Positions 1-64,000 of a stretch of DNA of 64,000 nucleotides are shown here, piece after piece. A program made the translations under genes and the position numbers. The notes under the pieces were generated by a model. That model made no database searches. It was given only the letters and a program-made list of their open reading frames with translations, and had not been told where the DNA came from. Source of the stretch: Pirellulaceae bacterium (GTDB lineage: Bacteria; Planctomycetota; Planctomycetia; Pirellulales; Pirellulaceae). Every line of letters begins with the position of its first letter. The first letter of the stretch is position 1. The stretch is from NCBI GenBank assembly GCA_041399065.1, contig JAWKTN010000003.1, positions 87,511-151,510 of the forward strand. The letters are read 5' to 3'.

Positions 1-2010
1 AGGATAGCGATAGCTTCCTTCGTCCACGACGCGTGAATCAGGATCCATCTCCGACTGCTTGCTGGCCCGTTCGAAGAAGAATTCCACCAACGTCGTACCG
101 TGATGTTGCAGGATCATATCGACGATGCTCTTGGGCAGTCGATGTTGGCGCGCCAAGTCGGCCCCGTCCTTCACATGGGCAATAATGATCAAGGTACTCA
201 TTGCGGGCAGCAATGTGTCATGGCGATTGCCGCTGCGACCTTGATTCTCCACGAAGTAACCAGGCTTGAGCATCTTCCCAATGTCGTGAAAATAGGCACC
301 CACGCGGACCAGCAGCCCGTTTCCACCGATGGCATCTGCCGCCGATTCGGCCAGCGACGCGACGTTGATCGAGTGGTTGTACGTTCCCGGTGCCCGCCGC
401 ACAAGCTCCTGCAATAACGGGTGCGAAACGTCCCCCAATTCCAACAGACTTAGCTCCGTCTGCACGTCGAAAATACGTTCAATAAACGGTAGCAAACCGG
501 TCATCAACACGCCCGACAAGGCGGTCCAAAACGCGTACCACATCGCCGTTTCGATCAAACTGCCATCCAGCCAATGACCAGAGACCAGGCCGGCACCGAT
601 CGCCGTCAAGAACACAACCGCCGCGGCGGCGGCCCCCACATAAATCAACTTCGTGCGACTACGGACATCGCGCAACAATAGGATCGTTACCGCCAGCGCC
701 GCCGTAATTACCACAAACTCATTCAACCCCTGCCCGAGCGACAAGACCACTACCAGGGAAACGACCGTGGAAAACAATAACGCTAATTCCCCGTGATGGG
801 CGATCGCCACGATCATGGCAAACAACATCAACGCCACCACTTCCGAATGCCGCACACCGTGTCCGCAGATCCAACTGGCAATCACCGTTACCGCGATCAA
901 CGACTGAAGCATGATCAAACGCCGCAGATCCAATAGCAAGTCATGGTGTCGGTAATAACCATATGCACCACACAAGACGTACAGCGCGATGAACATGCCG
1001 AATCGCGATAGACCAAAGAATAGCAATTGCCATGTTGCCAATTGCGCGACATACGCTTTGTGTTCCGTCTCCAAGAGCGCCTTGGAACGCTCTTGAATCG
1101 GTTCCGCAGCCGCCGCCAACTGGTCTCCAGGCTTGTAGGTATCCATCACCTGCTGCACCTGCTCGGCCGCCAAATCCGCCGCTTCACGCGAGGCGTTGCG
1201 ATTGTACGTCAACGTGATCGGCAACCGGGTGGATAACCAGGCGTAGACCCGGTCGGCAACGATCGGCGGCGTCAGCTGCTTGGACAATTCCTCCTGCAAC
1301 GTTACCGTCGCCTCGGCAATCCGCACCTTGTTGACGTCGACCAAAATAGGATTCGGATCTTCGCTACTGCGTCGAACGCGAATTTCCGTTTGACTCCCCT
1401 CACCGTTTTCAAAGCTGTGCTGGAGCTTTTCCAACAACCCGAAGCGTTCGAGATTAATAAATGCCAACTGAACCGCTTTGTCGAAATCTGCCAAGTCGGG
1501 GTCGTTTCGCAAAGCCTCGCGCAACATTTCGAATTGATGAGCGCGCACGTCGTCCGATAGTGCCTCTTCCCCTTCGCTAGGAGGCACGAAGAATTCGTCC
1601 CACACCTTCCGATCGAATTTCTCATACGACTCAGCCCGCAGCAACTCAAATACGCGACCCTTCAATTTCTCTCGCAATTGTACCAGCAGCTGTGGGTCGT
1701 TTTCGTAGATGCACTGAATGCCGCGACGAGCCTTTTCCTTCTCTTCCGCCGTCGCCTTCTCGTTCTTTACCTTGAATTCCACCCGCGCAACAATGTTTCG
1801 CTGCGGCATCTGCCCAATTCGATAGGGAAAAGGGGGCGACCACGCCGCGGTTGCCAACCACATGACAAGCGACGCGATGACACAGACGCCTAGCCGCAAT
1901 AGCACGTCGCCACGCCGTAACAACAGCAACCCCCGCTCCCATGGGCTGGGGGGCAGTTCCAACTGAGCGACCCGCTCCGATCGTTTTCGCGCTTGATTTC
2001 CCGTAGACAT
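1..2010 (-). CDS. 7TM receptor with intracellular HD/HDIG phosphohydrolase domain; start at 2010, 3' end runs off the window edge
   Basis: Manual minus-strand translation from the ATG at 2008-2010 gives MSTGNQARKRSERVAQLELPPSPWERGLLLLRRGDVLLRLGVCVIASLVMWLATAAW. The same frame has no stop codon down to position 1. A hydrophobic TM-rich stretch lies at about 540-1060. An HDIGK motif (VGAYFHDIGKMLKPGY) is encoded at about 255-303. It sits next to phoH, as in the conserved phoH/7TM-HD/ybeY neighbourhood. It is absent from the ORF track because it is truncated. Confidence 0.8.
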   Translation of the reverse strand, partial: MSTGNQARKRSERVAQLELPPSPWERGLLLLRRGDVLLRLGVCVIASLVMWLATAAWSPPFPYRIGQMPQRNIVARVEFKVKNEKATAEEKEKARRGIQCIYENDPQLLVQLREKLKGRVFELLRAESYEKFDRKVWDEFFVPPSEGEEALSDDVRAHQFEMLREALRNDPDLADFDKAVQLAFINLERFGLLEKLQHSFENGEGSQTEIRVRRSSEDPNPILVDVNKVRIAEATVTLQEELSKQLTPPIVADRVYAWLSTRLPITLTYNRNASREAADLAAEQVQQVMDTYKPGDQLAAAAEPIQERSKALLETEHKAYVAQLATWQLLFFGLSRFGMFIALYVLCGAYGYYRHHDLLLDLRRLIMLQSLIAVTVIASWICGHGVRHSEVVALMLFAMIVAIAHHGELALLFSTVVSLVVVLSLGQGLNEFVVITAALAVTILLLRDVRSRTKLIYVGAAAAAVVFLTAIGAGLVSGHWLDGSLIETAMWYAFWTALSGVLMTGLLPFIERIFDVQTELSLLELGDVSHPLLQELVRRAPGTYNHSINVASLAESAADAIGGNGLLVRVGAYFHDIGKMLKPGYFVENQGRSGNRHDTLLPAMSTLIIIAHVKDGADLARQHRLPKSIVDMILQHHGTTLVEFFFERASKQSEMDPDSRVVDEGSYRYP

Positions 2011-2049
2011 GTCACCTGTTTGTCGTCGCCGTGTCGATTCGACCAGCAA

Positions 2050-3006
2050 CTATTGCTTTCTTCGCTTGGGAGTTTCCTCGTACGCCCGAACAATGTCCTG
2101 CACCAGGCGATGCCGGACGATGTCTGCCTTGGACAAACGAATCTGGCACACACCGTCAATGTCCTTCAAGCGATACAACGCGTCCGCAAATCCGCTGCGC
2201 GTGTGCGATGGCAAATCCACCTGCGTGCTGTCTCCGGCAATCACGATCTTCGATCCACGCCCCATCCGTGTGAGAAACATCTTCATCTGAGCCACCGTCG
2301 TGTTCTGCGCCTCATCAAGAATGATGAACGCCTCATTCAACGTGCGGCCGCGCATGTACGCTAACGGGCAAATCTCGATCGTGTCCCGCTCAATCAATTG
2401 CCGAGCCAGATCGTAATCCATCATCTCATACAACGCATCCAACAGCGGCCGAAGATAGGGATTGATCTTTGCATATAAATCACCCGGCAAGTAACCGAGA
2501 CTCTCGCCCGCCTCGACCGCCGGCCGTACCAAGACAATTTTACGCGTCTCCTGGTTCTTGAATGCCTCCACCGCCATGGCAACCGCCAGATAGGTCTTCC
2601 CCGTCCCCGCCGGTCCAACCGCAAAGATCAGATCGTGCTTGCGTATCGCGTCCACGTACGCAATCTGCCCCGGCGTCCGCGGACGTACCTCCCGCCCTGT
2701 CGCCACGATCTTGATCGGATTCCCAGTCCCCGGCCCCAACTCGTTGCGTCCGGTTACCAATGCCAACACTTGCGCTACCTCGGTGGCATCAACACTCCCC
2801 GTTCGCTCGGCAATTCCCTTCAATTGCTCCAACGCCGCCGTCGCCTGAGTCACCGCGTCCTGGGGCCCCGCGACATAGATCTTGCCGTTGCGGTGGGTGA
2901 TGTCCACACTCAACGTGTCGCGTATTCGATGGAGATGCTGGTCGCGTGCCCCAAACAATGAAAGCGCCGTTTGGGGATTAACCAGCGTGATCGTTGCTTC
3001 GCTCAT
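2050..3006 (-). CDS. phoH: PhoH-like ATPase (PhoH/YbeZ family)
   Basis: 318-aa ORF with Walker A GPAGTGKT and typical PhoH core (LDEAQN..., IVIAGDSTQVDLP). Confidence 0.9.
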   Translation of the reverse strand: MSEATITLVNPQTALSLFGARDQHLHRIRDTLSVDITHRNGKIYVAGPQDAVTQATAALEQLKGIAERTGSVDATEVAQVLALVTGRNELGPGTGNPIKIVATGREVRPRTPGQIAYVDAIRKHDLIFAVGPAGTGKTYLAVAMAVEAFKNQETRKIVLVRPAVEAGESLGYLPGDLYAKINPYLRPLLDALYEMMDYDLARQLIERDTIEICPLAYMRGRTLNEAFIILDEAQNTTVAQMKMFLTRMGRGSKIVIAGDSTQVDLPSHTRSGFADALYRLKDIDGVCQIRLSKADIVRHRLVQDIVRAYEETPKRRKQ

Positions 3007-3279
3007 TCGTGGATGAACGGCCCACTACGTGACCGCTCTGCCAGCCTCCCGGGACCAAGACAAGGATTTTACCGCCCTTAACTATACTATCCCATCACCA
3101 CTAAAGAAAACCGGTGCCCAAGTGAATCGCCGCAAACCATTACCACAAAAGCACTTAGGCAATCCAACGTTTCCCAATAGGCCGTTGGATACGTTCCGAA
3201 TGTGACACGAATCTCGTTTGTAACGCCAATGCGCGCCAACATAAGAACCGGCGATCCTCACCATCGCAATACACCGCCA

Positions 3280-4146
3280 CTAGGGAAGCACTACCGGCTC
3301 GCCGCCGTCACGCGTTGCCATCGGCGAAAGCAATACCGCCCCGCCGGTGACGAACCGAACACTTCCGTCCACAAACGCAACATTCTCTCCACCGGAATGA
3401 CCGCTTCCGGCAAGCGACAACACACTATTGACGTCCAAGTCCTCAGGGCTGGACCAGTGCACTCCCGCCGTCGACGATTCTACGATCAACAGCGTGTTGG
3501 CCATGCCATCGGTGATATCTGCAAGTCGAACGCCATTGGGCCCGGTGAACACAGTTTCCGGTCCGACAATCGCCAAGTAATTGGTCGTGACCGACATGGG
3601 GCTGCCTGTTGGATCGCTCGGACAACGGAACACATTGGGCATCTGTTGGGACGCCGCAAGATTCTGGGGGCTGTCCCATGGTTGCGAGGTATCGAATTGC
3701 GAATAGAGTGCCTGTTCGCCCAAATATGGGAGAATCAATACGCGCCAGCTGACCGTCGGATTGCCGTTCGCGTCCGTCGCGTAAGCGGGGGGAAGCGTAC
3801 CGTTGGCCTGTTCGTAACTCACAATCGCCAACGCGATACCCCGCATGTTGTTCATGCAAGTGGTTCGCCGCGCGGCCTCGCGGGCGGCATTGACGGCTGG
3901 CAACAGCAGCGCGACCAACCCGCACATCAACATCAGTCCGATCACGCCAATCGCGGCCATGATCACGAAGGCAACGGTCATGCCCGCGCCCGACGAGGAT
4001 TTCTGGGAAGGCGGCCGCACTTGTGACGTAAGTTGGGGCACGGTAACCTGCTGCCCACATTCCCGGCACGGCCCGGATTGACCAGCAAACTTGTCTTCCA
4101 CGAGAGTTTTGTGTCCACAATGCGGACATTCAAAGTGAATCGACAT
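3280..4146 (-). CDS. Zinc-ribbon / DUF1559 (H-X9-DG) prepilin-like fusion protein
   Basis: N-terminal CPHCGHK...CRECGQQ zinc ribbon, one TM helix followed by LLLPAVNAAREAARR, and C-terminal HSGGENVAFVDGSVRF (H-X9-DG). Confidence 0.75.
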   Translation of the reverse strand: MSIHFECPHCGHKTLVEDKFAGQSGPCRECGQQVTVPQLTSQVRPPSQKSSSGAGMTVAFVIMAAIGVIGLMLMCGLVALLLPAVNAAREAARRTTCMNNMRGIALAIVSYEQANGTLPPAYATDANGNPTVSWRVLILPYLGEQALYSQFDTSQPWDSPQNLAASQQMPNVFRCPSDPTGSPMSVTTNYLAIVGPETVFTGPNGVRLADITDGMANTLLIVESSTAGVHWSSPEDLDVNSVLSLAGSGHSGGENVAFVDGSVRFVTGGAVLLSPMATRDGGEPVVLP

Positions 4147-4181
4147 GGTTCACCTCACAACGAAATTTTTCGCTGGCTTAT

Positions 4182-6008
4182 TCACGTGGCGATCTTGGCG
4201 AGCAACTGTCCGGTCGCAACCTGATCGCCGACAGACACGACGATCTGTTTCACAGTCCCCGACGAGGGGGCCGATACCGCGACTTCCATTTTCATCGCCT
4301 CAAGTACCAACAACGGGTCACCGGTCTTCACTCGGTCGCCAGGCTTAAGCTTCAATTTCAGTACAACACCAGGCATTTGCGCCGCCACGTCGACCACCGG
4401 TGCGTTCCCGGAATCACCGGGTGATTTTTCAGCGGATCGTTGCGTCGAAGTGCGTGCGTCGCGCTGCATCTCCACATTATACACGTTGCCATCCACCGTG
4501 ACTCGATTGCCCTGGAATGCGAGCCAATACTCTTTTCCGTTGACAACTAGTTTGTATTCGGCCGGTTTGCCGGGATCGGTCGGAGCGGCTGCGGCGGGCT
4601 GCTCCACCTTCTTGCGAATCCCCAACTCACCTTTGCCTTTGAGAAAGGCCAGTCCTTTCTCCTTGCAGGTAGAGACGATGAACACGTTTTCGTCATTGAC
4701 GGGCAGTTTTTCGTGCTCGAGTACCTTGCGTGCCGCATCTACGCCCTTTCGCGGGTCTTCGTCGTTCAATTCGAGAACTGGTCGCGTTGTTGGCTGGAGC
4801 TCCAATTGCTTGGCCGCCAGTTGGACAATTTCCGGATCGGGCGGCACGGGCGTCTTGCCAAAATAGCCCAAGACCATCTTCCCATACGGCTCGGCGATCT
4901 TCTGCCAAGGCCCAAACATCACGTTGTTGAACGCTTGCTGGAAATAGAACTGCGATACGGGCGTTACCGACGTTCCGAAACCACCACGCCGGACAACGTC
5001 GCTCATGGCTTTGATCATGTCGGTATAGCGGTCCATGATGTTATTGTCACGCAGCATTTGCGTGTTTGCCGTCAAGGCACCGCCAGGCATGGGGCTCCAG
5101 GGAATCAGCGGTTCGACCGCCGTGGCTTCGGGGGGAAGAAAATAGTCCTTCATGCAATCCTGAAACACTTCTTCGGCTTGCCGTATTTTGTCAATGTCGA
5201 CGTCCAGCGTGAATTCGCTGCCTCGAAGGGCGTGCCACATCACCAGCACGTCGGGCTGACAAGTACCACCGGAGCATGGGGCAAGTGAGAGATCGATGGC
5301 ATTGGCACCGGCATCGATGGCGGCCTTGTAGGCTAACACACTGACACCGGCGGTTTCGTGCGTGTGGAAGTGAATGTACGCATTGGCGGGCAACATCTTC
5401 CGAGCCCGCTTGATGGTTTCGTACACTTTGGACGGGACGGCGGTCCCGGACGCATCTTTGAAGCAAACTGCATCGAAGGGGATTTCGGCATCGACAATCT
5501 TCTGCAACGTTGCTTCGTAGAAGTCGGCATCGTGAGCCCCTTCGCAGCCCGGCGGTAATTCCATCATCGAGACAACGACCTGATGCTTCAGCCCGGCTTC
5601 GACAATGCATCGCCCGCTGTGGACGAGGTTGTCAACGTCGTTGAGCGCATCGAAATTACGGATAGTGGTCATGCCGTGTTTCTTGAATAGCTCCGCATGC
5701 AACTTGATGATGTCGCTGGATTGCGATTCAAGCCCAACGACATTCACACCGCGAGCCAACGTTTGCAGGTTCGCTTCGGGACCAACCGTTTTGCGGAATT
5801 GGTCCATCATCGCGAAGGCGTCTTCGTTGCAATAGAAATAGAGCGATTGGAAGCGTGCTCCCCCCCCTGCTTCGAAATAGGTAATACCCGCATCTCGTGC
5901 GGCCTCGAGGGCCGGCAGGAAGTCTGGGGTCAATACACGCGCACCGTAGACCGACTGAAAACCGTCACGGAACGCCGTGCACATGAAATCAATTTTCTTT
6001 GCCACCAT
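4182..6008 (-). CDS. oadA: Oxaloacetate decarboxylase alpha subunit / pyruvate carboxylase subunit B-like (carboxyltransferase plus biotinyl domain)
   Basis: 608 aa. TIM-barrel carboxyltransferase region (HFHTHETAGVS) and C-terminal biotin carrier with the EAMKME biotinylation motif. Directly downstream of oadB. Confidence 0.8.
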   Translation of the reverse strand: MVAKKIDFMCTAFRDGFQSVYGARVLTPDFLPALEAARDAGITYFEAGGGARFQSLYFYCNEDAFAMMDQFRKTVGPEANLQTLARGVNVVGLESQSSDIIKLHAELFKKHGMTTIRNFDALNDVDNLVHSGRCIVEAGLKHQVVVSMMELPPGCEGAHDADFYEATLQKIVDAEIPFDAVCFKDASGTAVPSKVYETIKRARKMLPANAYIHFHTHETAGVSVLAYKAAIDAGANAIDLSLAPCSGGTCQPDVLVMWHALRGSEFTLDVDIDKIRQAEEVFQDCMKDYFLPPEATAVEPLIPWSPMPGGALTANTQMLRDNNIMDRYTDMIKAMSDVVRRGGFGTSVTPVSQFYFQQAFNNVMFGPWQKIAEPYGKMVLGYFGKTPVPPDPEIVQLAAKQLELQPTTRPVLELNDEDPRKGVDAARKVLEHEKLPVNDENVFIVSTCKEKGLAFLKGKGELGIRKKVEQPAAAAPTDPGKPAEYKLVVNGKEYWLAFQGNRVTVDGNVYNVEMQRDARTSTQRSAEKSPGDSGNAPVVDVAAQMPGVVLKLKLKPGDRVKTGDPLLVLEAMKMEVAVSAPSSGTVKQIVVSVGDQVATGQLLAKIAT

Positions 6009-6041
6009 CGACCTCGCAAGATCTGCCGTGATATCAAAAGG

Positions 6042-7253
6042 TTACAGCAAAACCGACCAGAGCACGCCGGCGGCGACCGCTGATCCAATCACACCCGCTA
6101 CGTTCGGTGCCATTGCGTGCATCAGCAAGTAATTGTGCGGGTCCTCCGCCTGGCCAATCATCTGGGCGACTCGCGCCGAATCCGGCACGGCGGAAACTCC
6201 CGCAGCACCGATTAAAGGATTGATCTTATCGGTTAAGAACAGATTCATGAACTTGGCGAACAGCACTCCCCCCGCCGTCGCGATCGCGAACGACAACGCC
6301 CCCAAGCCGAAAATCATCAATGACTGGGGACGCAGGAATGTCTGAGCCTGCGTGCTGGCTCCCACCGATACCCCCAGTAGCACCGTCACGATGTCAATCA
6401 TCGCGGTCCGCGCCGTCACCGCTAATCGCTCGGTGACCATGCTTTCCTTCAGCAAGTTCCCGAAGAACAACATCCCAATTAACACCAAGGAACCGGGGGC
6501 AATCAGGGTACAAATCAGAAAGGCAGCCACCGGAAAAATGATCCGCTCACGCTTGGGAACCGTTCGGGGGGCCTTCATCCGAATCAATCGTTCGTCGCGC
6601 GTCGTCAGCAACCGCATGATGGGCGGCTGAATCACTGGTACCAACGCCATGTAAGAATATGCCGCGATGGCGATCGCCCCTAGCAAATCCGGCGCCAGCC
6701 TCGATGCCAAGAATATGGCCGTCGGGCCGTCGGCTCCACCAATGATTCCAATCGCCGCTGCCTGTTCCGGCGTAAATCCAATCGCCATCGCACCCAACAG
6801 CGTCAGGAAGATTCCAATCTGAGCTGCCGCCCCCAACAAGATCAATTTGGGATTCGAGAGCATTGTCGAGAAATCTGTCATCGCTCCAATCCCCAAGAAT
6901 ATCAGCGGAGGAAATATTCCCTGGGATACACCAAAGTAAATGTAACTCAACACACTCCCCGATTGATACGTCACCGTACCATCGCCATTGACCGTCAACC
7001 CGCCCTGATCGTAAACACTGAGTGCCATCGAAGCGATGGTCGGAATATTGCCGATGATCACACCAAACCCTATCGGCAACAACAACAGTGGCTCGTAGTG
7101 CTTCACGATCGCTAAAGCGATGAAGGCGACGCCGATGATAATCATCACCACATTGCCCAACTCCATCTGGGCAAATCCTGTCGTCTTCAAAAACTCGACA
7201 AACATCTGCATGATTGCGGCCCTGTTTCCCTCAATCTCTGCCTGCGTCCTCAT
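6042..7253 (-). CDS. oadB: Na+-translocating decarboxylase beta subunit (OadB/GcdB/MmdB family)
   Basis: 403-aa polytopic membrane protein. The KHYEPLLLLPIGFG motif matches the OadB signature. Confidence 0.85.
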   Translation of the reverse strand: MRTQAEIEGNRAAIMQMFVEFLKTTGFAQMELGNVVMIIIGVAFIALAIVKHYEPLLLLPIGFGVIIGNIPTIASMALSVYDQGGLTVNGDGTVTYQSGSVLSYIYFGVSQGIFPPLIFLGIGAMTDFSTMLSNPKLILLGAAAQIGIFLTLLGAMAIGFTPEQAAAIGIIGGADGPTAIFLASRLAPDLLGAIAIAAYSYMALVPVIQPPIMRLLTTRDERLIRMKAPRTVPKRERIIFPVAAFLICTLIAPGSLVLIGMLFFGNLLKESMVTERLAVTARTAMIDIVTVLLGVSVGASTQAQTFLRPQSLMIFGLGALSFAIATAGGVLFAKFMNLFLTDKINPLIGAAGVSAVPDSARVAQMIGQAEDPHNYLLMHAMAPNVAGVIGSAVAAGVLWSVLL

Positions 7254-7334
7254 CGGATCAGCGGCACGCTACCTACGAACAACTCCCACAATACTCATCG
7301 CAACAAACATTCGGACTCACTTCACCCCACCATC

Positions 7335-7598
7335 TCACGTCGCATTCGGCACCTTCGGCGATGACGGCTGCGAGGCAGTCCGCAATACCTCCTGCTGCAG
7401 GACATATCCGATCGCCGCCACGATCGGCAACTCATCCGACGGCAATTGCTCGTCCGGTGGCGGCGATCCCGCATGGTCGTGCACCGCCGGTAGATACGGA
7501 TCGATGAATCTCAGTACGTGCGGTAGGGAGCCGATAAAAGATGCAATCAGCGTGAGCGCCACAAATACGATGACCATCCCAGTGATCGCAATCGCCAT
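7335..7598 (-). CDS. oadG: Oxaloacetate decarboxylase gamma-chain-like small membrane subunit (start uncertain; the ORF extends to 7709)
   Basis: From the internal Met (MAIAITGMVIVFVALTLIASFIG...) it has a single N-terminal TM followed by a Pro/acidic-rich tail. It sits immediately upstream of oadB on the same strand. Confidence 0.5.
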   Translation of the reverse strand: MAIAITGMVIVFVALTLIASFIGSLPHVLRFIDPYLPAVHDHAGSPPPDEQLPSDELPIVAAIGYVLQQEVLRTASQPSSPKVPNAT

Positions 7599-7818
7599 TC
7601 CGTTTCCGTCACTGATCCGCGTCACATCAAAAGTAACGCCGACGCCATTTCCCTGTGCCAACAACACGATCAACACGTCTCGTTCCTCTTTTCTCGCACA
7701 CCACTGCATTGCCTATCAAACCACCTGTCGCATTACCACCATCTCAGCGACCGGCGATTGTAAAGTATCCAACGCCCGTTTCAACTCGGGTACCCCTCCA
7801 GCAATTCCCGCCATCGAA

Positions 7819-8607
7819 TCAGATCTGTGAATACTCCAATGGGGTTAGAATGTAGTCGGTGATGTTCGACACGGTGTCCTTATATTGAGGATCGGCACTG
7901 AGCGTCTTCCATCCTGCATCATTGCGGAACCGATCCCACGCGGCATCGCGAGCCACCATGTCGTCAAACACCAGCATGTACGTTAGATTGGGCATCCGAC
8001 TGCCGATGATCGTCTCACCAAAGAAAACGGGCTGCAACCCGGTACGACGAAAAATCTCAATTTCTCCCCCGTCATTGAACATCTCGATCTTCTTCTTGGC
8101 AGCCCGGCTACTGTGGCTCTCATAAACCCGCAATTCAAAGATCCGCTTCTGACCGGCCTCATGCTGCGGCGGCACTTCCACTCGCGGCATCCCGGCAAAC
8201 GCCACCATCAACGAACTCTCCATTCGCACATAATTGGGATGCGATAATTCGGCACCTAGAAAACTGGCCCCATCGCGCAGGAACTGGGCGTCATCGGCCA
8301 ACCGGTCCGCAAACGTCGCGACGGATTCCAGGCTCACATGCGGTATCAAAATGGTGACGCTCGGTTTGCTTGGGCCGTATTGCGTTTGAAAAACGCCAAT
8401 CGGTCCCGTTCCGGCGCGTCTAGCGGCCGGGAGGGCGACACCCTCAAGAAACTCATGAAATGCTTTCCGTCCGTCCCCCGGCAACAACTGGTACTCACGC
8501 CACTCCAAATAGTGACGCGATCCCCCCAACACGCTCCCCTCCCCTTCGGCCGCTGTCGCAGCCGCTAGTGAAATTCCCGTGGTCGCCAAGAAGTCTCTCC
8601 GTTTCAT
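7819..8607 (-). CDS. Tat-signal NIPSNAP-family protein (two NIPSNAP repeats)
   Basis: N-terminal RRDFLATTGISLAAATA twin-arginine signal. The IFELRVYE and LTYMLVFDDMVARDAAWDRFRNDAGW segments look like NIPSNAP domains. Confidence 0.55.
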   Translation of the reverse strand: MKRRDFLATTGISLAAATAAEGEGSVLGGSRHYLEWREYQLLPGDGRKAFHEFLEGVALPAARRAGTGPIGVFQTQYGPSKPSVTILIPHVSLESVATFADRLADDAQFLRDGASFLGAELSHPNYVRMESSLMVAFAGMPRVEVPPQHEAGQKRIFELRVYESHSSRAAKKKIEMFNDGGEIEIFRRTGLQPVFFGETIIGSRMPNLTYMLVFDDMVARDAAWDRFRNDAGWKTLSADPQYKDTVSNITDYILTPLEYSQI

Positions 8608-8749
8608 AGGTCACTCGCAATTCGCATCAATCCAGCGGCACAATTGAATTTATTGCGACCGTTGTATCCCTTCCCGGCCCCCTTCGCAACGGTACTCGCA
8701 GCAGAACCCACAGAATCAGCATTGCTGCACCGACCGAAGGCAAGACAAA

Positions 8750-9178
8750 TAAAACTGCAGTGGGGCGATAAGCCGGGTTTTGTACTCGGTATGCCAACAC
8801 ACCAAGTGGGAATCATTTATCTAGGATGACGATTGCCCGTCACCTCGTGCGACCTACCCGGGAGTCATTACGGATCGGGCCGATCCGCAGTCGCGGCCAA
8901 GCCGCGACTTGCTCCCTGCTTGGCCTTGCTCCAAGTGGGGTTTACCTAGCCGGAAGTGTCACCACTGCCGCTGGTGAGCTCTTACCTCACCGTTTCACCC
9001 TTACCAAGCTGCCGGAGCAACCTGGCGGTCTGCTTTCTGTTGCACTTTCCCTAACCTCTCGGTCGGTCGGCGTTACCGACCACTTTGCCCTGTGGAGCCC
9101 GGACTTTCCTCCCGCGACACCGGTGAGACCGGCAGCGCCAGCGATCCCCTGCCCCACTGCAGCTGATTCGTAATGCCC
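8750..9178 (-). ncRNA. rnpB: RNase P RNA (bacterial type A)
   Basis: The plus strand at 9085-9108 reads tgccctgtggagcccggactttcc, the reverse complement of the universal P4 motif GGAAAGUCCGGGCUCCACAGGGCA. The P4 3' strand (ccgagtacaaaacccggcttatc in RNA sense) lies near 8767-8795. A P1 helix joins CUGCAGUGGGG (5') to CCCCACUGCAG (3'). CCCGGGUAGGUCGCAC is also E. coli-like. Confidence 0.85.
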
Positions 9179-9181
9179 CAT

Positions 9182-10183
9182 TCACGTCCCAGGATTCCAT
9201 AAACGCCCCTGGTACGTGTCGCGACGCGCGAACTCCTCGTCAATCGCGCGCAAGATCCCCGGTTTGTCCAGACACCACGACGGACCAACAAAGTAATCCA
9301 CCGGTGCGTCGCCACTGATGCGTTCGACGATCATCGCCGGCGGCAATAGCTCCAAAGCATCAACCAAAACCGAAACATACGCATCGCGTTCCATCAACGT
9401 CACGGTACCCGCCGCCACCTCGTCAGCCAACGGCGTATTCCGCACGGCATACAAGTTGTGGAATTTGATGGAATCCAATGGCAACCCTGCCATCGCTCTG
9501 GCCGTCGCCAACATGTCGTCGTGACTCTCACCCGGCAATCCGAAAATGACGTGAGCACAAATTTCAAATCCGCGGCCGACACTGCGAGCCACCGCGTCGG
9601 GAAAGACGCTGTAATCGTGCCCGCGGTTCATCCACGCTAACGACCGATCGTGAATCGTCTGGATGCCATACTCGACCGAAAGATAGGTCCCTGAAGCTAA
9701 CTGCTCGAGCAGCTGCAAGACCTCCGAAGGCACACAATCCGGTCGCGTGCCGATCGCCAATCCCACCACCTGCGGATGCTCCAATGCCGCACCGTACACC
9801 CCGCGAAGCCGCTCAACCGGCGCATACGTGTTGGTGGCCGGTTGAAAATAAGCCAGAAAATGATCGCATTGGTACCGCCGCTTCAACCGGCGAATCCCCT
9901 CGTCAATCTGCCCCAGAATCCCCTGCCGCGGGATCCGGCGACTGGGACTGAAACTGCGGTTATCACAAAATGTGCACCCCCCCTTGGCCACCGTCCCATC
10001 GACGTTGGGGCACGTAAACCCCGCATCGACACTCACCTTCTGCACCCGGTGCCCAAACCGGCCCCGGAGGTAATGATTGTACGAGTTGTACCGATAACCG
10101 GCGGCTCGCCAATTCCAAACCTCAGGCCGGATCGATGACAATCGTTCCCCGTCTGTTGACCCCACCGTTTCGCCTGCGTACAT
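9182..10183 (-). CDS. TIGR01212-family radical SAM protein (YhcC/YtqA-like)
   Basis: CPNVDGTVAKGGCTFC is the family-specific Cys cluster. 333 aa. Confidence 0.85.
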   Translation of the reverse strand: MYAGETVGSTDGERLSSIRPEVWNWRAAGYRYNSYNHYLRGRFGHRVQKVSVDAGFTCPNVDGTVAKGGCTFCDNRSFSPSRRIPRQGILGQIDEGIRRLKRRYQCDHFLAYFQPATNTYAPVERLRGVYGAALEHPQVVGLAIGTRPDCVPSEVLQLLEQLASGTYLSVEYGIQTIHDRSLAWMNRGHDYSVFPDAVARSVGRGFEICAHVIFGLPGESHDDMLATARAMAGLPLDSIKFHNLYAVRNTPLADEVAAGTVTLMERDAYVSVLVDALELLPPAMIVERISGDAPVDYFVGPSWCLDKPGILRAIDEEFARRDTYQGRLWNPGT

Positions 10184-10302
10184 TAATCTGAAGAGAGGTT
10201 GAAGGGAATGATTGTTAAATCTGTGGCAAATCCTGGTTAAGGACGTTCACACTTCGGAGCCACAATCCTAAGTGGACTCGCCGAATCAAGCAAGTCGCAC
10301 AC

Positions 10303-10356
10303 CCTGCCCCCGTGAGCAACCCTGCCCCCGTGAGCAACCCTGCCCCCGTGAGCAGC
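10303..10356. repeat. Three tandem copies of the 18-bp unit ccctgcccccgtgagcaa (plus a partial fourth)
   Basis: Read directly from the sequence. It would encode (PCPREQ)x3 if translation started at the upstream GTG at 10272. Confidence 0.9.
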
Positions 10357-10400
10357 CATGCCCCCGACTACAGTATTACTTCGAAAGGTCTCCACGAGTT

Positions 10401-10853
10401 ATGTACGGTGAACTTGTCCCGGTCTTGGGCGGCGACCCAGTGCCGTTACTCAAGAAGCGATTGCTGGTCGGCCGGCGTGAAAGTTGCGATATCGTATTGC
10501 GATTCGCCAACGTATCGGCTCACCATTGCGAACTAGAATGCCGCGGCGGTTATTGGTACGTGCGTGACCTGAACAGCCGCAACGGCACCAAGGTAAACGG
10601 GGTCCGCGTGGCCGAGAAAAGAATCAACCCGGGCGATGAACTCGGTGTCGCCAAACATCGCTATGAATTTGTGTATGCCCCGCTAGAACTCGGCGCCGTC
10701 GGGCCACCTCCATCGGACGATATCCCGGAAGATATTCTGCAGAAGTCACTGCTCGATCGTGCGGGACTACAGCGTCGCGCAGATACGCGACGCCGCCACG
10801 ACATCTTGGACGAAAACCCTCGAAGCGTCCTCCGGGACCGGGAAGACGACTAG
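10401..10853 (+). CDS. FHA domain-containing protein (start ambiguous: ATG 10401 or upstream GTG 10272)
   Basis: FHA signature LLVGRRESCDIVL...VSAHHCEL...YWYVRDLNSRNGTKVNGVRV. Confidence 0.7.
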   Translation: MYGELVPVLGGDPVPLLKKRLLVGRRESCDIVLRFANVSAHHCELECRGGYWYVRDLNSRNGTKVNGVRVAEKRINPGDELGVAKHRYEFVYAPLELGAVGPPPSDDIPEDILQKSLLDRAGLQRRADTRRRHDILDENPRSVLRDREDD

Positions 10854-10993
10854 CGGACACCGAGCTCCGTCACGAGATGCGAACCTCGGTGCCCCCTGCG
10901 ATAAATACCTACGATGAAAAACGTCTCGCAAGAAAACTCCGCGCGAAGACCGCTCATCGCCACGGCCAGCGTGCCACCGTCAGCGTGCCACCG

Positions 10994-11800
10994 TCAGCGT
11001 GCCACGGCCAGCGACGAGTTGGCGGAATGCAAGCGCCGAGCAAACTTGTCGGCCGTCACGAAACCGTCGATCTTATCGATCAGCCCGCCCTGTGCGTTAA
11101 GGATCAAGGTCGTGGGAAAAACGTTCACTCCATGCGACTGCGCGAGCCCGGGATTGTCCTCGTGCATTGCGACCGTGGCCTCGAATGACTGACTTAAGTG
11201 ATCGACAACCAGGGGATCACTTAAGGTTTCAGCTTTCATTTTGTCACAGAAGTGACAGCCGCTCATCGATAGAAACACGACCACCGGCCGGTGACTCAAC
11301 TTGGCCGCCGCCAAAGCCTCTTCGACATTGGCATGGGGAAACGCCGGGCGCTTTTCGGCCACCAGCGGGCGTGCCGCCACTGTTTGCTCCGGGGCCGAGA
11401 CATCCCCGCCAAACGCCAATAATGTGTCACTCCATTGGCGGTCTTCGAACTTGCCCGAGTGGCGATAAACAATCACGCGACAACTGGCGTCGGTGATCAC
11501 CGTGTAGGGAAACTGCTTGGCACCAAACGCTTGCGCAACCCTTTTGCCCGTTTCCGTGTTGACGTCCACGCGACATAGTTGATACCGCGCCAACGCTCGT
11601 TCTTCGTGGCTGCCGGCCTCCGGCGCCTTCTCGTCCAAACAACCGGCCTCCGCCGCAGGATCCTCCAGGACGATCAGCATCGGACATCTCCCCACGCGCG
11701 CCTCCTGCAACGCCATCGCATAGTCCTTCGTCCACTCCGGCTCCGCTGATACCGTGCCCATGGCAGCCAACGCAACCAACGATACGATTACTCCGTTCAT
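10994..11800 (-). CDS. Secreted thioredoxin-fold protein (two thioredoxin-like domains)
   Basis: Signal peptide. The segment VVVFLSMSGCHFCDKMK contains a thioredoxin-like Cys-x-x-Cys (CHFC). There is a second thioredoxin-like half. Confidence 0.65.
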   Translation of the reverse strand: MNGVIVSLVALAAMGTVSAEPEWTKDYAMALQEARVGRCPMLIVLEDPAAEAGCLDEKAPEAGSHEERALARYQLCRVDVNTETGKRVAQAFGAKQFPYTVITDASCRVIVYRHSGKFEDRQWSDTLLAFGGDVSAPEQTVAARPLVAEKRPAFPHANVEEALAAAKLSHRPVVVFLSMSGCHFCDKMKAETLSDPLVVDHLSQSFEATVAMHEDNPGLAQSHGVNVFPTTLILNAQGGLIDKIDGFVTADKFARRLHSANSSLAVAR

Positions 11801-12394
11801 CTGTGTCTCCTTAATCTCGCAGACTCACGAACAGCTTGCCGTAACCAGGACCGTCCTCGTTATGACCGAATTTTGTGTCACCCAATTGGGTGTTTCACAT
11901 CGAGCACCAAGGGCTCGCCTTCGCGTTCGTAGCTGCCTGCTCTTAGGTGGGACTTTTCCAGGTGGGCGTCGCCATGCCTCGTCTCTTCTGCCGGCCTGAT
12001 CCTTGGCGACGAAGCGAACATCCTAGACAATCGCGCTTTTGATTTTCAATCCCCCTTGCCCGGTTTCCCCCGAATTTACCCCGGTTTTTCCATCGCTTGC
12101 CAAGAAAAGATTTAGGCTTTGGGTCGCGAAAATTTGTTTTTCAGTTTTGTTTTCACTTGGCACGATGGATTACGCGCCGCCGAGCCACGAATTTCCGGTT
12201 TCCGACCAAACCATTTCTCTGCCAGCTGCGTAGGGAATCGCAGGTTGCCCCCTTTTCGACAATTTTTTAGTCTGGCGCCTTGTGTTGCCATGCTATTCTG
12301 GAAGAATTGGCAGTCCAACTAGATTTGGCAAACAAGGCAAGACAGATAAACCCTCTCAAACAACACCCTCCCGCCCCGCCTCAGGACGCCCGGA

Positions 12395-13669
12395 ATGCAA
12401 ATTGATCTGATGCAAATTGATCTGACACCCCGAACCATCCTGGACTCGCGTCCCTTGGCTACCGCTCGGTCACTGACCAACGGGATCCTGCTCTGTTGCA
12501 CGGCATGGCTCATGGGCGTCGCACTTGGTCCGACGGCAGCGGCGGACGGATTGATCGACGACACACTTGCGACATCCCGAGAAGAGGGGCGGCCGTTGAT
12601 GGTGTTGGTCACCAGCCCGACGTGTCAACCCTGCCAGGTCCAAAAGTCGATCTTGGAACAGGATCCTGCCGTGCAAGCCCGCATCGGCCAATTCATCCGT
12701 TTGGACCTCGTCGTTAATGCGCGGGAGTTCCACGAATTCGCTCAGCGATATCCCGTCGCGATGCGAATGGTGCCGCGGATCTACTTGGTACGACCGGACG
12801 GCCAGCTGTTGAATACGTGTGAGGGGCTGGTGAAAGCTCCGGCATTGGCAACGATGTTGGACCAAGTCAGCACACAATCGGGGCGGGCGATGGACACCGC
12901 TAAGCGCACCGAGGTCGCGCAAGCGGTCGATAATGCTCGACGTTTGGCGGATTCCGGTAGCGTATTGAAAGCGTTGAATCATTTGCAGGACGATTGCTTC
13001 GACAACAGCTTTGCGCGGGTGGCCTTTGAGGGCAGAGTCTTGCGCCGTCAATTGATGAATGAAATCGATCGCAGCGTTGAGCGGGTTGAGCAGCGATTGC
13101 TTGATCCACAGAAGCGACTTGACGCGGCTATCGATCTGGCGCACTTCTACCTGGGAACTGAGAACCTTCCTGCATTGCGATCGCGAGCCCGACAGCTGTT
13201 TGAAAAGTATCGCGACGGCGGATCGACGCGTGAAGCAGTGCTGCAGGCGACCGACCTCGTCCGCGGAGAGGTCTTCGAGGCTCGTGATGACTGGCAACGC
13301 GCGCATGCGGCATACCAGCGTATCGCCACCCAGTATCCCGACAGTGAAGCGGCTCGTCGCGCCTGCGACCGAATTGTTGAGACCCGTGACAAGATGCCCG
13401 CCGTGGTGGGGTCGGAGTCGATGACGCTGATGGCCAGCAGTTGGGAACCGCAAGCGGTCGGAGAGACTTCCGCCGAACAACAGGCCGAGCGTTATCTGTT
13501 CCTGGCGAAACTCTATCTTACAGAGTATCCGGATGAGGCGATGAAATATGCGCGACGAGTGATCGCGATCGCTCCCGGTTCCGCCGAAGCGAAGCAGGCC
13601 AAGGTGCTTTTGGACCGCAATTCGCTGCTGCCAATCGGTCGGTACTTGCAACAACCTCGGTCCAGTTAA
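12395..13669 (+). CDS. Secreted thioredoxin-like plus TPR-like repeat protein
   Basis: N-terminal TM/signal. LMVLVTSPTCQPCQ contains a thioredoxin-like CQPC active site. C-terminal helical repeat region. Chosen over the fully overlapping antisense ORF 12470..13654. Confidence 0.6.
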   Translation: MQIDLMQIDLTPRTILDSRPLATARSLTNGILLCCTAWLMGVALGPTAAADGLIDDTLATSREEGRPLMVLVTSPTCQPCQVQKSILEQDPAVQARIGQFIRLDLVVNAREFHEFAQRYPVAMRMVPRIYLVRPDGQLLNTCEGLVKAPALATMLDQVSTQSGRAMDTAKRTEVAQAVDNARRLADSGSVLKALNHLQDDCFDNSFARVAFEGRVLRRQLMNEIDRSVERVEQRLLDPQKRLDAAIDLAHFYLGTENLPALRSRARQLFEKYRDGGSTREAVLQATDLVRGEVFEARDDWQRAHAAYQRIATQYPDSEAARRACDRIVETRDKMPAVVGSESMTLMASSWEPQAVGETSAEQQAERYLFLAKLYLTEYPDEAMKYARRVIAIAPGSAEAKQAKVLLDRNSLLPIGRYLQQPRSS

Positions 13670-16600
13670 TCGTGGCAGATCCCCAGAATGTCCAGCGCCT
13701 TCTGACGAATCTCCTTTAGGTCCAGCTTCCCGGTCCCCAATATCGGCATCGCGGGGATTTCGAAAAAACTATCGACCGACGGGATAAATAGATTGGGCAA
13801 GCCGGCTTGCGTGAGCCCGTCACGAAGCTCTTCGGGAGACTGAGTTATCGGCACATGCAGGACGACGAGTCGTTCCCCCTTGGCTTGATCAGGCACCGAC
13901 GTAACAACAGCTTTTTGTACTGACTCTTCGTCGCGACCGATCAGATCGCAGAGGACCTCTTCGATTTGCACGTGTGGCACCATTTCGCCGCCAATTTTCG
14001 AAAACCGACTTTCGCGCCCTGTGATCTTAATAAAGCCGTCGTCGTCGATCACGGCAACGTCGCCAGTCACATACCAGCCATCACGGATGACCTCGGCCGT
14101 CTTCTCCGGTTGATTGAGGTAGCCCTTCATGATATTCGGACCTTTGATCAACAGCATGCCGGGTTGATCCACTCCCAGATCCGCGCCGGTTTCCAAGTGC
14201 ACGATCTTGGCGGAGACACCGGGAACAGGCCGTCCCACCGTACCTTCCTTGGCTTCCTCCTGATACTTATTCTCTTGGCGGCTTGGGGGGATGTTGACCG
14301 ACACCAAAGGAGCGGTCTCGGTGCAGCCGTAGCCTTCGACAGGTCGGACCTTGAATTTCTCTTCAAACGCATCGGCCAGGGCAGGGGGCAACCGTTCGGC
14401 ACCCGTCACAATCACCTCGATCGTTCGGAATTGTTCCGGCGTACAACGCCGCAGGAAGGATCGCAAGAAGGTCGGCGTCGACAGGAGGATCGTAACCTTG
14501 TGTTTTTCGGCAAGCTGACCAATGCGTTTCGCATCCAGTGGGCTATAGTGATAGACCCCTTTGACCGCGGTCGCCATCGGGGTCCACATGGTGACCGTAT
14601 AGCCGAAGGAGTGAAAAAAGGGCAGGATCCCCAGTACCACATCGCCGGCACCTAGATGAATCGCCGACTCGATCGCTTCCACATTGGTGCTGACGTTTCG
14701 ATACGTCAACATCACCCCTTTGGGTATCCCGGTCGATCCAGACGTAAATATGACAGTAGCCACGTCGTCGGGGGCAATGTCCTGTAGTTTGAGGCTACGC
14801 TCTACCCACCATGACGGCAACACAAACGTTTCCAACGCAGACCACACTTTGTCGCCAAGTGTTACCTTATCCTTGAGGTCCTCGAGGTAGACGAGTTCGG
14901 CGTTCAGCTTCAAATCCAGCTTACTCATCACGCGCCGACTCGTCAGCACATGCTTGATGCCCGCCTCAGAAATACAGTAGTTCAGCGTTTCGGAGCCAAC
15001 GGTGTAATTGAGATTCACCGACACGCGTTGATCCAGCGCCAACGCCATGTTGACCAACACTCCGCCAACCGACGGAGGCAACAGAACGCCGACATGTTGC
15101 TCGTCCGACTGCAACACATGCCGCGCGAGCAAACGTCGCAAGATCAGGGTCCGCAGTAAGGCATTGGCACCGTTGCTCTCTTCCCCACTGGAATCGGCGA
15201 CTTTGGGCGCGAACTTCCGTCGCTTGCAATGACGGACCATCGCTCGAGTGACATTCAACATGGGAGTTTGTCGTTGCTGCACCGCCTCAGCTCCTAATTC
15301 TTGAACTGCTTGCCTGATTTGATGGACGTTTTCGACATTCTCAATCGGCGTCCCGAAATAGATCGTGATGGGATAGGGGAGACGACGAGGTAGCTTCCAA
15401 AAGAACCGCCGCCGTTCGAAGCTAAAGATACTGCCCCATAGCTCATCGAGATAGACCGGAATCACCGGTGCTCCGCTCCCCTCGAGGACCTTGAGGATCC
15501 CGGGGCGGAACGCCAGCAGTTGCCCCGAACGAGTAATCCCCCCTTCCGGAAAGATGCAGACCAGTTCGCCGTCCTTGAGCGCCTTATTGGCCGTCCGCAA
15601 CGCTTGAATGATCTTTTTCGGCCCTGGCTCGATCATGATCGCGCCCCATTGCAACGCCAGCCGTTGCAGCCACTTCTGCTGGAAATTCCCCGCAAACACC
15701 AGCATCCGCACCGGTCGCGTCGTGGCCAACAGGACGAGGATTCCATCAAGCCAACTTACGTGATTGGGAACGATCAGGGCCGGGCCCTCTTCCGGGACAT
15801 TCTCCAAACCATGAATGCGAATGCGGTAAAAGATCCGACTGAGCAACCACACCACAAATCGCAACGAGGCCTGCGGTATGAGCCACAAGATGTACATCAA
15901 CACCGGAATCGTCAACAGGGCACAGATCAAGAACACCTGCTGCGGGCTACACAACACGCCAACCCCAGCTGACACGACACCGTCTCCTCCCTGCACGGCA
16001 TTCGCTCCATCGGCGGATGGTATGGCTCCGCCCGACGGCCACGGGTGCCGCAATACCCAGAAGGCGACAGAGGCCAAAAGAATGCCGGAAAAGGTAAGAA
16101 AATTGCTCGCCGCCAATATCGCTCCACGACTCTTCTTGGGCGATCGATGCTGCATGTAGGCCTCCAGCGGCACATGGAACAACCCAGCACTAACGCCCAA
16201 CCCGACCATCCAGAAACAGGCCCACAGGTAGCTCGACGTTATCGATTCGTCAGTGGAAAACAATCTTCCGCGAACGGTATACAGCATCAGTGAACTGGCG
16301 CAAACTCCTGCTCCACCCAGCGGCAGAATCCCCAGTTCGACGCGTCCGGCCGACCAGACTCCCGCCAACACGCTGCCGACCCCGATCCCCACGACAAGTG
16401 ACAACAACAGGGCAATAATCTGAGTTTGTCGAACAGCCCCACCCTCAAAAGCAAACGGGTCGACATTCAGATTGGCCAGCGTGCCAATCGACCAGAAGAA
16501 CATGATTCCAAGCGCTACGCGAAACAGTGGTCGCATACGGATCAACTCGCCCAAATCCCGCCAAGTCTGTCGTGGGGCATCCCAAGGAATCCTTCGATGC

Positions 16601-17250
16601 GGATCGGCCGCCGCCAACCGCGGCACGAAGAAACTGCTCAACCAACCCGCGATCGCCACGCCGATCAGTACCACAGCGGTAATCCACCAGCGCGATAACC
16701 CGCGAGGGCTTGTCACAACGCTCAGTACATTCCCGATCGCCGCGCCAATCACGGTGGCCACGACCGTCACCAGCCCAAACAACCCATTGGCCGTTGATAT
16801 CTTTTCGGTTGGCAACATCTCAGGAATGCACCCCGACTTGGCCGGCGAAAACAAGGCACTCTGGCCACCCATCAACGCCACCACCAACAACAGGCCATAC
16901 AGTTGCCCTGTGAGAATCGCAACGATTCCGAAGATCATGATGACAATCTCGGCCAACTTACATGCGATAATTACCCGCGACTTGCTATGTCGGTCCGCCA
17001 GATACCCGGCAATAGGCGCCAACAGCAAATAAGGAATCACAAAGCAAACCGTACCAGCCATCAGGATCCCCGCCGCATTGCCCCCCTCAAGGGATTCCTT
17101 CCCCACCCCGATCACGAGCCACCGAAAAATGTTGTCGTTGGCGGTCCCAAGCGTTTGAGTGGCCAGTAGACCGAGGAACCCGGCGGACGTCAGGTACCGG
17201 GTGGCGCTCGCAGTGGCGGGATTTTGTGGCAAATTGTCGTTATGCGCCAT
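13666..17250 (-). CDS. aas: Triple-domain fusion: lysophospholipid MFS transporter (LplT-like), 1-acyl-sn-glycerol-3-phosphate acyltransferase (PlsC) and acyl-ACP/CoA synthetase (Aas-like)
   Basis: 1194 aa. N-terminal ~400 aa is a polytopic MFS. The middle has the HX4D acyltransferase motif NHVSWLD. The C-terminus has AMP-binding motifs TSGSTGIPKG and GYGCTETAP. Confidence 0.85.
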   Translation of the reverse strand: MAHNDNLPQNPATASATRYLTSAGFLGLLATQTLGTANDNIFRWLVIGVGKESLEGGNAAGILMAGTVCFVIPYLLLAPIAGYLADRHSKSRVIIACKLAEIVIMIFGIVAILTGQLYGLLLVVALMGGQSALFSPAKSGCIPEMLPTEKISTANGLFGLVTVVATVIGAAIGNVLSVVTSPRGLSRWWITAVVLIGVAIAGWLSSFFVPRLAAADPHRRIPWDAPRQTWRDLGELIRMRPLFRVALGIMFFWSIGTLANLNVDPFAFEGGAVRQTQIIALLLSLVVGIGVGSVLAGVWSAGRVELGILPLGGAGVCASSLMLYTVRGRLFSTDESITSSYLWACFWMVGLGVSAGLFHVPLEAYMQHRSPKKSRGAILAASNFLTFSGILLASVAFWVLRHPWPSGGAIPSADGANAVQGGDGVVSAGVGVLCSPQQVFLICALLTIPVLMYILWLIPQASLRFVVWLLSRIFYRIRIHGLENVPEEGPALIVPNHVSWLDGILVLLATTRPVRMLVFAGNFQQKWLQRLALQWGAIMIEPGPKKIIQALRTANKALKDGELVCIFPEGGITRSGQLLAFRPGILKVLEGSGAPVIPVYLDELWGSIFSFERRRFFWKLPRRLPYPITIYFGTPIENVENVHQIRQAVQELGAEAVQQRQTPMLNVTRAMVRHCKRRKFAPKVADSSGEESNGANALLRTLILRRLLARHVLQSDEQHVGVLLPPSVGGVLVNMALALDQRVSVNLNYTVGSETLNYCISEAGIKHVLTSRRVMSKLDLKLNAELVYLEDLKDKVTLGDKVWSALETFVLPSWWVERSLKLQDIAPDDVATVIFTSGSTGIPKGVMLTYRNVSTNVEAIESAIHLGAGDVVLGILPFFHSFGYTVTMWTPMATAVKGVYHYSPLDAKRIGQLAEKHKVTILLSTPTFLRSFLRRCTPEQFRTIEVIVTGAERLPPALADAFEEKFKVRPVEGYGCTETAPLVSVNIPPSRQENKYQEEAKEGTVGRPVPGVSAKIVHLETGADLGVDQPGMLLIKGPNIMKGYLNQPEKTAEVIRDGWYVTGDVAVIDDDGFIKITGRESRFSKIGGEMVPHVQIEEVLCDLIGRDEESVQKAVVTSVPDQAKGERLVVLHVPITQSPEELRDGLTQAGLPNLFIPSVDSFFEIPAMPILGTGKLDLKEIRQKALDILGICHD

Positions 17251-17341
17251 GGAGCGATCCGAAATCTGTATTGCCTTAAGTTTTTTGGTCGCGGTACAGT
17301 TTGTAGGAGTTGTTACGCCTTAGTCAACCACGGAGCTCCTG

Positions 17342-17641
17342 ATGAACAAGCTTAGCCCCTTTCTATTCGGTCTGGTCGTTGGTGCCGCGTTGATGTTTGT
17401 TGGTTTGAAATACCATATTGTGCTAGCCGCGGATGGACTTCACGTCGTCCCTAAGACCAAGGCACGACTGGTAGAAGCCTACGTCGACATTCGCCAATTT
17501 GGCGCCGCCGACTGGCAGCAACACGCTTCGCTAGCGCTGGCACTGACCGAGGCCGGCAAGGCCTCCCTGGTCGCTAACAGCGTAAACAACGACATTCGCC
17601 GTGCCACGGAATCGTTGTTACCGTCGATTGAAATCAAATAA
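17342..17641 (+). CDS. Small hypothetical membrane protein
   Basis: 99 aa with a single N-terminal TM (LFGLVVGAALMFVGL). No recognisable family. Confidence 0.4.
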   Translation: MNKLSPFLFGLVVGAALMFVGLKYHIVLAADGLHVVPKTKARLVEAYVDIRQFGAADWQQHASLALALTEAGKASLVANSVNNDIRRATESLLPSIEIK

Positions 17642-17648
17642 GACACCG

Positions 17649-19544
17649 TTAGAAGGGAATCACCATTGGAATTGTCACAATCGCCGTGACAGCAACCGCG
17701 ATCGCCACGGGCAATCCGACCCGCAGGTAATCAAGGGGCCGATAGTTGCCAGCCCCTAGCACCATCAGATTGGTTTGGTAGCCAACGGGGGTAAGGAAGG
17801 ACAGGGATGCGGCCAGGGCGATCGCCAGAATAAACGCCCGCGGGTCGTACCCGGCCTGCCGCGCAACAGCAACCGAGATCGGAATCATGATCGCCGCCAC
17901 AGCGGTGTTGGTGATCATTTCGGTCATCACCATGGTCAACAGATAGACGATCGCCAGCAGCATCCACGGATGATGGACCATCCCGACCAGCGCCGCGGCG
18001 ATCGATCGGGCCGCGCCACTCTGATCGAGTGCCGCCCCCAAACTCAACGCCCCGGCGATCGTCATAATCAACGGCCAATCGATGGCACTGCGGGCTTCCG
18101 CCAGCGGCAGACATCGCAAGACGATCATTAGTCCTGCGACGGTTACGGCCGCGATGGCGGGTGACTTGAGCCCCGTGAAAATGCTCGCCGGGTCAATGAA
18201 GCTCGTGCAACACAACCAGAGCACCAACAACAGTGCCAATCCTCCGGCCAACACCGCTCGATCATGATGGCGAGGCGTGAGCCCCTCGACCTGGCTGACC
18301 AAATAGAAGTCGCGGCTATTGCGCCAGGTCCGCACGAAGCCGCTGCGAGTCTGCAACAACAGCGTGTCGCCCGGCTCCAGAACTATGTCACCAACCTTGT
18401 TGGTCAATCGAACGCCGTTTCGATGCACGGCCACAACGGCCGCGTTGTACCGCTGCCGAAAACTACCGTCGCGAATCGTCTGCCCCACAACCGGACTGGT
18501 GCGTGACAACACCACCTCGATCAAATGACGCTGCTGTGTCGACGTTGGAGTCTCGTACGCCGTATCGGCGGCAGGCACCAACCCCGGAATTTTCTCCAAC
18601 TCCACGATCGTGGCAACAACGCCGGTAAACACCAGGCGGTCGCCGGCGTGCAAGCGGTCCGTGGGAGCCACCGGTGTGATCAATTCCCCTTCGCGATTAA
18701 TCTCCACCAAAAACAACCCTTCCAAATGACGCAACCCCGCCTGCTCCACGTTGCGCCCCACCAATCGACATTCTGGCAAAATTGTCATTTCCACCAGGTA
18801 TTCGCGACTTTGCTCGCCAAACGTCTCAATCAATTCCCGCCGGTCGGGTAGCAATCGATGAGCAGTCAATAGCAGCGCGACAGCCCCCGCTAAGGCACAC
18901 GGCACACCCACCCAAGTGATTTCAAACAACCGCATCGGCCGTACCCGCTCGGCAAACCGCTCGGCGCGTTCCACCGCTGCCACATCCGCGCCTGCATCTT
19001 TTAAAACGTGAACGTCCGCTAACGCCGCACGGTACTCGGCCTCCAGCCGACCGTTGACCACCAACGTCGTGCTCGTACCAATTAATGTGCAGACACCACC
19101 CAAGATCGCCAGGTAGCTGACCGGAATCAGAAATCGCGACGGCGATATGCCACGCTTGCGACACCAATCGATCATGACGGGCATCATCATTGCGACCAAT
19201 GGCGTGTTCAATACAAAGGCCGAGATCGGGATCAGCGTCAGCGTCAATCGACGTAACGCTCGACGCTCCGTCGATATCCCCCCTAGAAGGATGTCACCCA
19301 GCCAATCCACCACCCCCGTCGCTCGTAGCCCAGCCGATACCACCAATAATGCCCCAATCGCAATCACCGCGGAACTTGAAAAACCCCGAAGCGCATCCTC
19401 AGGTGTGATCACCCCCGTGAGCGTAACCACGACCATGCCACCCAGAAATAACAGATCCGAAGGCGCTCGACGTTTTAATTGCAGACCCGCGATCACGGCG
19501 ATCGTCGTCGCCAACGCGATCCACCCCCTAGGGCTCAAAAACAC
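17649..19544 (-). CDS. SLC13/DASS-family permease with two internal TrkA-C domains
   Basis: 631 aa. N- and C-terminal polytopic halves flank a cytoplasmic region carrying duplicated TrkA-C-like segments (LVEMTILPECRLVGRNVEQ...; VEGLTPRHHDRAVLAGG...). Confidence 0.8.
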   Translation of the reverse strand: MFLSPRGWIALATTIAVIAGLQLKRRAPSDLLFLGGMVVVTLTGVITPEDALRGFSSSAVIAIGALLVVSAGLRATGVVDWLGDILLGGISTERRALRRLTLTLIPISAFVLNTPLVAMMMPVMIDWCRKRGISPSRFLIPVSYLAILGGVCTLIGTSTTLVVNGRLEAEYRAALADVHVLKDAGADVAAVERAERFAERVRPMRLFEITWVGVPCALAGAVALLLTAHRLLPDRRELIETFGEQSREYLVEMTILPECRLVGRNVEQAGLRHLEGLFLVEINREGELITPVAPTDRLHAGDRLVFTGVVATIVELEKIPGLVPAADTAYETPTSTQQRHLIEVVLSRTSPVVGQTIRDGSFRQRYNAAVVAVHRNGVRLTNKVGDIVLEPGDTLLLQTRSGFVRTWRNSRDFYLVSQVEGLTPRHHDRAVLAGGLALLLVLWLCCTSFIDPASIFTGLKSPAIAAVTVAGLMIVLRCLPLAEARSAIDWPLIMTIAGALSLGAALDQSGAARSIAAALVGMVHHPWMLLAIVYLLTMVMTEMITNTAVAAIMIPISVAVARQAGYDPRAFILAIALAASLSFLTPVGYQTNLMVLGAGNYRPLDYLRVGLPVAIAVAVTAIVTIPMVIPF

Positions 19545-19618
19545 AGCTCTCGCCTCCCCCCTTGGTCCATCCCGCTACGCCCCCTCTGTTTCGCTTCGGT
19601 CGTGTTCCGGATTCAAAA

Positions 19619-19690
19619 ACGGCTGCGACAGCCGTGGAACTCTGCGGCTGGGACAGCCGTGCGGCTGGGACAGCCGTGGAACTTTTGACC
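19619..19690. repeat. Tandem partial copies of the motif gctgggacagccgtggaac (repeat family also seen at 61085-61215)
   Basis: ggctgcgacagccgtggaactctgcggctgggacagccgtgcggctgggacagccgtggaac. Downstream, at 19760-19790, is a ttggttgggttcgg...gcgattgg segment resembling the 3' part of the 63561-63668 element. Confidence 0.8.
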
Positions 19691-20012
19691 GCCAAACCCA
19701 TTGATCATCCTCGCCCCCTTGCATCCCGTCAATGTCGAACCAGCCGCCCCCCCATTGGTTGGGTTCGGCCGGAGCGATTGGTGGCCGCCCAAGCAACCCC
19801 GGAAAAACCCGGCAGGCCCCTATGCCCGATATCATCCCTACCCAATGCCGCTAAAGACATCCAAGGCAACGCCATTTACCTAACGCCCCCAATTTACCAT
19901 TTCCGATATCCAGTGCATAACGCGGACACCGTAGGCAGAACAGGACCGCGCCACTGGCGTAGGACACACCAAGAACACGAGATGGATATCCCCTCGGGGC
20001 GAAAATAGACCG

Positions 20013-20903
20013 ATGAAATCACCCATTGTATCCCTTTTAGCACTCCTTACCGCGATCGCGGTACCGTTGGCGGTCATGGCACCTGGACGTTCGGTCCGGT
20101 GTTCTCCCGCCGCAGACGTGGCGAGCACCGGCGGGCCAGCGCGCGTGAAATTTCGGGCCACATCTTGCCAGTTTGTCTTTGTGCTACCAGCACCGCCAGA
20201 CGTGACGCTGTCGGACTTGCCATCGGGAGCCGAATCGAAATTGGTCGGATGGCAGGGATCGGAGTCTTGGGGGTGGTGCGTCGCACGGTCGACCCAGTGG
20301 ATGCAGGTTATGGGCGGCAAACTGTCGATGGCCGTTTCCGACGCTCACCGCGGCGTCGTTCAGTACACTCAATACGCTCGCGACCTGAGGGGTGTGATGG
20401 GACGGATCGAATCGGCGATCCAGGAGGTACCGTCACGCGAAATCATGCCAATGGATGCCTACGCCTGGGAATTGATCGAACCGAGGGCAGACGGCGTTGT
20501 CGCGGAGTTGATTGAGGCACCGCGGGAGGACGCCACGACGGCCGCGACGGACTTGGTGGTTGCCGTGAAGCTGTTTCAGCTGGCGGGCGCTCAGGCGACC
20601 AAGGCGTCGCAGGAAGGGCTGCCGGCCGAAATAAAGCAGCGGTATTGGCAGGCGGTGACGGACTTCAAGCAAGACTTCTATGCGATGGCAGACCGGATTG
20701 CTTGGGCGGACCGGGCGGACCGATCGGAGGCGGAACGTGAGCGGGACGTTCATGAGCGGATGTTGTTGACGCTGTCGGACGCGTTGGACCGAGCGGGGAT
20801 ACAATTGCGCGAGCTTGCCGAATCCGTCGGCAAACTGGCCCAAAACCAGCGATTGGCGCGTTACGCTGCCAGCCGACAGGCGCGTCTTGCGCCGTCCAAG
20901 TAA
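20013..20903 (+). CDS. Hypothetical secreted protein
   Basis: 296 aa with an N-terminal signal peptide (LLALLTAIAVPLAVMA). No recognisable domain. Coding status is moderate. Confidence 0.45.
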   Translation: MKSPIVSLLALLTAIAVPLAVMAPGRSVRCSPAADVASTGGPARVKFRATSCQFVFVLPAPPDVTLSDLPSGAESKLVGWQGSESWGWCVARSTQWMQVMGGKLSMAVSDAHRGVVQYTQYARDLRGVMGRIESAIQEVPSREIMPMDAYAWELIEPRADGVVAELIEAPREDATTAATDLVVAVKLFQLAGAQATKASQEGLPAEIKQRYWQAVTDFKQDFYAMADRIAWADRADRSEAERERDVHERMLLTLSDALDRAGIQLRELAESVGKLAQNQRLARYAASRQARLAPSK

Positions 20904-21334
20904 CCACCGCTACCGCCCCCTCACGACGGTCGCCTCGCCCCAACTCTTCCCGCCATAGGGAGTTGCGGCGAGGCGAAACGCGATTTCACGGCGTGTTCTG
21001 GGTAATTCCTTACGAGAGCGAGTGGGCCCCGTCCACTTCTTTTTTTGGCAGCCCATTTGTGGCAGCCCGCCATCAATTCCGCATCAATTCCGAACGTTCC
21101 ATCCCCCGAACCGCAGAAAACGCGGAAATTTTCGAAACTTGTAGCATAACCGTGGGGATGTGAATACAATAGGGCTTAACGTCTCGGCAAGAAAACCGTG
21201 ACGGTCGTCAGCATTCGACATTGGCAAAAAATTCGACATTAACAAACATCAGGCCGTTCAGCGATTTTCGTGGGCTGCTCCCTCGGAACAGAGATAGCCC
21301 GTACATACTTTCAGCAAAATGTGGAGTCCCAGAT

Positions 21335-24300
21335 ATGTTCCCACGTATCCGTTCGCAACGATCGTTTGCCATGTTGGCCTTCGGCACCTGGGTCGTGTCG
21401 ACATGGTTGACAACCGCCGCGGTAGCGGACCAGCAGGCAATGCTGGCCACCTACGATCAGCGGGGGGAAACGTATTTTGCCCTGGGTCTGCAACCGGGAC
21501 AGGAATTGGCACCAGCGGCAGCGCGCGACGTGGTGGTGTTGTTTGACACCTCGGCCAGCCAAACGGGTGTGTACCGCGACGATGCGCTGGCGGCGTTGGA
21601 GGAACTGGGCAGTCGATTGTCATCACAGGATCGCGTCCGATTGGTGGCGGTCGATATTCGGCCAGCGGATGTGACGGGGGAGTTTGTGGCGGCGAATTCG
21701 GACGCTTACCAGGCAGCGGTCGTGGCACTGGAGCAACGCGTTCCGCTTGGAGCCACAGACATGTCACTGGCGTTGTCGTATGCCGTCAAGTGTTTTGTGA
21801 AAGAGACGGCCGGTGTTCACCGAGTCGTATACATTGGCGATGGTCTCAGTCGGGCGAACCTGTTGGATTCGAAGGAGTTTGCCGAGTTGAGTGAGCAGCT
21901 AGTATCGCTGCGGGTGTCGGTATCGGCGTTTGCGATTGGTCCGCAAAGTGACATTGCTTTATTGGCGGCGATCTGCAATCAAACGGGGGGCAATCTGTTG
22001 ATCGACAATCCTGAAATCACCCCTCAAGCGGCGGGGCTTGAATTGGCCCGTTCCGTGTTGGGTGCCGTTGCCTGGCCCACGGATGTCCAACTGCCAGAAC
22101 AATTGGCTCAGGTTTATCCGACGCAACTTCCTCCGTTGCGATCTGATCGTGACACGATTTTGGTAGGTACATTGTCGAATCGTTCGGAACAGCCGTTGCC
22201 GGTCCAGGTGACGGCTTCCGTGGACGGCAAACCGACCACACTGAAATGGTCGGTCGCGCCCGCGGTTTCCAATGACGATCATGCGTACCTGCCGCGGCTG
22301 TTGGAATTGGCCGAGGCCGATCAAGGGCGCACGTTGCCTACGCTTGGCAGCGATGGACTGCGGGAAGTTCGCCGACTGCTGCTGGCCGACGCAGACACTT
22401 TTGCCAAACTCGGTGCCCAAGCCTTGGCCAGTGGCGACCACGAAGGCGCTCAACGGTTGGCCGACGCCGCATTGAAATTGGATCCGTCCAATTCAAAGGC
22501 GGAAGTGTTACATGCCGCCAGCGATCGGGGCCCTGTCGCCACCCCATCGCCGCTGCCCGAAGAAGACGGCGACGAGCCGGTATTGCGTTTGGGACAACGG
22601 CTTGCTCCCGATCCTTTCAATCCTTCGGGCCAAGAGGAGATTGTTGGCACGCCCGTCGAATCGCCATTCATCGATGCCCCGATTGATGGTACGGTCTTGC
22701 CGGCGCAAGCCATTGAATCGGTTCCAGCCCCGTTCGCCGGCACACCCGGTGGTGTGATCAGTGACAATGGCAGCTTCCTCAATGAAGTCGAACGCCGACG
22801 CAAGGCGATCGAAGGACGGGTCAAGGCGGAAGTTCGTGACGGGTTGGTGTCGGCACGTAACAATATGGCGACCAATCCCGAAGCGGCGATCGAAGATCTG
22901 AAACTGCTGTTGCAACAGGTCGTTCGCACGCCAGACATCGGCGCCGACACCCGCTCGCAAATGATTGAAGAATTGGAATCCGGGATTCGCGAATCGCAAC
23001 GCCGCAAATTTGAAAAGGATGAACGCGATGCCTGGGCCCTGTCCAACAAAGCTGCCGCCGAAGATCGCCAACGTATCCACGACGAGATGATGCGCGACGA
23101 AGTTCGCCTGAAGCAACTGATGGCTCGCTTTAACGCCATGATGGACGAAGGACGTTACCGAAAGGCCCTGGAAGTTGCCGTGCATGCCGAAGAATTGGAC
23201 TCGCGTGGCGTCGTTCCCCATAACGCTCGCTTGCTCGCCAACCTCGTCGGCAACTACGAACAAGCTCGCTACCTTCAACAACTCAAGGAAGAAGGCTTCA
23301 TCAACGCCATGATCGAAGTCCAACGTGCTCATATCCCGACTCCGGATGAACCACCATTGACCTACCCCAGCGCCGAAGTCTGGCAAGCGCTGACCAAACG
23401 CCGTGAGAAATGGAAGTCGATGGACCTGGCCGCCGGCAACAACCCGCAAGAAGAAAAGATCTCGCGGGCGCTCAATGAAGAGACCAGCGCCGAGTTTATC
23501 GAAACGCCATTGTCCGATGCCGTCGCTACCCTGGCGGAAAAACACGGTATCAACATCGAACTCGATACGCGCGCCCTGGAAGATATGGGCGTCGACAAGT
23601 CGACGCCCATCAGCCGCAACCTGTCGGGCATCACCCTCCGCTCCTTCCTGCGTTTGATCCTCAAAGAACTCGACCTCACCTACGTCATCCGTGACGAAGT
23701 GCTCCTCATCACGTCCCAAGAAGAAGCCGAATTGGCGCTGATCACCAAAGTCTATCCGGTCGCCGACCTTGTCCTCCCCATCAGCTCAGGAGGCATGGGC
23801 GGAATGGGTGGCATGGGCATGATGGGCGGCATGGGCGGAATGGGAATGGGCGGCATGGGAGGCGGAATGGGTGGCATGGGCATGGGTGGTATGGGCGGAA
23901 TGGGTGGTATGGGCATGGGCGGAATGGGTATGGGTGGAATGGGCATGGGTGGAATGGGAGGCATGGGCGGAATGGGAGGCATGGGCGGAATGTTCAATGT
24001 CGATGATTCCGTTTCCTTTTCGGCCTACGCTGTCGACGACACGCTCAGCTTGGGTAGCAAAGCCCCAGCGGGCGTCAACGATACTGCTCCTTCACTCGAC
24101 TCGAACGAGCTTCGTCCCATTACCTTGGAAGCGGAGCCCAATCTGACCGAAACGCAACAATGGGATCGCTACTTTACGCAACTCAACGAAAGCCCTGCAT
24201 ATCGTCAGCAATCCGACGAGCCGGGTGTGACGGTACAGCGTGAGAAGCACAACGCTCGGGTTCGCGAAACGGTCCGTCAGTTGATGAATGACAAGAAGTT

Positions 24301-25597
24301 CACTGCGGTCCAGGCGATAATCATGTCGGCCTTGCGTCACGGACATCCACAGCCGTGGATGTACGAGGCGTTGGGATTGGCGATGCAAGCCGGGGGCGCA
24401 CCGGCGGAGGACCTGGAACGAGCTTTGATGTCGACGGCGGATTTCAGCCAGACGTTGGACGAAATGTATTATCTGGCACGATATCTGTCACGAGTTGGAT
24501 TGGACGGACGCGCGTTGCAGATGTACCGCGAGATCTCCCAGGCCAATCCAACACGGCCCGAGCCGTATGTCGAGGCACTTGCGGTGGCCCAGCGAGTCCA
24601 AGATCTGGAAACGATTCAATGGGCCTGTGTCGGGATCCTGAAGCAGGCCTGGCCCAGCGACGAGGCAGTCGTCGAAGCTCGCGCACGTCGTGCCGCCGTA
24701 TTGGCAATGAAGACGCTTCAGGAAAGTGGTCGCGAGTCGGAAGCCCGCGAGTTCCGGGATGCACTTAATCGGGCCTTGGTACGCGACTGTGTTGCCAAAG
24801 TGGAATGGACCGGTAATGCCGACATCGACATCATGATCGAGGAACCGTCCGGCACGGTCTGTTCGTTACGCAATCAACGCACTGTTGCTGGCGGAGTGAT
24901 CTTGGGTGACACTTCTTCGATTGTGGGACGCCCCAATGGCAGCAACTCGTTTAACGAAACGTATGTCTGCCCCGAAGCATTTGCTGGCCGCTATCGCCTG
25001 GTCATTCGCAAGATCTGGGGAGACGTTACCGCTGGCAAGGTGACGGTTGAGATCACCAAAAACGTTGGCACGAGCCAACCCAAGACTATCCGTCAACAGA
25101 TACCGATTGGCAGCGACGACGCGATGGTCGTGTTTGACCTGGACGAAGGTCGTCGCGTAGAACCGTTGGACGAACAGCAAGTTGCCAACGCCGTTCACAA
25201 GCACATCGAGGTAGGCCGTGCCGTGTTGGCTCAGCAAGTTAGCGACACCGCCAGCAGCGACGCAGCATTGGACCTGGCCCTGGCTCGCCGTGGATTCGGT
25301 TTGGGCAACGCGAACCTGCGCAATCTGCTGGGACGTTCGGCTGTCGGATTTCAGCCTGTGATCACGACGCTTCCAGAAGGCACCACGCTATCAGCTACCG
25401 CCGTCGTCTCCTCCGATCGACGTTACGTACGGATTAACGCCACACCATTTTTCTCGGCGATCCGCGACGTGTTTACGTTCAACTTCGTCACCGGCGATCA
25501 GACGCAAGTTGAGAATAACGGCGTCGGCAACCTGGGGAACTCAGGCAACAACGGCAACAATGCCGATAACGGCGATAACGGCGACGCGGCACAGTAA
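21335..25597 (+). CDS. Large secreted VWA (MIDAS) domain protein with a secretin/TonB-N-like (STN-like) domain and a Gly/Met low-complexity tract
   Basis: Start chosen at the ATG at 21335 (MFPRIRSQR..., GGAG 7 nt upstream, signal peptide). A VWA MIDAS motif is present (VVVLFDTSASQTG). A mid-protein segment (FIETPLSDAVATLAEKHGINIELD...LDLTYVIRDEVLLITSQEEAE) resembles secretin/TonB short N-terminal domains. A 70-aa (GGM)n tract is encoded at 23782-23990. Confidence 0.8.
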   Translation: MFPRIRSQRSFAMLAFGTWVVSTWLTTAAVADQQAMLATYDQRGETYFALGLQPGQELAPAAARDVVVLFDTSASQTGVYRDDALAALEELGSRLSSQDRVRLVAVDIRPADVTGEFVAANSDAYQAAVVALEQRVPLGATDMSLALSYAVKCFVKETAGVHRVVYIGDGLSRANLLDSKEFAELSEQLVSLRVSVSAFAIGPQSDIALLAAICNQTGGNLLIDNPEITPQAAGLELARSVLGAVAWPTDVQLPEQLAQVYPTQLPPLRSDRDTILVGTLSNRSEQPLPVQVTASVDGKPTTLKWSVAPAVSNDDHAYLPRLLELAEADQGRTLPTLGSDGLREVRRLLLADADTFAKLGAQALASGDHEGAQRLADAALKLDPSNSKAEVLHAASDRGPVATPSPLPEEDGDEPVLRLGQRLAPDPFNPSGQEEIVGTPVESPFIDAPIDGTVLPAQAIESVPAPFAGTPGGVISDNGSFLNEVERRRKAIEGRVKAEVRDGLVSARNNMATNPEAAIEDLKLLLQQVVRTPDIGADTRSQMIEELESGIRESQRRKFEKDERDAWALSNKAAAEDRQRIHDEMMRDEVRLKQLMARFNAMMDEGRYRKALEVAVHAEELDSRGVVPHNARLLANLVGNYEQARYLQQLKEEGFINAMIEVQRAHIPTPDEPPLTYPSAEVWQALTKRREKWKSMDLAAGNNPQEEKISRALNEETSAEFIETPLSDAVATLAEKHGINIELDTRALEDMGVDKSTPISRNLSGITLRSFLRLILKELDLTYVIRDEVLLITSQEEAELALITKVYPVADLVLPISSGGMGGMGGMGMMGGMGGMGMGGMGGGMGGMGMGGMGGMGGMGMGGMGMGGMGMGGMGGMGGMGGMGGMFNVDDSVSFSAYAVDDTLSLGSKAPAGVNDTAPSLDSNELRPITLEAEPNLTETQQWDRYFTQLNESPAYRQQSDEPGVTVQREKHNARVRETVRQLMNDKKFTAVQAIIMSALRHGHPQPWMYEALGLAMQAGGAPAEDLERALMSTADFSQTLDEMYYLARYLSRVGLDGRALQMYREISQANPTRPEPYVEALAVAQRVQDLETIQWACVGILKQAWPSDEAVVEARARRAAVLAMKTLQESGRESEAREFRDALNRALVRDCVAKVEWTGNADIDIMIEEPSGTVCSLRNQRTVAGGVILGDTSSIVGRPNGSNSFNETYVCPEAFAGRYRLVIRKIWGDVTAGKVTVEITKNVGTSQPKTIRQQIPIGSDDAMVVFDLDEGRRVEPLDEQQVANAVHKHIEVGRAVLAQQVSDTASSDAALDLALARRGFGLGNANLRNLLGRSAVGFQPVITTLPEGTTLSATAVVSSDRRYVRINATPFFSAIRDVFTFNFVTGDQTQVENNGVGNLGNSGNNGNNADNGDNGDAAQ
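23782..23990. repeat. Imperfect 9/12-bp repeats (ggcatgggcggaatgggtggc...) encoding an uninterrupted ~70-aa Gly/Met tract
   Basis: Direct read. The antisense ORF 23752..23997 (PMPPIPP...) is its mirror artefact. Confidence 0.9.
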
Positions 25598-25730
25598 ATG
25601 TTCCACGGTGGTCCCCAGCCGTGAACAGAAAGCAGTGGCCTCGACAAAGACCGTGGCGGGTGTCCGCTGTTGCGCCAATGGCGTCAGACCCACCCCCTGC
25701 GTATCACGTGCGGGTTCAATGCGCGGGGCG

Positions 25731-28700
25731 CTACGCGTTTTCCTCGGTTTCGTCGCCGTTTGCCTTTTCCATTTTGGCGATCAGTGCCGAGTAGGCTTGC
25801 ATGGCCTGGTGGACGCTTTGTCGCAGGGACTCGGTGTCCGCCTGCGTTGATCGTGACAGTTGGAGAAACGGCTGGATCCACCCGTCCATCACAGCGAATT
25901 GCGCCTTGATCACCTCCAGGAAAACCTTGGGCACCTTGTAGGCCACTTGGATTTGCGGGACTTGGATCTGGGGTGCCGGTGGTGGCGTCGGATCGGACAC
26001 AACGGGAACCGGCGGATGCTGCTTCTGTTCCACAAGTTGGCGGGCACCGGCAACGAGTGCCTCACGAATATGATGCAACCCTTCGCTGAAGGTTGTCATT
26101 TGAGCAATCACCTGTGTCATGCGGTCGCCGTCGTCGGTGCTGCCGAGCAATAGATTGCGTTGAAACCGACGACAGATTTCTTGCCAACGTTTTGTCTGTT
26201 CGTCGTCAAGCAGCCCCAACAGTTGACGCAGTTTCAGGAGGTTGGCTTCCGCGTCGGTGGCCAACGTCTGAGCCTGATTCTCGTAGTGCGACAGGATCAA
26301 CTGCTGCAATTCGTCGTCGTTCATCACGGCGACGACGCGTTCCGCCAATTTGTTCATATCGCGGTAGGAGCCCTGCAGCTTGAACGGGGGTTCGGTGCGA
26401 TAGGCAGCGGATTGAGCGGCCGACTGGATGTACTGCTGATTGACTCGCAAGACGACATTGCGCAGTTGAATCAACTTGCGCACGACCGAGACCATTTCGT
26501 TCAATTCGTCGACTGAGTACGTTGCCTCCAAGTCGATTCCCTCGGGCGAATCGGTTTGCGCCAGTTTAATGATGGCGGTCAGGTCCTTGGAGCTTCGCCC
26601 CGCGATAATCGACAAGACGGGGTTGCTCGTCATAGCATTTTCGAGATAACTCAGCTCGAATGCCTCGCGAGAATCTCCGATAACATCGCCCAGGTTGTAG
26701 GTATCGGCTCGGTTGGCCAACATGTCGGGTACCTGAAACTTTTCGCCACTTTCCGTGTACGGATTCCCGGCCATGACGACGGCGACCTTGCGGCCCCGCA
26801 GGTCGTACGTGCGTGGTTGACCATGGTATACGCCTTCGATCTTGCGTTGAGCGTCGCAAAGTGAAATGAATTTTTGCAGGAATTCGGGATGACAATGTTG
26901 AATATCATCAACGTAAATCATCACATTGTCGCCCATCTCCAGTGACAGATTCAGTTTCTCGACTTCCTGGCGGGCGCTGGCGTTGGGCGCTTCGGCCGGA
27001 TCGAGTGATCGCACCTGATGTCCGACCGCCGGACCGTTAATCTTGACGAAGGTGATTCCCAAACGGTTAGCGACATATTCCATCAGCGTCGTTTTGCCGT
27101 AGCCGGGTGGCGAAATCAGCATCAATAGCCCCATCAGATCGGTCCGTTTCGCGTCGCCGGCCGCACCGATTTGCTTGGCGAGGTTGTCGCCGATCAAGGG
27201 GAGATACACCTGATCGATCAACCGATTGCGGACAAAGGAAGTCAACACACGCGGATGAAATTCTTCCAGCCGCAACAGTTTTCGTTTACGGGACGTCAAC
27301 TGATGTTTGGTTTCGACATACTGCTGGTATCGTGGTACAACGTCGCACCGGTACGCATTCAATCGCTGATGAAACGCCGAATAATCCAATTGATAGGCGT
27401 GACCTTGCAACCGGGGATGGTCACCGACAAGTCCTTCGACGACAACAACGTCGTCGCCTCCCAGGACGGGCCGCTGCTTTAATCCGCCGTTGAGCACAAC
27501 CGCTGTCGCCTCGTCGATATCACCGGGTCGCCAGTCGTCCGAGGACGCATCTGTTGTTGCGGCGATCCATTCGCGCAAGGAGCGGAATCGATCACCACTG
27601 GCCAGCGATTCGAGCGTCCCTTGGACTTCGTCCTGGAATCCATCACGGCGCGATTGTTCGTCGAATGCCTTGACGATTCGAGCGGCCCGTGGTCCGACAG
27701 GTAGCAGGGAAGATTGAACGACCAAGTCGAAACAGCACTTCGCCGCATGCTCGACGATATCGACGTCAAACAATGACGACTTCTCCACGAACCTGGTGAT
27801 CTTCCGCTGTAGCAAGTCAATCGCTTGCTGCCGATGTTTTGACTGGGGAAATCGCCGGGCGACGGCCCCGGCCGATCGAATCCGGGAAACGGTGCGACGT
27901 GATGGACTGTCACTTTCTTGACGGTCGAGCAGTGTCTGCCAAAATAAAGCCACAAGCGCCCGTGTTTCTGGCGCGTAACGCAGGAACCCGGCCTGAAGTC
28001 GTTGATGCAGCAAGGCTCGCAACAACTTGAGTGCATCGTGATCGTGAACGCCTTTTACGTACGCTTCACTGTGCCGCGAGGCCATGAATTCATGTACGTG
28101 GTCCCGCAATTGATCGTCGGTGGAGCGTGACAGTCGATTGAGTTCCGCCGTTCCCTCGGCTTCGCCCTGTTGAAGCAGTTGATACGCCAGATACTCGGCT
28201 CGATACACGTCGCGATTCTCGGCAACGGTCTCTTGATCCCATACAAGTCGGCACTCGTCTAACGTTGGGTCCTCGATCTGTTCCAGAAAATTGGTGCCGG
28301 TAAGGTGGAAGAAGTGCCCTTGTTCCCTGCGGATGATCGTGAGGTCCAACGGTTGGACGTTGACGGTGAACCGGTGCTTACCCAGTTGTATGATATTCTC
28401 GCCATCGACAAACAACTCCTGCCGATCTTTCAATTGACGAACGGCATCCTCGCGAATTGTCTTCAGCTGGCTTTGGATGTCGTCCACTTTAACGGAATCT
28501 TCCAACTCGGCCAGCTGCCGAACGATGTCGCGGACTTTATCGACCATCAAGTCGGACGCAAAGTAGGCATGGATCTCGGCGACATCAGTTAGTCCCGCGA
28601 CACGCGTTTCCAGTCCTTTGAGGATCCGCTGAGCGGTCGACATCAAGGCATTCGCTCGTCGATTGCGTGACTCTACCAACGCAACTTTGCGGCTTTCAAA

Positions 28701-30956
28701 CGCGCTGTAGATCTCCTCGCGCTTCTCCCCCAGCTGTACGACAAAATCATCGAATTCCGCGAACCGACCTTCGAGCTCTTCGACTTGCACCATCAACTTC
28801 GTCAGGTATTCTTCGCACTTAGCGGCTGAATTGCATACATCGAGATAGTTGACGAGTGCCTGATTGAGCAATTTGACTTGCGAGTGGAATTCGGCGACCC
28901 CTTCAACCGACAGCAGCTCTTGTTTCTTCTTCTTAAGTGCTGCGCGGGATTGGTTGAGTTGGGCGTAGACGGCGGAGATATCTTCGATAATCGTGGTGCG
29001 TTGCGTCGCATCGTCAATTTTCAAATTGCTAACGACATCGATCAACATCTCCAGACTATCGGACGTCTGACCGAGTTGTTGTTCGAGTTGGTTTGCGTCG
29101 GCCACTTTGGAAAGCTGCCCGATTGCCTCGAGCTGCCGTTGGACTTGATCGACATAGGGCGCCAGCGCGTCATCTCGCAGCAGAAACTCGACGCAATGCG
29201 AGGAACTGTGTTCGATCGCCTGGACAACGTTCTGCTCCAATCTCTCGACGGCCGGCACGTCGACATATCGCAAATCGCGCAGCGTAATAATCTGTCCGCG
29301 CAGGCCGCGCAGTTCGGCGAGCGACGTTACGTAGTCTTGGATTTGTTCATAGCGACGATTGCGCACCTCCTGCAATGCCTTTTCGGTTGCGCGCGTCGTC
29401 TTGACAAACTCGGCTTGCGTATTCTGTCGAACACGCACTACTTTTTCAAATTCGTCGATTGCAGCAACGGCGGCGCTGCGTATTTCCGCGAGCACGGTCC
29501 CCAATTGGAAAGCTTCCTGGTGGTTGATCCAAAAATAGGAATCGAGGACATCGCTGCATTTCTTGGCGAGATCAAGATAAAGATTCGCGTAGGTGTCGTC
29601 CTTTTCGGTGAGATTGATGATCTCATGGCATTCAGCCATTCCGCGCACCAGGTCTTGATTGCCGACTTTGTAGAGGTACGAATCGGTGTCGGCAACGGCG
29701 TCGCTGAGGTCGCTTACAAATGGCGTTTGCCAGATTTGCAGAGCATGGTGGCGCTGCGGTTGGTCGTCTTTCTTGAAGAAAATCAGCTGACCGTTGCGAA
29801 ACAACGAAAAACCGCTGCAGACGATCGGACGCTCGACACGCTGCTCAATCACGTTGTACAACAGCATCACGTAAGTACCGACGTCTCGGTTGTAAAATAC
29901 GTGCAGGTGATCTTCGCCATTGACGGCCGAGATCCGTCGTTCAAACAACAGATTCGAGATTCCGCTCTCAAACGTGCGACACTCGCCCGTCTTCAGATAG
30001 TAACCGCTGGAAAAAATCAGGCCATGCCCTTCGGGCAAGAGGACGCAAGCATCTTTGATCGCGTCCAGTCGCTGCGCCTGCTTCAGCTTTTCGTTGAAGA
30101 CAATGTATCGAAACAACTCTTCTTGATAGGGACGGATCTTCAACAGAATGACATTGTCGAGTATCGTGTAATAGACCTCTGCGTCGTCCAATACTTGATC
30201 GGCATTGTCAACCGGCTCGGCATAAATCCCCTCCCCCGTGTCTGTGTTGTCTTCCACCTTGATCGTCAGATCGCCACCAATTGTCTCGACAAAGAGACGG
30301 TCGTCGATGGAGATGTGCGGGTGGATCCCTTTGCGATGTTGATCCCGCGTCGTGCGTTTCCATTCGAACTCGTGCTGAGGTGGATAACGCACTTCGTGAT
30401 CGCTGCGCGAATCAACATAGGTCAGTTGAGCATCTTGCAGCAACCACTTGAAGGCTTTGATGTCCTGCGAAGTTTTCCCGACTTGAAATACCATGTACAA
30501 GTACGGTCCGCGCACAAAAAACCGGGCAAATGTCGTCTGTTTGTAGTACTTGTAAAGCTGCCGGAAATCGTTTTGAAAGGTCGCATCGGCAAACAAGTCC
30601 AACGGTTGGGACTGAAACACACCGTCGCGATACTGATAGACGGCAAATACATCCGAAAGTTGCGTTTCCGACTTCAGACCAATGTGGACGTTGTACCCAA
30701 AGATGAATCGGTCACCAATGGGCACGATATCTCGCGGAATGCAGTTGTTGTCGGTCGTAATCCGCTCGTTGGCCAGCAGCCGAGTTTCAATCGCGCCGAA
30801 GACGTGCCGACGCGATTGGTTCAGTTTCCCCAGTCGATCCCGCAATTCGCCCGTATGCGACGCGATGCGACTGCGGATGATCTCGTACGTGCTGCGTTCC
30901 AGCTGAACCTTGTCGCTGGTGCCGCCTTCCGATTGCGGGTTCTGTTGCTGTGTCAT
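25731..30956 (-). CDS. Giant (1741 aa) AAA+ ATPase, MoxR/AAA_5-like single P-loop, with extensive coiled-coil regions; function unknown
   Basis: Walker A LISPPGYGKTTL and Walker B MIYVDDIQ. The MoxR-like NP...arginine segment is MAGNPYTESGEKFQVPDMLANRADTYNL. It has an N-terminal ~450-aa non-repetitive domain and a central ~600-aa heptad-rich region. It is the last gene of a three-gene operon with flotillin. Confidence 0.85.
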   Translation of the reverse strand: MTQQQNPQSEGGTSDKVQLERSTYEIIRSRIASHTGELRDRLGKLNQSRRHVFGAIETRLLANERITTDNNCIPRDIVPIGDRFIFGYNVHIGLKSETQLSDVFAVYQYRDGVFQSQPLDLFADATFQNDFRQLYKYYKQTTFARFFVRGPYLYMVFQVGKTSQDIKAFKWLLQDAQLTYVDSRSDHEVRYPPQHEFEWKRTTRDQHRKGIHPHISIDDRLFVETIGGDLTIKVEDNTDTGEGIYAEPVDNADQVLDDAEVYYTILDNVILLKIRPYQEELFRYIVFNEKLKQAQRLDAIKDACVLLPEGHGLIFSSGYYLKTGECRTFESGISNLLFERRISAVNGEDHLHVFYNRDVGTYVMLLYNVIEQRVERPIVCSGFSLFRNGQLIFFKKDDQPQRHHALQIWQTPFVSDLSDAVADTDSYLYKVGNQDLVRGMAECHEIINLTEKDDTYANLYLDLAKKCSDVLDSYFWINHQEAFQLGTVLAEIRSAAVAAIDEFEKVVRVRQNTQAEFVKTTRATEKALQEVRNRRYEQIQDYVTSLAELRGLRGQIITLRDLRYVDVPAVERLEQNVVQAIEHSSSHCVEFLLRDDALAPYVDQVQRQLEAIGQLSKVADANQLEQQLGQTSDSLEMLIDVVSNLKIDDATQRTTIIEDISAVYAQLNQSRAALKKKKQELLSVEGVAEFHSQVKLLNQALVNYLDVCNSAAKCEEYLTKLMVQVEELEGRFAEFDDFVVQLGEKREEIYSAFESRKVALVESRNRRANALMSTAQRILKGLETRVAGLTDVAEIHAYFASDLMVDKVRDIVRQLAELEDSVKVDDIQSQLKTIREDAVRQLKDRQELFVDGENIIQLGKHRFTVNVQPLDLTIIRREQGHFFHLTGTNFLEQIEDPTLDECRLVWDQETVAENRDVYRAEYLAYQLLQQGEAEGTAELNRLSRSTDDQLRDHVHEFMASRHSEAYVKGVHDHDALKLLRALLHQRLQAGFLRYAPETRALVALFWQTLLDRQESDSPSRRTVSRIRSAGAVARRFPQSKHRQQAIDLLQRKITRFVEKSSLFDVDIVEHAAKCCFDLVVQSSLLPVGPRAARIVKAFDEQSRRDGFQDEVQGTLESLASGDRFRSLREWIAATTDASSDDWRPGDIDEATAVVLNGGLKQRPVLGGDDVVVVEGLVGDHPRLQGHAYQLDYSAFHQRLNAYRCDVVPRYQQYVETKHQLTSRKRKLLRLEEFHPRVLTSFVRNRLIDQVYLPLIGDNLAKQIGAAGDAKRTDLMGLLMLISPPGYGKTTLMEYVANRLGITFVKINGPAVGHQVRSLDPAEAPNASARQEVEKLNLSLEMGDNVMIYVDDIQHCHPEFLQKFISLCDAQRKIEGVYHGQPRTYDLRGRKVAVVMAGNPYTESGEKFQVPDMLANRADTYNLGDVIGDSREAFELSYLENAMTSNPVLSIIAGRSSKDLTAIIKLAQTDSPEGIDLEATYSVDELNEMVSVVRKLIQLRNVVLRVNQQYIQSAAQSAAYRTEPPFKLQGSYRDMNKLAERVVAVMNDDELQQLILSHYENQAQTLATDAEANLLKLRQLLGLLDDEQTKRWQEICRRFQRNLLLGSTDDGDRMTQVIAQMTTFSEGLHHIREALVAGARQLVEQKQHPPVPVVSDPTPPPAPQIQVPQIQVAYKVPKVFLEVIKAQFAVMDGWIQPFLQLSRSTQADTESLRQSVHQAMQAYSALIAKMEKANGDETEENA

Positions 30957-30962
30957 GACCGA

Positions 30963-33038
30963 CTAGACGGATGCACCGAGCTTTAGGGTACCAGCGATCG
31001 ACTTGGCAATTCCTGCCTGGTCGGCCATCTCCAATAGCTGTTGCAATTCACTTTTGGCCGAATCGCTGTCGGCCATCGCGATCATCCGGGTGATCAGCGC
31101 GGCGACCGATAGATTCTTGATGTCTTCGGTACCGAGCCCGAATTGCCCGGTGAATTGCCGTAGCTTCTGCTCAAAGTATGCCGGATCTCCGTTAAAGAAC
31201 GATGCCTTGACGTCACTGAGGACGGCACTGCCATTGACCAGGCGGTCCACGGTCTTGGCCGACGTGATGGAACTGACGATCTTGTCAAAGAAGTTGTCGT
31301 CGCCGCCGACGATGTCGATGCGTGCCGACTTGAGTGCGGCACCGACCACCTCGGCCTGGCTGTTGGCGATCGCTCGCTGAGCGTCGATGGCAGCCAATTC
31401 GATTTCCTTGTCTTTGTTCAATCGCAGTTTGAATTCTTCGTGTTCACGTCCAACTCCGTCCAGTAACTTCATCGCTTCAGCCTTTTGCGTAATGCCGTCG
31501 GCATCAGCCGCGAATTTCATTTGCAGGACCTTCGCTTCGGCGGCCCCTTGGCGTTCGATCGCTTCCGCCTTGGCCGACATCCCTTGCGCTTCTGCTCGAG
31601 CCTTTTTCTCCAATACCGCAGCATCTACGTTGCCTTGTTTCTCCGTAGCATCGGCTTTGGCCAACATCACACGAGCCTCCGCCAATCCCATGGCCGCTTC
31701 CTCCGCCGTGACAGCTTCGGCGAACATCTTCTTGGCCGCCGTTTCCTTTTCGGTCGCAGCCCGCTCCGCTTCGGCCTTGATGATCCGTTCTTCGGACAAC
31801 AGCGAAGCCGCTGTCTTGGCAGCCTCGGCCGCTTTGATCTGCCGCACCAACTCGCGTTCCGCTTCCTGCTCGGCCGCCGTTACTGCCACCTTCTTCGTAC
31901 GCTCGGCCGAGGCAAACTCGCGAGTGTCCTTGATCCGCTCTTCTTCCTCCACAACCGCTCGCTCCACAATCACTCGGTCGCGAATCACGTCTTGAATCGC
32001 CTTCTTCTCCTGCTCAACCGCCTTCTCCTTGTCGATTTGCGCCAACGTCACAATCCGCTCACGCTCCGTTGCCTCCAACATCCGGTCTTTCTCAACCCGC
32101 TCGGTTTCAATGGCTTCGGTGCGCACCTTGCTCTTTTGAGCCACTATCACCTGTCGCAGCTTGTTCTCCTCGGCAATCATCAGCTCTTCTTCCGTCGTGA
32201 TCCGAGCTTGCTCGGATCGAAGACGCTGCTGCTGCGCGACAATGTCAGCCTCCGCCCGCTCACGCGATTTCACTTCGGCAATCTCACGCTGCTGCTTCTC
32301 TTCCGCCTCCGCCTGCTGACGTTGTAGCACGAGAATCGCCTCTCGAGCTTCAACGTCTTGCTTGGTCAGCACCTTTTCCTTCTCGCGACGAATTTCATTG
32401 GCTAACATCATCTGCTTGGCCGTCAGGTCGGTGATCTTCTTGATGCCTTCGGCGTCGAGAATGTTGTCCGGGTTCAACTTGTCAACCGGCGTCTGCTCCA
32501 GATAGTCGATCGCCGCGTCGTCGAGGACATAACCATTGAGGTCGGTGCCGATAATCTTGAGAATTTCCTCTTTGAACCGTTCGCGCGAATTGTAGAGTTC
32601 CACGAAATCGAACTGCTTTCCAACCGTTTTAAGCGCCTCCGAGAACTTCGCATCGAATAACTCAATCAGTTCGGCCGAATCTGATCCGCGCACGCAACCC
32701 AATAACTGCGCAACCTGCAACACGTCCTGAGCCGTCTTGTTGACACGGACGAAAAAGACCACCTTGATGTCGGCACGGATGTTGTCGCGACAGATCAACC
32801 CCTCCACGCCGTGACGATAGATCTCGATCCGCTTGACCGAGATATCCATCAATTCGGCCTTCTCCAGAACCGGCACCACGACCATCCCGGTGAAGCTGAC
32901 TTTTGTCCCACGCCAACCGTTGACGACCAACGCCCTGCCCTGCTCGACCTTGCGATAGAGCTTCACCAACATCATCATGGCGCCAAAGAGAATCAACAAC
33001 GCCATCATTACGAGGAACACGGTTACCGTCTGCCACAT
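30963..33038 (-). CDS. Flotillin (SPFH/band-7 domain plus flotillin EA-repeat domain), YqiK/FloT-like
   Basis: 691 aa. N-terminal TM, then an SPFH domain (GRALVVNGWRGTKVSFTGMVVVPVLEKAELMDISVKRIE...), then a long Glu/Ala/Arg-rich coiled-coil typical of flotillins. Confidence 0.9.
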   Translation of the reverse strand: MWQTVTVFLVMMALLILFGAMMMLVKLYRKVEQGRALVVNGWRGTKVSFTGMVVVPVLEKAELMDISVKRIEIYRHGVEGLICRDNIRADIKVVFFVRVNKTAQDVLQVAQLLGCVRGSDSAELIELFDAKFSEALKTVGKQFDFVELYNSRERFKEEILKIIGTDLNGYVLDDAAIDYLEQTPVDKLNPDNILDAEGIKKITDLTAKQMMLANEIRREKEKVLTKQDVEAREAILVLQRQQAEAEEKQQREIAEVKSRERAEADIVAQQQRLRSEQARITTEEELMIAEENKLRQVIVAQKSKVRTEAIETERVEKDRMLEATERERIVTLAQIDKEKAVEQEKKAIQDVIRDRVIVERAVVEEEERIKDTREFASAERTKKVAVTAAEQEAERELVRQIKAAEAAKTAASLLSEERIIKAEAERAATEKETAAKKMFAEAVTAEEAAMGLAEARVMLAKADATEKQGNVDAAVLEKKARAEAQGMSAKAEAIERQGAAEAKVLQMKFAADADGITQKAEAMKLLDGVGREHEEFKLRLNKDKEIELAAIDAQRAIANSQAEVVGAALKSARIDIVGGDDNFFDKIVSSITSAKTVDRLVNGSAVLSDVKASFFNGDPAYFEQKLRQFTGQFGLGTEDIKNLSVAALITRMIAMADSDSAKSELQQLLEMADQAGIAKSIAGTLKLGASV

Positions 33039-33040
33039 GG

Positions 33041-33817
33041 CTACAACTCTCCTCCAAATTCAAAGGGAACTACCCAGTAGATGTTCTTTTCTTCGTCGTG
33101 CTCGACAACTAATGCCTGATCCCCCTTGCATAACTCGGTTCCTTCCCGAGCCCGCACGTTGAGGGTTAGCGGGGCGCCAACTCGTGCCATCTGCCCTTGA
33201 CCGAAAGCTGTCGTAACGGTCGACGACGTAATAGTACAAGTCTTGCCCACAATTCGGGCCGGCAGCTCAACCCCTTGCCTGGCCTTGCGAAAAACATATC
33301 CCAACGGTGTCGTTACAACCTTCGTTACAATCAGCGCCACGACCACATTCGGCACAATCAGCAGCAATGCCAGCCCGGTCCCCAACCCTGGATTCAAATA
33401 GTAGTTGCCCAATATGCTGACAGCCCACATCGTGCTGATCAACGCCGTCGCCCAAATCATCAACGGGACTTCCGCCACATTGAAAAACCGCAGAAACGAA
33501 ACGACGTAGCTGCCAAAGGCATGCTCTCCGCCATCGGCATGGCCACTTAGGTGCCCATCGACGTGGTCCACCATGTCGCCATGAAAATGTCCATCCATCC
33601 CACCACCGTCGCCCGGGAAAACGTCCGGCAATTCATGGTGCAGATGCGCGTCCAGGTGCAGATCGACGTGTCCATCCGGCACGTCAACGTGCGAATCAAG
33701 AAAGTCCAACCCCACTGCTCCTAATAGGAACAACACCCAATAGGCGAACGATGCACCCAATAAGATCGTGAACGGCAAGTTCACTGGAGCTACACAATGT
33801 TGAATGAATTCCCACAT
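33041..33817 (-). CDS. NfeD/YqiJ-like (DUF1449-like) membrane protein with C-terminal OB-fold
   Basis: 258 aa. Resembles E. coli YqiJ: N-terminal TM, then a His/Asp-rich loop (LDSHVDVPDGHVDLHLDAHLHHELPD...HFHGDMVDHVDGHLSGHADGGEH), a second TM pair, and a C-terminal beta-rich domain. The stop lies 2 nt before the flotillin start. Confidence 0.75.
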   Translation of the reverse strand: MWEFIQHCVAPVNLPFTILLGASFAYWVLFLLGAVGLDFLDSHVDVPDGHVDLHLDAHLHHELPDVFPGDGGGMDGHFHGDMVDHVDGHLSGHADGGEHAFGSYVVSFLRFFNVAEVPLMIWATALISTMWAVSILGNYYLNPGLGTGLALLLIVPNVVVALIVTKVVTTPLGYVFRKARQGVELPARIVGKTCTITSSTVTTAFGQGQMARVGAPLTLNVRAREGTELCKGDQALVVEHDEEKNIYWVVPFEFGGEL

Positions 33818-34001
33818 AATTGCACCTTCCTGGCCCTGTGCTGAACATCACGCCGCAATTATAGCTTGCCAGCTCACAGGACGGGGAAGGTGGCGGGGAC
33901 CGTTGCCGTCACCGCTACCCCTAATTCGCGGAGGCAGGAGCGATATTGCGGGAATTCCGTGACGATTCTCGCCGCCTGCCTCCCCCCCTTGAACAACCAG
34001 A

Positions 34002-35270
34002 CTACCGCCCCGCCTCGCGCAAGCGCTGTAATGCCATCAACGAAAACGCCGTTCCGTACTGCTGGTGGTAATCGTACAACGGATAGTCCCACCAACTGCC
34101 ATCCTCCTCCTGCAACCTCAATAGAATACTACACAAATGTTCACTATGCTGTTGTTGTTCGTCGGCGGGGAGTAGTTCGATGCAGCGAGCTGCATGGTAG
34201 TGGCCGTAGTAGAAGAAATAGCCGGCCACCAGAAAATGCGATTCGTGCGGGATGGGGCGTTTGCGGCCGATGTCGAGCCACAGATTCCGCGAAAAAAGGC
34301 GCGCCAACCAAGCGTCGAGGACGCGGTCAGTGATCTCCGGTCGGTCCCACAAACGCAATGCCAGATTGCAGGCCTGTGAACGCCCTAAACTCCCACCCGG
34401 CCGATTGATACTTCGCATCGGCTGATTGTCGACCGGTCCGTTGTCGGAATAGTAATAGGAAAAGTCCGGCTTCTGCTGCCGCTCGACACAGGCAATGGCC
34501 CGCCGCACCAGCCGATCGGGGATCTCGATCCCTAGCGATCGGGCGTCATGAAAGGCAATCAGCGCCGTTGCAGTCGTAAAACTGGTGGGGTTGCTGGAAG
34601 GCTGTTGGGCGTACGCACGAAAGTCGTAGTACCCCCAACCGCCGTCGACGGACTCGTAGCGGTCGAGTCGATCGATTTGGCCGACGATCATCTGGCGAAG
34701 CTGAGCCTGTTTGTCGGGATCGTCATGTCGGTAGCCGTGCAAGTCGGCCAATGCCTCGATAGCGTAGGCATGCGCCCAAACATTGTAGATCGCGTCCTGA
34801 TTGGCGCGGCGGACGTTTCCCAAGTGTTCGAGCAGCCAACGTTCGCCCGCTTCAATGGCCGCAATGACTTCCGGCCGGCGATCGGTCCCCTCAATCAGTG
34901 CTGACAGACACAAACTTGTGACAGCGGCTCGAAAACCTTCGTGAGCGCCGGGCACCGGGGCGTAAATGTTCAGCCCCTTCGTTCGCGTCGCCGATCCCCA
35001 AGCACCATGGGCATCTCCGTGTGTCAATTGACGTTCCAATAGAAAATCGGTCCCGCGACGGATCGCCGTTTCGATCTCCTCTGCGGCCGGCATCGGCACT
35101 CGTTCGGGACGCGGAACGTCCAACCAATCCCGGCCAGTCTTGACCGCCGCCGGCGTCTCCTCTCCCGCTACCACTCGCACCTTTAACGCCGCCGATATAC
35201 CAGCGACACCCGCCAGTGCCAAGACAATTATGCGAAAATGGTTCGTCGTCACGCCTGTTGTTCCCTGCAA
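34002..35270 (-). CDS. Secreted or membrane-anchored prenyltransferase/squalene-cyclase-like alpha/alpha-toroid repeat protein
   Basis: 422 aa with repeated aromatic-rich motifs (GAWG, DGGWGYY, DGSWWDYP) characteristic of terpenoid cyclase/prenyltransferase beta-subunit-like repeats. N-terminal TM. Confidence 0.55.
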   Translation of the reverse strand: MQGTTGVTTNHFRIIVLALAGVAGISAALKVRVVAGEETPAAVKTGRDWLDVPRPERVPMPAAEEIETAIRRGTDFLLERQLTHGDAHGAWGSATRTKGLNIYAPVPGAHEGFRAAVTSLCLSALIEGTDRRPEVIAAIEAGERWLLEHLGNVRRANQDAIYNVWAHAYAIEALADLHGYRHDDPDKQAQLRQMIVGQIDRLDRYESVDGGWGYYDFRAYAQQPSSNPTSFTTATALIAFHDARSLGIEIPDRLVRRAIACVERQQKPDFSYYYSDNGPVDNQPMRSINRPGGSLGRSQACNLALRLWDRPEITDRVLDAWLARLFSRNLWLDIGRKRPIPHESHFLVAGYFFYYGHYHAARCIELLPADEQQQHSEHLCSILLRLQEEDGSWWDYPLYDYHQQYGTAFSLMALQRLREAGR

Positions 35271-35511
35271 AACCCCTGGAATCTCAATAACAACTCGCCC
35301 CCGCCCCGCACGTCGCCACGACTCCCTATCGCTGAGAGATTGGCTGACTCACAATTGGCGGTAACACGTTTCCACTGTTCAGCCCTGAATGCTAAAACGC
35401 CCTCGATGAATCTCGTGTCGGCCGGCAAATCGTGCTGCACCAATCCAGCGCAACTCCCCTCCAGGACGAGGGGACTTGGAAACACTGATTTTTCATCTAC
35501 CCACGCTCTCT

Positions 35512-36942
35512 TTATTCGTCATCATCCTCTTCGTCATCATCCTCTTCGTCATCATCCTCTTCGTCATCATCCTCGTCGTCATCATCCTCGTCGTCGTCAT
35601 CCTCGTCGTCGTCATCCTCTTCGTCATCATCCTCTTCGTCGTCATCCTCTTCGTCATCCTTTTCACTGCCAACGGAGATCTTACATTTCATGCCGGCGAC
35701 GATCGCGGGTTCGGCAAGATCGAGGACGCGGAGGACGGCGTCGAACTTGCCTTCGGCGATCGGAATCGGCGACAAACTCTTGATGCGGCCTTTCAATTCA
35801 CGGTCCGGAAAGGCCACGGGTGTCAACTTCACGGCGTGACCAGGCACAACGTGCCGCAGATGGTCTTCCGCCACCGTGGCCCGAACGGCCAAACGGCCGG
35901 GGGCGACCACGGTCAGCACGACCTGGTTCGCCTTCAGCGACCCACCTGGGCCGAGCGCCGTGGATGCGGCCGCCGGATCGCTCCACTTGCCCCGGTTCTG
36001 TCCGCCGTAGTAAACAAAGCCGTCCAACGTCGCCACAATCTTCATGATCTTTCGATCGGCGCGTAGCGACTTGAGCTTCTCCTGTAGTTGTGTGACCTCG
36101 GTACGTTTCTTCTCAACAGCAAGTTCTTCCTGTCGCACACGTCGCTGATGGGTATTCGTGACCTCCTCCAATGCAATATCGGCCTCGCGCATCGCGGTTT
36201 CCAATTGCTCTTGCGTCCGCTGCAGATCGTACTTCAGACTGCGATCGACGTTGGACTCGACACGCTTGAAGCTGAATTCCGAGGCTTGCACGTCGTCGCG
36301 AGTCCGACGTAGGATGATCTCCTCGGTTTGTTCGGTTAGATCATCCGCTTCGTACATCTGTTCCAATTGCTTCAGCTCTTCGCGTTCATAGTCCAGCCGG
36401 TTCTTCGCACTTAACAGCGATTGCTCGAGGGAAGCGCGCGTCTCGTCCTTGCCCCGGGCAATGAACTCGTCGAAATCCTCGTGGGCCTTGCGAGCCGTCC
36501 GTTGAGCGGCCGCAACGCTCATGCGGTTGGTCTGCTGGAACAATTCCAGCTTTAGTTCGGCGTCCTCCAATCCCAGCCGTGCCAAGGTCAAGTCGACGTC
36601 TGCCTGATCGATGGCTCGATCGATGTCCGCCATCTCCAATTCCACAAGCGTGTCACCACGCTCCACCCGACTGCCATGCTCGACCGCGCGCACCACTGTA
36701 AACGTCGACCACTCGCGCGGTCGCAAGATGACCTCCGCAAACCGCAAAGGCTCGAATATCCCGTCGAACTCCACGACGTCTTCCGGATTTTCCCCGGCTT
36801 TTTCGCCTCCCGCTTGATCCCCCTTGTTCGTCGCGGATTCCTCGTCCGCCGCCGTCGGATATGGAACCACGAGCAAGACCGCAAGCAGTGATAACAACAC
36901 CCCAATCCGCTGAATTGAAAGAACCGACGCAACAACTTTCAT
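35512..36942 (-). CDS. HlyD-family periplasmic adaptor (membrane fusion protein) with a ~55-aa poly-Asp/Glu C-terminal tail
   Basis: Start chosen at the internal Met MKVVASVLSIQRIGVLLSLLAVLL (signal-anchor), rather than the ORF-track start at 36984 (MPVVVAYRN...). It has a long coiled-coil hairpin region, a beta-barrel C-terminal domain (VKLTPVAFPDRELKGRIKSLSPI) and the tail KDDEEDDDEEDDDEEDDDDEDDDDEDDDDEDDDEEDDDEEDDDEEDDDE. Confidence 0.7.
   Translation of the reverse strand: MKVVASVLSIQRIGVLLSLLAVLLVVPYPTAADEESATNKGDQAGGEKAGENPEDVVEFDGIFEPLRFAEVILRPREWSTFTVVRAVEHGSRVERGDTLVELEMADIDRAIDQADVDLTLARLGLEDAELKLELFQQTNRMSVAAAQRTARKAHEDFDEFIARGKDETRASLEQSLLSAKNRLDYEREELKQLEQMYEADDLTEQTEEIILRRTRDDVQASEFSFKRVESNVDRSLKYDLQRTQEQLETAMREADIALEEVTNTHQRRVRQEELAVEKKRTEVTQLQEKLKSLRADRKIMKIVATLDGFVYYGGQNRGKWSDPAAASTALGPGGSLKANQVVLTVVAPGRLAVRATVAEDHLRHVVPGHAVKLTPVAFPDRELKGRIKSLSPIPIAEGKFDAVLRVLDLAEPAIVAGMKCKISVGSEKDDEEDDDEEDDDEEDDDDEDDDDEDDDDEDDDEEDDDEEDDDEEDDDE
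35515..35670. repeat. Tandem 15-bp-class repeats (gtcatcatcctcttc / gtcgtcatcctcgtc) encoding the acidic tail
   Basis: Direct read. Produces the mirror antisense ORFs 35476..36066 and 35238..35783 (HHPLRHHPLR...). Confidence 0.9.
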
Positions 36943-37109
36943 GATCGACCTCGCGATATTCCGGTAGGCTACAACGACAGGCACCTTTTACTTACGTTTA
37001 CATCCGCTTACTTCCATCTACATCCGCGCGCCGGACCTCTGGATTAAGTCCTACGTATCCTTGGAAACTAATCGACGGGACAGCGCCGGTCAAGAAATTT
37101 CTGCAGACG

Positions 37110-37490
37110 TTATTCGCAACCGACATCACTGGCAGTGTCGGACTTCCAGCGTTGGAATAACGTCGGTAACGCGCGATGGAATTGCCCTCGAGCCATCACC
37201 TCTGAACAACCCAATTGCTGAGCCTGCGATAAACGGTCGGCATGGACATGCGGGCCGAAGGCAATCACAGCTAACGGCGGGGAGGACGAAGTATTCAGCT
37301 GCGGCACAATCTCCGATAAATTGACCACGCCGCTCGACAAATCCAACAACACAACACATGGCCCACTGGCCGCTTGCTGCAGAAGAAGATTCACCTTGCG
37401 GCATTGCGAAAAGTCATGTCCGGCCCGTCGCGCAGCCCCTTCGACCTGAGAGCTAAACAGCAAGTCATCGGAAAACAACAGCACGTGCAT
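37110..37490 (-). CDS. Standalone response-regulator receiver (CheY-like) domain protein, possibly degenerate
   Basis: 126 aa. The MHVLLFSDDL...VVLLDL...LAVIAFG layout is consistent with a receiver fold. There is no output domain. Confidence 0.5.
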   Translation of the reverse strand: MHVLLFSDDLLFSSQVEGAARRAGHDFSQCRKVNLLLQQAASGPCVVLLDLSSGVVNLSEIVPQLNTSSSPPLAVIAFGPHVHADRLSQAQQLGCSEVMARGQFHRALPTLFQRWKSDTASDVGCE

Positions 37491-37511
37491 GGGACTACCT
37501 GCATCCTCTAT

Positions 37512-37859
37512 TTAGACGGCTTCCGGGCCGCGCAATCCCGTATCAATTTGGATCGCTTCTGCCACCGGAGTGATGAAAATCTTGCCGTCACCGATTTCGC
37601 CGTCCGGCCCGGATCGCGCTGCTTGAACAACCGTGTCTACCGTGCGGTCGAGAAAATCGTCGTTGACCACAATCTCCAACACGACTTTCCGCAGAAACTG
37701 GATCTTGTACTCGTGCCCCCGATACGTCGCCGTCTGACCACGCTGACGCCCAAACCCTTGGGAATCACAAACCGTCAGTCGCTCGACGCTGACCTTCGAT
37801 AACGCAGCCAACACGGTCTGCAATTTTGGCGGCTGAATGATGGCGGTGATAATCTTCAT
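37512..37859 (-). CDS. glnB: Nitrogen regulatory protein P-II family (GlnB/GlnK-like)
   Basis: 115 aa from the internal Met: MKIITAIIQPPKLQTVLAALSKVSVERLTVCDSQGFGRQRGQTATYRGHEYKIQFLRKVVLEIVVNDDFLDRTVDTVVQAARSGPDGEIGDGKIFITPVAEAIQIDTG. The T-loop has RGHEY. The upstream 93 codons of the ORF-track ORF look non-coding. Confidence 0.85.
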   Translation of the reverse strand: MKIITAIIQPPKLQTVLAALSKVSVERLTVCDSQGFGRQRGQTATYRGHEYKIQFLRKVVLEIVVNDDFLDRTVDTVVQAARSGPDGEIGDGKIFITPVAEAIQIDTGLRGPEAV

Positions 37860-38159
37860 CGTAGGCGTTTTATCGTGAATGGAAACTCTCGTGCAGCGCA
37901 ACGTCCAAAATCCAGTACGGGCTGCTACAGCGTTGCTTAGCGCTTGCAACGTCGAATGCCATCGCCGGCATGTCGGCAAAGCAATTATAACCGAAAGCGA
38001 TCGGTTACGTCTGCTGCCAGAAAGGACCGTGTCGTCCGCAGCAAGAGCAAATCCCGTCCGCCGATAGCGGAAAGAAGCATCGGATGGTGGTCGGCAGACT
38101 CTCCCGGGGTTACAAGGGTCGCTCCCGACCACCACCACATCTGCTTGTTGTCCTGGCGA

Positions 38160-38774
38160 TCAGCGACTGAGCCGCTGCAATTCAGCCTTCACTAACGTTG
38201 CCGTCTCGGACGTGCCACCTGCAAGTTGAGCACGCCGATAATATTGTCGGGCCACATTCGTCCGGCCATCCGCTTCCGCTTGGCGCGCCATCTCCAGGAG
38301 ACGATCGACGTTCCGGCGACGCACCTCATCCCTTCGATTCTGCTTGGCCTGCTCACGGTCCGATAACTGCGGCTGGTCATCGACCGACAACAGCGATCCT
38401 GTCGAGCTGACGGTGTCCTTGCCCTGAGTCTGCTGGCTGGCCGCCAACATGGCTTGGCGCAACATCGCCTGCTGCATCTGCATTTGCATCTGCCGCTGCG
38501 CCAACTGATAGCCTTGCGTCATCCCATTGAGATACGCCGCTTGAGGGTACGCCAAACTGGGTGACGAAGCCGGGTAGCCCAACGCCGAAATCGTCGGGTA
38601 GACCAACCCTGTTGCGGTACCGGTCGCCGTTGCCGTCCCCGTCGGGACACTCCCTGTGCCTCCTCCACGTCCCCCCGAGCATTGCGCTAGGCTATGATGT
38701 GCACTGAAAACCGCAAGTCCCACAATCGCACCGATTCCAAGACAACTTGATTTCGCCCTCTGAAACATAAACAC
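38160..38774 (-). CDS. Hypothetical secreted Gln/Ala-rich protein
   Basis: 204 aa with a signal peptide, a Gly/Thr-rich linker and a Q/M-rich low-complexity region. No recognisable family. Confidence 0.4.
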   Translation of the reverse strand: MFMFQRAKSSCLGIGAIVGLAVFSAHHSLAQCSGGRGGGTGSVPTGTATATGTATGLVYPTISALGYPASSPSLAYPQAAYLNGMTQGYQLAQRQMQMQMQQAMLRQAMLAASQQTQGKDTVSSTGSLLSVDDQPQLSDREQAKQNRRDEVRRRNVDRLLEMARQAEADGRTNVARQYYRRAQLAGGTSETATLVKAELQRLSR

Positions 38775-38871
38775 TCCTCCTCTCGTTCTCTAACTCAACC
38801 CCTGTACCCTTGCCAATACCAAACCTCGCGTACCGTTGCACGTCGATCTCACCCCCTCTCTTGCCGCTTGC

Positions 38872-40704
38872 CTATCCGAAGTCCCGATTCCACATAGGAA
38901 TCGCGGCAAACAAAGCATCAACCGCTAGTACTGATCCGTTTTGCACGTGATGCGCTCCATCGTTGCTTATTGCTGCAAAGTATGCAGCGCGGTCTGGTGT
39001 CACTCCGTTGTGTGACACACGATTGGACCGCGCACGACTGGCGACCTCCGTGTTTGATGAAAACAGACTGCTGCCCAACCGGCGCAGCCTCGCGTGGATT
39101 GAATCTGCCGTGCCTCGACTCGACGCAGCGTTAGCGGCCCCGATGGCAACAACCGAAGAAGCTGATGATGAGGCTGATGCGGAAGCAGATGATGACGACA
39201 GTGCTGCGGCCGAGGCCACCGTTCGAGCTGCATTGACACCACCTCGTGCATCGGACGACCGCACCGACGTTGTCGCACCCGAGACGAGTATCGAACGCAA
39301 TTGACTGGCGGTCAAGTTCGGATTGGCTGACAATGCCAACGCGGCGACACCGGCCGCTTGCGGCGACGCCATACTAGTCCCACTGTAGATGGCGTAGCGG
39401 TTGTTGGCGACCGTGCTATACACCGACACTCCAGGTGCATCGATCTGAACGGCATTGCTGCTGCCAACTCGATTACTGAACCCCGCCACGGCACTCGACG
39501 AACTGTAAGCCCCCACGGACAACACGTTGCCGAGATTGGCACTATAGCGCGCCGGATAGTCCGGACGACTGTTGCCGCTATTGCCAGCAGCAGCGACGAC
39601 CAAGACATCGTGTTGACTGGCGTAATTGAGCGCCGCATACAAGACGCTACTGGCGAAACTGCTGCCAAGACTCAGATTAATGACGTCCGCACCGTTATCG
39701 ACCGCGTAACGAATTCCCGCGGCGACCGCCGTCAGACTTCCCGATCCATCGGTGCCAAGCACTCGCACTGGCATCAACGTCGCGTCGTAGGCAACTCCCG
39801 TCGCCCCTCGTCCATTCGCTTCGGCGGCCACAATTCCAGCAACATGCGTGCCATGCCCATTCGGATCGTCCGGATTACTATCGTTGCTCGCAAAGTCCCA
39901 ACCGTACACATCGTCGACATAGCCGTTGCGATCGTCATCACGACCGTTGCCTGGGATCTCGTCGGCATTGATCCACAGGTTGCCATCCAAATCGGGATGA
40001 TTCAGGTCAATTCCCGTATCCACAATGGCTACCACAACTCCGTCACCAGTATATCCTTGTGCCCAGACCTCCGGAGCTCGGACGGCGTTCACGCTCCAAT
40101 CGTTGCCGCCACCGTAGTAAGCAACATCGGGGAATTCTGCCGGAACCGTCGTCGTCGGAGTCGTGGTGGGACTGGTCACCGTGGGTGTCGTATCGGGTGT
40201 CGCGGGAGTGGTGGGGGACGTCGCCGGAGGCGTCGGTGCCACCGCCGGCTGCCCCGCAGAAATCGTTAATGAATACGTGCTCGAGAAATACCATCCGTAC
40301 GCATACACCCGGATAAAATACGTCCCGCCCGCAAGATCCACTGAGAGCGACTCCGGACGGGTACCCGAGTTAGTCGATTGGGCGACTACCTGGTACTGCG
40401 AATTGTAGATCCGCACATCCACATCGGCTTGCAAGCCCGTCAGCCCCAACTGCAATTTGCCAGCGTCGATTTGGAAGCGATAGAAATCATTGTAATCTCG
40501 CCGTCCCACCGAATCCGTCCTTTGTTCCGTACCCGATAGCTGACCCAGATTCTGCGCAACAGAAAAGTAATCGTCGAACACAAGTGGCTGCACCGTCGTC
40601 GGCGAGGCCGTCAATAATGCTCGGTTCTCTAGCAATTCACCAGCCAACACTCGTCGTCGGCGTTTCCATTGGCGATTCGTCTGCATCGATTGATTAGTCT
40701 GCAT
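38872..40704 (-). CDS. Secreted S8 (subtilisin-like) serine peptidase with an N-terminal Planctomycete LExRxLL motif and a PPC-like pre-domain
   Basis: Catalytic triad contexts VVAIVDTGIDLNHPDL (Asp), HGTHVAGIVAA (His) and GTSMASPQAAGVAALA (Ser). N-terminal RRRRVLAGELLENRALLTASP. Confidence 0.85.
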   Translation of the reverse strand: MQTNQSMQTNRQWKRRRRVLAGELLENRALLTASPTTVQPLVFDDYFSVAQNLGQLSGTEQRTDSVGRRDYNDFYRFQIDAGKLQLGLTGLQADVDVRIYNSQYQVVAQSTNSGTRPESLSVDLAGGTYFIRVYAYGWYFSSTYSLTISAGQPAVAPTPPATSPTTPATPDTTPTVTSPTTTPTTTVPAEFPDVAYYGGGNDWSVNAVRAPEVWAQGYTGDGVVVAIVDTGIDLNHPDLDGNLWINADEIPGNGRDDDRNGYVDDVYGWDFASNDSNPDDPNGHGTHVAGIVAAEANGRGATGVAYDATLMPVRVLGTDGSGSLTAVAAGIRYAVDNGADVINLSLGSSFASSVLYAALNYASQHDVLVVAAAGNSGNSRPDYPARYSANLGNVLSVGAYSSSSAVAGFSNRVGSSNAVQIDAPGVSVYSTVANNRYAIYSGTSMASPQAAGVAALALSANPNLTASQLRSILVSGATTSVRSSDARGGVNAARTVASAAALSSSSASASASSSASSVVAIGAANAASSRGTADSIHARLRRLGSSLFSSNTEVASRARSNRVSHNGVTPDRAAYFAAISNDGAHHVQNGSVLAVDALFAAIPMWNRDFG

Positions 40705-40753
40705 CGATTCGGATCCTTCTGTAAGTACATCGTCCTATCGTGTTAGGCCGGAG

Positions 40754-42097
40754 TTATTGCTGGTGGTAACGCGTCCACAGTTCGCTGACTTCGGCGTACC
40801 GCCCCGGCGCGCTGATTCCCAACTCGGCCGCAATTGCATCGGGAGTGGTTCCGGCGGCAAACAACGTACATACAGGCCATCCAGAGCGAACCTCCGTGCC
40901 CACGCTTGGGATGTCGCAAACCATTGGCCACGCTCCGCCGTCACCCCCCGTAACAACTCCCCCGCGTGACAGCACCTCCTCAAGAAACCGCGCTGAAACA
41001 ACGCCAGCACTCGGTGCGAAAAAAATCACCTTTCCCCAAATTTGCAGTTGATGATCAGCGGGAATCGGCCCCCGCTGCAACTGGTCATCTAGCGTGAAAC
41101 CGAGACACGCGTTGACATGATTTCGCACACACGACACTCCGGTCGTTCGCTCCCACAACTCCATCGATGCCGTGTATCGCGGATTCACCTCGACCAGCCA
41201 TATCCGTTGCTCCCCCATACGCGGCTGTCCCCCTTCCGGTTCGATGCCCGGTCCCAGGTGTGATTCGCGGTCCTCCTGATGCTCGAGCACACCAGGCTCG
41301 GAAACGATCGCGTCAATCCCGAATAGTCCTTGCAAGTCAAATCCATCTGCGATGATTGTCCCTAATTGCCACCACTGCTGGCATGTCGCAGCGTCCATCG
41401 ACAACGGTCCGCACGAACCAAGATACTGCCATGCCTCATCGCCAAAGCGATCCGCTGCTCGCCGATCGAAGAGATCTCGCCTATGCCACTGCCGAGTCAC
41501 ACCGAGCAGGTAACAGCCGTCGGACGTGGCCAAGTAGCTGGCCGCGTATGAACGCCCCGGCATCCACTGTTGAAAATAGCAACCTTCTTCAACCACATCG
41601 TCCGCCTCGTGCCTCGCCGCCGACAATCTTCGAACGCGGTTCCCCCCACACGACCGACGAGGCTTGCAGATCCACTCTCCTTCGCTCGGCAGATCGACAA
41701 TTCGTTCATAGACCTGCAGCGTGTTCCAATGGGCCGCCTGCAAGACGGTTGCCAGTCGTACCGGATCACGCACCGCGGTCAATGCCCCTTGATCGTTCCC
41801 CAACAACCGCGCCGCCCGCCCAATCTCCCCAACAACCAACGGATAATTCTCCAAACCGCCAGTGTACATACACATACACTCCTTAAGTTTCCGAGCGATA
41901 GGGAGGGCGGCGTGAGGGTAGTCGTGCGCGGCGAGCTGGCAGGTGCGAGCAATGGCGGCGAGATCACTGTCGGCGAATAGATCGACAGCAGTAACGGACA
42001 GGCCGGCGCGATGAGCCGATTGTGCCGCGGCACGGGCCGAGGCGCCGACGATCAGCAGGTGACGCGGGAACGATGGTGGGTTATTGGGTCGGTTCAT
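40754..42097 (-). CDS. ATP-grasp-fold protein, likely H4MPT-pathway associated (start chosen at the internal Met MNRPNNPP; the ORF extends to 42565)
   Basis: The pre-ATP-grasp Rossmann-like N-terminus (LLIVGASARAAAQSAHRAGLSVTAVDLFADSD) and C-terminal ATP-grasp-like core (IWLVEVNPRYTASMEL) are seen in the sequence. H4MPT-cluster orf5/orf7/MptN-type ligases are ATP-grasp enzymes. The gene is divergent from fae. The extra 156 N-terminal codons are low-complexity and overlap the tandem repeat array. Confidence 0.55.
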   Translation of the reverse strand: MNRPNNPPSFPRHLLIVGASARAAAQSAHRAGLSVTAVDLFADSDLAAIARTCQLAAHDYPHAALPIARKLKECMCMYTGGLENYPLVVGEIGRAARLLGNDQGALTAVRDPVRLATVLQAAHWNTLQVYERIVDLPSEGEWICKPRRSCGGNRVRRLSAARHEADDVVEEGCYFQQWMPGRSYAASYLATSDGCYLLGVTRQWHRRDLFDRRAADRFGDEAWQYLGSCGPLSMDAATCQQWWQLGTIIADGFDLQGLFGIDAIVSEPGVLEHQEDRESHLGPGIEPEGGQPRMGEQRIWLVEVNPRYTASMELWERTTGVSCVRNHVNACLGFTLDDQLQRGPIPADHQLQIWGKVIFFAPSAGVVSARFLEEVLSRGGVVTGGDGGAWPMVCDIPSVGTEVRSGWPVCTLFAAGTTPDAIAAELGISAPGRYAEVSELWTRYHQQ

Positions 42098-42171
42098 GGA
42101 GCGGATGGAACGGGAAGAATGCGACGGATCGAGGGGGGGAAACGGGAAGGAAGACCGTCCCCCATGGACAC

Positions 42172-42235
42172 CAATCTTGCGAGATGCCAATCCTGCGAGA
42201 TGCCAACCCTGCGAGATGCCAATCCTGCGAGATGA
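42172..42235. repeat. Four tandem copies of the 16-bp unit caatcctgcgagatgc in the fae / ATP-grasp divergent intergenic region
   Basis: caatcttgcgagatgc, caatcctgcgagatgc, caaccctgcgagatgc, caatcctgcgagatga. Direct read. Confidence 0.9.
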
Positions 42236-42430
42236 CGGTGGTCGCGACCGATTAGAATCTTCCAGCCACGCAGAATGTACCAGTGGGAAGCTGGCGAGTC
42301 TGGCTGCTGGCGGGGCGAGAAGACCGCAGGGGGCATTGAAAAGCCCGGACGGTTTGCTACGCTGATCGGTTTGTGTAATTTCGACAGCACAATCGACCAC
42401 TACATTATTTTCGCAAAAGGGGATTGAAAC

Positions 42431-42928
42431 ATGAGCATGTTTATTGGCGAAGCGCTCGCTGGTGACGGCAACGAAATCGCTCACATTGACCTGTTGATTG
42501 GCAGCAAGGACGGGCCGGTGGGCGTCGCATTCGCCAATGCCTTGGCTCGCCAAAGCGACGGCCACACCAATTTACTGGCCGTGTTGACTCCTAATCTAGC
42601 GGTAAAACCGTCGACCGTGATGATCACGAAGGTTACGATTAAGGGGATGAAGCAAGCGGTACAGATGTTCGGTCCGGCTCAGGCTGCGGTTGCCAAAGCC
42701 GTAGCGGACGCTGTGGGCGAGGGGATCATCGCCGAAAGTCAATGTGAGGATCTGGTGATTGTCTGCGGCGTGTTCATCCATCCGGCGGCTGACGACAATA
42801 AGAAGATCTACGACTTCAATTACCAGGCCACGAAAGAGGCGATCGCCAACGCAATGGCCGGCAAGCCCTCGGCGAAAGAAATGTTAGCTGGAAAGGACCA
42901 AGCCGACCATCCATTCAAAGGTTTCTAG
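42431..42928 (+). CDS. fae: Formaldehyde-activating enzyme (5,6,7,8-tetrahydromethanopterin hydro-lyase)
   Basis: 165 aa. EALAGDGNEIAHIDLLIG, AVQMFGPAQ and VCGVFIHP match conserved Fae blocks. Confidence 0.9.
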   Translation: MSMFIGEALAGDGNEIAHIDLLIGSKDGPVGVAFANALARQSDGHTNLLAVLTPNLAVKPSTVMITKVTIKGMKQAVQMFGPAQAAVAKAVADAVGEGIIAESQCEDLVIVCGVFIHPAADDNKKIYDFNYQATKEAIANAMAGKPSAKEMLAGKDQADHPFKGF

Positions 42929-43036
42929 TTCATAAAGGTTTCTCGTTCATAAAGGCTGTTCGTTTGTAAGGGCTTTCAATTTCAGGGGCACTTATTTTTA
43001 GAGGGCTGGAGAACGAAACGGTTCGACGCACGTGGT

Positions 43037-43082
43037 AACGCCCACCTGCCGGCTTTGGCGCCCGGTGGGTGGGCGTTTTTTT
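43037..43082 (+). terminator. Rho-independent terminator downstream of fae
   Basis: A 10-bp stem, aacgcccacc (43037-43046) pairing with ggtgggcgtt (43068-43077), followed by ttttt. Confidence 0.7.
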
Positions 43083-43100
43083 GGCAAAAGGAACAGAATT

Positions 43101-44021
43101 GTGGCTCAACCTAAAACCAGAATCCTGTTGCAGTTGGACAGTGACACGCAGGCCAGTTCATTTGACGCGGTGGTGGCGATCGATGCTGGCGTGGAGCAAC
43201 TGTTGCAGCATAGCAACGTTCGTCCGGACGAGGTCATGGGGCTGGTGCATGGCTTGATATTTACTAGGGGCCCGGCCGATTTGCAGCATTCGGCGGTGTT
43301 CGTTGGCGGTTCGAGCGTTGTGGCGGGCGAAGAAATATTCGGTCGGATTAAGAAGGCGTTCTTTGGCCCGCTGCGTGTGTCGATGATGTTCGATGCCAAC
43401 GGTTCAAATACAACAGCGGCGGCGGCCGTTGTCGCGGCTGCGCGACATGTGAATCTAGCCGGAAGTACATCTACGGTGCTGGCCGGGACGGGGCCCGTAG
43501 GTCAACGGATTGCCCGAATGATTGTCGCGGCGGGGGGCACGGCCAAAGTGGCATCGCGATCGTTGGAACGTGCCTCAACGGTGTGCCGTGCGATTGCCGA
43601 AACGTTGCAGCCCCAGAACCAGAACGACACGACTGAGTCACATCGCTTGATTCCGGTCGAGGCGTCCGACGCTCATTCGACGGCCGAAGCGGTTTCCGGC
43701 AGCGAATTGGTATTTGCTGCGGGGGCGGCCGGGGTCTGTCTGTTGCCACAAACAGTCTGGAACGCCGCCGAATCGCTGCGAGTAGCAATCGACTTGAATG
43801 CCGTGCCACCGCTTGGAATCGAGGGAGTCGACTACCTCGACAAGGGAGCAGAGCGTCAACATCTGGTCGCGTATGGGGCGGTCGGGGTCGGCGGAACAAA
43901 AATGCGAGTGCATACCGAAGCGATTCGACGATTGTTTTCGCGGAACGACTTGGTGTTGGACGCCGACGAAATCTTCTCACTGGCTCGCGAATTGGAAGTC
44001 CAGCGCAGCGGGTCCGGGTGA
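43101..44021 (+). CDS. mtdB: NAD(P)-dependent methylene-tetrahydromethanopterin dehydrogenase (MtdA/MtdB family)
   Basis: Start chosen at GTG 43101, after the terminator and an AAAGGAAC ribosome-binding site. The ORF-track ATG 43032 lies inside the terminator. Conserved blocks: FGPLRVSMMFDANGSNTTAAAAV, VLAGTGPVGQRIA and AVPPLGIEGVD. Confidence 0.8.
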   Translation: MAQPKTRILLQLDSDTQASSFDAVVAIDAGVEQLLQHSNVRPDEVMGLVHGLIFTRGPADLQHSAVFVGGSSVVAGEEIFGRIKKAFFGPLRVSMMFDANGSNTTAAAAVVAAARHVNLAGSTSTVLAGTGPVGQRIARMIVAAGGTAKVASRSLERASTVCRAIAETLQPQNQNDTTESHRLIPVEASDAHSTAEAVSGSELVFAAGAAGVCLLPQTVWNAAESLRVAIDLNAVPPLGIEGVDYLDKGAERQHLVAYGAVGVGGTKMRVHTEAIRRLFSRNDLVLDADEIFSLARELEVQRSGSG

Positions 44022-44089
44022 TGCACAAAAGCAGTTGGAACAGTATGCCGCAGTGGAAGTGAAGACCAGTGCCAATGATGGAATAGCCA

Positions 44090-44710
44090 ATGATGGAACA
44101 AATCCTACTCGAACAAATCGTCCTCGGGACTCGTAACAAAAAAAAGCGACGGGAATTGGAGACCCTTTTCCAGCCGTTGGGCATCCGCGTCGTCACGCTT
44201 GATGCATACGCGGACGCCGTTGAAATCGAGGAGGATGGTGATTCCTTCGCTGCCAATGCCGAGGCCAAGGCCGTACGACAGGCTCGGCACTTGGGCCAAT
44301 GGGTGTTGGGCGAAGACAGTGGTTTATGCGTCGACGCATTGAAGGGGGAACCGGGAATCTATTCCGCTCGGTTTGCTGGCGAGAACGCCACGGACGAAGA
44401 CAACAACCGGCTGCTACTTGAGCGGTTGGGGGGTGTGCCGGATGAGCGAAGGGGAGCGCACTACGTTTGTCACATGGCATTGTCCGACCCGGCGGGGCAC
44501 GTGCGAGTACGTTGCGAGGCCTACTGCGAGGGCTGGATCCGGCGTGAAGGCTCCGGCGTTGGGGGCTTTGGCTACGATCCCTTGTTTGAGATCCCCGAGT
44601 ACCATCGCACGTTTGGCGAATTGGGAGAGGCGGTCAAGAGCGTGCTGAGCCATCGAGCACGAGCAATGCGGCAATTCATCCCACAGCTGAAAGCCCTCCT
44701 GTGCAAATGA
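44090..44710 (+). CDS. rdgB: Non-canonical purine NTP pyrophosphatase (RdgB/HAM1 family)
   Basis: 206 aa. IVLGTRNKKKRRELETLF, GEDSGLCVDALKGEPGIYSAR and GFGYDPLFEIPE match the family. Confidence 0.9.
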   Translation: MMEQILLEQIVLGTRNKKKRRELETLFQPLGIRVVTLDAYADAVEIEEDGDSFAANAEAKAVRQARHLGQWVLGEDSGLCVDALKGEPGIYSARFAGENATDEDNNRLLLERLGGVPDERRGAHYVCHMALSDPAGHVRVRCEAYCEGWIRREGSGVGGFGYDPLFEIPEYHRTFGELGEAVKSVLSHRARAMRQFIPQLKALLCK

Positions 44711-44944
44711 GCGTCTCGCATCCGTTTCTCTGCCGCTGGACTGGCAACTTCCTCATCGATCGATGAGACACACGTGATAGCGGCCAGGCGATGTCGCCAT
44801 CGAATTGGCGCGAACCGCAAATGGCGTGGACGCTTTGGTTCGTAACGAATGGTTCGACCTAGTCTCATTGATGATCGCGCGTAATTCGGTTACATTACAG
44901 AGCAAATTGTAGGTGGTAGTCGACAAGTATAGATGGGAGGTTTC

Positions 44945-46264
<1,320 letters not shown>

Positions 46265-46490
46265 CAGCCTGCTACAATCTTCGTCCCCGGTAAGGTAACG
46301 CGTAAAGATCGATAAAGTCCGCACGGTTTCACATCGCCGGTTCGGATTGCGTTGTGGTCGGACGGGAAGGTGGTCGATACAAGGGAAAGCGATCGTAGCG
46401 TTCCCCTCCACCGTGCGCGCACGGTGATCGGGATGGCTCCGAGTGCGTCCCCCGCCCCTTCACGCATCCCACCGAACCGAGACCGGCTTT

Positions 46491-47537
46491 ATGAAATCGC
46501 ATACAACTCGGGCGTGCATCGCCTGCAGCCTGTTGCTGTTGTCCGTAGCCAGCGGAGCGGAAATAAGTGCCGCCGAAACGGAGGGCGTGCCCCCGGAGCA
46601 TGTATTGCATTTGACGCAGCAAGCCGCGGGGCTCAAGCCCCCGGTTATTACCGCTGTTTGCCTGCAGCCACATGGTCGCTTATTGGCGACGGCGGGAGAC
46701 GACCACATGGTTCGGATTTGGGACCGCCAATCCGGTTCGTTGCTTCGACAGATAGGCGGACATGACGATTGGATCCGAACGGCCGCGATCTCCCCGGACG
46801 GGCGTTATTTGGCAACCGCTGGAATGGACCGGCAGATTGTCATCTGCGACCTGCACTCCGAATCGCGCCCCCGATTACTTGGCCACACGTCCGACGCGGT
46901 CTGGTGTGTCACGTTCAGCCCGGACGGGCGTCACCTGGCTGTCGCTGGGTTTTGCCACCACGTCGATATTCTCAATGTATCGACGGGCCAGACCGTCCAG
47001 CGACTGAAAAACCCGCACTGCGACATGCGTACGATCGCCTACACGCCGGACGGAAAGCGCTTGCTCGCGGGGGGACGAAATGGCCGGGTCCGGAGCTGGT
47101 CGACAGTCGACGGATCACCGCTCCAGGACTGGATCGCCCACGAACGACGCGTCTGGTCATTGCTCGTCGACCGCCAGGGGGAGCGAGTCTTTTCCGCTGG
47201 CGAGGACGGACGAGTTCGCTGTTGGGACGCTCAGACCGCCAAGTTGCTGTTTGAATTGCCGAGAGAACCAGCGATCGTCATGGCGATCGCCATGGTCAGC
47301 GACTCAGTTCTGGCAACAGCGGGCAGCAACAATTCTGTCCGATTGTGGGATCTCGATTCGCTCCGGCAGATTGGCTCGCTTACCGGTCACACTGGATCCG
47401 TCGCATCGTTAGCAAGTAGCGACGGGCACTTGGCCTCCGGCAGCTACGATACGACGGTAAGGGTCTGGGACCTTTCAGACGTCTACGGTCATGCGAACGC
47501 CGAACGCCGCGATAGCCAAACCACCGACTCGCGATGA
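46491..47537 (+). CDS. Secreted WD40-repeat (beta-propeller) protein
   Basis: Signal peptide MKSHTTRACIACSLLLLSVASGA. Seven WD-like repeats are recognisable (e.g. VRIWD, IVICDL, VDILNV, VRSWS, VRCWD, VRLWDL, VRVWDL). Confidence 0.8.
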   Translation: MKSHTTRACIACSLLLLSVASGAEISAAETEGVPPEHVLHLTQQAAGLKPPVITAVCLQPHGRLLATAGDDHMVRIWDRQSGSLLRQIGGHDDWIRTAAISPDGRYLATAGMDRQIVICDLHSESRPRLLGHTSDAVWCVTFSPDGRHLAVAGFCHHVDILNVSTGQTVQRLKNPHCDMRTIAYTPDGKRLLAGGRNGRVRSWSTVDGSPLQDWIAHERRVWSLLVDRQGERVFSAGEDGRVRCWDAQTAKLLFELPREPAIVMAIAMVSDSVLATAGSNNSVRLWDLDSLRQIGSLTGHTGSVASLASSDGHLASGSYDTTVRVWDLSDVYGHANAERRDSQTTDSR

Positions 47538-47612
47538 TATAGACGCAGATACGATTCTGCCGGAGCCTGACAACAAAACGACACGGATGTGGTAAATACA
47601 GGGAGGTGGCAA

Positions 47613-50600
47613 GTGAGTGTTTGGAGGCGTCTGCTCCGATTGTCCGACGTTCGCGACTCGGATGGCACCAGCAGCGATAGCCGGCGGCGGCGAGTACGCC
47701 TGGGAGCCGTCGAGCAGATGGAGCCCAAACTGTTGATGGCCGCCAATCCGCTGCATGTCGGTGCTGTCTACATCGAGCAAGACCTGGGAAGCGACGACCA
47801 TGGTGACACAATACTCATTGCGTTTGACGGAGGTGCAGAAGGAAGTCAGCTAACTCAAGTCGTCATTGATGGCGACCAGAATATCGCCGGCTTCACGGTG
47901 GGGGACGTCTTTTTCGATACCCTCGCCACAGGCCTGGGGGCGGACAAGAGCCATCCCTTCACGATTGATTTGCATGGTGTCGACGCTTATACCCCGCATT
48001 ACGAAGACGGCACGACACGATTGGTGATTGAATTTGAAGGATTCGACGCGGGCGACTGGATCGAAATCACGATTGATGTGGATGAAGTCGAATCGTACGA
48101 CCCGCAAAGTACTGACCTGGATTTGACGAATGAGGGATTCGACCCCATCACCTCGGGCGTGGAATTTCAAGACAGCTTGTTCGTTGCTCATTTCGCGGCG
48201 CCACACTTTTACGATGCCCAGGTCACAACAACGTTCCGCAATCGATACGACGATCGCCTGCAACAATCTGGCCTATCCTTGCCCGCCGATGACGAAGGAG
48301 GCAAGCGAGACCGAACGGCCGGCGCCTTTGGAGAAGTGTCGCAGCATCCCTTACCGATCGCCCTGTCGGGCCACGTCTACGAAGAACGGGACCTCGATCT
48401 CCTTCGCGATGCAACGGAACCCGGAATCGGCGGCGTCAACCTCACCCTGTGGCAAAAACAGGGAGAGACGTACGTATCGACCGGCTTCAGCACGATCACC
48501 GACGCCACCGGCTACTACGAGTTTGCACGCTCCCTGGGGTTGACTCCAGGCACCTATCAAATCCGCGAACAGCAACCATCTGGCTACTACAGTGTCGGGG
48601 CCATCCCCGGCACTGTGGATGGACAGGACAGTGGCAGTATCGTCGCAGACAATCCCGACGTGCTCACCGAAATCACGATTCCACTCGGCAACCAAGCGGC
48701 CATCAACTACGATTTTGCCGAATCGCTACCAGCCTCGATCAGCGGATTCGTCTATCACGATCGCAACGATAACGGCCTGCGCGAAGGGAGCGAAGAAGGG
48801 ATCGACCAGGTATCCATCCAGGCCATCCCATTGGATACCGTCGCCCCCCAACTGGCGGTGACCCTCACAACCGCGGCTGACGGCTCGTACCACTTCACTG
48901 GATTGGCGCCGGGCCGCTATCGCATCGTGGAAGTAACCCAGCCTGATGGGTATTTCGACGGCAAGGACACCGCCGGCACCGTAGCGGGGATCGTTACCGG
49001 CACGGCTCAGAATCCAGGGGACCTTATCGATGACATCTTCTTGGGAGGTGGCGCGTCAGGTATCGACTACAACTTCGGCGAGCTGGTACCGGTCTCCATC
49101 CAGGGCGAAGTCCACGTCTCGAATCATGACGGGGACTGCTTTGAGGACGACGAAGAGACCACCCCCCTGGCGGGCGTCACCGTCTATTTGCTCAACGCGG
49201 ACGGCGAACGCATCGCTGAGACGTTGACCGACTCCCGTGGTCATTACCAGTTCGAAGGTCTCCACCCGGGTACCTATGGCGTACAGGAGATTACCCCCAC
49301 TGGTTTGCTCGACGGCGGGGCCCGCGCCGGTAGCGTCGACGGACAGACTACCGGCACGGTTGTCGACGGCGGCACCGTCCAGTTGATATCCCTTGGCTCT
49401 GGGCAAGAGGGCGTCGACTACGATTTCTGCGAACATGAGCCGGCAACTCTTTCTGGATATGTCTACCACGACCGCGACGATGATGGCCATTTCAATACCA
49501 CCGAAGAATCGCCGATTGACGGGGTAGAGCTGCAGCTGTTTGACATCGATGGTACTCACATCGCCTCAGCAACCACGGACACCAACGGCTATTACGAGTT
49601 TGCTGGCCTATCCAAGGGGACGTATCGTATTGTCGAAACGCAACCGGATGGATGGATCGATGGCAAAGACACCGCCGGGACAATCGGCGGAATCGTCGTG
49701 GGCACCGCGCAGCCCGACCTTGACACGATCACAGACATCCTCGTGTCTTTCGGCGACCGAGGCATCGACTATGACTTCGGCGAACTCCTCAATGCCTCGC
49801 TCCGCGGTCGCGTGCAACTGGCGACTCCCGACGGCGACTGCTTCACCGATTCCATCGAACACCGTCCTGTGGTGGGCGCTGTCGTGCAATTGTACGATTC
49901 TACCGGCCGACTCCTGCACAAAACGTTGACCGATGATGATGGCCGCTATGAGTTTGTCGATCTGTTGCCGGGCGAATACACGGTTGTTGAAACCACGCCC
50001 ACCGGCTTGATCGACGGTGGCGCACAAACCGGTAGCGTTGCCGGTGTACCAACCGGTATTGTCCAAGACAGCAACACGATCACCAGTGTGCGGTTGTTGT
50101 CGGGTGACCAGGGGACCAACTACGACTTCTGCGAATTCGAACCGGCCGCTATCTCTGGTTTCGTCTACCATGACCGCAACAACGACGGTCTCTTCGCCAT
50201 ATCGGAACAAGGGATCGGCGGGGTGCTCGTGCGGCTCGTCGACGAACAAGGCCAAATCGTCGCCGAACAACTGACCGCCAATGACGGGTCCTATCGCTTC
50301 ACCGACTTGCGAGCTGGCAATTACACGTTGTCGGAAGTGCAGCCGGCGGGTTGGATTGATGGCATCGATGCGGCCGGAACGATCAACGGAGTCGTCGTCG
50401 GCCACGCGTTTTCGGCGTTGGATCGAATTGACGACGTGGTCCTGCGCTGGGGCGACAACGGTATCGACTATGACTTTGGAGAATTCTTGCCGGCATCGAT
50501 TCAAGGTCGTGTGCAATTGTCCAACGAAAACGGCGACTGCTTTTCAATCGACCAGTACCACGAGCCGGTTGTCGGAGCGGTGGTGCGGTTGTTTGACGCC

Positions 50601-52823
50601 GATGGCAATGAGCTGGACCGCACTCTGACGGATCAAAACGGCGACTATCGGTTTGATGGCTTGGCACCGGGAATCTACCGTGTCGTGGAAACCACACCCG
50701 CTGGATTGGAGGACGGCGGCGCGCAAGCCGGTACGGTCGCCGGCCAAACCGTTGGCAATGTGTTGGATTCCAATACGATCGGACAGGTCCGCTTGTGGTC
50801 GGGCGAGGATGGCATCAACTATCTGTTTTGCGAACACCTGTTCGGCTCGATCGAAGGATTGGTCCATACCGACATCTTGGCCGATTGCGTCTTCGAACCG
50901 GCCAACGGTGAACGGCCACTCGCGGGGGTCCGGATCGACTTGCTAAACACCGGCGGACAGGTAATTGCCACGACGCATACCGATTCCGATGGTCGATATC
51001 GATTTAGCGACATACCTGCGGGCGAGTATTCCGTACGCGAGCATCAGGTCGTCGACTACTTTCATGGCGGCCAGGTGGCTGGTTCTGGTGGTGGCAACAT
51101 CGATGTGGCCGACGTAATCTCGCAAATTCAACTTGGTCCTGGCGAACGTCTGGTGGATTACAACTTCTGCGAAATACCGCCCGGTAGGATCTCCGGATTC
51201 GTGTTTCAAGACGGTCCATCGGTGTCACTGGTGCCTGGCGAAGCGTTACCGGAGCGAATTCGCGACATCCGCGACGGCGTCAAGACCGCTGACGACACTC
51301 CACTGGCAGGAGTTACGTTGGAATTGCGATTCGCGTTGGAAGGCCGAGTCCTCAACGGCAGCGAGGCATTGCCCGGATATTATCCGCCAGGGCCCATTCG
51401 CACGGTAACCGACGCTCGTGGTTTCTATGAATTCAAGGGCCTTCCGCGTGGGTCGTACGCCGTGTACGAAATTCACCCCGAGGACTACGTCGACGGTGTC
51501 GATACCCCAGGGACTCTTTCGGGGATCGTGTTCAATCCGGGCGAGGCCCAGAATACTGCAATCCTGGCAACTTTGCAAAAGAGCCCAGAAAACGATGCCA
51601 TCGTGAGAATCAACCTCGGCCCAGGCGGCGTCGCTGAACTGAACAACTTTAGTGAGGTCCGCGTACAAACCATCGTGATCACGCTGCCACCGCCGCCGAC
51701 GTTGCCGACACCGCCAAGGGAAGAACCATCCGTCACACTGTTGGCACCGCTGCATACGGCTCCAGAACTGGGCAACAATGTCCGGAACCCGTTGCTCAAC
51801 ATCTCCGCGGGGCGACATGTCTTTACGTGGCACCTGAGTGTCGTCGATGCGGGATTCCCCCGCGGCGATGGCCTCGTGGCCGAAGTTCCGCCACCCATTT
51901 GGTTCGCATCGCTCGGCCCGGAATCAACCGGTCAAGGTCGTTCAACGATGCGCTACGGACGTTGGCACTTGGCGATGGACGACTCGTCGGCAGCCACCGG
52001 CCGACAGTTCTATTTTGGCAAGCCCGGCGCCATTCCCATCGCCGGCGACTTCAACGGCGATGGACATTTTGAAGTCGGCGTGTTCATCGACGGTGAATGG
52101 TTCATCGATCTCAATGGCAATGGGGTCTGGGATTCGCACGACCTGTGGGCCAAGCTCGGACACCGAGGCGACCGACCGGTGGCGGGCGACTGGGACGGCG
52201 ATGGAAAATACGACATCGGTATCTTCGGGCCGATCTGGGCGGGAGATCCTCGTGCGATCGTGTCGGAACCCGGCCTTCCCGACAATAATAACCGCCCCAC
52301 AGGACAACGCAAGAATATTCCTCCGCGCGACACCGCTGCCACAAACGGCCAACGGGTTTTGAAATTGACCGAACAAGGAAAGATGCGCGGCGATGTGATC
52401 GATCACGTGTTCTGGTTCGGCGTGCCCGACGACGTGCCAGTCGTGGGCGACTGGAATGGCGACGGCATCCACACGATCGGGGTCTTCCGCCAAGGCCGCT
52501 GGCAATTCGACGTCGACGGAAACGGTGAGTACACGTCTGCCGACGCGGAAGCTCAATTCGGACAACAGGGTGACACGCCGATCGTGGGCGATTGGAACGG
52601 CGATGGTGTGGATGAGATTGGCTTCGTCCGCAACGGCAGATTCTATCTCGACAGCAACGGTAACCGAGAATTGGACGCGTACGACCGTGTCTTCGAAATG
52701 GGGGCACCGGGCGACAAGCCGGTAGTCGGCGACTGGAATGGCGACGGAATCGACGACATCGCAACCTATCGCGAGCAAAGCGAACCGGCCCCCGAATATC
52801 AGGCCTTTCGCAAAGCCGGATAG
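47613..52823 (+). CDS. Giant secreted adhesin-like protein: at least 8 SdrD-B/Cna-B-like tandem domains followed by FG-GAP/VCBS-like calcium-binding repeats
   Basis: Start chosen at GTG 47613, after GGGAGGTG. N-terminal RRRRVRLGAVEQMEPKLLMAANP is an LExRxLL-like motif. There are recurring ~115-aa units (GYVYHDRNDNG...GLAPGRYRIVEVTQPDGY...D..GTVAG). The C-terminus has GDFNGDGHFEVGVF, GDWDGDGKYDIGIF, GDWNGDGIHTIGVF, GDWNGDGVDEIGFV and GDWNGDGIDDIATY. Confidence 0.8.
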   Translation: MSVWRRLLRLSDVRDSDGTSSDSRRRRVRLGAVEQMEPKLLMAANPLHVGAVYIEQDLGSDDHGDTILIAFDGGAEGSQLTQVVIDGDQNIAGFTVGDVFFDTLATGLGADKSHPFTIDLHGVDAYTPHYEDGTTRLVIEFEGFDAGDWIEITIDVDEVESYDPQSTDLDLTNEGFDPITSGVEFQDSLFVAHFAAPHFYDAQVTTTFRNRYDDRLQQSGLSLPADDEGGKRDRTAGAFGEVSQHPLPIALSGHVYEERDLDLLRDATEPGIGGVNLTLWQKQGETYVSTGFSTITDATGYYEFARSLGLTPGTYQIREQQPSGYYSVGAIPGTVDGQDSGSIVADNPDVLTEITIPLGNQAAINYDFAESLPASISGFVYHDRNDNGLREGSEEGIDQVSIQAIPLDTVAPQLAVTLTTAADGSYHFTGLAPGRYRIVEVTQPDGYFDGKDTAGTVAGIVTGTAQNPGDLIDDIFLGGGASGIDYNFGELVPVSIQGEVHVSNHDGDCFEDDEETTPLAGVTVYLLNADGERIAETLTDSRGHYQFEGLHPGTYGVQEITPTGLLDGGARAGSVDGQTTGTVVDGGTVQLISLGSGQEGVDYDFCEHEPATLSGYVYHDRDDDGHFNTTEESPIDGVELQLFDIDGTHIASATTDTNGYYEFAGLSKGTYRIVETQPDGWIDGKDTAGTIGGIVVGTAQPDLDTITDILVSFGDRGIDYDFGELLNASLRGRVQLATPDGDCFTDSIEHRPVVGAVVQLYDSTGRLLHKTLTDDDGRYEFVDLLPGEYTVVETTPTGLIDGGAQTGSVAGVPTGIVQDSNTITSVRLLSGDQGTNYDFCEFEPAAISGFVYHDRNNDGLFAISEQGIGGVLVRLVDEQGQIVAEQLTANDGSYRFTDLRAGNYTLSEVQPAGWIDGIDAAGTINGVVVGHAFSALDRIDDVVLRWGDNGIDYDFGEFLPASIQGRVQLSNENGDCFSIDQYHEPVVGAVVRLFDADGNELDRTLTDQNGDYRFDGLAPGIYRVVETTPAGLEDGGAQAGTVAGQTVGNVLDSNTIGQVRLWSGEDGINYLFCEHLFGSIEGLVHTDILADCVFEPANGERPLAGVRIDLLNTGGQVIATTHTDSDGRYRFSDIPAGEYSVREHQVVDYFHGGQVAGSGGGNIDVADVISQIQLGPGERLVDYNFCEIPPGRISGFVFQDGPSVSLVPGEALPERIRDIRDGVKTADDTPLAGVTLELRFALEGRVLNGSEALPGYYPPGPIRTVTDARGFYEFKGLPRGSYAVYEIHPEDYVDGVDTPGTLSGIVFNPGEAQNTAILATLQKSPENDAIVRINLGPGGVAELNNFSEVRVQTIVITLPPPPTLPTPPREEPSVTLLAPLHTAPELGNNVRNPLLNISAGRHVFTWHLSVVDAGFPRGDGLVAEVPPPIWFASLGPESTGQGRSTMRYGRWHLAMDDSSAATGRQFYFGKPGAIPIAGDFNGDGHFEVGVFIDGEWFIDLNGNGVWDSHDLWAKLGHRGDRPVAGDWDGDGKYDIGIFGPIWAGDPRAIVSEPGLPDNNNRPTGQRKNIPPRDTAATNGQRVLKLTEQGKMRGDVIDHVFWFGVPDDVPVVGDWNGDGIHTIGVFRQGRWQFDVDGNGEYTSADAEAQFGQQGDTPIVGDWNGDGVDEIGFVRNGRFYLDSNGNRELDAYDRVFEMGAPGDKPVVGDWNGDGIDDIATYREQSEPAPEYQAFRKAG

Positions 52824-52924
52824 AGTCGCACGCTACGTGTCGCAAAGGATATTGGCCCAATACCTCGAACCATCAAGTATTGAGCCGCTCAACCGGAAAA
52901 CGGCCCGGGCTGCGACAATTCGAA

Positions 52925-53095
52925 TCAGCTGGCCTTGAGCTTTTCAAGCTCCTGTTCGGCCGCGGTGATATCGCGTTCCAGGCGTTCGACTTCGCCCGGC
53001 TCGTCGTTTTGCTTTCGGGCACCGGCAAGTTGCTGCCGGAGTGTCTGCAGCTTCTTCTGGAGGACATCGATCTTCTTCTTCGCTTTCTTATCCAT
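52925..53095 (-). CDS. Small (56-aa) coiled-coil hypothetical protein, absent from the ORF track (below the length cut-off)
   Basis: Manual translation gives MDKKAKKKIDVLQKKLQTLRQQLAGARKQNDEPGEVERLERDITAAEQELEKLKAS. It is a clean ORF in otherwise intergenic space. Confidence 0.4.
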   Translation of the reverse strand: MDKKAKKKIDVLQKKLQTLRQQLAGARKQNDEPGEVERLERDITAAEQELEKLKAS

Positions 53096-53301
53096 GCTAT
53101 CGGTTCCACATTTGTTTTTTTCTATGTTTCTTTACGCATCCGCCTGTTATAGTTGCGATAAGTGCCATCGGGGCGGTGAAATCTAGCACAGTTTCGCGAG
53201 CCAAAAAAGGCGGCAGGCGTTGTTGAAGCACGGTCCTATTGTGTCATAATACACCGATTCCATGACAGTATGGCTTCTGTCCTCCCTTCGACGAAACTTC
53301 C

Positions 53302-56142
53302 ATGACGGATTGGTACCAACTCGCACCAGACCAGGTCGCCGCCGAATTGGGATCGAATTCTCGAACCGGCCTTGACCAATCAGAAGTGGCCGATCGCCGG
53401 ACACACTACGGCCCCAACGAACTGCACGACCTGGGGGGACGCAGCGCCTGGGCCATTCTGACCGAACAACTCTTTTCCGCCATGATCGCTCTGCTGTTCG
53501 TCGCAGCCACGGTTTCCATTTACTTGGGCGAGTACAAGGATGCCGTCGCCATTGTCGCCATCATCGTACTGAATGCGGCCCTCGGCTTCGCGCAGGATTT
53601 TCGCGCTGAAAAAGCCTTGGCGGCGCTGAAACGCTATTCGGTTCCCAATGTCAAGGTTTGGCGGGGAGGTGCCATTGACGTGTTGCCGGCGCGGGAGCTT
53701 GTCCCCGGCGATCTGGTCGCACTGGAAGTTGGCAATCTTGTACCAGCCGATTGTCGCATTCTACAGTCAACGAACCTGCGAATCCAGGAAGCCGCGCTGA
53801 CAGGCGAATCGGAACCCGTCGATAAATCGATCACGGCCATCGACAGTGCCGTACCGATGGCTGATCGCACGAACATGGCATATTTGGGAACCACCGTCGC
53901 GTTCGGACATGGGCAGGCAATGGTAACCAACACCGGGATGACCACCGAATTAGGCAAGATCGCGCATTCACTGCAGACAGTCCGCCCCAAACCGACGCCG
54001 CTTCAGACACGATTGGGCATCCTTGGCCGCAGCCTGGCCCTGACCGCACTGGGGATCGTTGCCGTGGTCTACATTCTAGGTATCGTTGCGGGAGCCGATC
54101 CAAGAGTGATGCTGTTGACGTCTCTCAGCCTTGCCGTTGCCGTCGTTCCCGAAGGCCTGCCAGCGGTCGCCACTGTTGCACTTGCGATCGGTGCGCGAAG
54201 GATGTTTCGCCGCCAGGCGCTGATCCGTAAATTGCCGGCGGTCGAAACATTGGGATCGGTTACCGTGATTTGCTCGGACAAGACCGGGACACTCACCGAA
54301 AACCGCATGTCTGTCACCGTGCTCGACATTGCCGGACATCGCTTGGACCTTACCGAGCACCTGCGGGACGACGATCAGGGGACGGCGATTGCCGAAGGAT
54401 CGACATCCCGCACGACAGACAGTTGCCCACGCATTGATCCCGACGATCCCCAACAATTGGCGCTCGCCTTGCTACTGGCCGGTGCCGGCTTATGCAACGA
54501 TGCCGAACTGAAGTCGCCGAAACAAGGGGAACCGTGGAAGGCAGTCGGCGAACCGACCGAAGCAGCTTTGATCCTCGCGGCCGCGCGCTTGGGTCTACCG
54601 AAGGGGGAACTGAACGAGAACTTTCCACGAGTCGACGAGCTCCCATTCGATTCGGACCGCAAGCGAATGACAACCGTGCACGTCGTCAAGCCGACACATT
54701 GCGAAGGACCGGGCTACCGCCGCTCGGCTGTGACCGATGTGCTGGCCCATCTAGGCGATGTCGAACGCATTGCCTTTATGAAGGGAGCCGTGGACTCGGT
54801 CCTGTCATGCTGTGAGTATTACTGGGAGCAAGGCGCGCCGGAAGAACTGGATGACGAAAGTCGCGCGCGAATCGTGGCTGCCAATGATCAACTGGCGGCC
54901 ATGGGGATGCGCGTCATGGGCGTCTCGTTCCGGCCACTTGACGACCTAGGCCTAGCACGCAGCGACGCCACAGACCACGACGAAGTCCGTCCGGCACCGC
55001 CTCGCGAAACAGAAGAAGCCCATATTTTTGTCGGCCTGATCGGCATGATCGACCCTCCTCGTCCGGAAGTCCGCGACGCCGTGATTCGCTGCCGTCAAGC
55101 TGGCATCCGCCCGCTGATGATTACTGGCGACCACCCGCTCACCGCACAACATATCGCTCAACAACTGGGCATCGCCAACGGGAAACCAGTGGTACACGGC
55201 ACGGAGCTGGCTGCCATGGATGCGCGGCAAATGGAACAGCGTGCGGCGTCAACGTCGGTTTTTGCCCGCGTCGCTCCCCAAGATAAACTGTCGATCGTGC
55301 AAGCGCTACAGAAACAGGGGCACGTCGTGGCAATGACCGGCGATGGTGTCAACGACGCGCCAGCGCTCAAGCAATCGCACATCGGCGTGGCGATGGGACG
55401 CACTGGCACCGATGTCTCGAAAGAAGCCTCCGACATGATTCTGCTCGACGATAACTTCGCCACGATCGTCAACGCCGTGGAAGAGGGCCGCATTGTCTAC
55501 GACAACATCCGCAAATTCGTCCGTTACACCATGACCAGCAATGCAGGCGAAGTATGGGTGATGGTCATCGGACCGCTCCTGGGAATGCCGCTGCCACTGC
55601 TGCCACTGCAAATCCTGTGGGTCAACCTGGTGACCGATGGGCTCCCCGGCTTGGCATTGGCCGTAGAACCGGCGGAGCGCGAGACGATGCATCGCGCGCC
55701 TTATCCACCGACCGAAAACGTCATGGGCCGAGGGATGTGGCGCGATATCGCCTGGATCGGTGTCCTGATGGGCGCCGTGTCGATGCTGATGGGATTTCTC
55801 TACTGGTACCACGGATTTGACGCGGCCTATTGGCGAACGGTCGTCTTTACCGTCCTGACCCTGTCGCAACTGGGCAACGTAATGGCGATCCGCGCCGAAC
55901 GGGACTCGCTTTTCCAAATCGGCGTCTTCTCGAATCTCGCGTTGGTCGGCGCCGTTGCGTTGACGATCGTCCTGCAGTTTGCTGTCATCTATATCCCTTG
56001 GCTGCAGTCACTTTTGAAAACCGCGCCACTGTCACTGCGAGATCTGCTGTTCTGCCTGCTTGCCAGTACGATTGTATTTTGGAGCGTTGAACTGAAAAAG
56101 TTCCTGCGACGCCACCCGACCTACGCATCAAGCGATTCTTGA
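53302..56142 (+). CDS. Cation-transporting P-type ATPase (type II, Ca2+/Mg2+-like)
   Basis: 946 aa with DKTGTLT phosphorylation motif, TGDHPLTA, MTGDGVNDAPALK and 10 predicted TM helices. Confidence 0.9.
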   Translation: MTDWYQLAPDQVAAELGSNSRTGLDQSEVADRRTHYGPNELHDLGGRSAWAILTEQLFSAMIALLFVAATVSIYLGEYKDAVAIVAIIVLNAALGFAQDFRAEKALAALKRYSVPNVKVWRGGAIDVLPARELVPGDLVALEVGNLVPADCRILQSTNLRIQEAALTGESEPVDKSITAIDSAVPMADRTNMAYLGTTVAFGHGQAMVTNTGMTTELGKIAHSLQTVRPKPTPLQTRLGILGRSLALTALGIVAVVYILGIVAGADPRVMLLTSLSLAVAVVPEGLPAVATVALAIGARRMFRRQALIRKLPAVETLGSVTVICSDKTGTLTENRMSVTVLDIAGHRLDLTEHLRDDDQGTAIAEGSTSRTTDSCPRIDPDDPQQLALALLLAGAGLCNDAELKSPKQGEPWKAVGEPTEAALILAAARLGLPKGELNENFPRVDELPFDSDRKRMTTVHVVKPTHCEGPGYRRSAVTDVLAHLGDVERIAFMKGAVDSVLSCCEYYWEQGAPEELDDESRARIVAANDQLAAMGMRVMGVSFRPLDDLGLARSDATDHDEVRPAPPRETEEAHIFVGLIGMIDPPRPEVRDAVIRCRQAGIRPLMITGDHPLTAQHIAQQLGIANGKPVVHGTELAAMDARQMEQRAASTSVFARVAPQDKLSIVQALQKQGHVVAMTGDGVNDAPALKQSHIGVAMGRTGTDVSKEASDMILLDDNFATIVNAVEEGRIVYDNIRKFVRYTMTSNAGEVWVMVIGPLLGMPLPLLPLQILWVNLVTDGLPGLALAVEPAERETMHRAPYPPTENVMGRGMWRDIAWIGVLMGAVSMLMGFLYWYHGFDAAYWRTVVFTVLTLSQLGNVMAIRAERDSLFQIGVFSNLALVGAVALTIVLQFAVIYIPWLQSLLKTAPLSLRDLLFCLLASTIVFWSVELKKFLRRHPTYASSDS

Positions 56143-56630
56143 ACGACAGCAGTCTCCATTACCGCGTCTTGGGCCTTCAATTCTCGCGGCGTCAATCGCA
56201 TCAGACCACCCAGACAAACAAGAAGGATCGCCAACAAGCAATTGACATTCAACCAGAACGTCAGTCGTTCACGAAAGCGAACCGCCCCCGAGCTTTTGCC
56301 GGAAAGTCGCGCAGCCAAAAAGAACAGTACCAGCGCCAACAGCAGCTTCACCGCCACCAACGCGTGGTAGGGAAGCGGTGCATTACTAAAGTCATTACGG
56401 ATAATAATCACAATCGCGTTGTACAAACCGCTCGCTAATAACAACCCGCTCGTGATCCCGACCACCATCGACCACGGCTTGCGGGACGCTTGCAGAAACG
56501 CTTCTCTTTGCTCACCGCCAAGTGCCGTCAATCCGGGCACCACCGCCACTCGCCAGCCGATCGTGCCACCGGCCAGGACAACCGCAGATAGAATATGTGA
56601 CCAACGCAAGATCAATTCGACAATATCCAT
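56121..56630 (-). CDS. Hypothetical 4-TM membrane protein (start at the internal Met; the ORF extends to 56777). Its 3' end overlaps the ATPase 3' end by 22 nt (convergent)
   Basis: MDIVELILRWSHILSAVVLAGGTIGW... has four hydrophobic helices. No family recognised. Confidence 0.45.
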   Translation of the reverse strand: MDIVELILRWSHILSAVVLAGGTIGWRVAVVPGLTALGGEQREAFLQASRKPWSMVVGITSGLLLASGLYNAIVIIIRNDFSNAPLPYHALVAVKLLLALVLFFLAARLSGKSSGAVRFRERLTFWLNVNCLLAILLVCLGGLMRLTPRELKAQDAVMETAVVQESLDA

Positions 56631-56773
56631 GCTGATGCAAGCTCCCAAGTATGACACGTACGGACCATATTCCGCCGGAAAGAGTCGATTCCGCCGGAAA
56701 GAGGCTGCTTTGAGTTTAGAGCAAACCCAACCAAGGAGAAACGGGGCGTATGGCGTTCCGCTGCGTCGTTGCT

Positions 56774-58090
56774 TCATGAATCATGGTAAGATCGAGCGAC
56801 CCACTGTAGGGCATCATCTCGAGTGGCAATCTGGCCAAGCAGTTGCCGGTCGCGAACTTGTTCCAGCAGTGAGCGATAGATGGGCCCCCGTGGGATATTA
56901 AGTTCCTGCAGGTCGTTACCATTGATCAAGGGTGGCGGATTCCAAACCGACTCATCTTGCCCCACGACCTGCCTACAGAATTCCAATCCTATGGCATCGA
57001 ATTGATTGGCTCGCACCATCGCGTCAGCGAGGCCTAGCAGCTCATCTCGGCCTGGTTGGATCATCAGCCGCTGCAGTTCGGGCCACTTCACTTCCTTTGC
57101 ACGTTGAATGACATTGACATGCCTGATTAGCCACGTTGCACCGTCCGACTCGTCGTTGGCCAACTTCCAGTGGTAGCGAACCCACTCGATAGTGGAACGA
57201 ACATGCTCGCTGGCGACAATGGCGCGGGGGTCATCCAGCAACAGCGCCGCCAGGGCTTGAGCAAAACTGGGCTCGACAAGCGATTCCAAGCGTGCCAGCG
57301 TCCGTTGCCAGGCAGGCGGGGATGAGTTTGCAAGTGTGGCGACGGTGGGAAGCAGCACATGCAGAAGACGAGTTTCGTAGAGCAATTCGACGGCGCGCGC
57401 CCGCTGGGAATCACACAGCATTTTTCGCATCTCGTCTCCGATGCGCTCGCCACTGACAACATTAATTGACTCGGCGTCGTCAGCGATCGCCGCGGATGTT
57501 GCGGCGTCGAGTTCAAATTTCAGGACGGCGGCGAAGCGCACGGCACGCAACATGCGGAGTTTGTCCTCGGCAAAACGCCGCTGCGGTTCACCGATCGCTC
57601 GAACGACTTTGTTGCGAATATCTTGTTCGCCGCCCACATAGTCGATGACAGCATCGCGCGACGGATCGTAGAAGATCCCGTTGATCGTGAAATCACGGCG
57701 TTGGGCATCGAGCGCTGGGGACGTGAACTGGACAGCATCGGGATGGCGGCCGTCGCTGTAACCGAGGTCCTGCCGAAACGTAGCGACCTCGACCTGCAAG
57801 CCGCGAACGGGACCGTAGACCAGGATCACGCCGAACGCCGCCCCCACGGCTTGGGTGTTTCGCCTGCCAAATACGGAACGGACTTGTTCCGGCGTGGCAT
57901 TGGTCGCCACGTCAAAGTCTTTCGGGGGGCGTTGCATCAGCCGGTCTCGGACACAACCCCCGGCCCAATAGGCGACAAACCCGGCCGCTTGCAGTCGCCA
58001 CACCACGTCCGTGGCAAATTGTTCCGGCGCACCGGCCGGCCAAGCAGACTGGCCGGGCAAATCAGGATGGGAAGACGGCATTAGATACAT
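56774..58090 (-). CDS. cca: CCA-adding tRNA nucleotidyltransferase / poly(A) polymerase family protein with HD domain
   Basis: 438 aa. GGCVRDRLMQRPPKDFDVAT nucleotidyltransferase head motif, RDFTINGIFYD, and a C-terminal HD-like region. Confidence 0.85.
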   Translation of the reverse strand: MYLMPSSHPDLPGQSAWPAGAPEQFATDVVWRLQAAGFVAYWAGGCVRDRLMQRPPKDFDVATNATPEQVRSVFGRRNTQAVGAAFGVILVYGPVRGLQVEVATFRQDLGYSDGRHPDAVQFTSPALDAQRRDFTINGIFYDPSRDAVIDYVGGEQDIRNKVVRAIGEPQRRFAEDKLRMLRAVRFAAVLKFELDAATSAAIADDAESINVVSGERIGDEMRKMLCDSQRARAVELLYETRLLHVLLPTVATLANSSPPAWQRTLARLESLVEPSFAQALAALLLDDPRAIVASEHVRSTIEWVRYHWKLANDESDGATWLIRHVNVIQRAKEVKWPELQRLMIQPGRDELLGLADAMVRANQFDAIGLEFCRQVVGQDESVWNPPPLINGNDLQELNIPRGPIYRSLLEQVRDRQLLGQIATRDDALQWVARSYHDS

Positions 58091-58502
58091 CCACTGAAGA
58101 ATAGCGCACGGAAGATTAGGGCATCACTTCATTTCGTGAGTCTCAAGTCTATAAAAATTGGGGGCTTATAACGACTAGGAAAACTCCTGGGAGGCGTTCC
58201 TGAGGGACAATCCCGCCCTGCGAGGGGTTCTGGCCGAGAATGTCGGGATTCGGGTGATCTTCGACGGTTCGCCATGCCGAATTGGGCATGGGAAGCCCTT
58301 TTTCACCATTATTTGCCGCATCTTGAATTAACTAGTTGACTTTACAGGGTCAAGAGTGTCAAATAGGAGCGGTCTCGTTGTAAGGATGAAACATTCGTTA
58401 TTCGCTATTCTTTCCTTCTCGAGACTGGGTGAGGAGGCAAAGCGGCGCGGTGCCGCGGACATGTCTCATTTTTTTATCGTTCTTTTTTTGGGAGGTGTTA
58501 GG

Positions 58503-59609
58503 ATGTCAGTACGTTCGTTGAAGAGACGAGGTTTCACGCTCGTCGAACTGTTGGTGGTGATTGCGATCATCGCCCTGCTGGTCTTGCTCTTGCTGCCAGC
58601 AATCAATGCTGCTCGCGAAGCAGCACGTCGTAATTCATGCATTAATACGGCACGTCAGTTGGGCTTGGCCTGCTTGAACCTGGAAAGTGCCACGCGTACG
58701 TATCCGTTGGCGAGCGACGCGGAATACAGGATTCTGGCAAGTACGTCGAAGGCGATGCAGCCGATCCTCGGCGGCGGCACCAGCAGCCCAAAACCTGGCA
58801 GCATTGCTGCCGGTACGATGGCGGGCTACAGCTGGATCGTGAAGATTCTTCCCTACATGGAAGAACAAAACATCTACGATACGATCTCGCAACAAGGCAA
58901 CAAGTTCCAGGTTGCGGCCTTCGATACCACCATGGTATTGCCAGGCTCGACCAACCATATTTCCAGCCGCATGATCCCTTCGGTTCACTGTGCCAGCTAC
59001 GCCGGTGACGAAGATGCTCAGGGTCGTGAATACCAACGCTACAAGTCCTCGGGCACCAACTACGTAGCCATCCCTGGTACTCACATGGAAAATCAATCCG
59101 GCCTCGGCTTGGCGGTCAAAGAAAACGGTGTGATCATCTCGGCTCGAGCTGGCCGCGGTAAAGGCCTTCGCGTTGGTGACATCTCGGACGGTGGTTCGAA
59201 GACAATCATCATCACCGAAACCAAAGAAGAGAAGTATAACGCCTGGATGGACGGTCAAGCCGCTTGGGTACAAGTCATGCCCTCGAACTCGGCGATCGTT
59301 CCGATCCGGTCACCCAAAGATGGCTTCCTCTCCATGCCCACGACCGTTACGCACATGCTGAACGTTGGTCGTGACCCAGCGAAAGTTAAACAGGGGATCA
59401 CGCAGGTTCCTTACATGACCGCCGCTACCTACCGCTCGGCGGAAGATCGTGACTGGGGCCCCAGTAGCGATCACGCGGGTGGTGTTGTAATCATGACCTT
59501 CGGTGATGTGCATACCAAGGCCGTCGCGGACCAAGTCGATTCGACCGTCCTCTATCGCCTCTGCACACGCAATGGCCGTGAACCTGCAAATGAAGATGAC
59601 ATCAACTAA
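58503..59609 (+). CDS. DUF1559 (H-X9-DG) protein with a prepilin-type N-terminal cleavage/methylation motif
   Basis: Start at the ATG at 58503 (GGGAGGTG upstream). RRGFTLVELLVVIAIIALLVLLLLPAINAAREAARRNSC. C-terminal HAGGVVIMTFGDV. Confidence 0.85.
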   Translation: MSVRSLKRRGFTLVELLVVIAIIALLVLLLLPAINAAREAARRNSCINTARQLGLACLNLESATRTYPLASDAEYRILASTSKAMQPILGGGTSSPKPGSIAAGTMAGYSWIVKILPYMEEQNIYDTISQQGNKFQVAAFDTTMVLPGSTNHISSRMIPSVHCASYAGDEDAQGREYQRYKSSGTNYVAIPGTHMENQSGLGLAVKENGVIISARAGRGKGLRVGDISDGGSKTIIITETKEEKYNAWMDGQAAWVQVMPSNSAIVPIRSPKDGFLSMPTTVTHMLNVGRDPAKVKQGITQVPYMTAATYRSAEDRDWGPSSDHAGGVVIMTFGDVHTKAVADQVDSTVLYRLCTRNGREPANEDDIN

Positions 59610-59712
59610 CTTGTTGGCGCCGAGCAGTTGTTCCCAACTGTTCCCCGTCTGTGGCAACGGCCACAAACGATTAAGTTAGCTTGATGAACCTTAATGGTTA
59701 GAATAACATTGA

Positions 59713-59747
59713 CAATCGCCCAAGGCCCCCTTGGGCGATTGTTTTTT
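59713..59747 (+). terminator. Rho-independent terminator
   Basis: A 13-bp perfect stem, caatcgcccaagg (59713-59725) pairing with ccttgggcgattg (59729-59741), a 3-nt loop, then tttttt. Confidence 0.8.
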
Positions 59748-59851
59748 ATAGTTTGACTCTTCGTGCCCCCTGCGGCTACGTGAGATAGTCTGCCCGCCAA
59801 CCAACCACGTTTCCTTGCCACCGCAAAAGATCACCAGGAGCCCACACGCCA

Positions 59852-60202
59852 ATGAGTTCGACTGGATCGTCCACCAAACCGCTTGAGATATCCGTGAAGG
59901 CAACGCACCAGATGCTGGTGGAAGGCGCCGAGTTCTGTTTTGTTGATTGCCGCACGCCAGGCGAGTCCGCCACAGCGTCGATTGCCAGTGCAACGCTCAT
60001 CCCCATGGAGACGTTAGCCGACCGATTAGGTGACTTACCTGAGGACAAAGGGCACCATATCGTCGTTCATTGCCACCACGGTGGGCGGAGCCTCCGAGTC
60101 ACGCACTGGCTAAGACAGCAAGGTTACCTCAATTGTCAAAGCATGGCCGGCGGCATCGACGCTTGGTCCGATCAGATAGATCCTACGGTTCCGAAATACT
60201 GA
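59852..60202 (+). CDS. Single-domain rhodanese-like sulfurtransferase
   Basis: 116 aa with active-site loop VVHCHHGGRS. Confidence 0.8.
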   Translation: MSSTGSSTKPLEISVKATHQMLVEGAEFCFVDCRTPGESATASIASATLIPMETLADRLGDLPEDKGHHIVVHCHHGGRSLRVTHWLRQQGYLNCQSMAGGIDAWSDQIDPTVPKY

Positions 60203-60280
60203 CCATGATGTACCCCTCTTGCTGTTATCCGTTGGCGTGACCTATAACTAGGAAATCAATTGACACGGCATGCCGTGTTT

Positions 60281-60365
60281 GGGCTTGTGGCGGAATTGGC
60301 AGACGCGCTAGACTCAGGATCTAGTCCGGGTTAACCGGGTGGAGGTTCGAATCCTCTCAGGCCCA
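60281..60365 (+). tRNA. tRNA-Leu (anticodon CAG)
   Basis: Acceptor stem gggcttg / caggccc (one G-U pair). D-stem gcg/cgc with a long D-loop. Anticodon stem ctaga/tctag with loop ctCAGga. Long variable arm tccgggttaaccgggt. T-arm ggagg-ttcgaat-cctct. Discriminator A. CCA is not encoded. Confidence 0.85.
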
Positions 60366-60500
60366 CTCAACGGCTTCATGCCCAACGTCGCGCCCGATCG
60401 GCGTCAAGATTCGGTGACGCTTGATCTCTCCGCGTCACCGGCCACTACGCTCCTTGAGGCCCAGCTCCTTGAGGCCCATCTGTAACGCTCCGGTGTCACA

Positions 60501-60655
60501 CTTGGCCCCCTCGCCGGCTTGCCCGGCAGGAGCCACAGTTTGGTTGGCTAGCGGTTCCGCGACTTCACCACCCCGGCCGAGGCGGGTGTGACAACGATTG
60601 GCACCATAGCTTTCAAACTGTGGCTCCTGCCGGGCAAGCCGGCGAGGGGGCCAAG
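60501..60655. repeat. 42-bp perfect inverted repeat with a 71-bp spacer
   Basis: Arm 1 (60501-60542) is cttggccccctcgccggcttgcccggcaggagccacagtttg. Arm 2 (60614-60655) is its exact reverse complement. It lies about 135 bp downstream of tRNA-Leu. Confidence 0.95.
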
Positions 60656-61084
60656 GAACGACACAATGTTAGTCTCGTTTTGCCATTCGCGTCAGTATTC
60701 ACTAACTCGCTGCACTTGCCAGAGCCGAACTGCCGCATGTATGTCGTCCCTCCGGGCCTGGCGTGCGGGGGAGCACGCCACCGGCAGAGGTTGTTGCGGC
60801 CCCCACGGCCGAAGGCCTGGAAGGCCTTTGCATCGATAGAACGAACGCCACCTCGAGCTCGCCGTCCCAGGGCCGAAGGCCCGACACAGTTGTGTTACGG
60901 TCCAGCGCCGGGATCGCAGTCATACTCAGAATCCCGGTACTCGTACGCACCCGTCGTCGATCGACAAGGGGTCAACATTCGTTCCATTGCCGCCGCGATC
61001 ATCGAGTACGAGTAGGAGTACCGCTGTGCTGAGTACGAGCACGGCGAAGTGCCACCCGGGTCTTTGACGCCAGCGCGTCGTGCC

Positions 61085-61215
61085 TTGCGGCGTCGCCGCG
61101 ATACGGCTGGGACAGCCGTGGAACTTTGGCAGAACGAATTGGTTCAGTGGGCGGCGAGAAGTAGCTGAGCGGTCAGGGTCGACGTTGCTCGCCGCTCCAC
61201 TGCATCCGCTAGTTC
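61085..61215. repeat. Copy of an ~100-bp imperfect-palindromic repeat family, with a gctgggacagccgtggaac head
   Basis: cggctgggacagccgtggaactttggcagaacgaattGGTTCAGTGGGCGGCGagaag...ctCGCCGCTCCACTGcatccgctagttcgtctcgatcgg. The left arm GGTTCAGTGGGCGGCG is nearly complementary to the right arm CGCCGCTCCACTG. It shares both arms and its flanks with the element at 63561-63668, and its head with 19619-19690. Confidence 0.8.
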
Positions 61216-61303
61216 GTCTCGATCGGCGTGCAAGTGATGTTGCCGACATTGGATGTGGTTGTACAATCTAATGTCGTGGGTTTGAATCTTTAGGAGTTCT
61301 GAC

Positions 61304-61555
61304 ATGATTTCCAATGAGAGCCGAGCAATAGCGGAAGAGGCGAAAAAACTCTATGAGTCTGGTCTTAGGGATGCCCTGGAACGCAACAGTTTTGGAAAAT
61401 ACGTGTCGATCGAGCCGCAATCCGGTGATCATTTTGTCGGTGAGACTTTTGACGATGCAGTTAATGCTGCCATCGACAAATATCCCTCGCGATTGACCCA
61501 CACAATCCGTGTCGGTCACCGGGCAGCATTTCATCTGGGAGTCCTGGAACAGTGA
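61304..61555 (+). CDS. Small hypothetical protein, translationally coupled (ATGA overlap) to the downstream gene; lower GC than the surroundings
   Basis: 83-aa ORF. The locally reduced GC content extends through the partner gene. Its stop overlaps the next start. Confidence 0.5.
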   Translation: MISNESRAIAEEAKKLYESGLRDALERNSFGKYVSIEPQSGDHFVGETFDDAVNAAIDKYPSRLTHTIRVGHRAAFHLGVLEQ

Positions 61556-61914
61556 TTGGATTTGTAGATGAAGAACTAAGGGCACTTCTTCAAGTTCAAG
61601 TGTCCGCCGAGAAGGGCGGCGAAAAGACACCTTTGGACGTCTGGGTTGACACGGCATTCAACGGTGGGCTGGTAATTCCGAGAGACAGAATTGCGGTCCT
61701 GGGATTGTCGAAATCGTCGTCCACGGAGGCCATTCTCGCCGACGGCCAGCTGGTGGAACTGGAAACATTCGCGTGCTATCTCGACTGGTTTGGAACAGAA
61801 TATCGCACACAAGTGATCGCTAATGACGGACAGTTCCCGTTGTTGGGGACAATGTTGCTCGCCAAACGCCGATTGTTGGTGGACTACTCGAAACGGGCGT
61901 TGTCTCTGGAGTAG
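61552..61914 (+). CDS. Putative retropepsin-like (clan AA) aspartic peptidase domain protein
   Basis: 120 aa. VWVDTAFNGGLVIPRDRIAVLGL resembles the D-T/S-G-A catalytic loop context (DTA instead of DTG). Its size fits single-domain bacterial retropepsin-like proteins. Low confidence. Confidence 0.4.
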   Translation: MIGFVDEELRALLQVQVSAEKGGEKTPLDVWVDTAFNGGLVIPRDRIAVLGLSKSSSTEAILADGQLVELETFACYLDWFGTEYRTQVIANDGQFPLLGTMLLAKRRLLVDYSKRALSLE

Positions 61915-61935
61915 TCGCGCGACGAACGGTTGGAT

Positions 61936-62166
61936 TCACCGAGCCGACGGAGTAGAGCCACCATCAAGCTGCGGCTGTTCGTCGGCTTCGGTGCAATCCT
62001 TGGTTCGTCCATACGGTCCCTGATCTGCCAAGTTGATCGTACGCGCACGTAGGGACTTTTGTATTGACGCGTAATACTCACGCAGTCGTTTCGGATCATG
62101 TCCGACTTCGGCGGAGATCTCGTGCCGTACCCTTCGTACTTCTTCGAGTATGGGCGGAGTTGTCAT
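61936..62166 (-). CDS. Small hypothetical protein downstream of the PIN gene (possible antitoxin-like partner)
   Basis: 76 aa, 4 nt downstream of the PIN ORF on the same strand. No family recognised. Confidence 0.35.
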   Translation of the reverse strand: MTTPPILEEVRRVRHEISAEVGHDPKRLREYYASIQKSLRARTINLADQGPYGRTKDCTEADEQPQLDGGSTPSAR

Positions 62167-62170
62167 GTTC

Positions 62171-62641
62171 TTACGCTCCCCCGAGCAATTCCATTGGAGT
62201 AACTAGTTCTGGAGTGAACAATCCAAGTATACCATTGATCCGGCGAATTTGCCCAAACTTGTTCGCATTGGCTAAGTGCTCGCAGATCCAAGTTACGAGG
62301 AAGTCACAACGATGGTAGGACGCTAATGCCAAATGCAACGCGTCCCCGAAGGGATCGGCCGGCATTAGTTTGTTTGCTAAGTAGGCCTCCACGATTTCAA
62401 AGACGGGATCGTTCAATTCCAACATCTCAATCGAGTTCAACATTTCCAAGCAATCGTCGCGGCCGGGAAAGTCGCCGCGGCGAAGTTCGTCCAATACGGC
62501 GGCGCTGGAGACGATACGATCGGAAGTGATTGCAACGTCGTACCATCTTCGCGTCCAGTCTCGGCGTGCCACCATCTCGGGCTCGGCGCGTACCTCGTGG
62601 TAGAAACTCGGAATCGTCGTCTCAATGTAGTAGATTGCCAT
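62171..62641 (-). CDS. PIN-domain protein (VapC-like putative toxin)
   Basis: N-terminal IYYIETTI. Acidic residues are appropriately spaced. The C-terminal DPFGDALHLALASYHRCDFLVTWICEHLAN matches the PIN consensus D..DA.IAA.A....lvT.d..F. Confidence 0.55.
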   Translation of the reverse strand: MAIYYIETTIPSFYHEVRAEPEMVARRDWTRRWYDVAITSDRIVSSAAVLDELRRGDFPGRDDCLEMLNSIEMLELNDPVFEIVEAYLANKLMPADPFGDALHLALASYHRCDFLVTWICEHLANANKFGQIRRINGILGLFTPELVTPMELLGGA

Positions 62642-62708
62642 CCATTACTCTTAGAACAAACGGTTGCGATAACGGGGGGCGAGCGGAAGGCCTCGACTTC
62701 AAGACCGA

Positions 62709-62948
62709 CTACGCCGAGCCCTCCCGTTCATCCCATGGTTCTGTCGCGCGTTGTCTATCGGGAAAGGGGTCTGTAGTGGAGAGTTCACCGGTCGGTGTTT
62801 CGTAATACAGTCGGCCGTTAATCGAGTACACATTCGGGACACCCAACCGCCTATTCGCTTCTTGCGACTTCGCAACACCGCGTTTTCCAATGCGCACGAT
62901 TTCGTCGATCGCGGCATAGGTTTCAGCAGATAACTGAGATCGGATCAT
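62709..62948 (-). CDS. Small hypothetical protein overlapping (4 nt) the upstream P-loop kinase gene
   Basis: 79-aa ORF with an ATGA-type overlap with 62945..63526. Confidence 0.35.
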   Translation of the reverse strand: MIRSQLSAETYAAIDEIVRIGKRGVAKSQEANRRLGVPNVYSINGRLYYETPTGELSTTDPFPDRQRATEPWDEREGSA

Positions 62949-63526
62949 GGCAAATCGCCAACTAGTGCTAAGAAGGCTGCAAACAGGTCGGAGTCACGGA
63001 CGGCGGTTTGATCGCCTGCTCCGACAGCAATGTCTTCTAGGGTCATCGCTCCATTGTAGAGTAAAACCCAACTATCGGCCAGTTCACGATAGGTCGACCA
63101 AAAGTTGCGAATGGACCTTGTAAATCGACGTCGGATGTCGGACTCAGGCACGTCGTGGCCACCCGCTCGGACACGTTCGGCGACACGAGCCACACAAACA
63201 CCGGCTGATTCGACAAACAGGAAAGCAATACTGACCGTGTAACCGGTGTCGCGAGCCGAAGCGAGAAAGTTCCGCATGGTCAGTCCAGAAAGCGTGGACT
63301 CGCAAACGAATGATAGCTTCTGTGATATGTTCGCTTCGATTGCGCGAATGAACTGACGTGCTGCGGCGATCTCGGCGGCAGCAGGATTCAGTGGATTCAG
63401 TGTCGCTGCAATGGCATCCGCACTGACGTATGGTAAGGCCAGTTCATCGGCGTATTCGATCGCAAGAGTTGTCTTGCCCGATCCGTTTGGGCCACCGACG
63501 ATGAGGAGCTGAGGTCGTTCTTCCAA
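62945..63526 (-). CDS. P-loop NTPase of the zeta-toxin / AAA_33 kinase-like family
   Basis: Walker A LLIVGGPNGSGKTTLA near the N-terminus. 193 aa. Its size and motif placement resemble zeta-toxin-like phosphotransferases. Confidence 0.55.
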   Translation of the reverse strand: MEERPQLLIVGGPNGSGKTTLAIEYADELALPYVSADAIAATLNPLNPAAAEIAAARQFIRAIEANISQKLSFVCESTLSGLTMRNFLASARDTGYTVSIAFLFVESAGVCVARVAERVRAGGHDVPESDIRRRFTRSIRNFWSTYRELADSWVLLYNGAMTLEDIAVGAGDQTAVRDSDLFAAFLALVGDLP

Positions 63527-63560
63527 TCAATACTCCTTCGCTCGATCTGAGTCAGTGAAG

Positions 63561-63668
63561 CGACAGAACGCTACGGTTCAGTGGGCGGCGTGAGTTGACT
63601 TTCCATCCGAACACGCCCGGTTACGCCGCTCCACTCAAACCGTTGGTTCGGCGACTGCGATCGGACAT
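63561..63668. repeat. Second copy of the imperfect-palindromic repeat family
   Basis: cagaacgctacGGTTCAGTGGGCGGCGtgagttgactttccatccgaacacgcccggttaCGCCGCTCCACTCaaaccgttggttcggcgactgcgatcgg. Compare 61085-61215. Confidence 0.8.
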
Positions 63669-63675
63669 CCTCCAT

Positions 63676-63960
63676 TCACGCGATTTCCAGCTCACTGCCC
63701 AGATCTTCGATGTTTTTACCCATGGCCTCGGCATATAGCACGTCTGGACAAAAATCGACTCCATTCGGCCAGACTATCGTGCCAGCTTCGTGGTCGACCC
63801 GAACTTGGGCAAAAACGTTGAGGTCTTGGAGAGCCGTAAAGACGCCCCCGCGTCCAGCTATCCGGCTGCGGAAGTCGAGATTCGCGACAGTGCCATCAGT
63901 AAAACTGATTTGAAGTTCGTAATCGCTGATGTGGCGTACGCCGGTCACTCGCGGAAACAT
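63676..63960 (-). CDS. DUF2442-family small protein (usually paired with DUF4160 in TA-like modules)
   Basis: 94 aa. ISDYELQISFTDGTVANLDF...VDHEAGTIVWPNGVDFCPDVLY fits DUF2442. The partner would lie beyond the window end. Confidence 0.55.
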   Translation of the reverse strand: MFPRVTGVRHISDYELQISFTDGTVANLDFRSRIAGRGGVFTALQDLNVFAQVRVDHEAGTIVWPNGVDFCPDVLYAEAMGKNIEDLGSELEIA

Positions 63961-64000
63961 TCAATACACTCCTAGTCCAAGGGGTCAATTCTCTGAGGTG

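Follow-up and report, generated by a model that had tools for sequence, protein, structure and literature searches.

Judged by its sequence, the locus at 25731–33817 is a genuine, tightly packed operon of three genes—for a small membrane protein, a flotillin, and a giant ATPase—within the window, the 64-kb stretch of DNA that was analyzed as a whole. With a probability of roughly 0.6, we read it as the equivalent of BacC/BacD/BacE of Pseudomonas aeruginosa: a membrane-stress module in which the cytoplasmic ATPase would remodel YqiJ-anchored flotillin assemblies under stress. The window holds the PspA-less, "abbreviated" form of this widespread module. The three genes are near-obligate neighbors in a fixed order in many phyla, and this holds in both directions of search.

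All three genes lie on the minus strand (33817–33041, 33038–30963, and 30956–25731 in the list of open reading frames), with intergenic gaps of 2 nt between the YqiJ-like and the flotillin gene and of 6 nt between the flotillin and the ATPase gene—exactly the arrangement that the original prediction had described. The first junction reads TAG-cc-ATG, and the gene that precedes it contains a GGAG ribosome-binding site; the second reads TAG-tcggtc-ATG. The intergenic region upstream of the operon (33818–34001, minus strand) is a candidate promoter region, in which a perfect TATAAT box, read by eye, occupies 33863–33858, 40 nt before the ATG. This box went uncalled by the consensus scan because a good −35 hexamer is absent, and the promoter and terminator scans around the operon gave scores not above those of shuffled sequence. 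Unlike at bacA of P. aeruginosa, no sigma-54 promoter is evident at the operon: the upstream TGGCA...TTGC, considered as a candidate and rejected, is only sigma-54-like and has the wrong spacing. The P. aeruginosa orthologues are co-transcribed according to RT-PCR (PMC10948618); in strain PA14, bacD, bacE, and bacF are co-transcribed, and their proteins are regulated in common, with levels 6- to 13-fold higher when bacA is mutated.

The first gene (33041–33817, minus strand) encodes a YqiJ/NfeD-like inner-membrane protein of 258 aa (DUF1449-type, BacC-like), as assigned from its open reading frame, a TM scan, and an orthologue profile. Three TM segments (aa 18–36, 119–137, and 150–168) are accompanied by a His/Asp-rich loop at aa ~40–105 and a C-terminal OB-like domain at aa ~185–255. 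Taken alone, the protein matches Pfam YqiJ_N (PF21001) with E 0.003 and 18.2 bits, under the cut-off of 23, and pairwise BLASTP against E. coli YqiJ reaches E 0.002 only. YqiJ_N is matched by 8 of 29 orthologues (best E 3.6e-8) and NfeD by 2 of 29. The profile of these 29 orthologues aligns to E. coli YqiJ with an hhalign probability of 96.8% (E 2.6e-10, 179 columns), spanning residues 5–197 of 209, which is almost the full length. The OB-like domain is a prediction from sequence, and the OB domain of YuaF in the PDB gives a profile match of E 0.75 only. Identity to P. aeruginosa BacC amounts to 24% (E 2e-9), and the His/Asp-rich loop is absent from BacC. This protein and the flotillin are both membrane-anchored, and the positive-inside rule places their bulk in the cytoplasm.

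The second gene (30963–33038, minus strand) encodes a flotillin-family SPFH protein of 691 aa, BacD/PaFlo3-like by its open reading frame, TM scan, and homology. Its N-terminal TM segment (aa 7–25) is followed by the SPFH domain and then by a long helical region rich in Ala and Glu; the C-terminal domain is conserved in a cross-phylum alignment. Scanned at its full length, the protein gives no Pfam match; aa 1–213 scanned alone match Band_7 (PF01145) with E 2.7e-10 and 41 bits, above the cut-off of 23.6, which places the SPFH/Band_7 domain at aa 30–170 (32529–32951, minus strand). Orthologues are annotated as "flotillin family protein" or "SPFH domain-containing protein". The window flotillin is 46% identical to BacD (E 5e-174) and 27% identical over 471 aa to E. 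coli YqiK (E 1e-37); it is ~140 aa longer than YqiK, and its last ~170 aa remain unaligned, the conserved C-terminal domain not being alignable to YqiK. In E. coli YqiJ–YqiK and B. subtilis YuaF–FloT, a small NfeD/YqiJ-type membrane protein is likewise followed by a TM-anchored flotillin; in E. coli K-12, yqiK is not followed by an ATPase gene.

The third gene (25731–30956, minus strand) encodes a giant soluble AAA+ ATPase of 1741 aa, BacE-like by its open reading frame, Pfam content, and homologues, in which the TM scan finds no TM segment. The DUF3686 domain (PF12458; E 2e-186, profile positions 1–448 of 448) occupies aa 37–475 (29532–30848, minus strand) and comprises an N-terminal helix and a divergent, beta-propeller-like all-beta domain; the predicted structures cover the N- and C-terminal domains of the protein. 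A helical or coiled-coil arm follows at aa ~476–1000 (27957–29531, minus strand). Its composition favors helix—the same region was termed coiled-coil by Ravi et al.—and it holds DUF7902 (PF25472; aa 596–680, 28917–29171, E 5e-29) as well as a highly conserved segment at aa ~845–975 with residues invariant across phyla. Pfam scans of sub-segments of the arm and of the C-terminal tail matched DUF7902 alone, and aa 836–1189 have no Pfam match and no relative in a PDB sequence search. When the full-length profile and aa 836–1189 were searched against the PDB, the matches were confined to P-loops (E ~0.003) and a single designed protein; no solved relative was among them. The tail (25734–26000, minus strand) consists in the AF2 prediction of a Pro-rich disordered linker of low pLDDT (aa ~1653–1675) and a long terminal helix (aa ~1677–1740); the tail is restricted to a clade and is missing in the homologues of ~1630 aa from Bacteroidota, where tblastn coverage ends at aa ~1634. 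By its profile matches, the ATPase is a member of the Pfam DUF3686 + DUF7902 family, the homologues of which share this precomputed Pfam set; its length falls within the ~1600–1900 aa expected of the family. Its identity to P. aeruginosa BacE is 41% over 1715 aa, end to end, with the same Pfam architecture. A second giant open reading frame in the window (47589–52823, 1744 aa), considered as a paralogue, was rejected, as it encodes an SdrD/SpaA/CarboxypepD_reg repeat surface protein.

The AAA+ core (AAA_5 match at aa 1278–1403, 26748–27125, minus strand; AAA and AAA_5 both above gathering score) carries a Walker A motif GYGKTT at aa 1285–1290 (27087–27104), a Walker B motif IYVDD at aa 1347–1351 (26904–26918), and the sensor region AGNPYTESGEKFQVPDMLANRADTYNL at aa 1396–1422, with N1398 as the putative sensor-1 and R1416 as the putative Arg finger. 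All three motifs named in the original prediction are thereby found in the translation, and the Walker A, Walker B, and Arg-finger positions are invariant across phyla. The second acidic residue of Walker B is Asp, where a catalytic Glu is usual, and Asp-Asp is invariant in the homologues. Hence, ATP hydrolysis could be slow, or the ATPase could act as a nucleotide switch. In the structure comparison, MoxR, dynein, and midasin have the folds nearest to that of the AAA+ module, and the pre-sensor-1 beta-hairpin is present; we regard the ATPase as MoxR-clade by fold, with a single AAA+ module. Pfam, homology, and structure agree with the gene identities given at the outset: YqiJ/NfeD-like, flotillin, and a MoxR-clade AAA+ protein with a long helical arm.

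MoxR proteins measure ~250–500 aa and usually have vWA proteins as partners (CbbQ–CbbO, NorQ–NorD, RavA–ViaA). Compared with CbbQ, NorQ, and RavA, the window ATPase is far larger at 1741 aa, carries a helical arm of ~700 aa as well as a beta-propeller head, has the Asp-Asp Walker B, and pairs with a flotillin instead of a vWA protein. A vWA-domain protein of 1458 aa is encoded convergently at 21221–25597, its gene ending 133 nt from the ATPase stop codon, and, with such proteins being the typical partners of MoxR ATPases and the fold being MoxR-clade, the two could form a classical chaperone pair to which the flotillin adjacency is secondary. We give this pairing next to no chance: the vWA gene lies on the opposite strand, none of 86 related loci has a homologue of it, the identical contig excepted, and a flotillin is found in 63 of 66 loci. 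The lack of conservation of the vWA gene among the related loci led us to reject a conserved vWA partnership and to class the ATPase as MoxR-clade by fold, outside the MoxR family proper.

Database names point in another direction. Pfam titles DUF3686 "ATPase involved in DNA repair" and PGAP calls the protein "DNA repair ATPase", which would make it a repair enzyme merely adjoining a flotillin pair. Weak RuvB matches at the P-loop level, a weak SMC-like LmuB match in the arm, and the presence of yaeQ and recJ downstream of the P. aeruginosa operon would go along with this name. However, the RuvB matches comprise ~35–55 residues around the P-loop with E ~1e-3 to 1e-4—in NCBIfam, RuvB and Cdc48 match at the P-loop level only, far under their cut-offs—and by structure the AAA+ module is nearest to MoxR and dynein, not to RuvB. 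Pfam, NCBIfam, and sub-segment searches found no DNA-binding or nuclease domain in the ATPase, recJ and yaeQ are not annotated beside it at the other loci examined, and its conserved partners are membrane proteins in both seeding directions. A literature search returned no mention of DUF3686, nor of a "DNA repair ATPase" with flotillin. We infer that the name stems from coiled-coil similarity to SbcC/SMC-type COGs; it has no support in this analysis, a repair function is highly improbable, and we flag the annotation as misleading.

Homologues of the ATPase number more than 4000 and occur in at least 594 species genomes from at least 10 phyla. Neighborhoods were taken from the best 80 of these at least 594 genomes, where 66 loci had enough upstream DNA: a flotillin gene lies upstream on the same strand in 63 of the 66 and a YqiJ-like gene in 60. 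Seeding with the flotillin in metagenome loci gives the mirror image, with the ATPase downstream in 57/59 and the YqiJ-like gene upstream in 66/69. Conversely, the partner is absent nearby at 3 of the 66 ATPase-seeded and 2 of the 59 flotillin-seeded loci. The order YqiJ-like/flotillin/ATPase is also annotated on plasmids of Hymenobacter, Pseudomonas, Streptomyces, and Deinococcus and in Gimesia. Small genes between flotillin and ATPase at some Bacteroidota and Verrucomicrobiota loci were considered as a fourth component and rejected, as they share no common family. The idea that the three genes form one functional module is borne out by this near-obligatory neighborhood across phyla. The module is not confined to Planctomycetes, and the link to Planctomycete endocytosis-like uptake that the original prediction had drawn is unsupported.

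Directly upstream of the module, PspA is found in 17/66 and CesT in 15/66 ATPase-seeded loci, nearly all from Bacteroidota (PspA was scored by tblastn with Hymenobacter PspA as query). PspA is nearby in 27 of 80 flotillin-seeded loci, and in P. aeruginosa PspA and CesT also adjoin the module upstream. The 64-kb window contains no PspA by neighbor annotation for PspA_IM30 and by tblastn, and no CesT or PLD gene. Hence, any PspA link would act in trans, and a PspA gene might lie elsewhere in the genome, outside the window. These data bear on the possibility that PspA/ESCRT-III-like polymers are the main target of the ATPase, which would stand in for Vps4 in bacteria and for which flotillin and the YqiJ-like protein would be only a membrane platform. 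The CesT–PspA pair directly upstream in Bacteroidota-type loci and P. aeruginosa is in line with such a role, Ravi et al. count the module among the PspA partners, and a Vps4 homologue for PspA is absent from bacteria according to a review (PMC7619361), which counts in its favor. Nevertheless, the coupling to flotillin is far tighter than that to PspA with its 17/66 and 27/80 loci and its absence from the window, and the AAA+ module is of the MoxR/dynein clade, not of the classical Vps4 clade; we consider this role rather unlikely.

The machine is not undescribed, as had been supposed. Ravi et al. (bioRxiv 2020; mSystems 2024) described the module earlier by comparative genomics, including PspA-less "abbreviated operons", and proposed for it a role in ATP-dependent sub-membrane dynamics. 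Their operon class combines CesT/Tir-PspA with YqiJ/YuaF, a band-7/flotillin protein, and a beta-propeller–coiled-coil–AAA+ ATPase; domain architectures and gene order agree with the window, including the Table S3 example Dokdonia donghaensis. Whereas Ravi et al. report the ATPase "in some cases", its pairing with this flotillin subfamily is near-obligate here (57/59), and whereas they assigned no AAA+ clade, it is MoxR/dynein-like here. The ATPase is BacE of the Psp-like "biofilm-associated cluster" bacABCDEF of P. aeruginosa, in which BacC, BacD (PaFlo3), and BacE match the window order; BacA (DUF2170/CesT-like), BacB (PspA), and BacF (PLD) are part of that operon and missing from the window. 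BacE is PA14_16190, which we equate with PA3728 because it lies three genes upstream of recJ and lasB. Deletion of paFlo3 in PA14 lowers biofilm by only ~20%, and other tested traits show no pronounced change, which weighs against the membrane-stress reading.

A module of this type might also serve in anti-phage defense or abortive infection, with flotillin/YqiJ as a membrane sensor that triggers the ATPase effector, which certain versions would combine with a PLD nuclease or lipase. It is carried by large plasmids (pQBR103 and the Streptomyces, Deinococcus, and Hymenobacter plasmids), its flanking genes are variable, with small unrelated genes between flotillin and ATPase at some loci, in P. 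aeruginosa the gene after that of the ATPase is of the PLD family, and there is the link to the "phage shock" protein PspA. However, a scan of 5027 PADLOC defense models gave no meaningful match (LmuB of the coiled-coil type at 2.7e-5; mad8 at the P-loop), the window neighbors include no defense genes, and the three-gene form lacks an effector domain. Moreover, in P. aeruginosa the operon sits on the chromosome, and the 3222 near-identical sequences in the cluster of its ATPase suggest that it is widely conserved in this species; the phenotypes reported for the bac operon are biofilm, rhamnolipid, and virulence, together with induction by osmotic stress. A defense function is, hence, improbable.

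For the membrane-stress module, the following mechanism might be envisaged. The YqiJ-like protein would nucleate or anchor an oligomer of the flotillin in the cytoplasm, a cage like those of other SPFH/NfeD pairs, and the ATPase would form a hexameric ring with long helical arms tipped with beta-propeller heads. These heads may dock on the flotillin/YqiJ assembly, and also on PspA where it is encoded, and ATP hydrolysis would assemble, disassemble, or reshape the scaffold or extract clients during envelope stress. Such remodeling would resemble in its logic that of Vps4 on ESCRT-III or FtsH inside HflK/C cages. HflK/C–FtsH and prohibitin–m-AAA provide precedent for coupling an SPFH oligomer to an AAA+ hexamer at the membrane; FtsH, however, is an AAA+ protease of the classical clade that is embedded in the membrane and enclosed at the cage's periplasmic side, whereas the window ATPase is soluble, without a protease domain, and of another AAA+ clade. 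An "ATP-driven remodeler of flotillin assemblies", essentially the proposal of the earlier authors, is plausible. More tentatively, the DUF3686 ATPase could be a dedicated ATP-driven assembly/disassembly motor for flotillin cages, as Vps4 is for ESCRT-III, with its heads binding the C-terminal domain specific to this flotillin subfamily and the MoxR/dynein-like ring driving force through the helical arm.

The window itself is of limited value: to a known module it contributes one more example, Planctomycete-like and PspA-less, and figures on the tightness of association. What these figures describe is one flotillin subfamily that in at least 10 phyla is tied almost obligately to a giant ATPase of the MoxR/dynein clade, frequently with PspA; in P. 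aeruginosa, biofilm formation and virulence have been linked to a version of this module. The near-obligate flotillin–ATPase pairing, the PspA link, and the P. aeruginosa biofilm/virulence link make the module a good entry point into the question whether SPFH or PspA scaffolds undergo ATP-dependent remodeling. To our knowledge, no SPFH scaffold in any organism has a remodeling ATPase of its own; if the motor reading were true, membrane-microdomain biology would gain a step that depends on energy.

The module lies on the minus strand of the window in the order YqiJ-like gene (33041–33817, 258 aa), flotillin gene (30963–33038, 691 aa), and giant ATPase gene (25731–30956, 1741 aa). The first two genes are joined by TAG-cc-ATG—with a GGAG ribosome-binding site within the upstream gene's end—and the last two by TAG-tcggtc-ATG. 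Hence, the gaps are 2 and 6 nt, exactly as originally predicted, and the predicted gene coordinates agree with the ORF list. Such spacing would be consistent with translational coupling of the three genes. Between the operon and its same-strand upstream neighbor, which encodes a prenyltransferase-like repeat protein, lie 184 nt of intergenic DNA; a perfect TATAAT was found there by eye, 40 nt 5′ of the first ATG, and consensus scans of this upstream region scored not above shuffled sequence. Farther upstream on the same strand are genes unrelated to the module: a P-II domain with ~90 extra aa fused to its N-terminus (37512–38138, −), an S8 subtilase that also bears a PPC domain (38872–40704, −), and a 603-aa ATP-grasp protein (40754–42565, −).

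The YqiJ-like protein comprises three hydrophobic segments (aa 18–36, 119–137, and 150–168) and a C-terminal soluble part. Taken alone, it stays below threshold for Pfam YqiJ_N (E 0.003) and matches E. coli YqiJ with a BLASTP E of 0.002; a profile of 29 orthologues drawn from related loci covers residues 5–197 of the 209 of E. coli YqiJ (hhalign probability 96.8%, E 2.6e-10). Eight of these 29 match YqiJ_N and two the NfeD C-terminal domain, and in Hymenobacter the orthologue goes by “DUF1449 family protein”—a family name that E. coli YqiJ also bears. A His/Asp-rich, Gly-containing loop (DSHVDVPDGHVDLHLDAHLHHE...GHFHGDMVDHVDGHLSGHADGGEH; aa ~40–105, window 33500–33700, −) joins TM1 and TM2; it is predicted to be cytoplasmic and is possibly metal-binding. 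P. aeruginosa BacC, the equivalent protein, lacks this loop, and its counterpart in E. coli YqiJ is far shorter.

The full-length flotillin has no match in Pfam, whereas its first 213 aa exceed the gathering score of Band_7/SPFH (E 2.7e-10). It bears a single N-terminal TM. By the positive-inside rule, applied by inspection, the positive residues that follow this TM and TM3 of the YqiJ-like protein put the bulk of both membrane-anchored proteins in the cytoplasm. Identity to the E. coli flotillin YqiK is 27% (E 1e-37), but the last ~170 aa do not align to it. This region is kept in orthologues of other phyla; a C-terminal domain of their own, conserved and distinct, marks the flotillins linked to the ATPase.

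The 1741-aa ATPase lacks TM segments. Pfam assigns DUF3686 “ATPase involved in DNA repair” to aa 37–475 (E 2e-186), DUF7902 to aa 596–680 (E 5e-29), and AAA/AAA_5 to aa 1278–1403, and the translation contains all predicted motifs—GYGKTT, IYVDD, and AGNPYTESGEKFQVPDMLANRADTYNL. A model of aa 1190–1741 (pLDDT 78) displays an AAA+ core with a β-hairpin between α3 and β4 and, beyond it, a helical lid and a long terminal helix, the latter preceded by a linker that is Pro-rich and disordered. These features bear out the predicted “MoxR/AAA_5-type” assignment at the level of fold, and the AAA+ module is placed by its fold in the MoxR/dynein clade. Its Walker B motif is hhhhDD (D1350–D1351, window 26904–26909, −) rather than hhhhDE, and neither Asp varies in any of the homologues aligned from different phyla. 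The catalytic Glu that is usual here is missing, which raises the possibility of slow hydrolysis or switch-like behavior. The ATPase is a soluble protein whose nucleotide-binding motifs are intact and invariant and whose fold is MoxR/dynein-like. A second giant ORF of the window (1744 aa; 47589–52823, +) is unrelated to it despite near-identical length; it consists of many SdrD-B/SpaA/CarboxypepD_reg-type β-sandwich repeats, which makes a surface or adhesin-like protein probable.

Pfam's title for the family and PGAP's “DNA repair ATPase”, names that have spread to thousands of proteins, would suggest a true DNA-repair enzyme; DNA-related domains were not found, however, and neither was other support for this annotation of the family in our analysis, nor any mention of DUF3686 in the literature searched. 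The name seems to have arisen as an artefact of annotation, and a DNA-repair function is very improbable. A MoxR–vWA pair is a tempting idea as well, as the gene convergent with that of the MoxR-clade ATPase (21221–25597, +; 133 nt from stop codon to stop codon) encodes 1458 aa with a vWA domain at the N-terminus. However, neither this gene nor that of the prenyltransferase-like repeat protein is conserved in any related locus, and since no vWA homologue is found there, the pairing is refuted as a conserved association.

The ATPase has more than 4000 homologues in a large protein collection. Matches to its N-terminal domain form 744 clusters at 50% identity (265 with E ≤ 1e-30), and the domain sits at the N-terminus of every full-length match listed (~1600–2000 aa); shorter matches look like fragments. 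With one genome scanned per species, at least 594 species carry a homologue, the best 80 of which fall into Planctomycetota, Bacteroidota, Verrucomicrobiota, Desulfobacterota, Kiritimatiellota, Omnitrophota, and Clostridia; plasmid records extend the range to Actinomycetota, Deinococcota, and Gammaproteobacteria. The nearest homologues (52–60% identity) belong to Pirellulaceae, Planctomycetaceae, and other Planctomycetota, which makes it likely that the window derives from a Planctomycete; an identical contig is present in the Logan assembly of run SRR2043628. Nothing links the module to Planctomycete biology in particular.

Genome loci picked by ATPase similarity have a flotillin homologue upstream on the same strand in 63/66 cases and a YqiJ-like gene upstream in 60/66. 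Conversely, metagenome loci picked by flotillin similarity alone have the ATPase within 4 kb downstream (57/59) and the YqiJ-like gene upstream (66/69), where denominators count loci with flanking DNA sufficient for judging. The three-gene neighborhood is retained across phyla, its linkage being near-obligate, and gene order is identical in an annotated Gimesia alba record and in plasmids of Hymenobacter, P. fluorescens (pQBR103), Streptomyces, and Deinococcus. This is an old module of wide distribution and tight linkage.

Three genome loci (L017, L033, and L046) have the ATPase without flotillin in ~7.7–9 kb of upstream sequence, and two metagenome loci (L113 and L157) have flotillin without the ATPase in 2.2–7.4 kb of downstream sequence. 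A minority of the loci from Bacteroidota, Verrucomicrobiota, and Desulfobacterota (L018, L028, L030, L036, L041, L057, L066, and others) have one to three small unrelated genes of no common family between those for flotillin and ATPase; judged by eye, one of these looks like a DUF559-type endonuclease, and those of a Verrucomicrobiota group look like four-helix-bundle proteins.

The original prediction, whose domain assignments were good and whose feature is real and biologically coherent, held the operon to be undescribed. The module had been defined by Ravi, Anantharaman, Chen, Datta, Aravind, and Gennaro (bioRxiv 2020; mSystems 2024, PMC11237479), whose operon class with CesT/Tir-PspA includes a 3TM protein typified by YqiJ/YuaF and whose PspA-less “abbreviated operons” are the more widely distributed. 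Their Table S3 lists CesT_Tir, YqiJ-YuaF, Band-7+coiled-coil+flotillin, and β-propeller+coiled-coil+AAA-ATPase for Dokdonia donghaensis, an arrangement shared by our Bacteroidota loci, with homologues of PspA and CesT immediately upstream (17/66 and 15/66). The ATPase might accordingly be read as a PspA-directed Vps4 analogue, which is unlikely, as its coupling to flotillin is much tighter than that to PspA. On pQBR103 (L004, 1–4200), PspA, a rhomboid protease, and a yjfKLMC-like set (DUF2491, DUF350, DUF1190, and glutathionylspermidine synthase) precede the module, uniting two PspA contexts that are separate in Ravi et al. PspA, CesT/DUF2170, and PLD homologues are not detectable within the 64-kb window; hence, its operon is the three-gene “abbreviated” form.

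In P. aeruginosa, the ATPase homologue P0123 (“DNA repair ATPase”) belongs to a cluster of 3222 sequences. Its gene neighborhood runs DUF2170, PspA_IM30, a 213-aa protein, a 688-aa protein, the ATPase itself, and PLDc_2—followed by YaeQ, RecJ, and an M4 protease. This order matches the bacABCDEF operon, which we equate with PA3732–PA3727 because of its position next to recJ and lasB. The window proteins share 24%, 46%, and 41% identity with BacC, BacD, and BacE. Wallart et al. (Front Microbiol 2024, PMC10948618) detected a single transcript from bacA to bacF by RT-PCR, so that co-transcription is known in an orthologous system; the promoter is σ54-type, and mutating bacA raises every Bac protein encoded downstream 6- to 13-fold. 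Phenotypes tied to the system concern biofilm, rhamnolipid, and virulence. In a study of 2026 (PMC13086221), BacD is called PaFlo3 and BacC a short NfeD, and biofilm is only ~20% lower upon paFlo3 deletion. In the literature consulted on the module, we found neither a biochemical test of the ATPase nor a binding partner. An anti-phage role is improbable, as a PADLOC match is absent and the P. aeruginosa operon lies on the chromosome and seems to be conserved widely in that species.

We favor, at a probability of about 0.6, a functional ATPase–flotillin/YqiJ machine in membrane-stress handling. The YqiJ-like protein may anchor or nucleate a cytoplasmic flotillin oligomer, by analogy with other SPFH–NfeD pairs such as QmcA–YbbJ, a structural precedent cited in the 2026 study (PMC13086221). 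The ATPase would form a hexamer via its single AAA+ module, and propeller heads on its long helical arms might dock on this scaffold, the subfamily-specific flotillin C-terminal domain being a candidate site. ATP turnover could then assemble, disassemble, or reshape the scaffold, or pull clients out, under envelope stress—possibly in cooperation with PspA where this is encoded. That the ATPase is specifically a motor for flotillin-cage disassembly is a more tentative reading.

The module is therefore no new kind of system, and the window holds a PspA-less member of one that comparative genomics had defined and that has been studied in part in P. aeruginosa. To its description, the present analysis contributes the reciprocal co-occurrence numbers for flotillin, ATPase, and YqiJ-like protein, the invariant Asp–Asp Walker B, the conserved C-terminal domain of the ATPase-linked flotillins, and the placement of the AAA+ module in the MoxR/dynein clade.

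What the first reader, a model, noticed from the sequence alone, without database searches (positions are those of the whole stretch)
60281..63960. tRNA-Leu-adjacent low-GC islet of coupled small gene pairs (PIN, zeta-like kinase, DUF2442, retropepsin-like) separated by conserved palindromic repeats
Immediately 3' of tRNA-Leu(CAG) the sequence changes character. There is about 900 bp of non-coding, repeat- and hairpin-rich DNA. Then come at least four small units on both strands, several with 4-nt ATGA overlaps typical of toxin-antitoxin or cassette genes: PIN plus small partner, zeta/AAA_33-like kinase plus small partner, DUF2442, and a retropepsin-like pair. GC is locally reduced. Two copies of an ~100-bp element with complementary arms (GGTTCAGTGGGCGGCG ... 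CGCCGCTCCACTG) and a variable centre flank the cassettes. That organisation is reminiscent of attC sites in sedentary chromosomal integrons, whose cassettes are also TA-rich. It could equally be a tRNA-integrated genomic island. No integrase is present inside the window.
Basis: partly seen in the sequence, partly recalled or inferred. Interest (0 to 1): 0.65.

Follow-up and report, generated by a model that had tools for sequence, protein, structure and literature searches.

The report
Planctomycete integron cassette array end
The islet next to tRNA-Leu is the far end of an integron-type gene-cassette array in a planctomycete chromosome: four toxin-antitoxin-like gene pairs, each followed by its own attC recombination site. 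This is a real but already well-known kind of element.

Summary
There are four repeats, not two: 61126-61226, 61918-62017, 62652-62753 and 63560-63660. All lie on one strand, one after each gene pair, and none occurs in the other 60 kb. They have the attC architecture:
- an invariant AAC-G...GTT core
- a short spacer
- a covarying stem
- two bulged bases (T and C) 6 bp apart on one arm
- a variable loop

Across 127 distinct family members, 91% of stem positions pair and 22 of 26 pairs show compensatory changes. All 26 contigs with at least two sites have them co-oriented, with a median spacing of 722 nt.

In contig L114, nine such sites abut a true integron integrase (TIGR02249, 427.6 bits against a cutoff of 265), next to pgk and a planctomycete DUF1598 gene. 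That geometry places any integrase for this window beyond base 64000.

Metagenome contigs of the same organism carry different neighbours around the DUF4160/DUF2442 cassette. Each switch falls at an R' box.

There is no integrase in the window and no tRNA 3'-end duplication. Whether this is a complete integron or an orphan array (CALIN) remains open. Planctomycete integrons and their attC type are already described, so interest is modest.

The parts
60281..60366 (+). tRNA-Leu(CAG). This is the chromosomal neighbour of the array, not part of it.
   Evidence: ARAGORN. Rfam tRNA 55.7 bits. No direct repeat of its 3' end within 64772 nt of window plus L001 extension.
60367..61125 (.). Non-coding flank beyond the last attC, GC 0.632. 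Its right part (60776-61043) looks cassette-derived but has no attC of its own. It contains a perfect 42-nt inverted repeat at 60501-60655, a (GAGTAC)n motif at 61001-61043 and a host hairpin at 61104-61120.
   Evidence: No model hit here even at E<=10. 60776-60888 is 76% identical to a cassette upstream of DUF4160 in L001/L003, and 61001-61043 recurs in many arrays. The hairpin CGGCTGGGACAGCCGTG also occurs three times at 19620-19678. Contigs of the same organism end at 60495-60555.
61126..61226 (+). attC site 1, the last in the array. The core runs from CAGAAC at 61130 to GTTCGT at 61216. The + strand is the inferred recombining bottom strand. The cassette boundary lies between 61134 and 61135.
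   Evidence: Model R1 gives 84.5 bits on + against 22.3 on -. The fold has two bulged bases on the 3' arm. The L003 junction breakpoint falls within CAGAACG.
61304..61914 (+). Cassette 61135-61926. It holds an 83-aa ORF (61304-61555) and a 120-aa clan-AA aspartic-protease-like ORF (61552-61914) that overlap by GTGA. The pair is inverted relative to the array.
   Evidence: TIGR03698 scores 49.1 bits, below its cutoff of 57.35. No Pfam hit. Found only in one other contig, from sample SRR2043628.
61918..62017 (+). attC site 2. The core runs from ACGAAC at 61922 to GTTCGT at 62008. The boundary lies between 61926 and 61927. It overlaps the 3' end of the 76-aa ORF.
   Evidence: R1 gives 52 bits, E 1.6e-11, and the site was not in the training set. 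DNA fold -24.4 kcal/mol, z = -4.7, with two bulges on the 3' arm.
61936..62641 (-). Cassette 61927-62660. It holds a PIN-domain protein (62171-62641) followed by a 76-aa ORF (61936-62166).
   Evidence: Pfam PIN 24.1 bits against a cutoff of 23.6. A homologous PIN (34% identity, E 3e-25) plus a small downstream ORF forms a cassette in the IntI-linked array of L098.
62652..62753 (+). attC site 3, the weakest. The core runs from ACAAAC at 62656 to GTTCTG at 62743. The boundary lies between 62660 and 62661.
   Evidence: R1 gives 26.8 bits, E about 1e-4. It keeps AACG, the T bulge and GTTCTG, but its fold is not better than shuffles (z = -0.45).
62709..63526 (-). Cassette 62661-63568. It holds a zeta-toxin/AAA_33-like P-loop kinase (62945-63526) and a 79-aa ORF (62709-62948) that overlap by ATGA.
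   Evidence: Pfam AAA_33 48.3 bits and Zeta_toxin 39.8 bits. No meaningful PADLOC hit.
63560..63660 (+). attC site 4. The core runs from CAGAAC at 63564 to GTTCGG at 63651. The boundary lies between 63568 and 63569.
   Evidence: R1 gives 101.6 bits on + against 26.2 on -. The site is 93% identical, loop included, to sites in two other MAG species.
63676..64000 (-). Cassette from 63569 to about 64280, running off the window. It holds DUF2442 (63676-63960), preceded by DUF4160 just beyond the window end, with a further attC upstream.
   Evidence: Pfam DUF2442 56.3 bits and DUF4160 78.6 bits. L001 extends the window by 772 nt and has another site at L001 402-503.

Best explanation
Bases 61126 to 64000 and beyond are the integrase-distal end of an integron-type cassette array in a planctomycete chromosome. 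The array reads on the - strand (the top strand) as four units, each followed by its own ~90-nt attC site:
- DUF4160-DUF2442
- zeta-like kinase plus a 79-aa ORF
- PIN plus a 76-aa ORF
- an inverted pair made of an 83-aa ORF and a clan-AA protease-like ORF

By analogy with studied integrons, the + strand of each attC folds into a hairpin. That hairpin has an R box (AAC/GTT), an unpaired spacer, an L stem with two flipped-out bases and a variable loop.

An integron integrase would bind the folded strand and cut in the R' box. It would excise cassettes as circles through attC x attC recombination and re-insert them at attI. The cassettes here look like toxin-antitoxin pairs. Such pairs carry their own promoters and are thought to stabilise large arrays against deletion.

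Shown here: the site architecture, covariation, polarity, one site per cassette, restriction to the islet, a true IntI beside the same site family elsewhere, and cassette-neighbour swaps at R' boxes.

Inferred: that recombination is active in this genome, that an integrase lies beyond base 64000 or elsewhere, and that the gene pairs are functional toxin-antitoxin modules.
For: 1. The sites are confined to the islet. A covariance model built from six copies finds four sites in the window, all on the + strand and all between 61126 and 63660. Nothing above 14 bits occurs in the other 60 kb. Two of the four sites were not in the training set.

2. The sites have the attC architecture. Of 130 sites:
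- AAC is present in 125-129.
- The G after AAC is present in 124.
- The bulged T is present in 127.
- The bulged C, 6 bp away on the same arm, is present in 114.
- GTT is present in 128.
On the 127 distinct sequences, 91.1% of stem cells pair and 22 of 26 pairs have compensatory changes. The covariation score is 0.495, against 0.128 for shuffles and at most 0.053 for slid partners. These features match the attC definition in PMC2727003: extrahelical bases on the R''-L'' arm 6-8 nt apart, a G after the AAC of R', an unpaired central spacer and a variable terminal structure.

3. The sites are polar. The same site scores 101.6 against 26.2 bits, and 84.5 against 22.3 bits, on the two strands.

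4. Array geometry fits. All 26 loci with at least two sites have them on one strand. Median spacing is 722 nt. The longest ORF lies on the inferred top strand in 58 of 73 intervals.

5. A true integrase sits beside the same site family.
- In L114, nine co-oriented sites are followed by a divergent ORF that scores 427.6 bits on TIGR02249 integron integrase (cutoff 265) and is 47% identical to IntI1.
- That ORF is flanked by pgk and a DUF1598 gene.
- L098 has a frameshifted IntI in the same geometry, with a homologous PIN cassette.

6. Cassette content varies, and the switches fall at R' boxes. The DUF2442 cassette is joined to the terminal flank in L003, with the breakpoint inside CAGAACG. Its upstream neighbour differs between L001/L003 and L002/L004/L005, with the switch at GTTCGG.

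7. The host is a planctomycete. A DUF1559/N_methyl gene lies at 58356-59609, and the related MAGs are labelled Planctomycetales, Planctomycetaceae or Pirellulaceae. Integrons and a phylum-specific attC model are published for Planctomycetes (PMC8352920; PMC4889954).
Against: - No integrase, attI or Pc promoter lies in the 64-kb window. The sequence beyond 64000 could be extended by only 772 nt.
- Site 3 is weak: 26.8 bits, with a fold no better than shuffles.
- The first bulged base is C rather than the usual G.
- After GTT, the R' box follows GTT[C/A][T/G][G/C] rather than a strict GTTRRRY.
- IntegronFinder's general attC model could not be run.
- The junction polymorphisms are between diverged contigs. 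For the L003 flank the identity is 85%. Homologous exchange within the shared 7-nt box cannot be formally excluded.
- No experiment shows recombination or toxicity.
Confidence: 0.9

Rival explanations
1. Orphan array (CALIN). The four or more cassettes form a cluster of attC sites with no integrase in cis. It would be either a relic of a lost or rearranged integron, or a store mobilised in trans by an IntI encoded elsewhere. This is a sub-case of the main explanation rather than a different kind of element.
For: No integrase lies in the 64 kb to the left of the array. In L008, only two sites sit between a giant protein gene and alaS, with no integrase in the 8 kb held. CALINs outnumber complete integrons in genomes, 279 against 164 (PMC4889954).
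Against: The array's polarity places any integrase to the right. There the array continues past the window end, with another site at L001 402-503. L114 and L098 show that this site family does occur in complete integrons.
Confidence: 0.3
2. A tRNA-Leu-integrated genomic island carrying toxin-antitoxin modules, inserted by a phage-type integrase and bounded by a duplication of the tRNA 3' end.
For: The islet starts next to a tRNA gene. The cassettes have lower GC (0.534 against 0.571). Their content varies between strains.
Against: No integrase lies next to the tRNA. No repeat of 12 nt or more from the tRNA 3' end occurs in the next 4.4 kb. Related arrays end beside unrelated genes: alaS in L008 and an SBBP-repeat gene in L006. 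Variation is cassette by cassette at attC boxes, not all-or-none.
Confidence: 0.03
3. The hairpins are REP/BIME-like dispersed palindromes or transcription terminators that happen to lie between genes, with no role in recombination.
For: They are GC-rich imperfect palindromes downstream of genes. A different small hairpin of the host (CGGCTGGGACAGCCGTG) is dispersed, at 19620-19678 and 61104.
Against: No copies occur in the other 60 kb. Orientation stays fixed even where the gene pair is inverted. There is no T-run. The AAC-G/GTT boxes and two one-sided bulges are invariant. A bona fide IntI is adjacent in L114. Junction switches fall at the R' box.
Confidence: 0.03

Closest known systems
Sedentary chromosomal integrons, e.g. 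the Vibrio cholerae superintegron with its VCR attC sites
   Same: Co-oriented ORF-attC units of about 0.7-0.9 kb. The attC sites are homogeneous within a lineage. Toxin-antitoxin cassettes are frequent, and some cassettes are inverted. The integrase is divergent at one end, as seen in L114. Cassette order varies between strains.
   Different: The host is a planctomycete. The attC is ~90-100 nt, with C rather than G as the L-box bulged base and GTT[C/A][T/G][G/C] rather than GTTRRRY. No integrase, attI or Pc is visible in this window.
CALIN, a cluster of attC sites lacking an integron integrase (Cury et al. 2016, PMC4889954)
   Same: At least two attC sites less than 4 kb apart, with no intI in the sequence available.
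   Different: The array runs off the window on the side where the integrase is expected, so the absence of intI is not established.
Planctomycetes-type attC sites modelled by Ghaly et al. 2021 (PMC8352920)
   Same: The same phylum, and the same idea of a taxon-conserved attC sequence and structure in chromosomal arrays.
   Different: Identity of this family with theirs is likely but untested.
Type II toxin-antitoxin modules (VapC/PIN, zeta toxin, DUF4160/DUF2442 pairs)
   Same: Two small adjacent or overlapping genes, one with a toxin-family domain.
   Different: In the PIN and zeta-like pairs the putative toxin gene comes first, and the small partners match no family. Toxicity and neutralisation are untested.

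Membership tests
integron attC site | Imperfect inverted repeat whose outer boxes carry the conserved core, R'' ...AAC and R' GTT... | tested here: met
   AAC is present in 125-129 of 130 sites and GTT in 128 of 130. All four window sites have both. Bases after GTT follow GTT[C/A][T/G][G/C], so they fit RRRY only in part.
integron attC site | [quoted passage not shown] | tested here: met
   G is present in 124 of 130 sites and in all four window sites.
integron attC site | Two or three extrahelical bases on one arm only (R''-L''), 6-8 nt apart, giving the site its polarity | tested here: met
   A bulged T (127 of 130) and a bulged C (114 of 130) lie on the 3' arm of the + strand, separated by a 6-bp helix. 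Strand-specific scores are 101.6 against 26.2 bits. The usual first bulged base is G; here it is C.
integron attC site | Unpaired central spacer between the R and L boxes, a variable terminal structure, and a total length of about 57-141 nt | tested here: met
   A 4-5 nt spacer is left mostly unpaired in the folds. The central 27-45 nt are variable. Cores are 87-88 nt.
integron attC site | Stem conserved as structure rather than sequence (covariation) | tested here: met
   22 of 26 pairs have compensatory changes. 91.1% of cells are paired. 0 of 500 shuffles reach the observed values. Slid controls score at most 0.053 against 0.495. Caveat: the alignment was fitted to the model.
integron attC site | Recognised by IntegronFinder's general attC covariance model, and recombined by IntI on the bottom strand | not testable with these tools
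The only indirect support is cassette-junction switches at R' boxes.
complete integron | intI (a tyrosine recombinase with the IntI-specific domain) adjacent and divergent to the array | tested here: inconclusive
   None is in the window, but the array leaves the window on the expected side. The feature is met in the related locus L114 (TIGR02249 427.6 bits, cutoff 265). It is present as a frameshifted gene in L098.
complete integron | attI site and Pc promoter next to intI | not tested
   They are not in the window. attI is unknown for this lineage.
complete integron / CALIN | Co-oriented attC sites less than 4 kb apart, each closing a cassette-sized unit | tested here: met
   Four sites lie on one strand. 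Cassettes measure 792, 734 and 908 nt, and about 712 nt for the one running off the window, and every ORF lies inside its cassette boundaries. All 26 multi-site loci are co-oriented.
tRNA-integrated genomic island | Integrase gene beside the tRNA and a direct repeat of the tRNA 3' end at the far border | tested here: not met
   No recombinase is in the window. No repeat of 12 nt or more occurs within window plus 772 nt. The far border itself is not available.
REP/BIME-type dispersed palindromes | Many copies scattered through intergenic regions genome-wide | tested here: not met
   No hits above 14 bits in the other 60 kb of the window, scanned on both strands with filters off.
type II toxin-antitoxin module | Toxin-family domain plus an adjacent small partner, with the partner neutralising toxicity | tested here: inconclusive
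   Domain scores: PIN 24.1 bits (cutoff 23.6), Zeta_toxin 39.8, DUF2442 56.3, DUF4160 78.6. The small partners match no family. Function is untested.

The most novel reading that the evidence does not exclude
The array may be an integrase-less outpost (CALIN) lying beside tRNA-Leu that is still being reshuffled in natural populations by an IntI encoded elsewhere. Three junction switches at R' boxes are seen among contigs that are at least 98.5% identical in the shared cassette. Its all-toxin-antitoxin, toxin-first cassettes would act as a deletion lock for the distal end.
Probability: 0.2. Interest if true: 0.4.

Novelty: new member of a known kind. Interest (0 to 1): 0.3.

Why it matters
This gives a clean, structure-verified example of a chromosomal integron array outside the Proteobacteria. 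It comes with a usable covariance model, defined cassette boundaries, a matching IntI (L114) and natural cassette-order variants. That helps with annotating planctomycete genomes, where such arrays break short-read assemblies. It also helps with mining cassettes and with choosing attC/IntI pairs for recombination assays. It does not change what is known about how integrons work.

Tried and rejected
- **Rfam scan of 60000-64000.** It found only the tRNA. The mir-28 and mir-602 hits are artefacts of the 42-nt inverted repeat.
- **Genome-collection scan for the repeat.** It found three other MAGs but not the source genome, so the window could not be extended that way.
- **Exact-protein look-ups.** I tried DUF2442, the rhodanese, the protease-like ORF and PIN. 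They returned only short contigs that break in or next to the array. The best extension was 772 nt.
- **The L007 tyrosine recombinase.** It first looked like an integrase in the right place. It scores only 151 bits on TIGR02249 (cutoff 265) and is paired with an IS91-family transposase. I rejected it as IntI.
- **A decayed four-helix-bundle gene in 60367-61125.** tblastn found none.
- **An attC remnant between the tRNA and 61126.** None was found, even at E<=10.
- **PADLOC.** No defence-system match for any cassette protein.
- **Duplication of the tRNA 3' end.** None found.
- **The perfect inverted repeat arms.** They occur in no other locus except the same organism's contig L130.
- **Not attempted.** I did not search the large protein databases for this organism's IntI. 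Hits cannot be tied to a genome, and contigs break at the array.

Full report
**The observation**

ARAGORN finds a single tRNA in the window, tRNA-Leu(CAG) at 60281-60366. Downstream lie 937 nt without any family-supported ORF, then four small gene units.

| Unit | Coordinates and strand | Family evidence |
|---|---|---|
| 83-aa ORF plus 120-aa protease-like ORF | 61304-61914 (+) | TIGR03698 clan-AA aspartic protease, 49 bits, below cutoff 57 |
| PIN plus 76-aa ORF | 62171-62641 and 61936-62166 (-) | PIN 24.1 bits, cutoff 23.6 |
| Zeta_toxin/AAA_33 kinase plus 79-aa ORF | 62945-63526 and 62709-62948 (-) | AAA_33 48.3 bits, Zeta_toxin 39.8 bits |
| DUF2442 | 63676-63960 (-) | DUF2442 56.3 bits |

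The DUF4160 partner of DUF2442 begins just beyond the window end. This is shown by a 100%-identical MAG contig that extends the window by 772 nt (L001).

The 16-mer GGTTCAGTGGGCGGCG is exact at 61141 and 63575 and occurs nowhere else.

GC in the cassettes is 0.534, against 0.571 for the rest of the window. That is in the lowest 2% of equal-sized windows. The non-coding stretch 60367-61125 is GC-richer, at 0.632.

**The repeat is a family, and there are four copies**

An exact-pattern scan of species-representative genomes found the 5' arm in three planctomycete MAGs, which are L006, L007 and L008. I built covariance model R1 from six copies. I then scanned the whole window on both strands with filters off.

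| Site | Coordinates | R1 score (bits) |
|---|---|---|
| 1 | 61126-61226 | 84.5 |
| 2 | 61918-62017 | 52.0 |
| 3 | 62652-62753 | 26.8 |
| 4 | 63560-63660 | 101.6 |

All four sites lie on the + strand. Nothing else in the 64 kb exceeds 14 bits. Sites 2 and 3 were not in the training set.

Each gene pair is therefore closed by exactly one site. Every ORF lies inside the unit bounded by two consecutive sites. The element is not a genome-wide REP.

**Architecture**

Folding and the aligned family give the following layout on the + strand:
- an outer box ...AAC followed by G
- a 4-5 nt spacer
- a 5-bp helix, then a 6-bp helix, then a GC-rich helix
- a variable 27-45 nt centre
- the return arm, with a bulged T and, 6 bp further out, a bulged C
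- a 3-4 nt spacer
- GTT...

Among 130 sites, AAC is present in 125-129, the following G in 124, the bulged T in 127, the bulged C in 114 and GTT in 128.

On the 127 distinct sequences, 91.1% of stem cells pair and 22 of 26 pairs show compensatory changes. The covariation score is 0.495. Shuffles give 0.128 (0 of 500 reach the observed value) and slid partners give at most 0.053. One caveat applies, because the alignment was fitted to the model.

The element is polar. The same site scores 101.6 against 26.2 bits on its two strands.

These are the features that Bouvier et al. use to define attC sites (PMC2727003):
- R and L boxes
- an unpaired central spacer
- two or three extrahelical bases on the R''-L'' arm, 6-8 nt apart
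- a G after the AAC of R'
- a variable terminal structure

By that definition the + strand is the recombining bottom strand, and the cassette top strand is the - strand. Three of the four gene pairs lie on the - strand.

**Array geometry elsewhere**

A metagenome scan with an L-box pattern returned 120 contigs. R1 found 130 strong sites in 48 sources.
- All 26 sources with at least two sites have every site on one strand.
- Start-to-start spacing has a median of 722 nt and an interquartile range of 593-1122 nt.
- The longest ORF lies on the inferred top strand in 58 of 73 intervals.

**Link to an integrase**

L114 carries nine co-oriented sites (127 to 5058), then a divergent ORF at 5687-7030.
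- That ORF scores 427.6 bits on TIGR02249 integron integrase (cutoff 265) over the full model.
- It is 47% identical to IntI1 as I recalled that sequence from memory.
- It is flanked by pgk and a DUF1598 gene, so this is a chromosomal planctomycete integron.

The integrase sits exactly where the bulge-based polarity predicts.

L098 has a frameshifted IntI in the mirror-image geometry. Among its cassettes is a PIN protein 34% identical to the window's, followed by a small ORF and an attC.

Applying the same geometry to the window places any integrase beyond base 64000. The array does continue there, with another site at L001 402-503. No tyrosine recombinase is detectable in the window itself.

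**Cassette mobility in nature**

Contigs from other metagenomes share the DUF4160/DUF2442 cassette at 98.5% identity or better. Their neighbours differ.
- In L003 its attC is joined directly to a sequence 85% identical to the flank left of site 1. The three cassettes in between are skipped. The breakpoint falls inside CAGAACG.
- Upstream, L001 and L003 carry one attC and cassette, while L002, L004 and L005 carry another. The sequences become identical at the GTTCGG R' box.
- The protease and PIN cassettes were found in only one other sample.

Switches at R' boxes are what integrase-mediated attC x attC exchange would leave. Homologous exchange within these short shared boxes cannot be strictly excluded.

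**The tRNA side**

No repeat of the tRNA 3' end exists in the next 4.4 kb. Related arrays end next to unrelated genes. The tRNA adjacency therefore looks incidental.

The 759 nt between the tRNA and site 1 have no attC. They do contain several notable pieces:
- a 114-nt stretch 76% identical to another cassette of the same array
- a (GAGTAC)n motif that recurs in many arrays
- a small hairpin also found in three tandem copies at 19620-19678
- a perfect 42-nt inverted repeat at which contigs of this organism break

I read the right part of this stretch as decayed cassette DNA and the rest as chromosomal flank. This is the least certain part of the picture.

**Comparison with what is known**

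Integrons have been reported in Planctomycetes (PMC2426708; PMC4889954). A Planctomycetes-specific attC covariance model has been published (PMC8352920). Toxin-antitoxin cassettes in sedentary chromosomal integrons are well documented (for example PMC11023631 and bioRxiv 10.1101/2022.08.03.502626, listed).

This is therefore a new member of a known kind. Small departures are C rather than G as the first bulged base, a looser R' consensus, and toxin-first gene order in two pairs. Whether the locus is a complete integron or a CALIN cannot be decided from the window.

**Verdict**

I give it 0.9 confidence as an integron-type cassette array. The tRNA-island and REP-like rivals get about 0.03 each. 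Interest is about 0.3.

Noticed in passing
window 60501-60542 and 60614-60655: A perfect 42-nt inverted repeat with a 71-nt loop lies 135 nt downstream of tRNA-Leu (fold -78.5 kcal/mol, z = -13). Metagenome contigs of the same organism end at 60495-60555, right at it. It was not found in any other locus. Its nature is unknown: a MITE-like insertion, an invertible segment or a strong hairpin are all possible.
   Followed up: partly
window 60449-60478: Exact 15-nt tandem duplication, GCTCCTTGAGGCCCA x2, in the non-coding stretch after the tRNA.
   Followed up: no
window 61104-61120 and 19620-19678: The small hairpin CGGCTGGGACAGCCGTG(GAACTTT) sits directly beside the last attC. It also occurs as three tandem copies in an intergenic region 41 kb away (4 matches against 0.03 expected). 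It looks like a dispersed REP- or terminator-like hairpin of the host. It is also present in the L003 flank.
   Followed up: partly
window 61001-61043; also L114 1495-1537, 1922-1963, 3047-3088; L006 5917-5958; L007 6599-6640: A (GAGYAC)n-CGCTGYGCT-GAGYACGAG motif recurs in many arrays. In L006 and L007 a second copy forms the 3' end of a four-helix-bundle (23S rRNA intervening-sequence-protein-like) cassette gene, so the two copies bracket that gene. In L114 an oppositely oriented pair (1495-1537 and 1922-1963) brackets a gene that was not identified. The arrangement recalls the stems around rRNA intervening sequences.
   Followed up: partly
L007 4272-6352 and L112 2106-2951: An IS91-family transposase (NF033538, 350 bits) lies inside a cassette array in L007, paired with a Xer-like tyrosine recombinase that is not IntI (151 bits against a cutoff of 265). 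The unit lies about 100 nt upstream of an attC whose R'' end reads CACTTGAAC. L112 holds a 52%-identical recombinase near a partial attC; no transposase was checked there. IS91 elements are known (from my own knowledge) to target CTTG/GTTC, so these attC boxes may be natural targets.
   Followed up: partly
window 63560-63660; L006 5341-5441; L007 7123-7223; L008 4676-4776: The same attC, 93% identical with the loop included, occurs in different MAG species. In the window and L008 it follows DUF2442. In L006 and L007 it follows a four-helix-bundle gene. So near-identical attCs are attached to unrelated genes across species.
   Followed up: partly
L008 3977-4776: Only two attC sites (one weak) lie here, wedged between a 1283-aa protein gene and alaS, with no integrase in the 8 kb held. 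This is a minimal CALIN-like array carrying a DUF2442 cassette.
   Followed up: no
L098 7376-8331: The integron integrase next to this array is split into two reading frames near 7935. This is either a pseudogene or a sequencing error.
   Followed up: no

What the first reader, a model, noticed from the sequence alone, without database searches (positions are those of the whole stretch)
60501..60655. 42-bp perfect inverted repeat (156-bp hairpin-capable element) next to tRNA-Leu
A perfect 42/42 inverted repeat with a 71-nt spacer is statistically extraordinary in unconstrained DNA. It could be the terminal inverted repeats of a ~156-bp MITE-like element, a recombinase or att-associated site for the adjacent islet, or a long stem-loop RNA. 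Shorter palindromes (ggccgaaggcc x2; gagtacgag motifs) follow at 60800-61030.
Basis: seen in the sequence. Interest (0 to 1): 0.55.

Follow-up and report, generated by a model that had tools for sequence, protein, structure and literature searches.

The report
REP-like hairpin repeat doublet
The perfect 42-bp inverted repeat is real, but it is one copy of a small palindromic repeat family scattered through Pirellulales (planctomycete) genomes, whose units also flank an IS200-type hairpin-recognising transposase gene, so it is a miniature mobile-element relic of a known general kind rather than a unique structure.

Summary
In detail: arms 60501-60542 and 60614-60655 are 42/42 complementary with a 71-nt spacer, far beyond chance. 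It is the only copy in this 64-kb window.

Each arm is one unit of a dispersed repeat family. The core CCCCT(C)GCCGG-CTTGY-CCGGCAGG...AGTTT occurs many times per genome in Pirellulales MAGs and on at least 120 metagenome contigs. Each unit holds its own 8-bp hairpin with a conserved 5-nt loop. The stem shows strong compensatory variation.

Units usually sit as convergent doublets 60-165 nt apart, mostly outside ORFs, with no target-site duplication. The same units bracket a ~267-aa Pfam Y1_Tnp (IS200-like HUH) gene in 9 loci found through the DNA motif. All 5 loci found through the protein and tested for units also carry flanking units.

The best reading is a REPIN/BIME-like, non-autonomous doublet acted on as single-stranded DNA by a Y1 transposase. 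No such gene lies in the window, and mobility was not shown.

The MITE idea is right in spirit (a dispersed non-autonomous element) but wrong in mechanism. The att-site and unique-RNA readings are unsupported.

A side finding is that the partner protein is a fused tandem of two Y1 domains with split catalytic motifs.

The parts
60501..60542 (+). Left arm, one 'A-type' repeat unit: CTTGG-CCCCCTCGCCGGCTTGCCCGGCAGGAGC-CAC-AGTTTG
   Evidence: Perfect inverted-repeat arm. Matches the family unit profile at 60502-60552, E 2.7e-14, and 44.5 bits in round 3. Its 29-nt core is identical to units flanking the Y1 gene in L077.
60509..60530 (+). Internal unit hairpin. The 5' stem is CCT(C)GCCGG, the loop is CTTGC, and the 3' stem is CCGGCAGG. 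This gives 8 bp with one bulged C at 60512.
   Evidence: DNA fold of 60505-60535 gives this structure. The same helix shows covariation across 81 distinct units: 91% of cells paired, 6 of 8 pairs with compensated changes, 0 of 500 shuffles as high.
60543..60613 (.). The 71-nt spacer. Its left end (GTTGGCTAGC, 60543-60552) keeps the family's GGCTA motif. The rest is unique and forms a weak central hairpin.
   Evidence: The family consensus extends to GGCTAAG. The spacer has no match in any other locus.
60614..60655 (-). Right arm, a second A-type unit in inverted orientation. Its internal hairpin is at 60626-60647.
   Evidence: Unit profile hit at 60605-60656 on the - strand, E 1.8e-13, and 44.9 bits.

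Best explanation
The 155-bp element is a REPIN/BIME-like doublet. It consists of two inverted copies of a ~40-nt REP-like unit from a repeat family dispersed through Pirellulales genomes. Each unit carries a small imperfect hairpin: an 8-bp stem, usually one bulged C, and a conserved CTTGY loop. A CCCC tract lies 5' of the hairpin and an AGTTT motif lies about 8-13 nt 3' of it. The family's autonomous form is a gene for a ~267-aa IS200-like Y1 (HUH) transposase, bracketed by the same units pointing inward. The doublet is the gene-less version. Proposed mechanism, inferred by analogy with IS200/IS605 TnpA and RAYT: the Y1 enzyme binds the unit hairpin in single-stranded DNA, for example on the lagging-strand template. 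It cuts next to the hairpin and moves or copies the doublet without making a target-site duplication. The window copy sits in the non-coding gap between tRNA-Leu and a cluster of toxin-antitoxin-type genes. It has no partner gene within 64 kb, so it depends on an enzyme encoded elsewhere or is a stranded relic. Shown here: family membership, hairpin covariation, the doublet arrangement, extragenic bias, and physical linkage of units to the Y1 gene. Inferred: catalysis, single-stranded DNA mobility, and any current activity of this copy.
For: Family: the central 22-mer of the arm occurs in 36 genome stretches. About 30 of these are in Pirellulales MAGs, with 13 matches in SMAG_U13890, 8 in SJ586 and 5 in SMAG_U2115, in different flanks and often at contig ends. 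A unit profile finds 264 units in 153 loci. Among close neighbour pairs, 56 are convergent, 21 are ++, 17 are --, and 8 are divergent; convergent spacers run 19-165 nt, median 116.

Hairpin: 8 pairs are 91% paired, 6 of 8 pairs have changes on both sides, and there are 60 compensated cells against 13.8 in shuffles (0/500). Slid controls give 23-50% paired.

Extragenic bias: 36% of units fall inside greedy ORFs, which cover 83% of the loci.

Enzyme link: the ORF at L077 4899-5705(-), lying between two doublets, matches Pfam Y1_Tnp at E 8e-11 and 42.5 bits (cut-off 23). Homologues at 45-100% identity lie next to units in L032, L147, L162, L086, L121 and L154, with a fragment in L151 and a 27%-identity relative in L102. 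The geometry is unit-> gene <-unit.

Independent test: all 5 loci fetched through the protein and scanned for units have flanking units or co-diverged versions with the same architecture (L166-168; L171-172). Short contigs break inside the units.

The protein's fold matches ISDra2/IS608/IS200 TnpA, with TM 0.70-0.77 normalised to the target. IMG names family members 'REP element-mobilizing transposase RayT'.
Against: Only one copy lies in the 64-kb window, and no Y1 homologue is there. The rest of the source genome could not be searched, so multi-copy status and a partner enzyme in this organism are unproven. No presence/absence polymorphism or empty site was found. Held orthologous loci all carry the element, and the nearest rhodanese homologues are at most 63% identical and lack the tRNA. 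The protein does not reach NCBIfam cut-offs for either IS200 (38 bits against 55) or RAYT (19 against 80). The units lack the GTAG/CGTC tag of classical REPs. Covariation in a palindrome is also compatible with a dimeric double-stranded-DNA-binding protein. Loci were selected with the motif itself, which biases the statistics on core conservation.
Confidence: 0.72

Rival explanations
1. A classical MITE: an internally deleted DDE-type insertion sequence whose 42-bp arms are the transposase-binding terminal inverted repeats, inserted with a target-site duplication.
For: It is small, palindromic, non-coding and belongs to a dispersed family. Some lineage-specific long forms carry extra outer inverted repeats, GTTGTTCTACACA...TGTGTAGAACAAC.
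Against: No direct repeat flanks the window copy or the other doublets. Nothing is conserved outside the unit. In most doublets the two arms are different unit types, each keeping its own hairpin, rather than matching termini. Units also occur singly and in tandem arrays. The only linked gene is a Y1/HUH enzyme, not a DDE transposase.
Confidence: 0.05
2. Its primary role is host function: a structured RNA, a transcription terminator or mRNA/tRNA 3'-end stabiliser, or a protein-binding site, with repeat spread being incidental.
For: The hairpin is very stable on either strand, 134 nt downstream of tRNA-Leu. Orthologous copies are retained between genomes with about 95% identical flanks (L022/L108). 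REP elements in other bacteria are known to have been co-opted for such roles (established knowledge; abstract of PMC3733652).
Against: No Rfam family reaches its threshold; only spurious microRNA-hairpin hits appear. No T-run or terminator-like site lies at the element. The structure is symmetric on both strands. The conserved asymmetric loop, covarying stem and Y1 gene linkage together explain the family without an RNA role.
Confidence: 0.15
3. A recombination (att-type) site marking the edge of the toxin-antitoxin islet next to tRNA-Leu.
For: It lies between a tRNA gene and a cluster of PIN, zeta-toxin and DUF2442 genes. Synteny with relatives ends after the rhodanese gene.
Against: The window has no direct repeat of the tRNA 3' end, and no integrase was seen in the part of the islet held. 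The same unit occurs in dozens of unrelated contexts. A different pair of attC-like repeats (61130-61216 and 63564-63650) is a better candidate for cassette boundaries.
Confidence: 0.03
4. A one-off local inverted duplication, or an assembly fold-back artefact.
For: The arms are perfectly identical and the spacer is unique. No independent contig spans the whole element.
Against: The arm boundaries coincide with the boundaries of a family unit found in hundreds of places. Near-perfect homotypic doublets occur independently in L074 (44/44), L042 (43/44) and L047 (40/44). An independent contig (L002) confirms the left arm plus 13 nt of spacer.
Confidence: 0.03

Closest known systems
REP / BIME / REPIN elements with RAYT (TnpA-REP) transposases of Proteobacteria (E. 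coli, Pseudomonas)
   Same: Both have short extragenic imperfect-palindrome units in many copies, commonly as inverted doublets that can fold into one long hairpin. Both have distinct unit types paired within doublets, like the Y/Z REPs in BIMEs. In both, a Y1/HUH gene is bracketed by inverted units and there is no target-site duplication.
   Different: There is no GTAG or CGTC tag. The enzyme has the IS200-type Y-x-x-x-Q motif rather than the RAYT YIxxNP motif. It scores below the NCBIfam RAYT cut-off and matches the RAYT structure 4er8 worse than IS200-type TnpA structures. The enzyme is a fused tandem of two Y1 domains. In at least one genome the gene is multi-copy, with three copies in 9 kb (L171).
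Class 3 TnpA-Y1 'REPtron-like' systems of Planctomycetes, Acidobacteria and Proteobacteria (Quentin et al. 2018, PMC6006769)
   Same: These are Y1 genes in Planctomycetes flanked by atypical hairpins that can reach high copy number, and they were described as intermediate between IS and REPtron.
   Different: Class 3 is described with an NHVH HuH motif, a YV[VI]xEQ Tyr motif, a median length of 178 aa and a CnGA foot. Here the motifs are PDHLH and VEAYIxxQ, the length is about 267 aa with two Y1 domains, and no CnGA foot is conserved.
IS200/IS605 insertion sequences and their gene-less derivatives (PATEs)
   Same: The best sequence and fold matches of the enzyme are ISDra2, IS608 and IS200 TnpA. 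Both use subterminal imperfect hairpins with an extrahelical base and a conserved motif a few nucleotides from the hairpin, and neither makes a target duplication.
   Different: IS200/IS605 ends carry hairpins in the same orientation on one strand, whereas here the units are inverted. The enzyme is a single-chain tandem rather than a ~140-aa homodimer. It scores below the NCBIfam IS200 cut-off.
TIR-type bacterial MITEs (Correia/NEMIS, ERIC/IRU, RUP)
   Same: Similar size (100-200 bp), palindromic, intergenic and dispersed.
   Different: Those elements have DDE partners and target-site duplications. Neither is seen here.

Membership tests
REP/REPIN-RAYT system | The unit is a short (20-40 nt) imperfect palindrome able to form a hairpin | tested here: met
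   An 8-bp stem, 5-nt loop and bulged C. Covariation across 81 units is 91% paired, with 6 of 8 pairs compensated and 0/500 shuffles as high.
REP/REPIN-RAYT system | Many dispersed, mostly extragenic copies per genome | tested here: inconclusive
   Met in relatives: 13, 8 and 5 exact-core copies in three fragmented MAGs, and 36% of units in ORFs against 83% ORF coverage. Not established for the source genome, where only one doublet lies in 64 kb.
REP/REPIN-RAYT system | Units commonly paired in inverted orientation (REPIN/BIME) | tested here: met
   56 of 102 close neighbour pairs are convergent, with spacers of 19-165 nt. The window copy is one of these.
REP/REPIN-RAYT system | A Y1/HUH transposase gene flanked by inverted units | tested here: met
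   L077/L032, L147/L162, L086, L121 and L154. All 5 protein-selected loci scanned for units have them. No such gene lies in the window.
REP/REPIN-RAYT system | Conserved GTAG or CGTC tetranucleotide at the hairpin foot | tested here: not met
   The information-content profile shows the conserved core cG.CCCCT...AGTTT, with no GTAG or CGTC and nothing conserved outside it.
REP/REPIN-RAYT system | Enzyme carries RAYT (class 2) signatures: the YIxxNP Tyr motif and the NCBIfam REP_Tyr_transpos model | tested here: not met
   No Y..NP motif in any six-frame ORF of the loci held at that point (L001-L045) or of the window. REP_Tyr_transpos scores 19 bits against a cut-off of 80. The Tyr motif is VEAYIxxQ.
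REP/REPIN-RAYT system | Enzyme gene is single-copy per genome (domesticated) | tested here: inconclusive
   One copy among housekeeping genes in L172, but three copies within 9 kb in L171, and a degraded second copy beside the gene in L077. Whole genomes were not available.
IS200/IS605 family | TnpA of the Y1_Tnp fold with an HUH motif and a catalytic Tyr | tested here: met
   Pfam PF01797 at E 8e-11. Foldseek top hits are ISDra2/IS608/IS200 TnpA. H211, H213, Y121 and Q125 are conserved in 98 sequences. However, it scores below the NCBIfam IS200 cut-off, 38 against 55 bits.
IS200/IS605 family | Left and right end hairpins in the same orientation on the active strand | tested here: not met
   Units flanking the gene are inverted relative to each other.
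TIR-type MITE | Target-site duplication and a related DDE insertion sequence | tested here: not met
   No flanking direct repeats, no conserved flank, and no DDE gene linked to the units.
Class 3 TnpA-Y1 (Quentin et al. 2018) | NHVH HuH motif, Y----Q Tyr motif, about 178 aa, CnGA foot | tested here: not met
   The motifs here are PDHLH and Y-I-x-x-Q, and the length is about 267 aa. Compared against the paper's table and text.
Integron attC site | Imperfect palindrome with R''/R' (AAC...GTT) boxes and extrahelical bases at cassette boundaries | tested here: not met
   The 42-bp arms are perfect, lack R boxes and belong to the Y1-linked family. A different repeat pair in the islet looks attC-like.

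The most novel reading that the evidence does not exclude
The repeat family is serviced by an undescribed kind of Y1 transposase: a single polypeptide made of two fused IS200-like domains with complementary losses. The N-terminal domain keeps the catalytic Tyr helix (VEAYIxxQ) but has IQLTFS in place of HUH. The C-terminal domain keeps HUH (PDHLH) but lacks the Tyr helix. One chain would therefore mimic the TnpA homodimer with a single composite 'trans' active site. This enzyme co-evolves with two distinct hairpin unit types (A and B) that pair in doublets. If so, the window element belongs to a separate planctomycete branch of REP/RAYT-like systems, and it offers a natural single-site model for HUH single-strand transposition.
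Probability: 0.45. Interest if true: 0.6.

Novelty: new member of a known kind. Interest (0 to 1): 0.35.

Why it matters
The result explains a statistically extraordinary palindrome as an ordinary class of object: a REP/REPIN-type repeat. It shows that uncultured soil and freshwater Pirellulales carry an abundant hairpin repeat family with its own Y1 transposase.

In practical terms, these units probably fragment MAG assemblies. Many copies sit at contig ends, and roughly 1-kb contigs hold only the transposase gene.

Biologically, the family gives a new, sequence-defined hairpin-enzyme pair outside Proteobacteria. The partner enzyme's fused two-domain architecture, if confirmed, would allow a direct test of how the trans-assembled active site of IS200-type enzymes works.

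Tried and rejected
- **Rfam.** An E-value scan of 59500-62000 found only the tRNA above threshold. The mir-28 and mir-602 hits are generic hairpin matches far below their gathering scores.
- **Viral contigs.** The arm core gave 0 hits.
- **Metagenome scan for the unique left flank**, hoping for strain variants with an empty site: 0 hits.
- **Empty-site search.** Joined flanks of every element block, compared against all held loci, recovered only filled orthologues.
- **Orthologous locus in relatives via the rhodanese gene.** The nearest homologues are at most 63% identical. Two long contigs (L169, L170) have no tRNA-Leu after the gene, so no comparison is possible.
- **Partner gene in the source organism.** No Y1 homologue lies in the window by tblastn or a family HMM on six frames. 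Five close family members traced to their samples are all from other samples. Cluster look-up gave no sample names.
- **RAYT motif.** The regex Y..NP found nothing in the loci held at that point or in the window.
- **Internal duplication.** hhalign of the N half against the C half was not significant. The duplication was shown instead by the N-half profile against PDB and by the predicted structure.
- **tRNA-derived att repeat.** None found.
- **Chance matches.** Hits of the 22-mer in Burkholderiales, Streptomyces and Desulfatibacillum are chance or coding matches without the rest of the unit and were excluded.
- **Literature.** Searches found no description of this repeat family or of a tandem Y1 enzyme. 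This is limited to the held library.

Full report
**Observation.** The window holds a perfect inverted repeat, with arms at 60501-60542 and 60614-60655. The arms are 42/42 complementary and 71 nt apart. The arm sequence occurs nowhere else in the 64 kb even with three mismatches, and no dinucleotide shuffle produces a match. A sensitive blastn finds no partial copy. The 155-bp element folds into one long hairpin, both as RNA (-135.6 kcal/mol, z -13.8) and as DNA (-75.7 kcal/mol, z -13.5). tRNA-Leu(CAG) lies at 60281-60366.

**Setting.** Upstream genes are a DUF1559/N-methyl protein (58356-59609), typical of Planctomycetes, and a rhodanese (59852-60202). Downstream, after about 650 nt of non-coding DNA, come small genes of toxin-antitoxin type: PIN, zeta-toxin/AAA and DUF2442. 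The exact rhodanese sequence belongs to an NCBI MAG labelled Pirellulaceae bacterium. Contigs of the same species from other assemblies end at window positions 60495, 60505 and 60555, at or just inside the left arm. The next contig starts at 61064. That pattern fits a repeat- or hairpin-induced break but proves nothing on its own.

**The arm is a unit of a dispersed family.** A scan of one genome per species for the central 22-mer of the arm returned 36 stretches. About 30 are in Pirellulales MAGs, with many per genome: 13 matches in SMAG_U13890, 8 in SJ586 and 5 in SMAG_U2115. They lie in different flanking sequence and often at contig ends. The few hits in Burkholderiales, Streptomyces and Desulfatibacillum share only the 22-mer and are chance or coding matches.

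Aligned copies give the consensus CCGCCCCCTCGCCGGCTTGCCCGGCAGGAGCG-NN-AGTTTG-NNN-GGCTAAG.

A profile built from the copies finds 264 units in 153 loci. Among close neighbour pairs, 56 are convergent (-> <-), with spacers of 19-165 nt (median 116). This compares with 21 '++', 17 '--' and 8 divergent pairs. The window element is one such convergent doublet, with a 71-nt spacer.

Information content falls to zero immediately outside the unit. No direct repeats flank the window copy or other doublets. Units are depleted in ORFs: 36% lie inside greedy ORFs, which cover 83% of the loci.

**Each unit has its own hairpin.** Inside the arm, CCT(C)GCCGG-CTTGC-CCGGCAGG forms an 8-bp stem with a bulged C and a 5-nt loop. 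Across 81 distinct units this helix is 91% paired. Six of its eight pairs show changes on both sides, for example GCCGG/CCGGC, GCCAG/CTGGC, GCCCG/CGGGC, GTCGG/CCGAC and GGTTGG/CCAACC. There are 60 compensated cells against 13.8 in shuffles (0 of 500 as high), and slid controls drop to 23-50% paired. The loop CTTGY stays constant. A covarying stem with a conserved asymmetric loop is the signature of a hairpin read in single-stranded nucleic acid. A dimeric double-stranded-DNA binder cannot be strictly excluded.

**Two unit types.** 'A' ends in ...GGCAGGAGCG, as in the window. 'B' has the form GACCCCTCGCCAGCTTGYCTGGCAGGTGAAGCAG. By a crude classification, 29 of 49 distinct doublets are A/B. Only four doublets have nearly identical arms: L074 (44/44), L042 (43/44), L047 (40/44) and the window. 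The window copy is thus the rarer homotypic form. Its perfect identity ends exactly where the unit ends, at AGTTTG, after which the two sides differ.

**Link to a transposase.** In L077, a 268-aa ORF at 4899-5705(-) lies between two doublets. It matches Pfam Y1_Tnp (IS200-like) at E 8e-11 and 42.5 bits, against a cut-off of 23. The identical gene sits between units in L032, a contig of one of the MAGs rich in units. Homologues of 45-48% identity lie beside units in L147, L162, L086, L121 and L154, with a fragment in L151 and a 27% relative in L102. The usual geometry is unit-> gene <-unit, so the gene occupies the place of a doublet's spacer.

As an independent test, five loci were fetched through the protein rather than the DNA motif and scanned for units. 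All five have flanking units. In L166-L168 these are typical units, and two ~1-kb contigs begin or end inside a unit. In the more distant L171 and L172 they are co-diverged units with the same architecture: CCCC, an 8-bp covarying stem, a CT[CT]GY loop and TGAAGCAGATTG.

The protein family has at least 1250 members of about 260-285 aa, and IMG labels many 'REP element-mobilizing transposase RayT'. No homologue lies in the window. Attempts to find one from the same samples failed.

**What it most likely is and does.** The element is a gene-less doublet of a REP-like hairpin repeat whose autonomous relative encodes a Y1/HUH transposase. From established knowledge of IS200/IS605 TnpA and RAYT enzymes, the enzyme would recognise the small hairpin in single-stranded DNA and cut at a nearby conserved motif. 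The AGTTT motif 8-13 nt 3' of the hairpin is a candidate. The enzyme would then move or copy the element without a target duplication. These steps are inferred; no mobility event was observed.

**Comparison with known systems.** The system works like REP/BIME/REPIN-RAYT. It fails several membership features of the classical family. There is no GTAG/CGTC tag. The enzyme has the IS200-type YxxxQ motif rather than YIxxNP and is sub-threshold for both the NCBIfam IS200 and RAYT models. Its fold is closer to ISDra2/IS608/IS200 TnpA (TM 0.70-0.77) than to E. coli RAYT 4er8 (0.48). In one genome it is multi-copy. It also differs from the 'class 3' Y1 proteins that Quentin et al. reported in Planctomycetes, which have NHVH, Y----Q, about 178 aa and a CnGA foot. 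It differs from IS200/IS605 in having inverted rather than co-oriented end hairpins.

**Side finding on the enzyme.** A high-confidence AlphaFold model of P0004 (pLDDT 94, pTM 0.90) shows the beta-alpha-beta-beta-alpha-beta(-alpha) unit twice. A profile of the N-terminal half alone hits ISDra2 and IS608 TnpA across the whole domain (E 1e-6 to 1e-5). In that alignment IQLTFS sits in the place of HUH, and VEAYIxxQ aligns to the catalytic Tyr helix. The C-terminal half carries PDHLH but has no Tyr helix. Y121, Q125 and H213 are invariant, and H211 is at least 90% conserved, in 98 sequences. This suggests a single-chain pseudo-dimer with one composite active site. No description of this was found in the held literature.

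**Rivals.** A DDE-type MITE is disfavoured: there is no duplication, no DDE partner and the arms are usually heterotypic. An att site is unsupported: there is no tRNA-derived repeat and the family occurs in unrelated contexts. A one-off duplication or artefact is unlikely, because the arm boundaries coincide with family unit boundaries and similar homotypic doublets exist elsewhere. A co-opted RNA or terminator role cannot be excluded, but it has no positive evidence.

**Verdict.** This is a real feature and an ordinary kind of object: a new family member of REP/REPIN-like Y1-associated repeats. Its status in the source genome is unproven beyond this one copy.

Noticed in passing
L077 4899-5705(-), L032 6471-7274(+), proteins P0002-P0120 (not in the window): The Y1 transposase linked to the repeat family is a fused tandem of two IS200-like domains. 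The N half keeps the Tyr motif VEAYIxxQ but has IQLTFS instead of HUH. The C half keeps PDHLH but lacks the Tyr helix. The AF2 model has pLDDT 94. The N-half profile hits ISDra2 TnpA at E 1e-6.
   Followed up: partly
window 61130-61216 and 63564-63650: Two roughly 82% identical direct repeats lie 2434 bp apart and bracket three toxin-antitoxin-type gene pairs. Each folds as an imperfect hairpin (GTGGGCGGCG...CGCCGCTCCAC with one extrahelical T), flanked by ...AGAAC and GTTCG... boxes. This is reminiscent of integron attC sites or cassette boundaries. No integrase was seen in the held part.
   Followed up: partly
window 19619-19686 (three tandem copies), 61103-61128, and inverted at 8545-8572: A second small hairpin repeat, ACGGCTG(G/C)GACAGCCGTGGAACTTTG, has a 7-bp stem. 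It has five copies in the window but is absent from all fetched loci of other genomes. It may be another REP-like family specific to this organism, and one copy lies 450 bp right of the 42-bp inverted repeat.
   Followed up: partly
window 60449-60478: A perfect tandem duplication of GCTCCTTGAGGCCCA (2 x 15 nt) lies between tRNA-Leu and the inverted repeat.
   Followed up: no
window 60802-60817 and 60866-60881: Two copies of CCCA(C/G)GGCCGAAGGCC, each containing the small palindrome GGCC-GAA-GGCC, lie 64 nt apart in the non-coding stretch right of the element. They are not related to the unit family.
   Followed up: no
L171 10001-10795, 16657-17451, 17931-18725: Three copies of the tandem-Y1 gene lie within 9 kb of one metagenome contig, each with diverged flanking hairpin units, next to IS21-type genes. 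In this genome the system behaves like a multi-copy insertion sequence rather than a single-copy domesticated gene.
   Followed up: partly
L012 and L033 (period 92 nt); L018 2380-2512 (period 51 nt): Units of the family also form head-to-tail tandem arrays, not only inverted doublets.
   Followed up: no
window 35486-35688 and 23789-23998: Coding-type tandem repeats: a 15-nt period (TCGTCATCATCCTCT, acidic on the opposite strand) and GGCATGGGC-type 9-nt repeats (Gly/Met-rich).
   Followed up: no
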